Positions 1-64,000 of a DNA stretch of 64,000 nucleotides are shown here, one piece after another (the stretch's first letter is position 1; every line of letters begins with the position of its first letter). The stretch comes from Anolis carolinensis (Eukaryota): NCBI RefSeq assembly GCF_035594765.1, contig NC_085842.1, forward strand, positions 434,001 to 498,000, given 5' to 3'. Below the pieces are notes generated by a model. That model was not told the origin of the DNA, did no database searches, and saw only the letters and a program-made list of their open reading frames with translations. Both the position numbers and the translations under genes were made by a program.

Positions 1-1185
<1,185 letters not shown>

Positions 1186-2376
1186 TCATTCCTCAGTGTG
1201 CGTCATAAAGACTCAAAGGAAGTGGGATAAGGAGTGGATTGAAATGATTCTTAAGACAACATAAACATGGAGGAAAAGAAGATATGCCTGTTGTCCTTTC
1301 CCCTCCCCTTGTTCAGTGAAGATGGACCCTGGTTGTCTGCCTGGAGCCTCTAAGAGAGAGATGAGTAACATACGCTCCAGAGGCTCCCTGTTGCTCAGCC
1401 CAGCCCGGTTTTTTATTCCGTCTCCTTCTCTCTGGGGAATGGATGCCTTTTCCCTTCACATCCAAATGCTTGCCTTTTTCTCTAGCTTTAGACTTTACCA
1501 ACTACCACCCATTTCACCATCGTTCCCTCCCTTTTATTTCTCTCCCCCAATCCCAGTTCTCTTTTCCCATGCTCCCTGAAGGTTGGATTTTTCCGCTCCA
1601 ACGTACAAGATCCCATACCTAATTTCAGAGAACAGCAGAGTCTCGCTTATCCAACATAAACTGACCAGGAGAACACTGGATAAGTGAAAATGTTGGATAA
1701 TGAGGGATTAAGGAAAAGCCTATTAAAGGTCAAATTGCATTATGATTTTACAAATTAAGCACCAAAACATCATGTTTTACAACAAATCAACAGAAAAAGC
1801 AGTTCAATACACGGTAACATGATGGAGAAATCACTGTATTTACGAATTTAGCACCAAAACATCGCAATGTATTGAAAGCATTGACTACAAACAATATTTA
1901 TTACTAAAAACTTGACTATAAATATAGAATTGCATAAAACAACACTGTTGGAAGTTAAATCCATAAAAAGTTCAGTCTTGTGAAGATTTTTTAACATCTG
2001 TGACCCTTGCCTGCTTTTCCAACTATTGCCATTTCTCCGCTGACAAGTCTCGCCATCTTTGCGGCATCTTTATGTCCATCCCCGTAGCTTCTTCTTGTTG
2101 CTTGATGTGTGTCATTGCGGTTTCTAGAGCCCAAACCCTATCCTTGTGTGAGATCCTGAGATCCTGCGATAGTTCCTTTTGAGCTCTTCCAAAACGCCCT
2201 GATCCATCGGTTGGCATATGACGGTTACATTCGGTGGCAGAAACATCGCCTTCATGTCCCCCTCTTGAAGCTCCTCTGCATCAGGGTGCGTCGGGGCATT
2301 GTCTAGCAACAAAACCGCTTTCCTGGGCAGGTAAATTTCCTTCAAAAATTCCTCCGTGGAAGGAACAAGTTCCTTA

Positions 2377-2839
2377 GGGCTGGGCTGTAGCAGTAATAAG
2401 ATCTACCAACCGAAAGGTGGCCAGTTCGAAGCCCGGTCGGGGGTGAGCGCTCGACCTCAAGCCCAGCTCACTGTTTACCTGAGCAGTTTGAAAACAGTTT
2501 ATAAGCTGTAAATAGAGAAATGAGGCAACGCAAATTGCGGGGGAGGTATTTTAAAACACCATAAAGAACAAGACCAGAAATGCGGTGACCAAGAGGAAGG
2601 TGGAAGGAGGAAGTTCTGATGGCTCTTCGTCATAGAGAATGAAGCAACAGCACCCCCATGACTGAATCTGAGCAGAACATCAGCCTCCAAGGCACCCAAA
2701 AACTGGACTTCCAGACCACATACCTCCTTCTGTTTGTCTTATTCTGTTCTGTCCAAACGGTATTGAATGTTTGCCGTGTATGTGTATTGTGATCCGCCCT
2801 GAGTCTCCTTGGGGAGATAGAGCGGAATATAAATAACGG

Positions 2840-2840
<1 letters not shown>
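2377..2840 (+). mobile_element. tRNA-headed SINE with L2-type 3' tail, followed by (TAA)n
   Basis: B-box gttcgaagccc. Tail gtgatccgccctgagtc..gcggaatataaataa. Same position in the B paralogue (28105). Confidence 0.75.
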
Positions 2841-2891
<51 letters not shown>

Positions 2892-2924
2892 TAATAATAA
2901 TTAGTCTTTGAACATTTCACTGGT

Positions 2925-3014
2925 GGGGGACATGGAAAGAGCCTCCTCGAAGACTGAGTAAATCCAGTCGGGCGTCCCCTGGGCAACATTTCTTGTAAAC
3001 GGCTGATCTTTCCA
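2925..3014 (+). ncRNA. HDV-like self-cleaving ribozyme fold at the Vingi 5' end
   Basis: P1 GGGGGAC/GTCCCCT (G1-U wobble), P2 TGGAAAGA/TCTTTCCA, P3 GCC/GGC, P1.1 CC/GG, J4/2 GGCTGA with C at 3003. The motifs GCCTCCTCG and TGGGCAACA match the genomic HDV ribozyme. Confidence 0.8.
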
Positions 3015-6000
3015 ATCCAAAAGCATTGCATTGCTTTTAAACATTTTTTTAAACATTTTAAATGTGTTTTATCTCTCCACAAATGGATGAACACTAAAGG
3101 TCTTTATCAAGACCATTGCTGACAATTATGTCTATTAATATAGAAGGTTTGTCACTTGCTAAGGAAGAGCTATTAGCCAAAATGTCCGAGGACATCTCGT
3201 GTGACATTTTATGTATACAGGAAACACACAGAGACATCACAATGAGAAGACCAAAAATTCTCGGAATGCAACTGGCAGTGGAACGACCTCACAGACAATA
3301 TGGTAGTGCCATTTTTGTACGATCTGGTATAGCAATATCTGCAACCTCTCTCACAGAAGTGAACAACATTGAAATCCTATCTGTGGAACTGGATAGTTGC
3401 AGTGTATCTTCACTCTACAAACCACCTGGGGCTGATTTCTATTTTACGCCCCCAACCAATTGTCACAATCATGAAGCCCATTTTATTGTGGGAGATTTCA
3501 ATAGCCATAATTGTGTCTGGGGCTATGACGAAGATGATAGAAATGGTGAAGCAGTTCTAACATGGGCCGATAATAGTAGAATGAGCCTCCTTCATGAGAG
3601 TAAATTACCACCATCATGTAATAGCGGCCGATGGAAGCGTGGTTATAACCCTGATCTGATTTTTGTAATTGAAAGCATAATCCACCAATGCATTAAAAGG
3701 GTATTAAACCCGATACCTAATACTCAGCACAGACCAATATGCTGCGTAATATATGCAGCTGTAAGACCAAAGTGTCCCATTCCGCAGAAGATATAACTTC
3801 AATAAAGCTAACTGGTCAAAGTTTACAGAGACCTTGGAAGCAGCTATTTCTGATATAGAACCTTCTATAGAAAATTATGACCTGTTTGTAGAAGCTGTGA
3901 AAAGATTTTCGAGGCTCTCAATCCCTAGAGGCTGTCACACAAGCTACCTACCAGGCCTAAATGAAGAATCACTAAATCAGCTACAGGAATATCTCAGACT
4001 CTTTCAAGAGAATCCATACAGTGATGGGACTATAGCAGCAGCCCAAAAACTATCTACAGCCATAGCTAATGCTAAGAAAGACCGCTGGATAGAGCTGCTT
4101 GAGAACCTTGACATGTCCAAGAGTTGCCAAAAAGCCTGGCAATTGCTGAGACGCTTGGATAGTGACCCTCTGGTCAACCATGGACATGCAAACTTAACAC
4201 CAGACCAGATAGCTCACCAGCTAATTCAGAATGGGAAAACCAACCGCAGCAGAGTAAAGATTAAAATCAACAGGGTGCCAGAACGTGAAACCCACCAGTT
4301 GTCTTCTCCTCTAAACCTGAAAGAACTCAAAGAAGCCATCAAGCGATGTAAGACTGGTAAAGCACCTGGCCTAGATGACCTGATGATGGAGCAAATCAAA
4401 CACTTGGGCCCCAAAGCTGAAAACTGGCTTTTGAAATTCTACAATCAGTGCCTGGCACACAAACATATTCCCAGAGTATGGAGGAAAACTAAGATCATTG
4501 CCATCTTAAAACCTGGTAAAGATGCCTCCAATGCCAGGAACTATCGACCAATCTCCCTCTTATGTCATCTATATAAAGTCTATGAGAGGATGCTATTAAA
4601 TCGACTAGGACCTGTTATCGAACCCAAGCTTATTGCACAACAAGCAGGTTTCAGACCAGGGAAAAACTGTACAGGTCAAATTCTTCATCTGACTGAACAT
4701 ATCGAGGAAGGCTATGAGAAAGGCTGCATCACGGGAACAGTTTTTGTGGACCTTACGGCAGCCTATGACACGGTGCAACATAGAAAAATGCTGCATAAAG
4801 TCTACCATATCACCCGGGACTTTGACTATACAAAAACTGTCCAGACCCTCCTGGAAAACTGCAGCTTCTATGTGGAGTTTCAGGGCCAGAAAAGCAGATG
4901 GAGGAGGCAAAAGAATGGTTTACCCCAAGGAAGCGTTCTTGCACCAACCTTATTTAATATCTTCACGAACAATCAGCCACAACCACCACTCAGAAAGAGC
5001 TTTATATATGCTGATGACCTTGGCCTTACAACACAAGCAAAAGATTTTGAAACAGTTGAAAACCAGCTCACTAATGCCTTGAAAGATCTCCCCAGCTACC
5101 ACAAAGAGAACAACCTGAAGCCTAACCCTTCCAAGACACAAGTGTGTGCTTTCCACCTACGTAACCGTGAAGCCAACAGGAAACTGAAAGTTACTTGGGA
5201 AGGCCAAGAGCTCGAACACTGTTTCCATCCTAAATACCTTGGTGTCACCTTAGACCGAACACTAACATATAGGAAACACCGCATGAACACCAAGCACAAA
5301 GTAGCTGCACGCAACAACATCCTGCGGAAACTGACTGGCAGCTCATGGGGAGCAGACCCACAAGTAATAAGAACATCAGCCCTGGCCTTGTCTTTCTCAA
5401 CTGCAGAGTCTGCCTGTCCTGTCTGGCACAAGTCTGCCCATGCAAAGCAGGTGGACATAGCACTGAATGAAACATGCAGAATCATCACGGGATGCCTTAA
5501 ACCTACACCTGTTGATAAACTCTACAAGTTAGCTGGCATTGCCCCTCCTGACGTGCAACGGGAAGTTGCTGCTAACTGCGAGAGAAAAAAGGTTGAACAT
5601 TGTGAAAGCCACCCACTGCATGACTATCACCCTCCTCACAGTAGACTCAAATCACAGAAGGGCTTCATGAGAACCACCACTCCCTCCTCTTGATGTTCCT
5701 CCAGCAGCAACAAGGGTGTCCCTCTGGGCAGCTAAACCAGGCAATTCTGACTGGATGGCCCCTCATGAGGGTCTTCCTCCAGGGGCAAACCAAGAATGGG
5801 CAACTTGGAAGTCCCTGAACAGACTCAGAAGCGGAGTGGGCAGATCTAAAGACAACCTGGCAAGATGGCACTACCTGGAGGAATCTTCCACCTTGTGTGA
5901 CTGTGGAGCAGAACAAACAACTCCTCATATGTATGCTTGCCCACAATGCCCTGCCTCATGCACGGAGGAGGAGCTGTTTAAAGCTACGAACAATGCGATT

Positions 6001-6106
6001 GCTGTTGCCCGCTTTTGGTCCAAAACTATTTAGCTGTTTGTGATTCCTCTATTTTACCACTTTTAAACTTATTTATTATGCAATGCTTTTGACACGAAAT
6101 AAATAA
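2925..6106 (+). mobile_element. Full-length but inactivated Vingi (Ingi-related) non-LTR retrotransposon: APE endonuclease + RT + C-terminal Cys/His motif
   Basis: 11-bp TSD ATTTCACTGGT (2914-2924, 6107-6117); empty site in the paralogue near 29164. ORF pieces 3116-3796 (SINIEG, CIQETH, GDFNSH), 3834-5693 (GLPQGSVLAP, YADD), 5716-6033. Stop at 3095 after ATG 3083 and two frameshifts. 3' end gacacgaaataaataa. Confidence 0.9.
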
Positions 6107-8961
6107 ATTTCACTGGTCATCAACAAACTTTTTTGATTGTAGTATTTTACAGGAAGAGCGTTTTTTGAAACTGTTTTAAAGGCTCTTGGATTTTTGGGCT
6201 TCCCAATCATTGCGAGGCCCATTTTGTGGATTTCTGTAGCACTGCTGCCTGCTAACATTGTCAGCCTTTCTTTACTACGCTTATAGCCAGGGGCTGCTGC
6301 TTCAGTTCTGGCTGAAAGACTCCTACTTGGTAACATTTTGCAATTAAACATCTGATCGCCTGTTAGGCTTTGAGTTTCAACAAAGTCTTGTACGTTTTTC
6401 TTGAATGCCTCTATTTCTTGATCATTTGATGACAGCTTCTCACCACAAACACTTAACCGACTGATTCCATAACGCTTCTTCCACCTGTCGAGCCAACCAA
6501 TGCTTGCTGTAAAATCTGGTTCCCCTTCATTAAATTCCTTTCGAAAACACGACTTTTGCTGTAAAATAGGCCCGGAAATAGGCACGCCTTTGTCTCTGGA
6601 CTACACAAACCAAACATACAAAGCTTCACTAACTTTTTCATAGTCAAACCTTTTCATCATTTTCCTCTTTCAGCACACCATTGGTAACTTTGGAGGTACA
6701 CCATTCTTCCATCTCCAGTCGATTCCTTTTCCAGTCTCCTACTCTTACCTGTTGGACATATTAGTCGTCGGCTACTTTCTGTATTGTTCCTCCTTTGTCC
6801 AGTCTCTTGATTGCCTCAAGTTTCTGTTCCATGGATAAAACAAACTTCTTTCTCTTCGTAGCCATACTCGTGCAGAAGAAAGGGCATGCACAGATCAGTG
6901 GCGGAAAGGGTCTGCCACTTGTTTGGGAGCGTGGCTGCACTTGTATTGTTTTTGGGCGTGTTGTTGTTTTTCTGGGCAGCAACACGCTGTTTGTTATTCT
7001 ATGTGTAGAAACTATGGGTTCCCACAGGGGTCCTGGTGGGAGGGAAATGTGAACAGCACAAGAGCATTATTGAAGAAGAGGCCATAGCTCAAAGGGAGGG
7101 CCCCTGCTGCACTTCACTTCCTGGTATCGCTCGTGAACAGAGTCAAGAAAATAGGATGACAACCATTGTGTCTGAAAATCTGGAGAGCTGCCACTGGGTC
7201 AGAGTACATGATACAGGCCAGACAGACAAAGTTTGTCATTCTGGGAGGGGCGAGACGCAGCCGGTGCAGGTCGGACGCTGTCTGCGCTGACTACGTCTCA
7301 CCCCTCCTGGCAGGCGACTAGTGCGCAGAGAGACGTGTTGCTGCCGAGAGAAACAGCTGTGGATCCCGGCGGGAGGCAGACTGCATTGGATGATACAGAA
7401 CGTTGGATGAGCTAAGGTTGGATAAGCAAGACTCTACCGTATTGCAGAGATTCTTACCCTTTTACCACCAACTGCCAAATGGGACTTTTACAGTTTTTGG
7501 AAGTTGGCTGTAAATATGAGTTGCAAAGGGATAGATTTGCCTGACAAAGCTGTGAATGTGCAAAACCGTGACTGTAAAGAAAAAGTGGAGAACAATGATG
7601 AAGGCAGAGAAGGACCAAAAAAGGGATGTCTGTAGGACTCGGCCAGATAGAGTGGCATCCACGTAACATCCCACGTGAGAGAGAAGAGACTGCCTCCACA
7701 CCATCCCAGTTTGGGAGGAAGGACAAGACTGGACCAGAGGAAAGAGCTGGTGATCCATCCGTTGTGATTCAACCCCACGCGGCTCAAGTCTGCAGTCCCC
7801 AATGAGAAACAGGGAGCTAGTTTCAGAAGAGGCTGAGGGAATCCCTCCCCCTTGTCTCCTGATTGACAGTTGGGATGTATCTAGTTGTTATCTTCTCTGT
7901 TTCTTTCTCTCATTCTGATTGGTTTTGTAGAATGGTGCATGCTTTTGCTTCAGATTTCTGACTTATATCTCAGTGTGTACTTTGTGTATTAAGACCTCTC
8001 TCTGCTTGTGTGTCAGGAGAGATGTGGGGCTTGGAGTTTTTCCCTCTCTTTTAAACCCGAGAAGAGATGGAAATAGAGAGCAGCTCAGATCCAGTCCTTT
8101 ACTATTAAGAAATGTAGTTATTAATTTTTTTGTAATTTTAAAGACTGAACTCTGCAGCTTTGCTTCCGAAGTTCTTGATTTTTTACAGCTACATCATTTC
8201 ATGCTCTGCTTGTTGTGACCTGGATGCTCAACTATAAGTATCCTGTTGGTAATTATAGGTGGTCTGCTTTTTGTGGGGTAATTTTCCCCAACAAAATCCT
8301 GATGCCGCAGAAACAGAGACTTCTTGGAAATACCATTCTGTCGACTGTCCCTTTGTTCAGCTCTGATTCCAATAACTGTCTAATTCTGCACACCTTTTAT
8401 CCGGAAGCTGCAACCTCTTCACATACAAGAATTTAGGAAAGTGGCTGCGGATAATTTGGGATTTTCTAACATTTAGGATGAAATAAATATACAGAGTGTT
8501 TCAAAAAGATGCACTCAATTGGAAAGAGCTAGATTTCTGCAGATGTGAAACTACCATGAGTGACACTCTTACCACTTGAAGGAGAGGGGCAGAGTGTGAC
8601 GGCTGCTCTATGCCTCTCCCTGTGCACAAAAGGCCCCGAGCCCCAATCATTCACAAGCACAGAACACAGAACACATGATATTACAAGTCACCGTCTTGTG
8701 AATGAATGAGGCTGGGGGCTGTTTGTGTGCTGGGAGAGGCAGCGTAGAGAGAGAGCTGAGCCTTCAGACACGCAAAGGTTATCCTGCCTGGTTAGGAGGA
8801 AAAACAAGGTTGAATATCACACCAATCCTAAGATGTATAGCCGCCTATGCGTATCTGATGCTACGGGAAGTTTTTTTTTTTTCATGATCCATTCTCCGGC
8901 CCCTCTCTCCAGCCAATCTGCTCCCTCCCTCTATTTTCTTCTCACACAAACACTCAGAGAG

Positions 8962-9023
<62 letters not shown>

Positions 9024-9218
9024 ACTGACTTTGACTTGACTCCAGTTATGGAAATCTTCCCACTTGAGTCTGAATTGGTGCTTATTATTATTATTATTAT
9101 TACTCTTATGTCATATATTTCTAACACAAGCCCTGCCTTGCGGACCCTCAGTGACTGTGACGATTTAGGCTAATACTGCCTTTTGAAACAGAAATCCCCA
9201 TCAGTGAGGGAGCCTTAC

Positions 9219-9299
9219 CAAGAGAGTCCACAATCCCATTCATCTCCTCCATGACCTGCTTGTGCAAGGCTTTCTGGTCCGGATTCAGGAGAACCCACT
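9219..9299 (-). pseudogene. Gene A truncated KRAB-A exon ([26 protein letters not shown])
   Basis: Donor G|GTAAG intact at 9219/9218. Versus gene B, 539 bp are missing, including the acceptor and the first 46 nt of the exon. Confidence 0.85.
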
Positions 9300-9409
9300 G
9301 CCTAAGTGTACTATTCTACATATATTCTTGTTGACATTAAGTGGGTTAGTTTTGGCCCAGCTCTCCACCATGTTCAGGCCATTTTGAATTCTGATCCTAT
9401 CTTCTAGAC

Positions 9410-9653
9410 CAGGGGTCCCCAAACTTTTAAAACAGGGGGCCAGTTCACGATCCTTCAGACCGATGGAGGGCTGGACTATAGTTGGCCACCAAGCAATAAT
9501 AATTAATAATAATTAATAACAACAACAACAACAACAACAACAACAAAGAGGGTTTGAAGAGACCCTTTGGGCCAATTAGTCCAACCCCCTTCTGCCTCTG
9601 TGCACCAAAAGCACAAGCAAAGCACCCCTGACAGATGGCCACCCAGCCTCAAT

Positions 9654-9694
<41 letters not shown>

Positions 9695-9825
9695 GGGTTG
9701 TAAGAGAAGAAGAGACCCCCTTCTGTCATTTAGCCCAACCCACTTCTGCTCTTGTGCCGTGGGGGCCGGATAAATAGCTTCGATGGGCCGCATCTGGCCC
9801 CCAGGCCTTAGTTTGGGGACCCCTG
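9410..9825. mobile_element. Non-autonomous hAT MITE
   Basis: TIR caggggtccccaaact / agtttggggacccctg, 8-bp TSD TTCTAGAC, empty site in paralogue near 31938. Confidence 0.9.
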
Positions 9826-10156
9826 TTCTAGACTGTGAGCTATCCCTGCTAATTTGGTTTCATCTGAAAACATGATACGCATATTAAGCAGCACCCTCTT
9901 CCCATGTCTTGTACCCTTTTGAATCTTAGTTCCATTCAAAGTTCTTTGAACATCCATTCTGATTTATTTAGTTTTCTCTTCATTTCCCCCCCCCCCCCAC
10001 CCCTTATAGCAAATGTTTGCAATTGTGCCTTCAGTATTTCACTTCTAAGGAAAGGCATTCTATCTTGTCTGTTTCAACAGATGTTGATAATTAAGCCTGG
10101 AGCAAAAGGCACCCCGGCAGGCCCAGTCCTCCTCTCCCAGGAACCCTTCTGCTTAC

Positions 10157-10227
10157 CTGACTCAGTCCCACTCCATCGCAAAGGGGGAGAAACGGCTGAG
10201 GATTCGGCAACAGCATCATTCCAGACC
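10157..10227 (-). CDS. Gene A linker exon (71 nt, phase 1 to 0)
   Basis: ctctctccag|GG acceptor and CAG|GTAAG donor; same length as 32588-32658. Confidence 0.7.
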
Positions 10228-10963
10228 CTGGAGAGAGAGCAAGGGGTGGAAAGCTGGTCACAGAAACAGGCCTCAGAGGTGACCATTGCAGTCCTATAAA
10301 GAAACCGGTGAGGAAACGACCCTAAGAACACAGGCACATTCAACAGCCAATGAAGATGTACAATGTGAGGGTTTAGGACTTTATCTCGCAAGCAGGGCTG
10401 TGTTTGAGTGAAACTAGCACTGGGCTTTGTGTTTCAATTGACAAAAGTGATTCTTTGCTGTTTGTCTTCCAGCTCAGTTTCAGGGCTCAGCTCAGCTTAG
10501 GGTCCCACCTGGGAAGACACTGAAGGGCTGCATTGTCAGTCCTATTGCAAGAAAGAAAACTGCAAATCAAACTGAAATGACACCTCTAGCAACCCTATGC
10601 CTACATATAACAATTTATTTTATTTTTATTATTATTATTATTATTTTATTTTTTTACTCGCCTCTTCTTGCAGTTCCAGGCAGGTTACCACAAAATTTTA
10701 AAAACACAACCTTTGTCAAAATTCAACAAAGATACATATTTCTATAAAAGATCCACATTAAAACTGCCTTTCTATAAAATACATATTAAAGTACATAAAA
10801 CATCACAGAAAAGACATGAGTTTAAGATATATACCCATCTCAAGGCCAAATGATCCGGCATGTTCACCTTCTGAAGCTCCAACTGTGGGTGTGCACTCAT
10901 CCCCCCAAAGCGGGATTTCCACTGGCACAAAACCCCAAAACTCCCAGAAGAGTTCCTTCTCAC

Positions 10964-11081
10964 CCTGCAAGGCGGCAGCCCCGTCTCCTTCCCGCTTCAG
11001 CTCCTTCTGCCTGAGACTCTGGCTGGTGTCTGGTGGAGATTCCTCTGGTGCAGGGACTTCCATGGAGTTATTATTATGGGC
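10964..11081 (-). CDS. Gene A linker exon (AHNNNSMEVPAPEESPP..., phase 0 to 1)
   Basis: cttccag|GCC acceptor, G|GTGAG donor; frame joins the SCAN exon. Confidence 0.75.
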
Positions 11082-11417
11082 CTGGAAGAGCACAGAGCAT
11101 TCCAGAAGGAGTTTGGGAAATGTTCAGAAACATCACAGACCTATAGACCTTTTTTGGAAAGAATAACTCTGAGATGGCAACCTAGTTTGGAAGCAATGCC
11201 CCCCTCCCCCTCCCACCATTGTCTATGTTCTATCTTGAGCAGAGCATCAACCAAGCTGAGGGTAGAGATGGAGGGGCAGAGCAGGTGGGGAAAGAGGCCA
11301 AGGGAGCAGGGCCTTGCTTATCCACCACATCGGTCCCATCTTGGAAGAAAGGCAGGATGTACGTTCAACCTGTCCATCAGTCCCCAGGTTAGTGAAACCC
11401 AGAGGGAATGCTCTCAC

Positions 11418-11801
11418 CTGTCCTTCCTGCTCCTTGTCCTCGGCCCGACTCAGGAGGAAGCCTTCCGCCAGGGCCACCGCCTGGGAACAGGTCTCTGCCC
11501 CACACTCTCGGACCCAGCTCCCCATTTCTGGGGGCAGGATGCTCAGGAACTGCTCCAGGGTCACCAGGTCCAGCACCTCGGCCTTGGTGTGCTGCTCTGG
11601 CTTCAGCCACTGGCGGCACAGATCGTGGAGACGACTGCAAACCCCTCTGGGTCCTTCACCCTCTTGGTAGGAGGACTGCCTGAAGCGCTGGCGCTGTGTG
11701 TCCGAGCTGTCAAGGTCCACACTCAGGGACTCATGTCTTTTCCAGGATTCCCCACTGCCCCCAGGTCCTGCTTCAGGTCCATGTGAGTTGGGTCTCTCCA
11801 T
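11418..11801 (-). CDS. Gene A SCAN-domain exon (exon extends to acceptor at 11928)
   Basis: [63 protein letters not shown] is a SCAN signature; donor CAG|GTGAG. Confidence 0.92.
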
Positions 11802-12239
11802 GTTGGAACCACCCTGGTGAAGAACCCAACCGTATCCAAGATGCTTTTCCTCCTCTTCTTTCTTTCAAGGGAAAGAAATCCCTCCACAGGCTCTACTCCG
11901 AAATTCTCAGCCAAAAATCACATTTCCTCTGTGAAAGAAAGGCAGAAAGGTTGTGGGACCAGGCTTTTGAGCAATAGTAGCAGCAGAAATGGCAACTATA
12001 TGATCCAAGGTATAATGACAGACCCGGTTTGTACTTGAAATGCACCTTGAATTTTTATTTAAATGTACATTTATGAAGGTCTGAATGTAACTTAATTTAA
12101 ATGGAATTTTGAAATGTGACTGTAATTATTTGATATATGTTTTTTATGCTGTAAGCCACCCTGAGTCCCCTTGATGGGTGAGAAGGGCGGGGTAGAAATG
12201 TTGTAATATTGTAATTTTGTTCGTTTGTAATAAATAAAC

Positions 12240-13640
12240 ATAAAGAAGACTCAACAATGACATGGTTTCATTATATAACTGACTCCAACAGAGACTCCGT
12301 CTAGACAACAAAATGGGTAGACAAGAATCGGAGAATCATCGGAACCAACTGCTACAGACAAAAAAACAAGCCAACTGGGAAGCTGCATCAATTTCTTCTG
12401 AAAGATTTTACAATTGATGGAGAAATAAAAGAACCTATGAGTCAGTGGGTGAAAAGTCTAGGCTGGGCAATAAGTCCATGAGAATGGGAAGAACTCTGGT
12501 AAAAATGACTAAAATTTACAAGGAGTCACACAATTAAATAAAATTTCTACAAAATGATACATAGATGGTACATAACTCCAGAAAAACTCTCAAACACACA
12601 CACACGCACAGAGATATATGATATGTTGGGACTTGTCCAAAAGCTAACGAATTCTGAATAAAAATCCACAGAGACATGGAAACTATTCTAGAGTACAAAA
12701 TCCCATTAAGACCAGAACTTTTTCTACTGGGAAACATCAAGAAAGACTCTTTCTTTATATGACAACAGAAGCAAGAACTGAATACGCAAAACTATGGAAA
12801 CAACAAGACATGCCAACACCAGAAAACTGGACGACAAAAGGTTTCGAAATGGCCAAAAAGGACAAACTAACTTCAGCTGCACAACAAACAAATACACAGA
12901 AACTTCCAAGAAGAATGGAAGCCCTTCATTGAATTCACAAAGAAGCAAAGGGGCCGGGCTGTGGCGCAGCTGGGTAGTAACCAGCTGCTATAAATCACTA
13001 CTGACCGAGAGGCCATGAGTCCGAAGCCCGGGTCGGGTTAAGCCTCCGACCATAAAAAAAAAAAAATAGCCCCGGCTTGCTGTTGACCTAGCAGCCCCGA
13101 AAGACAGTTGCATCTGTCAAGTAGGGAAAATTTAGGGACGCTTTATGCGGGAGGCTAATTTAACTAATCTACAACACCATAAAACTGCTCACGAGGAAAA
13201 GAAGAGGAAGAACAGCCACCAATGGACGGTGAAGCAACAGCTCCCCCTGTGGCCGGAAATCGTGAAGCTGGAAAGATGTTAAAAAATGCCTCTGTGTCTG
13301 TCTAAAACTGAATGTTGTTTGTCTGTTGGCATTGAATGTTTGCCATATATGTGTTCATTGTAATCCGCCCTGAGTCCCCTTCGGGGTGAGAAAGAAGGGC
13401 GGAATATAAATACTGTAAATAAAGGAAGATGACCACGGCAGGATCAGTTGAGTAAAATATTATTAATAGTATACAGTTACATTTTGTACTATTTTTGAAC
13501 TCTTTATTCAAGAGACTTTGAATAACTGACCTATCAACACTCTTTGATTAGAATATAAAAGGTGGCAAGCCATGTTAGATATTTTAGAGTGAAACATTTA
13601 TATACAAATACATATTTGTGTAGTGTTTAAATAAAAGAAA
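12240..13640 (+). mobile_element. Degraded L1-clade 3' fragment interrupted by a SINE
   Basis: Relic W.CPK..FW..IH....IL...IPL.PELFLLG motif near 12625-12730; A-rich plus strand; paralogue at about 34740-35560. Confidence 0.5.
12951..13420 (+). mobile_element. Full-length tRNA-headed SINE with L2-like tail (Anolis SINE2-like)
   Basis: Head gggccgggctgtggcgcagctgg, B-box-like gtccgaagccc, tail taatccgccctgagtcccc; absent in paralogue near 35335. Confidence 0.85.
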
Positions 13641-14139
13641 AGATAACAAACATAGTGAATTCTCACGCCCACAATCCTAATTGACTAACCAATGGAGCTG
13701 CTATTTGGGATCCATCTGGCAGTCGTGATGATGAGATGAAATGCCTGCAAAGAACGGGAAGAGGAGGCGGGAAGGAGGCCGGATCTCCTGGGAAGGCCAG
13801 AAGGTCCTGAGGAGAAGAGGGCGTTCGCTTCTGTCTCCGAGGCCCTGTGGATCTCCCCAACCCCGAGGCCATGTCTCTCATCCCGGGGCCTGGGCTGAAG
13901 AGAGGGACGTGAAGGCAAAACCAAGGCCAGGCCTCTCTCCCGCCCTCCCTCCCTCTTTCTTGGGATCACAGAAGACACGGAGACACTTCTTTCCTATTCT
14001 CAAAGAGACCTCCTTCGTTCTACAGCAGACCCATCACATTCACTCTTCCAAACAATCCTACCTTTCCTTTTGGCATCCAATGTTCTTTCCACCCTTCAAG
14101 CTGAGGTCAAGATTGGCCCTCAGGTCCCGGGAATGGCCG

Positions 14140-14960
14140 TTCATGGCGGAACGGCGAAGGAAAGGGCCGGGGGAGATTCTGCCCGGAGACGGATGACGTC
14201 AGGGAGGGAGGCGGATGCCCATTGGCGGACCCTGGGCGTTGGGAAGAAAAGAAAGGAGGAGCGTCTCTCTCTGTCTAGAGCTCCGTTCGACGGCCGAGAA
14301 GCCCCGCCCCTCTCTGGGCATCGTGCCCGCGGCTGCCATGTTGAGCCCGGGCGGAAGTCCACCGAGGAGGGAGGCGTCTTCCTAGAGAGACTCAGGACGA
14401 GAGGCGCCTTTTCCTGTCAGAGCGAGCGCGGGAGGGAGAGGAAGGAGGAAGCGGAGGAGGAGGAGGAGGAGGAGGAGGAGGAGGAGGGGTGAGTGTGCGT
14501 GTGCGTGTTGGGGGGGGGGGCTGAGTGGGTCCCCGAGTCTCCCCCGCGCCCCCCTCCGGCCTTGGCCTGCCTGGCCCTTCGCCTCAAGGCCTCCCTTCCG
14601 GCCTCCCTTCCTGCCCCCCCCATCTCCACCTCCATCTCCACGCAGAGGCGCCTCCCGCTCCTTGGCCTGGCCCCCCCTTCTCCGCTTCACCCGGCGCTTC
14701 CTCGGGCAGCCTGCCTGCCATGAGGAGCGGGCCAGGAGAGTCCGGCCCAGGGCGAGTCTGCCCGGAGACGGGTGACGCGGAGAGACGAGGCCCATTCCCA
14801 TTGGCCGATTCCTGGAGTGACCGTTAACGGCAGAAGGGCGGAGCGGGGGGCGGGGCGGGGGCGTTCCTGCCCGGAGACCGATGACGCCAGAGAGGAAGGC
14901 GGATTCTCATTGGGCGTTGGGAGGAAAGGAAACAAGGGGCGTGTCTGCCCATTTTCCGCC
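14140..14960. promoter_or_regulatory. CpG-island (probably bidirectional) promoter between genes A and C; candidate non-coding exon 1 of C ends at 14488
   Basis: High CpG. Three X1-X2-Y modules, GC box gccccgccc, YY1-like gctgccatgtt, ETS gcggaagt, (GGA)n, donor G|GTGAGT at 14489. Confidence 0.75.
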
Positions 14961-15506
14961 GGGAATTAAAAACATGGATGTTCCAGAGCGCGTTTGAATG
15001 AACAGGCCCAATACAGCTGGCATTAAAATGCTTCTCTCTGTTTTAAGGGCATACGGCACTTTATCACTCATTTCCATGACACAGCACTTTATGAAACCTG
15101 TCCCCGCTGGTTGTTTTTAATTCTATGATTTTATTGCTTGGATTTTAATGTATTTATTATTTATTTTGTGAATCGTTGGAATGTTTTTGGTCAAATGTCT
15201 TGTGTTGTTGTTTTCGGGCTTGTCCCTGTTGTAAGCCACCCCGGGTCCCTTTGGGGAGATGGGGCGGGATATAAAAATAAAGTTTATTATTATTATTTAT
15301 ATTATAACAGATTTCATATGCAATAGGGTAACAGTGTAAATCAATGTTTCTCAACCAGGGGGTCGGGACCCCTGGGTAGGTCACGAAGGGGATGTCAGAG
15401 GTGTTGTCAAAGACCATCAGAAATACATATTTCTGATGGTCTTAGGAACCCCTTTGGCAGTCCTTGTGAATGTGATCAACAAATTCTCTGGTTAATTGGG
15501 GACCAT

Positions 15507-17175
15507 TTTATTTATTTATTTATTTATTTTATTAGACTTGTATACCGCTACTCCCAGTTTGGCTCGGAGCGGTTTACAGAAATAGATTAAAACAATACAC
15601 TTAGCTTTAAATAAACAATAACAACAATAAAAACAACAATAAAAACAGACATAGCCCCGAGTTTTTCACCCATCGAAAGCTTGTTGGAAGAGCAAGGTTT
15701 TGCAGGCTTTCCGAAAGGCAAGTAGGTCTCGGATAGTTCGAGTTTCAACTGGCAAGGCATTCCATAAATGAGGGGCTACAATCAAGAAGGCATTCTTCCT
15801 AGTAGAAGACAAATGATAAGTCCGTATGTTAGGGATTTCAAGCAAATTTTGGTCTTCGGACCGAAGTAATCTCTGGGGTTGGTAGGGGGATAAGCGGGCC
15901 CTCAGGTACGCCGGCCCTAAACCATGTAAGGCCTTAAAGGTTAGTACCAGTATCTTGAAAGTAATCCGGTACTCAATCGGTAGCCAGTGCAGCTGTTGTA
16001 GAATTGGGGTGATACGCCACCTCGCCGGCACCCCGACGAGAAGACGAGCTGCCGCATTTTGCACCAGCTTCAGTTTCCGGATCACTGACATAGGAAGGCC
16101 AATGTAGAGGGCGTTACAGTAGCCGAGCCTCAAGATGACCGTCGCCTGGATCACCGTAGCCAGGTCGTTCCTAGATAGGTAGGGAGCCAGTCGCCTAGCC
16201 TGACGTAGATGGAAAAACGCAGATCTGCTCACAGCAGAGACCTGGGCCTCCATCGTGAGCAGAGGGTCCAATAAGACACCAAGACTTTTTACAGAAGATG
16301 ACGGACGTAGTGTCTCGCCATCCAGGGTAGGCAGCTGCATCTCCCCCCCACCCGGACGGCCCAGCCAAAGGATCTCCGTCTTCGCTGGATTCACCCTCAA
16401 CCTGCTGGCACGCAACCATCCAGTAACGGCCTCAAGGCACTGATGGAAACTATTGGGTACGGAGTCCGACCGGCCCTCCATCCTCAGAATGAGCTGTGTG
16501 TCATCAGCGTACTGGTGGCACTCAAGCCCAAAGCTCCGCACCAGTCGGGCAAGCGGTCGCAAATAGATGTTAAATAATAGAGGAGAGAGAATAGCTCCCT
16601 GTGGGACCCCACAAGTTAGTGGAGACCTCTCGGAAACCATCCCTCCCCTCACCACCCGCTGTCCCTGATTCTGGAGGAAGGAGGACACCCATTTAAGGGG
16701 TATCTCCCTAACCCCCATCATGGCTAGGCGATGGGTCAATAGATTGTGATTGACCGTATCAAATGCTGCTGTGAGATCCAATAACACGAGCAGCGCTGAT
16801 CCGCCTTGATCCCTTTGGCAGCGAAGCTGATCTGTGATGGCAACTAGCACAGTCTCCGTCCCGTGCCCCCTACGGAAGCCGGACTGGAAGGGATCAAGTC
16901 CGGCTGTGCGATTGAGGAACTGCTGCAACTGTTCCGCTGCTGCCCTCTCAACCACCTTGCCCAGAAACGGAAGATTCGAGACTGGGCGGTAGCTAGAGGA
17001 AACCGAACGATCTAAGTCTGGTTTCTTCAGCAGCGGAGAGACCATCGCCTCTTTTAAACCCTCTGGAAAAACTCCTCAAGGGAGCTATTTATTATATTCA
17101 ACAGAGGTTCACGTAATCCCTCCAGGCAAGATTTTACTAGCCAGGAGGGACGCGGATCGAGGGAGCAGGTGGTCG
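15507..17175 (-). mobile_element. 5'-truncated L2-clade LINE with an open RT ORF (15666-17045)
   Basis: YRPVSNLPFLGKVVE, LDLTAAFDTV, GVPQGAILSP, YADD, KLVQNAAARL..LHWLP; 3' tail ending in (TAAA)n. Confidence 0.9.
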
Positions 17176-18440
17176 GCCTAGTTGCAGTCATCTGGTGGCA
17201 CAAGCTATACCTGGTACTACCCAGATGACAGTCAGAAGCATCATCTTTAGCACATAATTTTAGTTCGAGCCACAACATTGTCTCCTGTGCAAAAGCAAAC
17301 TTTTGCCTTTATTTTTCCTTCATTTACAATGTAATGTCTTCCTGTCCTTGTTGCCTTTCTATGAATCTGCTGCAGTTTGCCAATGTCCTTTCTAAAATGG
17401 ACTGAACTGAGCAGAACTGGGCAGGAATCATGTCTCCCACCCAAGGGTGCTGTTGGAGTGCAGAAGGATCTGGAGGGCAGCAGGATTCCCACTCACCCTG
17501 GGGGTCTATCCATCTGTCTCCTCTATACCGCCTTCTCTCATGTACTGCTGCTAGGCTGAGTGCCTTGGCTCTGGCTGAAGTTACATACCTTTGTGGTATA
17601 GGTTTTGTAAGAATGCAGTATGTCAAGGAACTTTGTGGCCTAATGTGCTCTCAGTGTCTCCAGGCGCCTTGCTTTAGAAACGTGGGGCAGGGATCACGCT
17701 GCAGGGAAAGAGAGGATCAGGAAAATATCTTTTTCCCGAGTTGGGAGAAATCTACACAAGAAAATGAAGTATTTTTCTCCCAAGACTGATCACTTGGGAT
17801 AGTCTGTCCATACAGATGGCCACTCAGGTTTTGAGTGGAGATGTGAAGAAGCGGGATCTAGGTAGGAAATGCTTTGCATCGTTAGCCCCTTTCCGTGTTG
17901 ACCATATTATTAGAGGCCTTCCTTTACCAAGGTTGGATTAGACACAGGATCTTAGGCCGCTATCCCCTTTGCAGGGATTGTTCTTTGTTGGGCAAGTGTT
18001 AAAGTGCTTCTCAGCAGGCAACGGGCTCTTACCAGTTGGGCCAGTCTTTCTCCCCTCTTCCCCTGTGATTGCTACAGCACTAGGCTATTGTTCTTCATGT
18101 TCAATGAGATCTTTCTGTACTCTGCTCCTGATAAGATTTTCCTCTTATTCATCTCGCAGGTAACCTCTAAACGAACCTTATGAAGAAAACATTGCCGTTT
18201 GCCTTACGTCTGAAAGGAAAGTACGCAGGATTAACAAGAACAAGAAATAAATTGGAGAAATTATATTTCAAGCTACATACCTTTGAATGTAAGGAAAGGA
18301 AGGATTGTGCTGTAAAAAGAGGGGTTGGTAAAGAGAAAATAAGGCTACAGCAATACAGAGACTGGGAAGAGGAAATGTCCTATTCAGGAGTCCATATCTG
18401 TGAACTTCAGGCATAATATTAGAATAATAAATGTTAAAAA

Positions 18441-20003
18441 ATGGAAACTTCATTGTCAAAATCACACACAGGGGAGAAGCGACATAATTGTAAGGACTGT
18501 GGGAAATGTTTCATTAGGAGAAGTTCTCTTGCTAAACATCAACTAACTCACACAGGAGAGAAGCCATATAAATGTGTGGAATGTGGAAAGAGCTTCAGTC
18601 AGAGTGGAAATCTACACACCCATCAAAGGACTCACACAGGGGAGAAGCCACATACATGCATGGAATGTGGAAAGAGCTTCAGTCAGAGTGGAGATCTACG
18701 CACCCATCAAAGGACTCACACAGGGGAGAAGCCACATACATGCATGGAATGTGGAAAGAGCTTCAGTCAGAGTGGACATCTGCGTATCCATCAAAGGATG
18801 CACACAGGAGAGAAGCCACATAAATGCATGGAATGTGGAAAGAGCTTCAGTGAGAGTGGAAATCTACGCAGCCATCAAAGGACTCACACAGGGGAGAAGC
18901 CACATACATGCATGGAATGTGGAAAGAGATTCAGTGAGAGTGGACATCTGTGTATCCATCAAAGGATGCACACAGGAGAGAGGCCACATACATGCATGGA
19001 ATGTGGAAAGAGCTTCAGTGAGAGTAGAAATCTACGCAGCCATCAAAGGACTCACACAGGGGAGAAGCCACATACATGCATGGAATGTGGAAAGAGCTTC
19101 AGTAAGAGTGGACATCTGCGTATCCATCAAAGGATACACACAGGAGAGAAGCCACATACATGCATGGAATGTGGAAAGAGCTTCAGTCAGAGTGGAGATC
19201 TACGCACCCATCAAAGGATCCACACAGGGGAGAAGCCACATACATGCATGGAATGTGGAAAGAGCTTCAGTAAGAGTGGACATCTGCGTATCCATCAAAG
19301 GATACACACAGGAGAGAAGCCACATACATGCATGGAATGTGGAAAGAGCTTCAGTCAGAGTGGAAATCTACGCACCCATCAAAGGACTCACACAGGGGAG
19401 AAGCCACATAAATGCATGGAATGTGGAAAGAGCTTCAGTCAGAGTGGAGATCTACGCACCCATCAAAGGATTCACACAGGGGAGAAGCCACATACATGCA
19501 TGGAATGTGGAAAGAGCTTCAGTCAGAGTGGAAATCTACACACCCATCAAAGGACTCACACAGGGGAGAAGCCACATAAATGCATGGAATGTGGAAACAG
19601 CTTCAGTGAGAGTGGACATCTGCGTATCCATCAAAGGACTCACACAGGGGAGAAGCCACATACATGCATGGAATGTGGAAAGAGCTTCAGTCAGAGTGGA
19701 AATCTACACACCCATCAAAGGACTCACACAGGGGAGAAGCCACATAAATGCATGGAATGTGGAAAGAGCTTCAGTCAGAGTGGAAGTCTACGCACCCATC
19801 AAAGGATGCACACAGGAGAGAGGCCACATACATGCATGGAATGTGGAAAGAGCTTCAGTCAGAGTGGAAGTCTACGCACCCATCAAAGGATGCACACAGG
19901 AGAGAAGCCACATACATGCATGGAATGTGGAAAGAACTTCAGTAACAGTTCGAATCTTCGTACCCATCAAAAGATTCACACAGGAGAGAAGCCACATAAA
20001 TAG
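18441..20003 (+). CDS. Gene C: effector-less C2H2 protein, 18 tandem fingers, 520 aa
   Basis: ORF = 9 aa + 18 x 28 aa + 7 aa. No KRAB/SCAN/SET exon seen upstream. Candidate 82-nt non-coding exon 18078-18159 is conserved with gene D. Confidence 0.88.
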
Positions 20004-20094
20004 GACAAGTGCAAAGAAGCAGAATGGTTGTCCAAAGAACTTCTAACGACTATGACTCAAAAGAGACATGAACAGGAAGTGGAAGGGGAAGAAA

Positions 20095-20630
20095 TCATAT
20101 AACCATAGAGTTGGAAGAGACCTCATGGGCCATCTAGTCCAACCCCCTGCCATGAAGCAGGAAATTGCATTCAAAGCACCCCGGACAGATGGCCATCCAG
20201 CCTCTGCTTAAAAGCCTCCACAGAAGGTTCCACAGCTGAACTGCTCTCACAGTGAGGAACTTCTTCCTTATGTTCAGGTGGAATCCCCTTTCCTGTAGTT
20301 TGAAGCCATTATTCTGCATCCTAGTTTGCAGAGCAGCAGACAACAAGTTTGCTCCCTCCTCCTTATGGGATTTTGGCCTGCATAAATAGGGGCAGAGTGT
20401 CTAGATCCAGGGAAGTCATGCTCCCCCTCTATTCTGCCTTGGTCAGACCACTTTACCTGGAATCACACTGTGTCTAATTCTGGGCACTGCAATTGAAAGG
20501 AGACGTTGAAAAGCTGGAAGGTGTCCAGAGGAGGGCGACTAAAATGATCAAGGGTCTGGAGAACAAGCCCCATGGGGAGCGGCTTAAAGACCTGGGCATC
20601 TTTAGCCTGCAGAAGAGTAGGCTGAGACAA
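20095..20630. mobile_element. CR1 3' fragment with internal inversion (20095-20367 minus, 20368-20630 plus)
   Basis: Both parts match the CR1 copy at 28541-29066. Confidence 0.75.
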
Positions 20631-20759
20631 GAATGAATAAATGCATGTACAAGTATATATGAAAATATCAATCTGGGTTTGTAAAAGGAAGGCAAATGTC
20701 ACGTTTGATAGGAAGAGTATTAAACAAAATATGTCTGTCTCAAGAGAGGAAGTTAAAAG

Positions 20760-22700
20760 TGGGGATACTAGCATTAGATATATTTAATGCTTTGATTGTG
20801 TAGCATGGCAGATAATAAGTGAGATTATGAATTAATTTGGAATGGGAAGTAGAATAAAAGGATGATTAGAACCATTTTATTTGCTATGGTGATAGAATTA
20901 TGTGCAAACGCCATCCAAAAAGGTAAGAATGTAGAAGGTGTAGGAATAAAGGAAAAGCAGAAGGTGAGCTTATTTGCTGATGACACATTGTTATTGATTA
21001 AATATCTGGGTAGGTCAAATGGATAGGAGAGAGGATCATTGAAAGATATTTGGGAAAACAGTGGGTTTATATTATACAAAGAAAGAAGAAAAAAACTTTA
21101 TAGAACAGAGCCATACGGGAATTAGAATCAAGAACAAATTAATATACCTGGGAGTAAGTATAACAAAGGACTTAAAAGAAATAGAAGAGGTAAATGTAGT
21201 AGCATTGAGGAAAATAGTTCAAAAAAATTAATACACATCTATCTTGTTTGGAAAGACAGCAATACTAAAAATGAAAATGCTTCTGAGGATAAACTTTATA
21301 CTTACATATACCTTATATTTATAATGCCATTTCAGATTACAGAAGAAGAGGTGAATACATTATTTCTTTGCAACATTTCTACCCCACCTTTCTCCACCCC
21401 AAAGGAGACTCATTTGGACAAATGATAAATACTGTAATGGCAGTCAAAGAAATTGCCGAAACAAGTTACAGAACAGATCTCAAAAAGAAGAAGGATTAGC
21501 GCTTCCTCATATGAAAAAATATTATAAAGCAAACAGACTGAGATTGGTTATACAAGGAATGATGAAAAGGAGGATGTAGAATAGTTAATAATGGATTCAG
21601 GAAAAGTGGAGGAAGAAATTCGTAATATGTTTTAAAATAGTTTATGAGAAAAAAAATAAGGTAAACTGGGAACCCAATGTTGAGTAATGCATTAGAAATA
21701 TGGAACAAATACAGGAGAAAGTTAATAACAGATGGCTCAATAATAACCCCAATTATAATGGAAAAGACATTTCCAAAAAATAAAAAATATATATGATGGA
21801 TAAAAAAATTAAGGGGAAAAACTTAGATAAAATAGGGGATTGACCAAAGGTTGGAATGAAGAAAGAAAAGATTAGGAACATAAAAATTTGAAAGGAATAT
21901 CCAGTAAAATTTCTAAAATATTAATTGAAAAAAACAAAGGAAAAGTAAAGAATAACACAGAGGGGTTATAATTATGGGCACAAAGACACTTGAAAAATAT
22001 ATCCATATGTGTTAAAGAAAATTATTATTTAGTTGATATGGAAATGGTACCTCACACCCATAAGAATAGGAAATATAAATAAAAACTACTCAAACAATTG
22101 CTGGAGAGGATGCCAAGAATCGGGAACATACATACATATGTGGTGGCAGTGTCAATATATAAATAATTTCTGGGGAAAAGTATTAAGAGAGATAGAAGAC
22201 ACAATGAACATTCAAATAGAAAGAAGTCTTAGCATGGCTTTATTCTCATTATATAATAATAAACAGTTGGAAAAAGAGGACAAAGATGCGATAACAAACG
22301 CATTAACAATTGCAAGACTGCTTATAGCAAGGAATTGGAAAAGGGAAATAAATATAGAGATAGAAGAATGGTATAAGGAAGTATGGAAACTGGGAAGAAA
22401 TGATAGGTTGACGTGGAGAGGGATTTAGAAACAAAGTGGTTGTGATGATGTCTGGAGAAAATGTATTGGAAGAGGATTCAAAAGAAAGACAGAATTACCT
22501 CCTCAAGAGAGAATGAAAAGGAATTTTGGACAGATGATAAATAAAAAAAGTGACTTGGGGGAGGGTAAGAAATCTGTATAAGCGTGACAATAACAGTAGA
22601 TGCCAAATGTTAATGTATTGTAGATTGTACTGAATATAATGTGGCTGCTGTAAAAGGATGTACGATTTTTTTTAAAAAAAATTAATAAATGTATTTGTAA
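20760..22700 (+). mobile_element. Degraded L1-clade ORF2 3' part
   Basis: LFADD near 20970; WKWYLTP..CWRGCQESGTYIHMWWQC (22033-22428); strong A bias. Confidence 0.75.
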
Positions 22701-24325
22701 TTTGTATAAATATGCATTTGTTTTTCTTTCATGTGTTTGAATATAAATTATTTTAAAAAACAGATTATGATGTAGCAGCTATAAAAGCCAATGTGATTCC
22801 AGGCTGTCCCGATAGGAGGATTCTGTCTATATCCAAGGAAGTCACGGCCTCCTTTCTTCTGCTTTGGTCAGACTCACCTGGAATGACCCTGTCTCCAGGT
22901 CTCGGTCCCACAATTCAAGACGGATATTGACAGGTCAGAATATCTCCAGAGACGGGATGTAGAGAAGGGCGGAGAGAGACAGCTGGGTATGTTTCACTTG
23001 GAGGAAAGAAGGAAGGGCTTCTCCCTCGGCAGGAAGGAAATGTTGGATCCCAAAAGGGTTGGCCGTGGTCAGGATGAGAGGTGGACGGAGAGGAAAGGCG
23101 TGTCCATGAGACCCCGTGTTGCCTCCTCCTGGAATGGACTCCTAGGACCCTAGAGCCGGAAGAGACCCCCAAGGGCCACCCCGTCCTGCCCCTGCCATGC
23201 AGGAAGGCACAATCAAAGCACTCCAGGTAGATAGCAACTGCAGAGAAGCCTCCAGAGAAGGAGACTCCACCACACTCTGAGGCAGCCTAGGCCACTCTCC
23301 AACAGCCCTTACTCGTTCTTATTGTGTATCTTTGTATATTAAGAGAAGACCTGTAAATAGTTATAAGTAGTGAATAAATCAAGAATAAAACCTCCAAGGA
23401 CTTTGGATGAAAGTCAGAACTCAAGAGTGTTTATTCAAAGAGACGAACTAGTTTACAAGGCCAGAGGCTGTGAAACTGTGACCAGGACTCTGCAGTGTTT
23501 TGGGGGTTGGAATCCACTCCTTGCCTATGAGACAGTCTGTCCCATTGTATAGCTGGAGGAGGCCGTGAGAGGACTGAATTCACCTGCCTGTCTAGCAGGG
23601 GTGTTGTGTGTGTTTTACTCTGCTTCTCCTTTCCTTCCATCACTCATTAACACTGACTAGTTGTGCAGGCCTCACCTACACAACAGAAAGCATTTCCTGA
23701 AGGTAAGAGCTGTTCAGTAGTGGAGTCTGCTCCTATCGGGAGGAAGAGGAGATGTGTGTTCTTTCGCCATGAAACCACTGATCCCGTGGGTCGTGGAGTC
23801 CAGCCCCATTCTCTCCAAGCAGCGTCACCATCCAGACCATCCTCCGCAGGTCGCTCTCCAGCCCCTTTTTGGGGTCATCCAGAGAGAGGAACCCGCACTT
23901 CTCTAGGCCCTTGCCTTCTTACCCAAATCAGAGATTCACAGAATAGTATATTTGGAAGAGACCACGAGGGCCATCTAGTCCAACCCCCTTCTGCCAGGCA
24001 GGAAAAGCAGAATCCCTTGCCAGAATCCCCGCAGGGTTCAATACTGTCTCCCACGCTGTGTAACATCTACATGAAGCCGTTGGGAGAGATCATCTGAAGT
24101 TTTGGAGTTCAATGTCATCTGTACGCAGAGGTCTTCCTTGTCAGTCGCAAGGCCAAACAGGGCACAGGGTCACAGCCTGTGTTGGATGGGTTACCTGTCC
24201 AAACGTCTCTCCCCTTATGAACCATCTCGGAGTCTAAGACCGTCTGGAGAGGCCCTGCTCTCAATCCCGCCCTCTTCGCTGGCATGATTGGCAGGGATGA
24301 GAGACAGGGCCTTCCTTCTCGGTAG

Positions 24326-24800
24326 TGGAAAGGATGGGAAGAGAAGAGAAAAAGGAAGGAAGGGCAAGAGAAAAGAAGACAAAGGAAGGGAAGGAAGGAA
24401 GGGGAAGAGAAAATAAGGCAAAGGAAAATATGGGAAGAGAAGAGAAAAAGGAAGGAAGGGCAAGAGAAAAGAAGACAAGGGAAGGGAAGGGAAGGAAGGA
24501 AGGGGAAGAGAAAATAAGGCAAAGGAAAATATGGGAAGAGAAGAGAAAAAGGAAGGAAGGACAAGAGAAAAGAAGACAAAGGAAGGGAAGGAAGGAAGGG
24601 GAAGAGAAAATAAGGCAAAGGAAAATATGGGAAGAGAAGAGAAAAAGGAAGGAAGGACAAGAGAAAAGAAGACAAAGGAAGAGAAGGGAAGGAAGGAAGG
24701 GGAAGAGAAAAAGGAAGGGCAAGGGAAAAGAGGGTAAAGGGAAGGAAGGGAAGAGAAAAAGGAAGGGCAAGAAAAAAGAAAGCAAAGGAAGGGAAGGTTA
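24326..24800 (+). repeat. Polypurine (G/A) minisatellite, period about 96-101 bp
   Basis: atgggaagagaagagaaaaagg recurs at 24334, 24430, 24531, 24627. Confidence 0.9.
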
Positions 24801-25119
24801 GAAGGCAGACCCTGTATTTTAGTTCTTGTGAACCACTGGTAGTTCGTGGACCACTGGTTGAGAGCCACTGTCTGAAAGGGAAGGGGCTAACTCTGGATCC
24901 CTCCCATAACGGCCATTTACAATATTCAAGCTGACCAGTCCTGACTAAAGAGGAAAACAGAGGATGTGTCTGTAGGGGCACAACGTTCACAAACTGGACA
25001 TTTAAACCAAGGTGGAAATGGAGCTGGAAACTAAGACCAGAAGAACAAGTGATGGAATCACATATGGTTTATTTCTTTTCAGATGAGGTGACATGACAAT
25101 CATATTTAACCCTCTGAAG

Positions 25120-25254
25120 CAGTGGTCCTCAAGCTGTGGGTCCCCGGATGTTTTGGCCTACAACTCCCAGAAATCCCAGCCAGTTTACCAGCTGTTAGGC
25201 TTTATGGAAGTTGAAGGCCAAAACATCTGGGGACCCACAGGTTGAGAACCACTG
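25120..25254. mobile_element. Short palindromic hAT-type MITE
   Basis: cagtggtcctcaagc..gttgagaaccactg termini, imperfect 8-bp TSD, internal ctacaactcccagaa. Confidence 0.75.
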
Positions 25255-25415
25255 TTCTGAGGGATTGTCAAACAGAGCTTGCTTTCTGCTATTCCAGAGA
25301 ACAGGACCTCCAACTTAGGGATTCAAATGACAAGAACGGGACTCCACCAAATCTGACGCAGAACTTCTCAAAGGGTCCTGTTTGAAATCAGACATTTTCC
25401 CACAATGGCTGTTTT

Positions 25416-26521
25416 TTAGCCTGTATGTGTTCTCTGGTGCTGGTTAAGGGCTGAACTCTGAGTAAAACATTTCCCACACTCCTGGCATTGGTATGGCTTC
25501 TCTCCTGTGTGGAGTCTTTTGTGGCTCACCAAGGCTGTACTGGTAGTAAAACATTTCCCACACTCCTGGCATTGGTATGGCTTCTCTCCTGTGTGGAGTC
25601 TTTTGTGTTTCACCAAGTTTGAACTGGAAGCAAAACATTTCCCACACTCCTGGCATTCGTATGGCTTCTCCCTCGTGTGGAGTCTTTTGTGTTTCACCAA
25701 GTTTGAACTGGAAGCAAAACATTTCCCACACTCCTGGCATTCGTATGGCTTCTCCCTCGTGTGGAGTCTTTTGTGTTTCACCAAGTTTGAACTGGAAGCA
25801 AAACATTTCCCACACTCCTGGCATTCGTATGGCTTCTCCCTCGTGTGGAGTCTTTTGTGGCTCACCAAGTCTGAACTGTAAGCAAAACATTTCCCACACT
25901 CCTGGCATTGGTATGGCTTCTCTCCTGTGTGGAGTCTTTTGTGCCTCACCAAGGCTGAACTGGTAGTAAAACATTTCCCACACTCCTGGCATTCGTATGG
26001 CTTCTCCCTCGTGTGGAGTCTTTTGTGTTTCACCAAGTTTGAACTGGAAGCAAAACATTTCCCACACTCCTGGCATTTGTATGGCTTCTCTCCTGTGTGG
26101 AGTCTTTTGTGGCTCACCAAGGCTGAACTGAAAGCAAAACATTTCCCACACTCCTGGCATTGGTGTGGCTTCTTTCCTGTGTGGAGTCTTTTGAGCCTCA
26201 CCAAGGCTGAACTGGAAGCAAAATACTTCCCACACTCTTGGCATCTGTATGGTTCCTGACCTGTGTGAAATTTCTTGTGTTTCACCACACATTTTGCAAA
26301 TACTTTCCCTTTAAGATGGCTTTTCCCAGCATCGGGTGTCTTGTGAAGCACAAGTGCCATATTTTGGGTAAAACACTGCCCACATACATTGCATTTGTCG
26401 GGCCTTTCTCTGGCAGAACCTCCATCTTCTCTGTGGGCTTGCTGGTCTCGACGAAAGGCCCAGTTGTGTCCCAAATGCTTCCTGTACTTGGTGCATACAT
26501 GGCTCTTCTCCCCATTATCTA
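25416..26521 (-). CDS. Gene B terminal exon: 9 canonical C2H2 fingers after degenerate ones. Gene B = SCAN-KRAB-C2H2 (ZKSCAN-type), 602 aa, join of 34407-34018, 33680-33566, 32658-32588, 31342-31216, 26521-25416
   Basis: All introns GT-AG with compatible phases; 390+115+71+127+1106 = 1809 nt = 603 codons including the stop. Confidence 0.9.
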
Positions 26522-26981
26522 CTGTGAAGAAGAACAGAAACAATCATTCCTCAGTGTGAGTGATAAGGAAGTGGGATAAGAAGTGGACTGAAAAGAGCCT
26601 CAAAACAACACAGACATGGAGGAAAAGAAGATATGCCTGTTGTCCTTTCCCCTCCCCTTGTTCAGTGAAGATGGACCCTGGTTGTCTGCCTGGAGCCTCT
26701 AAGAGAGAGATGAGTAACATACGCTCCAGAGGCTCCCTGTTGCTCAGCCCAGCCCGGTTTTTTATTCCGTCTCCTTCTCTCTGGGGAATGGATGCCTTTT
26801 CCCTTCACATCCAAATGCTTGCCTTTTTCTCTAGCTTTAGACTTTACCAACTACCACCCATTTCACCATCCTTCCCTCCCTTTTATTTCTCTCCCCCAAT
26901 CCCAGTTCTCTCTTCCCATGCTCCCTTAAGGTTGTATTTTTCCGCTCCAACGTAGAAGATCCCATACCTAATTTCAGAGAA

Positions 26982-40930: not shown

Positions 40931-41267
40931 TAATTGGCTTTCTCCCCCACCCATTACCGCCCTCCACCCTGCCGTCCCCACAACCCTCCAGCACCCTAAG
41001 GCACAAAATGCAAATGCAGTTGCCAAGTGCAAAGGGTGCAGGAGCAGCATGAGTATAGGGACTCGATTTAAAACTAAAGTGCAAAGCAGGCTATGAGGTA
41101 TTATAATTGATGGGCGAGTGCCTTCAGTGTAATTTCATAAAGTCCCAACACAGGACCAATTGAGGTAGAATTAAATTTAGCAGCAGAGAACATTCGTTAT
41201 GGCAGCAACATTCAATGTTGTTAGTCAGTGTTCACAGCAGGGCAGACTCACAGTTCCGATGGAACCT

Positions 41268-41733
41268 TATTTATTTATTTACAGTATTTATATTCCACCC
41301 TTCTTTCTCACCCCGAAGGGGACTCAGGGCGGATTACAATGAACACATAAATGGCAAACATTCAATGCCAACAGACAAACAACATACATTAGACAGACTC
41401 AGAGGCATTTTTAACATTTTTCCAGCTTCACGATTCCGGCCACAGGGGGAGCTGTTGCTTCACCGTCCAGTCGTGGCTGTACTTCCTCATTCCTTTCCTC
41501 GTGTTTTGCTGGCAGTATTTTATGGTGTTGTAAATTAGCCTCCCGCATAAAGCGTCCCTAAATTTCCCTAATTGACAGGTGCAACTGTCTTTCGGGGCTG
41601 CATAGGTCAACAGCAAGCCGGGGCTTTTAATGGTCGGAGGCTTAACCCGACCCGGGCTTCAAACTCATGACCTCTCGGTCAGTAGTGATTTATAGCAGCT
41701 GGTTACTAGCCAGCTGCGCCACAGCCCGGCCCC
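41268..41733 (-). mobile_element. Full-length tRNA-headed SINE (same family as 12951)
   Basis: Reverse complement of the 12951-13420 element. Confidence 0.85.
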
Positions 41734-42415
41734 TTAATAGTTAATATTATGATGTTAGATCATGCAGGGGGGGGGGGTCAAGAGGAATGGCCTTTCAGCA
41801 TGACTGCGGTTTGTTGGTGTTCCACAGTCATGGCTGTTTGGTCCGGATCCACCACTGACGGGGTCTCTGGATGTGGATGCTGCCCCTGCCATTCCTGCCC
41901 GCAGGCCCTGCTGATGGGAATAACAACCACAGTCCTAGCCCTAGAGACACGTGGGAAGGGTGCGAGGAGGTGGGATCCCGTGGAGGGGGGGGGGGGCGGC
42001 AGAGGGGCCTCGTCTGGCCCAAACTACTTGTCTGAACGTATCTCCTCTTATGAACGAACTAGGTTGTTGAGATCATCTGGGGAGGCCCTGCTCTCGATCC
42101 CACCTGCCTCACAGGCTCGTCTGGTGTGAACGAGGGACAGGGCCTTCTTGGTAGTGGCTCCCCGGCTGTGGAATGCTCTCCCCAGTACTATTCGACAAGC
42201 CCCAACACTCCTAAGTTTTAGGAAAGCAGTGAAGACATGGCTGTGTGCTCAAGCGTTTGAGGAATAAGTATCTGAGGTGATATGGCTTGAATCAAGGCGT
42301 CCGTGAAAGGCGTCAGTGGATGAATCTAATTACACATGCTTTTTAACACTTTATAATTCGTGTTTTAGTAGAGTTCATATAGTTTTTAATTGATTTTTGT
42401 ATTGTTTTATTGAAC

Positions 42416-42780
42416 TGGGCCGGGCTGTGGCGCAACTGGCTAGTAACCAGCTGCAATAAATCACTACTGACCGAGAGAGAGGTCATGAGTTCGAAGCCCG
42501 GGTTAAGCCCCCAACCATTAAATAGCATAGCTTGCTGTTTACTTATGCAGCCCGAAAGACAGTTGCATCTGTCAAATAGGAAATGTAGGTATGCTTTATG
42601 TGGGGAGGCTAATTTAACTAATTTACAACTGCCAGCAACATGCCGGAAGAGGAATGAGGAAGTACAGTCAGTAGTGGACGGTGAAGCAACAACTCCCCCT
42701 GTGGCCGTAATCGTGAAGCTGGAAATGTTAAAGGCCTCTGTGTGTGTCTATACTGTATGTTGTTTGTCTGATGGCATTCG
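42416..42780 (+). mobile_element. Same SINE family, 3'-truncated, abutting the promoter of gene D
   Basis: gggccgggctgtggcgcaactgg head; stops at gatggcatt. Confidence 0.8.
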
Positions 42781-43900
42781 CCGGCCAGGAACGGGCCGCA
42801 GCACCAGCCAGCGCCAGGATCAGCCCCAGGGGCAGGAGGGAGTCTGCCTGGAGACCGGTGACGCGGCGAGACGGGAGCAGGTTCCCATTGGCGGGTCCCT
42901 GGGAGTTCTCATCAGTGGAAAAGGGCCAGGGGAGATTCTGCCCGGAGACCGATGACGTCAGAGTGGAAGGCGAGTTCCCATTGGCTGGTTGGTCCCTGGG
43001 AGTTCTCATCAGTGGAAAAGGGCCAGGGGAGATTCTGCCCGGAGACCGATGACGTCAGAGTGGAAGGCGAGTTCCCATTGGCTGGTTGGTCCCTGGGAGT
43101 TCTCATCAGTGGAAAAGGGCCAGGGGAGATTCTGCCCGGAGACCGATGACGTCAGAGTGGAAGGCGAGTTCCCATTGGCTGGTTGGTCCCTGGGAGTTCT
43201 CATCAGTGGAAAAGGGCCAGGGGAGATTCTGCCCGGAGACCGATGACGTTAGAACTGAAGGCGAGTTCCCATTGGCAGGTCCCTGGGAGTTCTCATCAGT
43301 GGAAAAGGGCTGGGGGAGATTCTGCCCGGAGACCGATGGCGTCAGAGTGGAAGGCGAGTTCCCATTGGCGAGAATTTTGAAAAGCAAGGGAGAGATGGAA
43401 AGAAAGGGGGAGAGAGGGAGGGAAGGGCAGGACATACATACACCCCCCTCTCTCTCTATTTATCTCTCTCCCTCCCTCCCTCCCTCCCTCTCTCTGGGGC
43501 TCCACTGCCGTTGAACTCCCGAGAAGCCCCGCCTCTCTATGGGTCTCCTGCCCGCGGCCGCCATGTTTGCTCCGGGCGGAAGTCCAGCGAGAGGAGGCGG
43601 CCTCTGTTTCCTAGAGAGGCGGGCGGGCGGGCGACGCTTTCCCTGTGAGCTCACTTCCGGAGGAGGAAGGGGACGGTGAGGGAGCGAGCGAGCGAGCGAG
43701 CGCGGGAAGAAGCCTGAGGAAAAAGTCTGAGGCGGCGGTGAGTGTGTGCCCGGGCCCCTGCTTCCCCCTCTCCCTTCCCCGGGCTTTGGGGCGGAGGGAG
43801 GGGCTGCCTCGGGGGCTCTGCGGCCTGCGCTGCCCTCCGGGCCCATGGCGGCGCCTCTGCGCATGCGCCCTCCTCCTCCCTCCCCCCCTCCCTCCCCGCT
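42780..43900 (+). promoter_or_regulatory. CpG-island promoter and non-coding exon 1 (donor 43737|GTGAGT) of gene D
   Basis: Paralogous to 14150-14530: GC box, YY1 gccgccatgtt, ETS gcggaagt and cacttccgg, NRF1 tgcgcatgcgc. Confidence 0.72.
42895..43370 (+). repeat. 97-bp tandem repeat (5 units), each carrying X1-CRE-CCAAT
   Basis: Units start at 42895, 42992, 43089, 43186, 43279. Confidence 0.95.
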
Positions 43901-44026
43901 GTTATGGCCTTGGTGTCCTGTGCTTGATTTATCACTAGTATTTATTTATATTTATTTGCATCTTTTCTACCCGGCCTTTCTCACCCGGGGGGGGGGGGGG
44001 GGACTCAAGGCGGCTTACAAAATAGA

Positions 44027-45376
44027 GTAGAGTCTCACTTATCCAACGTTCTGGATTATCCAACCCATTTTTGTAGTCAGTGTTTTCAATACATCGTGAT
44101 ATTTTGGTGCTAAACTCGTGAATACAGTAGAGTCTCACTTATCCAACATAAACGGGCCGGGAGAATGTTGGATAAGCGAATATTTATTTATTTATTTACA
44201 GTACAGTAGAGCCTCACTTATCCAACGTTCTGGATTATCCAACGCATTTTTGTAGTCAATGTTTTCAATACATCGTGATATTTTGGTGCTAAACTCGTGA
44301 ATACAGTAGAGTCTCACTTATCCAACATAAACGGGCCGGGAGAATGTTGGATAAGCGAATATTTATTTATTTATTTACAGTACAGTAGAGTCTCACTTAT
44401 CCAACGTTCTGGATTATCCAACCCATTTTTGTAGTCAATGTTTTCAATACATCGTGATATTTTGGTGCTAAACTCGTGAATACAGTAGAGTCTCACTTAT
44501 CCAACATAAACGGGCCGGGAGAACGTTGGATAAGCGAATATTTATTTATTTATTTACAGTACAGTAGAGTCTCACTTATCCAACGTTCTGGATTATCCAA
44601 CCCATTTTTGTAGTCAATGTTTTCAATACATCGTGATATTTTGGTGCTAAACTCGTGAATACAGTAGAGTCTCACTTATCCAACATAAACGGGCCGGGAG
44701 AATGTTGGATAAGCGAATATTTATTTATTTATTTACAGTACAGTAGAGTCTCACTTATCCAACGTTCTGGATTATCCAACCCATTTTTGTAGTCAATGTT
44801 TTCAATACATCGTGATATTTTGGTGCTAAACTCGTGAATACAGTAGAGTCTCACTTATCCAACATAAACGGGCCGGGAGAACGTTGGATAAACGAATATT
44901 TATTTATTTATTTACAGTACAGTAGAGTCTCACTCATCCAACGTTCTGGATTATCCAACGCATTTTTGTAGTCAATGTTTTCAATACATCGTGATATTTT
45001 GGTGCTAAATTCGTGAATACAGTAGAGTCTCACTTATCCAACATAAACGGGCCGGGAGAACGTTGGATAAGCGAATATTTATTTATTTATTTACAGTACA
45101 GTAGAGTCTCACTCATCCAACGTTCTGGATTATCCAACGCATTTTTGTAGTCAATGTTTTCAATACATCATGATATTTTGGTGCTAAACTCGTGAATACA
45201 GTAGAGTCTCACTTATCCAACATAAACGGGCCGGGAGAACATTGGATAAGCGAATATTTATTTATTTATTTACAGTACAGTAGAGTCTCACTTATCCAAC
45301 GTTCTGGATTATCCAACGCATTTTTGTAGTCAATGTTTTCAATACATCGTGATATTTTGGTGCTAAATTCGTAAAT
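44027..45376 (+). repeat. 179-bp tandem array (7.5 units) of MITE termini plus a SINE tail stub
   Basis: Unit starts 44027, 44206, 44385, 44564, 44743, 44922, 45101, 45280. Confidence 0.95.
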
Positions 45377-46552
45377 AACAGTAGATTCTCGCCTATCCAA
45401 CGTAAACAGGCCGGCAGAACGTTGGATAAGCAAATATGTTGGATAATAAGGAGAGAGTAAGGAAAAGCCTATTAAACATCAAATTAATTATGATTTTACA
45501 AATTAAGCACCAAAACACCATGTTATACAATAGATTTTACAGAAAAAGTAGTTCAATATGCAGTCATGCTAAGTAGTAATTACTGTATTTACGAATTTAG
45601 CACCAAAATATCACGATATATTGAAAACAGACTACAAAAATGCATTGGATAATCCAGAACGTTGGATAAGCGAGTGTTGGATAAGTGAGACTCTACTGTA
45701 CAGTAATTACTACATAGCATTACTGTGTGTTGAACTACCTTTTCAGTCCAATTTGTTGTATAACATGATGTTTCGGTGCTTAATTTTAAAAATCATAACC
45801 TAATTTGATGTTTAATAGGCTTTTCCTTAACCCCTCCTTATTATCCAACATATTTGCTTATCCAACATTCCACCGGCCCGTTTATGTTGGATAAGTGAGA
45901 CTCTACTGTATTTATATTCCGCCCTTCTTTCTCACCCCGAAGGGGACTCAGGGCGGATCACATTACACATCTAGGCAAACATTCAATGCCTTTTAACATA
46001 GAACAAAGACAAGACAAACATAGGCTCCGAACAAAGACAGAGACAAACGCAGGCTCCGAGCTGGCCTCGAACTCATGACCTCTTGCTCAGAGTGATTTGT
46101 TGCAGCTAGATTAAGGAAAAGCCTATTAATCATCAAGTTAGGTTATGATTTTACAAATTAAGCACCAAAACACCATGTTATACAATAGATTTAACAGAAA
46201 AAGTAGTTCATTATGCAATAATGCTATGTAGTCATTACTGTATTTACAAATTTAGCACCAAAATATCATGATATATTGAAAACATGGACTACAAAAATGC
46301 GTTGGATAATCCAGAACATTGGATAAGTGAGTGTTGGATAAATGAGACTCTACTGTACAGTAATTGCCTGGATCTTTTGACCCAAATCGGGATTTTAATA
46401 TTATTGTGTATATTGACTTTTATGACTGTTTTTAATCATGTTGAAGTTTTACTGCTCGGTTTAATGTTTTATCTGATTTGTGCTGTCGTGTCTGGGCATG
46501 GCCCCATGTAAGCCGCCCCGAGTCCCTCCGGGGAGATGGGGCGGGATATAAG

Positions 46553-46593
<41 letters not shown>

Positions 46594-47255
46594 TACTACT
46601 ACATAGCATTACTGCGTATTGAACTATCTTTTCAGTCAAATTTGTTGTATGACATGATGTTTTGGTGCTTAATTTGTAAAATCATAACCTAATTTGATGT
46701 TTAATAGGCTTTTCCTTAACCCCTCCTTATTATCCAACATAATCACTTATCCAACGTTCTGCTGGCCCATATATGTTGGATAAGTGAGACTCTACTGTAT
46801 TTATATTCCTCCCTTCTCACCCCGAAGGGGATTCAGGGCGAATCACATTACACACATACAAGGCAAACATTCAATGCCTTAACATAGAACAAAGACAGAG
46901 AAAAACGCAGGCTCCGAGCTGGCCTCGAACTCATGACCTCTTGGTCAGAGTGATTTGTTGCAGCTGGATTAAGGAAAAGCCTATTAATCATCAAGTTAGG
47001 TTATGATTTTACAAATTAAGCACCAAAACATCATGTCATACAACAAATTTGACAGAAAAAGTAGTTCAATACACAGTAATGCAATATTATAATTATTGTA
47101 TTTACGAATTTAGCACCAAAATATCATGATATATTGAAAACATTGACTACAAAAATGGCTTGGATAATCCAGAAGCTTGGATAAGCGAGGCTTGGATAAG
47201 TGAGACTCTACTGTACAGTAATTACTACATAGCATTGCTGCGTATTGAACTACTG

Positions 47256-47527
47256 ATGGAGCCTCCAGTGGCGTAGTGGACTAAAGCCTCGTAACTTGAA
47301 GGTTGGGTTGCTGACCTGAAGGCTGCCAGGTTCAAATCCCACCCGGAGAGAGCACGGATGAGCTCCCTCTCTCAGCTCCAGCTCCATGCAGGGACATGAG
47401 AGAAGCCTCCCACAAGGATGGTAAAAACATCAAAACATCCAGGCAATGTCCCCTGGGCAACGTCCTTGCAGACGGCCAATTCTCTCACTCCAGAAGCGAC
47501 TCAGGTTGCTCCTGACATGAAAAAAAA
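47256..47527 (+). mobile_element. tRNA-headed SINE with Vingi-derived body and tail
   Basis: A-box tggcgtagtgg, B-box ggttcaaatcc; body resembles 2925-3030; end tgacatgaaaa resembles the Vingi 3' end; short TSD CTACT. Confidence 0.85.
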
Positions 47528-47841
47528 CCCTACTTTTTCTGTCAAACATGATGTTTTGGTGCTTAATTTGTAAAATCATAACCTAATTTGATGTTTAATA
47601 GGCTTTTCCTTAATCCCTCCTTATTATCCAACATATTGCCTTATCCAACATTCTGCCTGCCCGTTTATGTTGGATAAGTGAGACTCTACTGTAGGCAAAA
47701 ATTCAATGCCTGGCACAGTTCATATAAATAAATAGCATAACATAGTAAAACACATAATACAAAATTTAAAAACATAACCAGGTTAAAATCCATTCGTCCA
47801 AAATCCTCATATGTAAATCTTAGTCCAGACCGTGTGACATA

Positions 47842-48265
47842 CCGTGTTTCCCCGAAAATAAGACAGTGTCTTATATTATTTTTTACTCCCAAAGATGCGC
47901 TAGGTCTTATTTTCAGGGGATATCTTATTTTTCCATGAAGAAGAATTCACATTTATTGTTGAACAAAAAACCAACATTTATTCTATACTGTACAGTAGTT
48001 GTCATCACAAACCAGCATAACCAAACCAGACAAACTGTGACTTCTGTCAAGAATTTCTTGTTACTACCATTATTTCCATGTACAACTGGTATGTACATTT
48101 ACCAATCCTGCATGCTATGGTGTTTTGTTTGGTGGGTGACGGGCATGCTTCCAAACAAAACCTTTGCTAGGTCTTACTTTCGGGGGAGGCCTTATATTTA
48201 GCAATTCAGCAAAACCTCTACTAGGTCTTATTTTTTGGGGATGTCTTATTTTAGGGGAAACAGGG
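47842..48265. mobile_element. TA-flanked Tc1/mariner-superfamily MITE
   Basis: TIR ccgtgtttccccgaaaataagac; further copies at 55329-55736 and 55789-56203. Confidence 0.85.
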
Positions 48266-48269
48266 TAGA

Positions 48270-48750
48270 TGTTCTCATTCATTCAATGCTTGCGTACACA
48301 ACTATGTCTTTAAGGCTTTCCTGAAGCCCAGGAGAGTTGGAATCTGCCGTTGCTGGGGAGGGTTTTCCACAGCCGAGGAGCCACCACCGAGAAGGCCCTG
48401 TCCCTCGTTCCCACCAGCCGTGCCTGCGAGGCTGGTGGGACCGAGAGCAGGGCCTCACCAGACGTTCTCAGGGTTCTAGAAGGCTCATAGGAGGAGATAC
48501 GTTCAGACAGATAAGATGGGCCAGAACCATTTAGGGCTTTGTAGGTCAAGACCAGCACTTTGAATTGGGCTCAGTAGCATATCGGCAGCCAGTGGAGCTG
48601 ACACAACATGGGAGTAGTACGCTCCCATTAAGCAGCTCTTGTTATTAGTCTGACTGTCGCCCGTTGTACTAGTTGGAGCTTCCGGACCGTCTTCAAAGGC
48701 AGCCCCACGTAGAGCGCGTTACAGTAATCCAAATGGGGTGTAACCAGAGC
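48270..48750 (-). mobile_element. L2 3' fragment
   Basis: VLTYKALNGSGPSYL..RAFSVVAPRLW; similar fragments at 42020-42270, 50240-50630, 53130-54120, 62815-63340. Confidence 0.8.
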
Positions 48751-48860
48751 CAGATATGTTTTAATCTATGTTTGGTTTTAATCTTTGTTCTGTTGGGCTT
48801 GTCCCCATGTAAGTCCCTTCAGGGGAGATGGAGGCGGGATATAAATAAACTTATTATTAT

Positions 48861-49832
48861 TGTATGACACAGCAAACAAGATAGATATGCTGGATTTCGT
48901 TTCACAAAACCACAAGTCGAACACTTGCCAAGTGTCTAGGACTGTGTGATGTATTTTCGGATGATGCGCGCAGATCCCAGTAGGGTGGCCTTTTGCAGTT
49001 GGCAGATCATAATTTTGTCAATGCCTATTGTTTCCAAATGCCGGCTGAGATCTTTTGGCACAGCACCCAGTGTGTCCATCACCACCGGGACCACCTGCAC
49101 TGGTTTCTGCCAGAGTCTTTGAAGTTTGATAGCGGCTGAGTTTTTCCTGTTGTTTTTCGTCAATGCGACTATCACCTGGGATGGCAACATCAATGATCCA
49201 AACCTTTTTCTTTTCCACAACTGTGATGTCTGGTGTGTTGTGTTCCAGAACTTTGTCAGTCTGGATTCGGAAGTCCCACAGTATCTTTGTGTGCTCATTT
49301 TCCAATACTTTTGCAGGTTTGTGATCCCACCAGTTCTTTGTTGCTGGGAGGTGGGACTTGAGGCATAAGTTCCAATGAATCATTTGGGCCACATGGCTGT
49401 GCCTCTGTTTGTAGTCAGTCTGTGCGATTTTCTTACAGCAGCTGAGGATATGATCCATGGTTTCGTCGGTTTCCTTGCACAGTCTGCATTTTGGGTCATC
49501 AGCTGATTTTTCGATCTTGGCCTGAATTGCCTTTGTCCTGATGGCTTGCTCCTGGGCTGCAAGGATCAGGCCTTCTGTCTCCTTCTTCAGGGTCCCATTT
49601 GTGAGCCAGAGCCAGGTCTTCTCCTTGTCAGCTTTTCCTTCAATTTTTATTATTATTATTATTACATTGTATGACAGAGCAAACAAGATAGATATACTGG
49701 ATTTCGTATCACAAAATCACAAGTCGAACACTTCCCAAGTGTCTAGGATTGTGTGATGTATTTTCGGATGATGCGTGCAGATCCCAGTAGGGTAGCCTTT
49801 TGCAGTTGACAGATCGTAATTTTGTCAATGTC

Positions 49833-49835
<3 letters not shown>
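48861..49835 (-). mobile_element. Two tandem R4/Dong-type 3' fragments in (TAA)n
   Basis: ETEGLILAAQEQA..CRLC..ETMDHILSCC..RH..PDITVV..IIDVAIPGD (CCHC + RLE); copies separated and flanked by (TTA)n. Confidence 0.85.
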
Positions 49836-49877
<42 letters not shown>

Positions 49878-49910
49878 TATTATTATTATTTGGATGGTCC
49901 TGGTCCAGGC

Positions 49911-50195
49911 TAGGAGCTACCTGTGGTGCAGTGGGTTAAAGCCTTGTAACTTGAAGGTTGGGTTGCTGACCTGAAAGCTGCCAGGTTTGAATCCAACCTG
50001 GGGAGAGCACGGATGAGCTCCCTCTATCAGCTCCAGCTCCATGCAGAGACATGAGTGAAGCCTCCCACAAAGATGGTAAAAACATCAAAACATCTGGGCA
50101 ATGTCCCCTGGGAAACTTTCTTGCAGAAGGCCAATTCTCTCACACCAGAAACGACTTGCAGTTTCTCAAGTCGCTCCTGAAATACACACAAAAAA
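49911..50195 (+). mobile_element. Second Vingi-bodied SINE
   Basis: Homologous to 47256-47527; 8-bp TSD GGTCCAGG (49902, 50196). Confidence 0.85.
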
Positions 50196-50634
50196 GGTCC
50201 AGGGTATTTGGCTGAGATCTTCAAGAGAGGCCCTTCTCTCTCATGAATAGTTGGTGGGAACTTCAACTGATTCAAAGAGCAGCAGCCAGGTTGCCAACTG
50301 GGACTTGCTACAGGCACTGGACATCCCCCCTCCACCGACTGCCAGTCTGTTACCGGGCACAATTCAAAGTGCTGGTTTTGACCTTTAAAGCCCTAGATGG
50401 TTCAGGTCCAGGCTGTTTGGCTGACCGCATCCCCTTGGATGAACCTCCCCGGGCCCTGAGATCCCCTCAGGAGAGGCCCTTCCTTCTCTCGGTCCCACCT
50501 CCATCTCAAGCTTTACTGGTGGGAACGAGAGAGCGGACCTTCCTTCCTTCTCAGTGGCAAATGCCCGTCAACTCTGGAACTCCTTGCCATGGGAAGCCGG
50601 ATGGCCCCCTCCCTGTTGTCCTTTAGATGGCAGG

Positions 50635-51969
50635 TAGGCTTGCTCAAATAATTCGTTTTCCCCGTTTACCGTTATTGATTCGTTTTTTTCTATTGTTTTG
50701 AAGCAATATCGAACCTTGGTTGTCCACACGTCTGGATATCGCAGTTTCGAATCGCGAGAGGCCGTTTTTTCTTATTTCTTCGTTTTTTTCGAAAAGAAAA
50801 AAAAGCTTTTGCAAAGCACCCAAACTCCTTTCCTTTTGCCCCTCAGCCAATGGGAGGCTCAGCCAATGGGAGGGGGCGAGGGGGAAGGAGGCCGAGGAGG
50901 AGGAGGAAGACGGAGGGGGGAAATGGCCGCCGCCGCCGCCGCCTCGCCTCAGCTCAGTGCATTAATTAATTGGGCCTTAATGAGCCCCCTTCCAAGCCAA
51001 ACCCACCAGAGAAACACCCTCAATGCAAACCTTGCAACGTCCTTCTCTCCTTCTTGGACACAAAGGCAAAGGGAGGAGGCACTTCGGGTTCCCAAGCGAC
51101 CTGAAAAGAGCCATAGAGAAAGGGAGAGCATGCTCCACCCTCCAAGGCACACAAGGGGGAGTTCGCATGGGAGCCGGAAGTGTTGGGGCCTCCGTCCCTC
51201 CCTTGCTTTTCCTCTTTGGTCTCCCTATCTTGAACACAGAACACGCATGAAAAAAAACACACCATAATTTCACAATATATAGTTTAAATAACAAAAGGAA
51301 GAGGAAGGAAGAGGCCCGGGATGCGAGGGGGTGTGGGCCAGGCCCGTCCTCGGCTGCTCCCAGGGGCCCAGATTCGCACCCTCCCTCCCCCCAATACAGG
51401 TCTCCATTCCATACTACGCTACATGAACTTGAATGGATACTGTGGTTGTGTTGTCGAAAGCTTTCATGGCCGGGATCACACTGTTGTGGTATGTATTCCG
51501 GGCTCTATGGCCATGTGCCAGAAGCATTCTCTCCTGACGTTTCACCCACATCTGTGGCAGACATAGAGGTTTTGACGTCTGTGCGAAGCTAGGCAAGTGG
51601 GGTTTATATATCTGTGGAAGGTCCAGGGTGGGAGAAAGAACTCTTGTCTGTGGGAGGCAAGTGTGAATGTTGCAATTGGTCACCTTGATTAGCATTGAAT
51701 AGCCTTGCAGCTTCAAAGCCTGGCTGCTTCCTACCTGGGGGAATCCTTTGTTGGGAGGTATTAGCTGGCCCTGATTGTTTCCTGTCTGGAATTCCCATTT
51801 TCTGGGTGTTTCTGGGAAGGTAATGGCACTCCATGTAGTCATGCCGGCCACATGACCTTGGAGGTGTCTATGGACAACACTGGCTCTTGGGCTTAGAAAT
51901 GGAGATGAGCACCAACCCCCAGAGTCAGACATGACTGAACTTAACGTCAAGGGATACCTTTACCTTTAC

Positions 51970-52015
<46 letters not shown>

Positions 52016-52550
52016 GCAGGGACTATATATATATATATACACAATATATATCACACACACACCAATTTAACAAAGTTTCAGCCACAAAAACAAAGTTTCT
52101 GAAGTAGAACAATGACTTTCACAGTAAAGACAACCCAATTTAACAGGAAATAAGACTTTCAAACCAGGAACAGATTACTGCAATTATTAAAAAAAGGTTT
52201 ATTATAAAAGCTATGAAAATTTGCCAAAAATCAGAGGATAAGGGAAACGTTCCACATTTTGGTGAGCTATCAGTGTTAAATGTGTTCTACCACTGTACCA
52301 AGTTTGAAGAAGATCACTCAAAAAATGAGGGCGGGAGAGCCCCCTAAGTCCCCCCCCCCTTCGGGCTGTTTTTGGGCCACCGCGCATGCGCGTCCGCCAT
52401 TAACGAATTAATTTAGAAAATAACGAATTTTCATTAATTTCGAAAAATTTTGGGGGCCAAATTCGTTATTAGCAACAAAAACGAAAAAACTGCCCCCTCT
52501 AGTATTGAAACGAGTTTAGAATCAAATTTTTCATGGATCGATCAAGCCTA
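50635..52550. mobile_element. Non-autonomous hAT element containing a Penelope-like fragment (about 51410-51810, minus) and a Sauria-SINE 3' part (about 51812-51972)
   Basis: TIR taggcttg.tc / gatcaagccta, 8-bp TSD ATGGCAGG; (ACCTTT)n BovB/Sauria tail at 51957-51971. Confidence 0.8.
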
Positions 52551-53153
52551 ATGGCAGGCTATAACTTTTTTTTATTTAGGCAGCCTTTTGAAGAGGAAGG
52601 TTTTTAAGATCAGGTTAGTGGGTGCTGCAGTTTTTAACTTTGGATATTTTTCATTGATATTGAACTGTCCATTTTTAGTGCTGTTTGTGTTTAATTCTGT
52701 TTTAATGTTTATATATTTGTATATTTCAAAGTGTATTCTAATGATTTTATATTTCAAATCACTTTGAGTCCCCTTTGGGAAGGTACAGCAGGGTATAAAT
52801 ACAACAACAACAACAAACAGCTCTTTTTAAATTTTTTATATAAATTTTATTTACATACATTAACAATTTACAGTATAAAAGAACACAAAAGAATGAACAT
52901 TTTACAAACACGTAACCCACTCTCAAGGCCGGAACAAGTATAATTTCTTTTGCCATAAAATATATTTTAGAGAGTAAAAAAGGAAAACAGTACAACTTGT
53001 TGGTCAGGAATTTAGCATATTACATTTGTTTACTGATTGAATTTAATAAAAACTGACCAATATGAATTGAAATCTGATCTCTTAATTTCGCCTCTGAACA
53101 CCCTCTTTTTCATTGATGGTTTATCATTTAAGGCTACATTCCGTAATAATAAC

Positions 53154-53198
<45 letters not shown>

Positions 53199-55328
53199 TT
53201 TATTTTTATACCCCACCCCATCTCCCCGAAGGGACTCGGGGCGGCTTACATGAGGCCTTGCCCAATACAATATAATAACAACAACAAAACAATAAAACAA
53301 CTATCCCAACAATAAAAACATCAGCATCAATAAAACAGTAATTAAAATCAACATACAGCATAAAACGTTAAAAACAAGAGACTAATACACAGATCTAGGC
53401 CAAAGTGCAGAATATTCCAAAATGGGTAGAGGTAGTTTCACAGCTAAATTGGACAATAAAGTGCAATGTAATAATGGCAAAGCATCAATGATGGAGCTAT
53501 TGTAGAATGGGCAGATAAATCAAACCCACAACAATTAATCATCAAAGGCCTTTTGGAAGAGCCAGGTTTTTAGGCTCTTCCGGAAGGAGAGGAGGGTGGG
53601 GGCCTGCCTGATCTCTCTAGGGAGCGAGTTCCAAAGCCGGGGGGCCACGACGGAGAAGGCCCTCTCTCTCTTGTCCCCACCAACCGCGACTGCGAGGGTG
53701 GTGGGAGCGAGAGGAGGGCCTCCCCCGACGAGTGAAGAGAACGTGCGGGTTCATAGGGGGAGATGCGGTCTCTAAGGTAGGTGGGTCCCAAACCGTTTAG
53801 GCTTTGTAGGTAAGAACCTGCACCTTGAATTGGGCCCGGAAAGTAAATGGCAGCCAGTGGAGCTCCTTAAACAGAGGCGTTGAGCGCGCCCTGTAATTTG
53901 CTCCGGTTAGAAGCCTGGCTGCTGAGTGTTGTAATTGTAATTTCCGAGCCGTCTTCAAAGGCAGCCCCACATAGAGCGCATTGCAATAATCCAGTCTAGA
54001 GGTAACTAAGGCATGGACCACCGTGGTCAGATCAGACTTCTTGAGGAATGGATGCAGCTGGCGCACAAGTTTTAATTGTGCAAAGGCCCTCCCGGCCACG
54101 GCCGACATCTGGGCCTCAAGCGTACCTCCCCATCCCATATTTCTGGCGTGAGATTGGTTACTAGTGGTGTACATTCGGGTAAAAGCTTGCCACGTTTCGT
54201 TTCCGGCTTTTGTTGCGGGGCTTGATCTGTTTTCGGAAAGCCTCCCGAAATTGGGAGGGTTGCTTTCGATTGTTTTGTTTCAAGGGCCCAAAAATCGTCC
54301 CATTATGGGGGGGGGGGGGGCGTCCTACCCACTGGCTCCCCTTCCTGAGGCGTTCGGCTGCCTGGCAGGCACTGCACTTCTTCTCTTCCTCCTCCTCCTC
54401 CCCTGATGCCCACAATGCCCTGCATTAACTCACAGAAGTCATGGCCAGGCAGCCCCACATCCAGACCTCAGCAAGCAAGCAGGAAGGAACCACTGCCCCT
54501 CCCTCCTTTGGTGGGCAGCGGGACGTGTGCGTGTGGTGGGGTGTGTGACTGTGCAGGCGCTCAGCTGCAGGCAGGCAGTGAGAGGTGTGCAGAAGCTTTC
54601 CAGGCCTGCCTGCACACCCCACGCCACACACAAACTCTCACTGGACAGAAAGTGTGTGTGTGGCAGGGCGCAGGCAGGCCTGGCAAGCGCACATTCACCT
54701 CTCACTGCCTGCCTGCAGCCAGCAATCACACACCCACACACACACACACACACACAAGGCGTACAGCCTTTTCGACCTGTGCTCCAATTCTGTGGAACTC
54801 ATTGCCTCCATATGTTAGAGCAATGTCGGAGTTGCGACCTTTTGGAAAAGCGCTCAAGACTTGGCTGTTTAGTTGTGCATTTAAGTAAATCAGATCTAAT
54901 TTGCTAAATAGTCACTGTTGAAAGTTTTTATTTTGAATGTTTTTATATTGTGGAATGATATTTTAAATTGTAAGTCGCTTGGAGCACTCTGGTGGAGAGC
55001 GACTAATTAAGAAATAAAGTGAAGTGAAGTGAAGTGAGGAGGAAAAAGAGAAGAAGTGTGCATGCATGAAATTTTGGCTCCACATGAAAGCAGGCTTTCG
55101 TGTCGAGCTGAGTTTTGTGTGGGGAGGGGGGCTTTCTGTTTCGTGCTTCCGAATAAATGGAAGACACGGAAGAAATGGTAAGAACGAATTTCATGCCCAT
55201 GCCTATTGGTTACTATCTTCCCATTCCTTGCAATCACAAGTCTTCCCACTGTGAGTAAAATAATCACCAATTCTTTCTCTTCCAATTCTAAATTCAACTT
55301 TGTGGCATCCATTAGTAATGGTAACCTA

Positions 55329-56203
55329 CCCTGTTTCCCCTAAAATAAGACATCCCCAGAAAATAAGACCTAGTAGAGGTTTTGCTGAATTGCTAAATAT
55401 AAGGCCTCCCCTGAAAGTAAGACCTAGCAAAGTTTTTGTTTTGAAGCATGGGCAACAAACAGAACATCAGAGCATGCAGGATCGGTAAATGTACGTACCA
55501 TAGAGTGTTGTACATGGAAATATTGGTAGTAACAAGAAATTCACAGTTTGTCTGGTTATGCTGGTTTATGATGGCAACTACTGTACAGTATAGAATAAAT
55601 GTTCATTTTATTTATTCAACAATAAATATTAATTCTTCTTCATGGAAAAATAAGACATCCCCTGAAAATAAGACCTAGTGCATCTTTGGGAGCAAAAATT
55701 AATATAAGACACTGTCTTATTTTCGGGGAAACATGGTAGCATCCGGGGCAATGTTTATCCTATAATGTTCCCTATTTCCATAAATATACCCTGTTTCCTC
55801 AAAAATAAGACAGTATATTAATTTTTGCTCCCAAAGATGCACTAGGTCTTATTTTCAGGGGAAGTCTTATTTTTCCATGAAGAAGAATTCACATTTATTG
55901 TTGAACAAAAGAATGAACATTTATTATATACTGTACAGTAGTTGTCATCACAAACAAGCATAACCAGACAAACTGTGAATCCTATCAAGAATTTCTTGTT
56001 ACTACCATTATTTCCATGTACAATGATCTATGGCACGTACATTTACCCATCCTCCAAGCTCTGTTTGGCGGGCATGCTTCCAAACAAAACTTTGCTAGGT
56101 CTTTTTTTTGGGGGGGGGGGGGGGAGGCCTTATATTTAGCAATTCAGCAAAACCTCTACTAGGTCTTATTTTCAGGGGATGTCTTATTTTTGGGGAAATA
56201 GGG
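55329..56203. mobile_element. Two MITE copies in inverted orientation (55329-55736, 55789-56203)
   Basis: Each TA-flanked with cc.tgtttcc.c.aaaataagac TIRs. Confidence 0.85.
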
Positions 56204-56865
56204 TATTGTTCCAGAAACGCTTCAGCTAGGGGCATTCCCACCATAAGTGGAAATATGTCCCTTTGTGCATTCCAGATCTCCAGCAGTGATTACTTTGTTT
56301 CCTATGTATCTCGTGTCATTTAACCGGTGTGGTATACCATCTCCATATGACTTTATACACGTTTTCTTTTACTCTTATTGACAGATTCTGAACCACTCTC
56401 CCATTTTCACAGATATTTCTTGCTTTTCAAGTTTACTTAGCCATTCTTCATATTTATTTAACTCTTGACATATGGGATTTTTACCAAACCAGACGTTCTT
56501 CCATTTATAATAACTGCTGTCTCCTCCTTGCCTCAGAAAATGCTCTAAGCAGTTTTGGTGCTTGGTCAATGGACTGAGAAATTCAAGTAATTCAACCCCA
56601 TCAATCTCTCCATCAAATGGATATAGTCATTTTTCCACCCTCTTTTGGAAAGTCAAAGCTCAGTGATAGATTCTTCTGAATTGACTGACTGGCCCCCTGT
56701 TTCAGTAGGGAAGTTGCAGGTCTGTACTATCTCCCAACTTATTTCAGGCTTCTCTTATTCCAACTATATGTTATATCGCGGTATTTCTGTCAAGCATCCA
56801 TTCCGTAATGGTTTTCTCTGGATTCCTTCTTTGTGATCCTTTGTCCAAATTCGCTGGGAACTCTA

Positions 56866-57347
56866 TTTATTTATTATTTATTTACAGTATTTCTATTCCG
56901 CCCTTCTTTCTCACCCCGAAGGGGACTCAGGGCGGATTACAATGAACACATATATGGCAAACATTCAATGCCAACAGACAAACAACATTCAGTTTTAGAC
57001 AGACACAGAGGCATTTTTAACATCTTTCCAGCTTCACGGTTCCGGCCACAGGGGGAGCTGTTGCTTCACCGTCCATTGGTGGCTGTTCTTCCTCTTCTTT
57101 TCCTCGTGAGCAGTTTTATGGTGTTGTAGATTAGTTAAATTAGCCTCCCGCATAAAGCGTACCTTAAATTTTCCCTACTTGACAGATGCAACTGTCTTTC
57201 GGGGCTGCTAGGTCAACAGCAAGCCGGGGCTATTTTTTTTTTTAATGGTCGAAGGCTTAACCCGACCCGGGCTTCGAACTCATGACCTCTCGGTCAGTAG
57301 TGATTTATAGCAGCTGGTTACTAGCCAACTGCGCCACAGCCCGGCCC
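56866..57347 (-). mobile_element. Full-length tRNA-headed SINE; 5'-truncated sister copy at 59055-59392
   Basis: Reverse complement of the 12951 family. Confidence 0.85.
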
Positions 57348-57625
57348 CTAGGGAGTACGATCTAACCAGTTATGGCCTGATGTAAATGTAACTCCTCTTT
57401 CTGCAACAACCTTTTCCAAATATCAACGTTTTCTTTCAAACATAGGGCCCCACTCAGACATAGGCATCGCAAAGGCCTTTTGCAAATTAGGTCAAATAGT
57501 AGACAATCAGAACATATGGGACTTATAGTCATTAGAGATATCTCTGAAAATTCTCTTTTTAAACCCATGTCCCCCTCACAATTAATCCTACACATAGGGC
57601 CAAGCAGGGCTGCATATTGAAAGTA

Positions 57626-58204
57626 CAGTAGAACCCCGGTAGTCCGAGTCAAACGGGCGGACCTAAGCTCGGTCAACCGGATGACTCGGATTACCAGGCC
57701 TCTCGGTTGGGAGGCAGCATGAATCCGGAGGAGTTTGCACCCTTCCGGATCCATGCTGCCTTCCAGCGGAGGGGAGACCTCCATTGAGTGGGTGAATGGG
57801 GAGGGCCGCAAAAGCCCTCCCCGTTCACCCACCTGCCCGCCCGTACCTCGGCTCCTTCGTCACGCCGGGCCCAGCAACACTGGTGCCCGGCGTGGCGGAA
57901 GAGTCGGACATGCGTGTTGCTAGGTAGAAAGCAAGCTACCAAGCAACACGCATGGGGCGCTCGCCCCTTGGGAGGTGACCCCTGCGTGTTGCTAGGTAGC
58001 TTACTATCTACCTAGCAACACGCAGGGGCCACCTCCCTAGGGGCGAGCGCCCTGTGCATGTTGCTAGGTAGCTTGCTATCTACCTAGCAACACGCACGTC
58101 AGCGAGCAGGTGAACGGGAAGGGCCTTTGCGGCCCTCCCCGTTCACCTGCTCGGATTGCATGGAGGCTTGAACGAGTGGGGCTCGAACGAGCGGGGTTTT
58201 ACTG
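57626..58204. mobile_element. Tc1/mariner-type MITE with three internal palindromes
   Basis: TA|cagtagaacc..ggttttactg|TA. Confidence 0.8.
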
Positions 58205-59566
58205 TAAATATTTCATTACTTTTTTCGTTATGTAATTGCGCAAGGGAGGGAGTGTTCTATCTCTGTGCTTAACTAAATGAACTGGAAGGCACCGTAGCAC
58301 GAGGGACAGATCGGAGACTGCATTTGGTAAATCAAAATATGTTATTAATAGACAAATTGAACTTCCTTTCCTCTTGTTGCCACTACAAAATCTCTATGAG
58401 GAAAGAAAAATCTTTTAAGTCTATGCATTTCTGGATGGATATTGCCACACAGCATAAATAAATAAATAAATAAATAAAGTCTTGACATTACTGGATTCTT
58501 TGTATCTTTCAGGTGACTTTAATACAATATTGTCATGACTTTCTCAATTACTGCATTATATGGTTTCTTAATCTAACTTGAACACAGTTCTGACATGACG
58601 TGAATTTCTGTGCTCCTTTTAGCTTCCTACACTTCCTTCCAGTGCTTCACCAACTGACAAAATCTAACTGACAAAAATAACTGCCATTTCCAGGCTAAGC
58701 TCGGCCCCCTTAGAATCTTAAAGTTAACAGGGCAGCAGGTGATGTTCTTCCTCCTGGTGGCACATATTTACCACTGTCTCCCCCCCCCCCCCCCCACAAG
58801 TTTCAGAACATTTAGCTCATTCACTGATTTTGAGGAATTTAAAAAAGTTTTTATGAACAACTTAAAACAGCAAGAGCGATCTCTTGAATTTCTATTTTCA
58901 GTGATACAACATAACCAGGGCATCATTCCCACCAAGTTCCATAAATATTTGTACATCCCTGATTTTTAGGGTATTTTAACCAACTTAAATTTAACAGTAC
59001 TATTTCCTTGGAAGACCCCAAATGCCATCCATTCCAACTGCTAGGCTGAGTACCTTTATTTATTTATTTATTTATTTACAGTATTTATATTTCGCCCTTC
59101 TTTCTCACCCCGAAGGGGACTCAGGGCGGATTACAATGAACACATATATGGCAAACATTCAATGCCAACAGACAAACAACATTCAGTTTTAGACAGACAC
59201 AGAGGCATTTTAACATCTTTCCAGCTTCACGATTCCGGCCACAGGGGGAGCTGTTGCTTCACCGTCCATTGGTGGCTGTTCTTCCTCATTCTTTTCCTCG
59301 TGAGCAGTTTTATGGTGTTGTAGATTAGTTAAATTAGCCTCCCGCATAAAGCGTACCTAAATTTTCCCTACTTGACAGATGCAACTGTCTTTCTACACTG
59401 TGCTTCTGCATCCCAATCTCTGTTTTTGTGGTCTCAGTGTAGAAGTTAATATTTTTCTTTTTCTCTCTCTTTGCATTTGTTCTGCCTGAGGTTACATACC
59501 TTTGTGGTATAGGTCTTGTAATAATACAATATGTCTGTGGCCTAATGTGCTCTCAATGTCTCCAGG

Positions 59567-60781
59567 TGTGATGCCTCATGGGCCTTGTAGTCCTGCTCAT
59601 AGTGCAATCGTGACAGATGAAGACGAAAACATGGGTTTTTCACCGGTTCAACAAGAGCCGGAATCTTTCCAGCTGCCGGATGTTTTCGCCCAAGAACCCA
59701 GTAAAACAGACCTTGGGCATTCCTCACCCCCGTTCCCTAGGAGACAGTCCTATTCTGCAGACAGGGGAGTGAGAGAACAGACTCGCAGGAGCTTACGGAT
59801 TGCAGCTAAACAACAGGCTGATTAGCCATGCTTCCCTTGGGAAATTCTAAGGAGTTTCACATCTGGACAAAATTGGGTTTCGTTTCCCGTTCTCTAGGGA
59901 AAGAGGTCGTTGGCGGGAAAACGAGACCCTAATATAGGTGCCTGGCACGTTAGAATTGTTGCGGAGTCAACAGAGCAGCTCCAGAAGCAACTTCGTGTTT
60001 CCAGCCTTGTGTGGACTTCGCAAAGTCCGCAACCCCAGTTCCTTGCCTTCCGGATCAAGTATTCAAGATTTGTCTAGCCTTGTTTTTAGCCACGGACCTT
60101 GTTCTTAGAATCTCTGTTTCGCCTTGTTCCTAGTCACGGACCTTTTTTAAAAAAATATTTTTTATTGTTATTATTGAAAAAAAGTTACAATTATATAAAC
60201 ATGTTCTATACATTTCCCCCTCTTTTATTTACATCCACCCCTGTGCTCCCCTTCCCCAGAGCCATCTCTTCTTCTGTAGTCCCACCAAAAGTTCAATTCT
60301 TCATTTGGAGGTAAATTCCCATCTTCTTTTTCCAATAATTTTTCTAGAAATTTTCTCCAAATACTTTCAAAATCATTTTTTTTCCATAATCCCTTCTTTA
60401 CTTTTAAATTTGATGTTAGCTTGTCATTCAGTGCCATTCGCCAAACTTCTTTATACCATTCACGGACCTTGTTTAAAGATTCAAGTTTGTTTCCAGCCTT
60501 GTTCTCAAGCTACCTTGGACTTCAAAGACTCTGGGCATTTTCCCCACACTATTGCTTGGCAATAGTGTGTGTTTCGGTTATTGGATTAAAAACTTTGAAC
60601 TCTAATATCATTTATTGGACAATACATTTTTGGACTATATTTGACCTCATTTGATAGGTCTGCTTCTGAACTATACTCTTCACTTGTTTTTATTACTTTT
60701 ATATATTTACTTAATAAAGATATTAGATAGATATTGGTCTCTGCGTCAGGTTCTTGGTGCTCCGTTGCCTCGGGCGTGACA
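59567..60781 (+). mobile_element. Solo LTR with a nested L1 3' fragment (60145-60459, minus)
   Basis: TG..CA ends (tgtgatgcc / ggcgtgaca), 5-bp TSD CCAGG, AATAAA near 60713, empty site in paralogue near 17660; L1 TSD TCACGGACCTT. Confidence 0.88.
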
Positions 60782-61440
60782 CCAGGTGCCTTGCTTTAGA
60801 AATGTTGGACAGGGATCATGCTGCAGGGATAGAGACGATCAGGAAAATGCTTTCCAACCTTAGCCCCTTTCTGTGGTGACCATACTGTTAGAGGTCTTCA
60901 TTTACAAAGGTTGGATTAGAAGCTTAACCAATTGTAGAGCAAGAAATCTCATTCACAGAATCTTGGGCCACAATCCCCTTTGTATCTGAGCAGGGATTTC
61001 TCTTTGTTTGGCAATTGGCTCTCTGAGTTGGGCTAGTCATTTCCCCTTCTTCTCCTGCATTTGCTACAGCACTAGGCTATTGTTTTTCATGTCCAGTGAG
61101 ATCTTTCTTTGCTCCACTCCTGATGAGATTTTCCTCTCATTTGTCTGGCAGGTAACCTCTGAATGTACCTTCTGAAGAACACTTTGCCCCTTTTTAGGAC
61201 TGAAATGAAAGTACACAGCACTGACAAGAACAAGAAATAAGTTGGAGAAATTATATTTCAACTACATGCCTGTGTATTCAAGGAGGAAAGGAATGATTGT
61301 GCTGTAAGAAGAGGGGCTTGGTAAAGAGGAAAGAAGACTACAGCAATCAATACAAAGACTCAAAAGAGGAAATCTCATCCTGTTCTGGAGTACATAATTG
61401 TCAACTTCTGGCATAATATTTGAATCATAAATATAAAAGA

Positions 61441-62235
61441 ATGGAAAATCTTGATTCCTTGTCAAAATCACACACAGGGGTGAAGCTACATAATTGTATG
61501 GACTGTGGGAAATGTTTCATTGGGAGGAGCTCCCTTAATAAACATCAACAAACTCACACTGGGAAGAAGCCACATAAATGCATGGAATGTGGAAAGATCT
61601 TCACTCGGAGTGCACATCTGAATATCCATCAAAGGACCCACACAGGGGAGAAGCCACATAAATGTGTGGAATGTGGAAAGAGCTTCAGTGAGAGTGGAAA
61701 GCTGCGTATCCATCAAAGGACCCACACAGGGGACAAGCCACATAAATGCATGGACTGTGGAAAGAGCTTCAGTGATGGTGTGAATCTCCGTACCCATCAA
61801 AGGACCCACACAGGGGAGAAGCCACATAAATGCATGAAATGTGGAAAGAGCTTCAGGCAAAGTTCGACTCTGCGTATCCATCAAAGGACCCACACAGGGG
61901 AGAAGCCACATAAATGCATGGAATGTGGAAAGAGCTTCAGGCACAGTTCGACTCTGCGTATCCATCAAAGGACCCACACAGGGGAGAAGCCACATAAATG
62001 TATGGAATGTGGAAAGAGCTTTAGTCACAGTGTGAGTCTGCGTTCCCATCAAAGGACCCACACTGGGGAGAAGCCACATAAATGCATGGAATGTGGAAAA
62101 AGCTTCAGTGAGAGTGGAAGTCTGCGTATCCATCAAAGGATACACACAGGGGAGAAGCCACATAAATGTAAATCATGTGGAAAGAGCTTCAGTCGGAGTG
62201 GACAACTGCGTCTCCATCACAGGACGCACATATAA
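61441..62235 (+). CDS. Gene D: effector-less C2H2 protein, 9 fingers, 264 aa; decayed fingers follow the stop
   Basis: ATG aligned with the ATG of gene C; [19 protein letters not shown] repeats; upstream 82-nt exon candidate 61070-61151. Confidence 0.85.
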
Positions 62236-62239
62236 CTGA

Positions 62240-62389
<150 letters not shown>

Positions 62390-64000
62390 TAGTAGAATTT
62401 CCCCACTCAAAGGTGCCAGTCAGAAAAAAATGAGAATGGGCAGACAGATGAAGTCCACCACCTTGGTCTGCATCTATCGTGTACAGCACTTTCTGTGGTC
62501 TGGCTTGACTGATCCTGGGGCAGGTCTCTCACAGAGGAGGATTTTTCTCAGTATTGCAGCCAGCTTGGAAGGGGTTAACATGACCTTTTCCTCAAAAAAA
62601 AAAAAAGCAGCGCAGGCTTTTGGGATGATTTGTGAAATGAGCAGCAGCTGAGATCTCATGAGAAAAGGGTTCTGGAAAAGAATATCTCTTTTGTAACATA
62701 TAACGTCATGCATCTGGCCCTGGATCTTGGCTCTGCTGCCCCTTGGATAGAATTCTGGACTCTGGCCTTGTTCCTATAATCCTGTTCTGGACTCTATTGT
62801 ACCCTGAATTGTTTACTTTAAATTCTGGACTGACTTCTTGGCTTGATTGATGGACTTGGTCTTCTTTATTTATTTATTTCCGGTATTTCTACCCCGCCCT
62901 TCTCCCCAGGGGGACTCAGGGCGGCTTACAAATTGGCAACACAGTGCCATCACATCAACAATACAAAAGGCATTAAAAACTAAAAACATTTAAAACATCA
63001 TAAAAACCAATATACAATAATAAAACATTACCATGCACCGAGGTAATGTCCTTTTCGTTCACTAGACCTTGTTAATCCAGAATCTTAAAAACCGACCGTG
63101 TCAAGCTCGAAAGTTCATTCATTGAACGCTTGCGCACATAGCCATGTCTTTAGTTTTTTTTTCTGAACCCTAGAAGGGAAGGAGCCTGCCGGATGTCACT
63201 GGGGAGGGAGTTCCACAGCCGAGGAGCCACCACCGAGAAGGCCCCATCTCTCGTCCCCACCAGCCGCGCTTGCGAGGCAGCTGGGATGGAGAGCAGGGCC
63301 TCCCCAGATGATCTTAAAGTTCTTATGGGCTCATAGGAGGACTTCAGTTTGTATACCTGCCTCTCTGGCTTGACTTTTGAATTCTGACTTCGGTTTGTAC
63401 TCTTGCATTCTTGGTTGTTTCTTTGTTGTTGTTGTTGTTATTTTATGAACTGTGGTGACTGCATTCCTGACATCTGATTATTGGACTGCTCCTTGGCAAA
63501 TATTTGTTTTATTTGTAAATTACGTGGTCATACTTTTAATTGCATGCCGCTTTGGGTCTCCTTCGGGAGAGATAAAACGGGGTCTATGTAAACATAATAA
63601 TAGTAATGCCTGCATAGAGTAAACCCCCTGTAGTAATTGAGACTGTTCAGTCATTACCATTAGCAAAGGGTCCTTTAGCATACATAGCATCTCTCCCAAA
63701 TTGCACGGATGAAGATGCTTGAATCTGTTGAAATAGGCAAATCTTCTAAGTTGATGAAATATTTCTCTAACTACAAACAAGATTGGGACCTACTAATTTA
63801 TTAGCTATAATAATGAGGGGGCATTTGTTTATTGTGGGTTTTAGGAATTAGTTTCATATAATTAGAAATGGAAGAGTAAATATAGAACAGCATTTAAAGT
63901 GAGTAAATAGAGATACAAATCAGCATGCAGTGAGAGTTTTGTAGTTTCATTTTTCTATTAGTTTTGTTCTTATTATGTAGGTATTTGTCCTTGAGTTTTT

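Follow-up and report, generated by a model that had tools for sequence, protein, structure and literature searches.

Promoters of MHC genes carry one S-X-Y module, typically within 300 bp of the transcription start site (TSS) and oriented S-X-Y towards the gene, with the S (W) box at a fixed distance of about 16 bp upstream of X and, in HLA promoters, 18 nt between X2 and Y. These modules sit upstream of the TSS (PMC4374748), NLRC5 strictly requires their S box, which matters for CIITA as well (PMC4374748; PMC4381081), and XY lengths in CIITA-regulated genes range from 46 to 50 bp (PMC4381081). Outside the MHC, thousands of promoters in human cells are bound jointly by RFX5, CREB and NF-Y with no CIITA function (PMC4381081; PMC4889920); a small fraction of the co-bound sites recruit or respond to CIITA (PMC4381081), and the non-MHC genes bound by CIITA in human cells are few, ZNF672 among them (PMC4243378). 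Such XY-box sites (RAB4B, RFX5, ZNF672 and others) mostly have no recognisable S box and are mostly unresponsive to CIITA (PMC4381081; PMC4243378). A further related class is the bidirectional CpG-island promoter, transcribed both ways, with a published motif set of NF-Y, YY1, GABPA, NRF1 and ZNF143 sites (PMC3082894). NF-Y pairs with bZIP factors at defined distances, and in human cells ZNF genes are an NF-Y-responsive class (PMC7793273; PMC4889920).

Here we analyzed a stretch of 64,000 nucleotides of the Anolis carolinensis genome (contig NC_085842.1, positions 434,001 to 498,000; hereafter the window), in which eleven MHC-like X1-X2-Y modules had been predicted in the promoters of zinc-finger genes. 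We hold it on balance probable, as one joint explanation, that the repeated cassette belongs to a bidirectional promoter and acts there as a constitutive module of the NF-Y/CREB type, and that it would be lineage-specific to a young SCAN-ZNF/poly-ZNF subfamily of A. carolinensis.

Cassette copies and their relationships

A search for GCCCGGAGACNGRTG allowing up to two mismatches recovered all eleven predicted copies, every one on the plus strand and at the positions originally given (Table 1). Dinucleotide shuffles of the window gave an expectation of 0.39 matches, and none of 100 shuffles reached 11; the copies are not a product of chance. The cassette comprises 45 bases: an invariant 12-mer, CTGCCCGGAGAC, a CRE-type bZIP site (G-r-TGACG-y) that begins three bases past it, and a high-quality inverted CCAAT box (yCCCATTGGc) 20 nt past TGACGYN, all at fixed spacing. 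The 12-mer is the longest invariant run and matched none of the motifs or consensus patterns checked here. The predicted spacing also held, with 25 nt from the end of GRTG to ATTGG in ten copies and 26 nt in the copy at 42846, which has one mismatch to GCCCGGAGACNGRTG (C>T). In a paralogous copy (L006) an insertion of 4 nt lengthens this distance to 29 nt, and the spacing is thus not absolute.

The eleven copies are not independent. They fall into two old subtypes, A and B, which occur as A-B pairs in each of three paralogous CpG islands; a 97-bp tandem array of 4.9 units at 95% identity accounts for five of the copies. The shared ancestry that the original prediction allowed for is real: the two subtypes go back to a single ancestral pair that all three paralogous loci have retained. 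Among the seven independent copies TGACG is invariant (7/7); four have TGACGCG (the three A copies and the B copy at 37612), the B copy at 14869 has TGACGCC, and the two remaining B copies carry the full TGACGTCA.

Table 1. Cassette copies and neighbouring features in the window.
Feature	Position	Strand	ATTGG at	Remarks
Copy B1, locus 1	14181..14225	+	14221	CT-GCCCGGAGAC / GATGACGTCA / 25 nt / ATTGG; within exon 1 of minus-strand SCAN gene; spliced contig over 14062-14418
Copy, subtype A (GGTGACGCGG), locus 1	14760..14804	+	14800
Copy, subtype B, locus 1	14869..14913	+	14909
Copy, subtype A, locus 2	37508..37552	+	37548	Window's top match to HLA-A X1-X2 primer, 14/18
Copy, subtype B, locus 2	37612..37656	+	37652
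Copy, subtype A, locus 3	42846..42891	+	42887	26-nt spacer; GCCTGG replaces GCCCGG
97-bp tandem array, five subtype-B modules, locus 3	42894..43369	+	42980, 43077, 43174, 43271, 43364	GCCCGGAGACNGRTG starts 42940, 43037, 43134, 43231, 43324; every unit also with CTGGGAGTT
Exon 1 (5' UTR) of SCAN-ZNF gene A, minimum extent	14062..14469	-		Donor 14062 splices to 11928
SCAN-domain exon, gene A	11247..11928	-		ORF 11247-11801; Pfam SCAN E=1.6e-35
SCAN-domain exon, paralogous gene B	33847..34407	-		94% aa identity to gene A
18-finger C2H2 array ORF	18441..20003	+		3.5 kb downstream of locus 1; candidate divergent partner gene
C2H2 finger array downstream of locus 3	61420..62356	+		ORF 61420-62235; 10 finger matches up to 62356
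GCCGCCATGTT (YY1-type, minus strand AAnATGGCGGC) + CGGAAGT (ETS/GABP-type)	43557..43583	.		Right of array
Homologous motif block, locus 1	~14325-14358
CpG island, locus 1	14100..14950	.		GC 0.68, CpG o/e 0.70
CpG island, locus 2	37250-37990	.
CpG island, locus 3	42780-43760	.

The cassette is also present in close paralogs elsewhere on this chromosome, one of which (L004) is 97.6% identical to locus 2, and none was found in three distant anole paralogs. We detected no cassette at three A. sagrei loci (L001, L007, L008) or one Sceloporus locus (L002), all taken around SCAN exons; these may not be orthologous promoters, the A. sagrei genes lying in tandem and not head to head, and the result does not count as evidence that the cassette is absent from those species. 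Searching for homologs of the 18-finger exon gave generic ZNF matches and singled out no orthologs. A transposon origin was rejected, since the loci share homology over longer paralogous segments that enclose the cassettes and show no sharp element ends. The copies would be explained by duplication of an ancestral unit into subtypes A and B, spread of the A-B pair as the gene pair underwent segmental duplication, and amplification of B into the array of locus 3.

Conservation of the boxes

In a comparison of the three syntenic loci, variation affects 1 of 44 box columns and 55 of 117 columns elsewhere (Fisher p=4.5e-9), which indicates that the boxes are under selective constraint; for the X1 box, which was defined after its conservation had been seen, this comparison is partly circular. 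The 20 columns of TGACG and ATTGG, chosen a priori, show no variation across the loci. In pairs of A and B copies the 12-mer, TGACG and ATTGG are 97-100% identical, the spacer 50% and the flanks 33-45%. The boxes are thus far better conserved than the spacers, here among three paralogous loci, as the original prediction needed them to be. Among the window copies the spacer between modules ranges from 48 to 64 nt, while the spacing within modules holds at 25-26 nt. Like the MHC module, the cassette keeps the length of its spacer while the spacer sequence drifts.

Gene and promoter context

The predicted setting in zinc-finger gene promoters was borne out: the cassettes lie in CpG-island 5' regions of zinc-finger genes. 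The three islands (GC 0.62-0.69, CpG o/e 0.60-0.70) have SCAN-ZNF genes of the minus strand on one side and poly-finger arrays of the plus strand on the other, and the head-to-head arrangement of SCAN gene and finger array is found both in the window and in paralog L004. YY1-like, CGGAAGT, GC-box and NRF1 motifs occur near the cassettes. An island between divergent genes with NF-Y, YY1, GABP, NRF1 and Sp1 motifs is what would place these loci among bidirectional CpG-island promoters, which they resemble in their head-to-head genes, CpG island, CCAAT box and YY1-like, CGGAAGT, NRF1 and GC-box motifs. They differ in that the cassette adds a CRE and the 12-mer at rigid spacing and is tandemly amplified, and in that transcription is seen for one strand.

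Transcription passes through one copy. Spliced contigs from two runs (X1 and X11) contain the joint 11928|14062 with CT..AC ends, and a 465-nt contig covers 14062-14418 plus 51 nt into a GAG repeat. These contigs are assembled reads of runs guessed to be RNA, so transcript starts and strand are read from the splice dinucleotides only. The mapped SCAN transcript, on the minus strand, reads the cassettes antisense and contains the 14181 copy in its first exon; for the SCAN gene the cassette is therefore downstream of the TSS, which for gene A lies to the right of 14469. By homology, further copies are probably also inside SCAN first exons. The orientation of the cassettes fits the plus-strand finger gene, and RNA-supported transcription is on the minus strand only. 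No KRAB or SCAN exons were found in the window for the plus-strand finger genes.

Comparison with MHC promoters

We compared the cassette with published HLA promoter primers. The MHC-like reading stands in part: an X1-like element is followed in the same order by a CRE-like site that abuts it and by an inverted CCAAT box, with constrained spacing and conserved boxes, and ATTGG carries NF-Y-type flanks. The hexamer GGAGAC stands exactly 3 nt ahead of TGACGC, one base from the GGATAC found in the same register in the HLA class I primers. Over 128,000 window positions, the two top matches to the HLA-A X1-X2 primer are A-type copies (the second at 13/18). The distance from X2 to Y would exceed that of HLA promoters by about 2 nt.

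The remaining parts of that reading found no support. The RFX half-site consensus RGYAAC occurs in none of the modules. As the original prediction had cautioned, there is no clear S/W box: the HLA-B S-region primer matches the aligned region at 8-10/19, an identity equalled by 1,275 to 3,988 of 127,964 window positions (1-3%), and the conserved part of that region is a G-rich block only. In the 1.0-1.4 kb scanned per locus we found neither GAAANNGAAA nor GGGRNWYYCC, that is, no ISRE and no enhancer A, and near the cassettes no ISRE, kappaB or GAS site; locus 2 has one palindromic TTCGAGGAA. In contrast to the single MHC module, each locus has 2-6 tandem cassette copies, which are antisense to, and partly within, the mapped SCAN transcript, and the host genes are zinc-finger genes. 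The cassette resembles the non-MHC XY-box sites in being a promoter-proximal XY-like composite outside MHC genes, although unlike them it is multimerised, specific to one family and known here from sequence alone.

Alternative explanations

The original prediction went further, proposing that the cassettes recruit CIITA or NLRC5 and wire the ZNF genes into an interferon-inducible antigen-presentation regulon. Beyond the XY-like architecture itself, what speaks for this is that a few non-MHC genes, including the zinc-finger gene ZNF672, are bound by CIITA (PMC4243378). We found nothing to support such wiring: the S box on which NLRC5 and, to a lesser degree, CIITA depend (PMC4374748; PMC4381081) is missing, as are ISRE, kappaB and GAS motifs, and the cassettes run antisense to the SCAN transcript. 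Since RFX5, CREB and NF-Y commonly co-occupy promoters without CIITA, and few such sites respond to it (PMC4381081), an XY-like cassette does not imply membership of a CIITA, NLRC5 or interferon regulon, and we give this proposal the lowest probability of those considered, a very slight one. A less demanding version, which we regard as unlikely but worth keeping in view, is that the cassette forms a true MHC-type platform of X1, X2 and Y boxes, to which the RFX complex, CREB/ATF and NF-Y bind cooperatively. It would then serve as a general open-promoter module independent of CIITA and NLRC5, and would either derive from MHC class I promoters or have converged on their design. The order of the boxes, the register of GGAGAC and the ranking of the A-type copies against the HLA-A primer favour it. 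GGAGAC fails RGYAAC, but HLA class I X1 departs from this consensus at the same two positions, and RFX5 and RFX7 need one half-site only (PMC8287911). The 2 extra nucleotides would put the XY length of the cassette inside the 46-50 bp range (PMC4381081), if HLA-DRA is taken as 48. On the other hand, the primer match is owed largely to the CRE, an identity of 14-16/25 to the HLA-E primer is also reached by tens of unrelated window positions, and the position of the cassettes, antisense to and partly within the RNA-supported SCAN transcript, speaks against such a platform.

The uniformity of the copies could also be that of inert repeated DNA, a minisatellite or duplicated segment homogenised by recent copying or gene conversion, in which the CRE and CCAAT box are incidental. 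The near-identical units of the array, the similarity of L004 to locus 2, the confinement of the cassette to a young subfamily and the spacer indels of 1 and 4 nt all agree with this. Yet subtypes A and B are old, as their diverged spacers indicate, and their boxes have remained nearly identical; box columns hardly vary across loci where other columns do, conversion tracts confined to three short boxes are implausible, and the positions of the cassettes match those of CpG islands and of a mapped first exon. We therefore consider inert DNA very unlikely. Just as improbable in our view, and pure conjecture at this point, is that a zinc-finger protein from this same cluster recognises the 12-mer together with the adjoining CRE, for family-specific auto- or cross-regulation; the length of the 12-mer as an invariant run, its failure to match the motifs checked and its restriction to promoters of one young ZNF subfamily would fit. 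With the parts for interferon, CIITA or NLRC5 control missing, a constitutive NF-Y/CREB-type module is the most likely explanation. NF-Y would occupy the CCAAT box and a CREB/ATF-family dimer the CRE, both on a fixed helical face, keeping the island open and driving constitutive and probably bidirectional transcription, and the 12-mer may bind a third factor, for which RFX is one candidate.

Implications

The finding is at the level of motifs in one species. If the cassette works as proposed, a rapidly duplicating ZNF subfamily is equipped with a compact promoter module of its own, which selection maintains and which can be amplified in tandem. Should RFX bind the 12-mer, this would be an example of the MHC XY architecture in a non-mammal, in multiple copies and away from antigen-presentation genes, with a bearing on the age and generality of the enhanceosome platform. 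It is a good deal more doubtful that RFX, CREB and NF-Y have a genuine platform in this cassette, one related to MHC class I X1-X2-Y and co-opted and multimerised by a young, perhaps MHC-linked SCAN-ZNF cluster, coupling new ZNF genes to the antigen-presentation transcription machinery; the anole MHC is located at one end of chromosome 2 (PMC9679377), and the window belongs to record CM069368.1 (324.9 Mb). The cassette also offers a natural experiment on the spacing constraint between a bZIP site and NF-Y. Two copies of the array have a damaged CRE core (TGACGTTA at 43231 and TGGCGTCA at 43324), and ATTGG at 14113, to the left of the 14181 copy, is the decayed remnant of a twelfth Y box.

Copies of the cassette and their genealogy

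As judged from its sequence, the cassette (an X1-like 12-mer, a CRE-type site resembling X2 and an inverted CCAAT box, ATTGG, resembling Y) works as a promoter-proximal module that selection maintains. NF-Y and a CREB/ATF-type factor most probably read it, with a further protein most probably on the 12-mer, and it is predicted to support constitutive transcription of a ZNF gene pair, probably in divergent directions. Its layout can be written as CTGCCYGGAGAC-N3-TGACG-N20-24-ATTGG. A pattern search of the whole window for GCCCGGAGACNGRTG with up to two mismatches returned 11 copies, each on the plus strand, against 0.39 expected from shuffled sequence. Every ATTGG coordinate of the original prediction was reproduced by script, and the distance from GRTG to ATTGG is exactly as described there: 25 nt in 10 of 11 copies, the one at 42846 having 26 nt.

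The copies are not independent, as the original prediction had cautioned. Five of the 11 form one recent array, since Tandem Repeats Finder resolves 42894-43369 into 4.9 copies of a 97-bp unit that are 95% identical. Sequence reading and self-BLAST separate a subtype A, carrying GGTGACGCGG and ATTGGCC, from a subtype B, carrying CGATGACG(T/C) and GAAGGCG ahead of the Y box. An A-B pair is found in each of three paralogous CpG islands (loci 1 to 3), with 72-85% pairwise homology between loci that is essentially limited to the pair itself. The remaining copy, module B1 of locus 1, belongs to subtype B; its right flank shows homology with those of the B units at loci 2 and 3, and a decayed Y box lies ahead of B1 at 14113. 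The array and the A/B relations thus leave about seven informative copies, all from a single old A/B duplication.

Positions of sequence features in the window
Feature	Position	Strand	Remarks
SCAN exon ORF, SCAN gene A	11247-11801	-	99% identical to NCBI anole protein
SCAN exon, SCAN gene B	33847-34407	-	
Finger arrays of the two SCAN genes	at or below 883 and 25416-26543	-	
Finger array downstream of locus 1	18441-20003	+	module strand
Finger array downstream of locus 3	61420-62235	+	module strand
Module B1 (locus 1)	14181-14225	+	
A-B pair, locus 1	14760/14869	+	
A-B pair, locus 2	37508/37612	+	
A-B pair, locus 3	42846/42940	+	
KRAB-A box motif, perfect	31283-31336	-	SCAN gene B only; gene A without match to the same pattern
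LINE fragment	3116-5693	+	endonuclease and reverse-transcriptase ORFs; Pfam RVT_1 E=2.5e-33
LINE fragment	15666-17045	-	same ORFs; RVT_1 E=3.5e-39; between locus 1 and plus-strand finger array
Tandem repeat, 179-bp unit x 7.9	44026-45437		97% identity; directly right of locus 3

Conservation of boxes and spacing

In all seven copies, CT-GCCCGGAGAC, G-n-TGACG and yCyC-ATTGG-C show little or no variation, unlike the bases between them. Between A and B units, identity is 97% for the 12-mer and 100% for TGACG and ATTGG, against 50% for the spacer and 33-45% for the 30-nt flanks. When the syntenic A-B pairs from the three window loci are aligned with MAFFT, 1 of 44 box columns varies compared with 55 of the 117 remaining columns (p=4.5e-9), a contrast that is partly circular in its X1 share because the bounds of that box were set after its conservation was seen. 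The motifs defined a priori, TGACG and ATTGG, show no change in 20 columns over the same loci. The expectation that the boxes be better conserved than the spacers is therefore borne out in its paralog form. Indels are frequent between modules, where the spacer measures 48, 59 or 64 nt, and rare within them (one 1-nt insertion in the window and one 4-nt insertion in the paralog L006). It follows from the scarcity of box changes and of intra-module indels that purifying selection acts on the boxes and, for the most part, on their spacing.

Comparison with the MHC enhanceosome

Relative to the X2-Y distance of HLA promoters, taken as 18 nt, the cassette spacing would be longer by about 2 nt ("+2"). 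The SXY unit of MHC promoters comprises closely spaced S, X1, X2 and Y boxes over 59-68 bp, typically upstream and within 300 bp of the TSS (PMC4243378; PMC4374748), and NLRC5 requires the S box (PMC4374748). CIITA-regulated XY boxes span 46-50 bp and keep the length of the spacer but not its sequence (PMC4381081). In published HLA primers the class I X1-X2 reads GGATACTCA(C/T)GACGC(G/A)GA, and in the same register the anole A copies have GGAGAC-nGG-TGACGCGGA. Among approximately 128,000 window positions, A copies are the two best matches to the HLA-A primer (14/18 and 13/18), so that the X1-X2 likeness is real and specific, though the CRE supplies much of it; a 25-mer comparison with HLA-E was unexceptional (13-16/25).

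The region where an S box is expected scores an ordinary 8-10/19 at the window modules, in line with the earlier caveat on a missing S/W box. GGAGAC does not match the RFX consensus RGYAAC, and the HLA class I GGATAC departs from it at the same two positions; RFX5 and RFX7 can use a single half-site (PMC8287911). RFX binding to the cassette is a possible but less likely reading. RFX5, CREB and NF-Y occur together on thousands of human promoters, with a CIITA response in few (PMC4381081; PMC4889920). At the motif level the cassette may act as the X-Y part does in the MHC enhanceosome; with no S box and a position at odds with the mapped transcript, it falls outside the SXY family in its usual definition. 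Nothing supports the proposed control by interferon, CIITA or NLRC5, and no ISRE, kappaB or GAS element is found around the cassettes. The anole MHC is located at one end of chromosome 2 (PMC9679377).

Gene context and transcripts

Pfam identified SCAN domains in only two exons of the window, both on the minus strand; the searches were run exon by exon. Loci 1 to 3 are all CpG islands (GC 0.62-0.69, CpG o/e 0.60-0.70; 0.45 and 0.42 in the whole window). The cassettes are accompanied by YY1-like GCCGCCATGTT, CGGAAGT, GC boxes and one NRF1 site, a motif set described as a bidirectional-promoter signature (PMC3082894). Every 97-bp unit also contains CCCTGGGAGTTCTCAT (42899-43291), the reverse complement of which resembles the TCCCAG core of the ZNF143/ACTACA motif, itself enriched in bidirectional promoters (PMC3082894).

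Contigs from four public runs of the same organism, whose RNA library type is only guessed, were placed on 10900-15400. Contigs of two runs contain the joints 11080|11417 and 11928|14062, whose skipped ends are CT..AC, hence minus-strand GT..AG introns. A single 465-nt contig extends from the side of the SCAN exon over the 11928|14062 joint and 14062-14418, reaching 51 nt into the GAG repeat. This gives exon 1 of SCAN gene A an extent of at least 14062-14469, assembled contigs being unable to reveal transcription starts, and places module B1 inside it in antisense; immediately upstream of the exon is the A-B pair at 14760-14913, likewise antisense. Plus-strand splices were not visible in the contigs over 10900-15400; from conserved GGTGAG donor-like sites right of the GAG repeats, we infer a putative plus-strand TSS. 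In run X6 the module-bearing bins were about 30 times deeper than unique neighbours, and eight contigs carry a T at 14217, which points to further paralogous copies that are expressed, provided that the contigs are RNA as guessed.

In contigs of three runs, 12942 is joined straight to 13421 with the loss of 478 nt and the gain of a single C. The omitted stretch, a repeat of very high depth that also matches 57349-56877 at 97%, appears to be an insertion of SINE type within intron 1 of the SCAN gene, missing from other individuals or copies.

Related loci in anole and other species

Paralogous loci were reached through SCAN proteins. The same A-B pair is present in the close same-chromosome paralogs L004 (9.22 Mb) and L006 (9.93 Mb) and in a near-identical scaffold, L005, in all three approximately 3.1 kb upstream of the SCAN exon and antisense to it; in L004 it is sense to a 19-finger array. 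It was not found in the more distant anole SCAN loci L003, L009 and L010, nor in three A. sagrei loci and one Sceloporus locus, the promoters of which are not established as orthologous. Within the loci sampled, the cassette is thus confined to a young subfamily.

A 4-kb segment with locus 2 (35300-39324) is 97.6% identical to L004 5051-9107, the copy at 9.22 Mb on the same chromosome, and locus 1, taken with its LINE-rich right flank (14945-17516), shares 97-99% identity with L006. Both reflect very recent segmental duplication of the gene-pair unit.

Another promoter-like cassette lies at 50840-50950, in AT-rich surroundings with cgaa/ttcg-rich flanks. It contains CTCAGCCAATGGGAGG twice in tandem, giving two CCAAT boxes 16 nt apart; a GAG repeat, a GC box and GAAATGGCCGCCGCC accompany them. 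In the A. sagrei locus L007, the sole CpG island (3400-3900) is filled by a similar palindromic repeat that also carries CCAAT.
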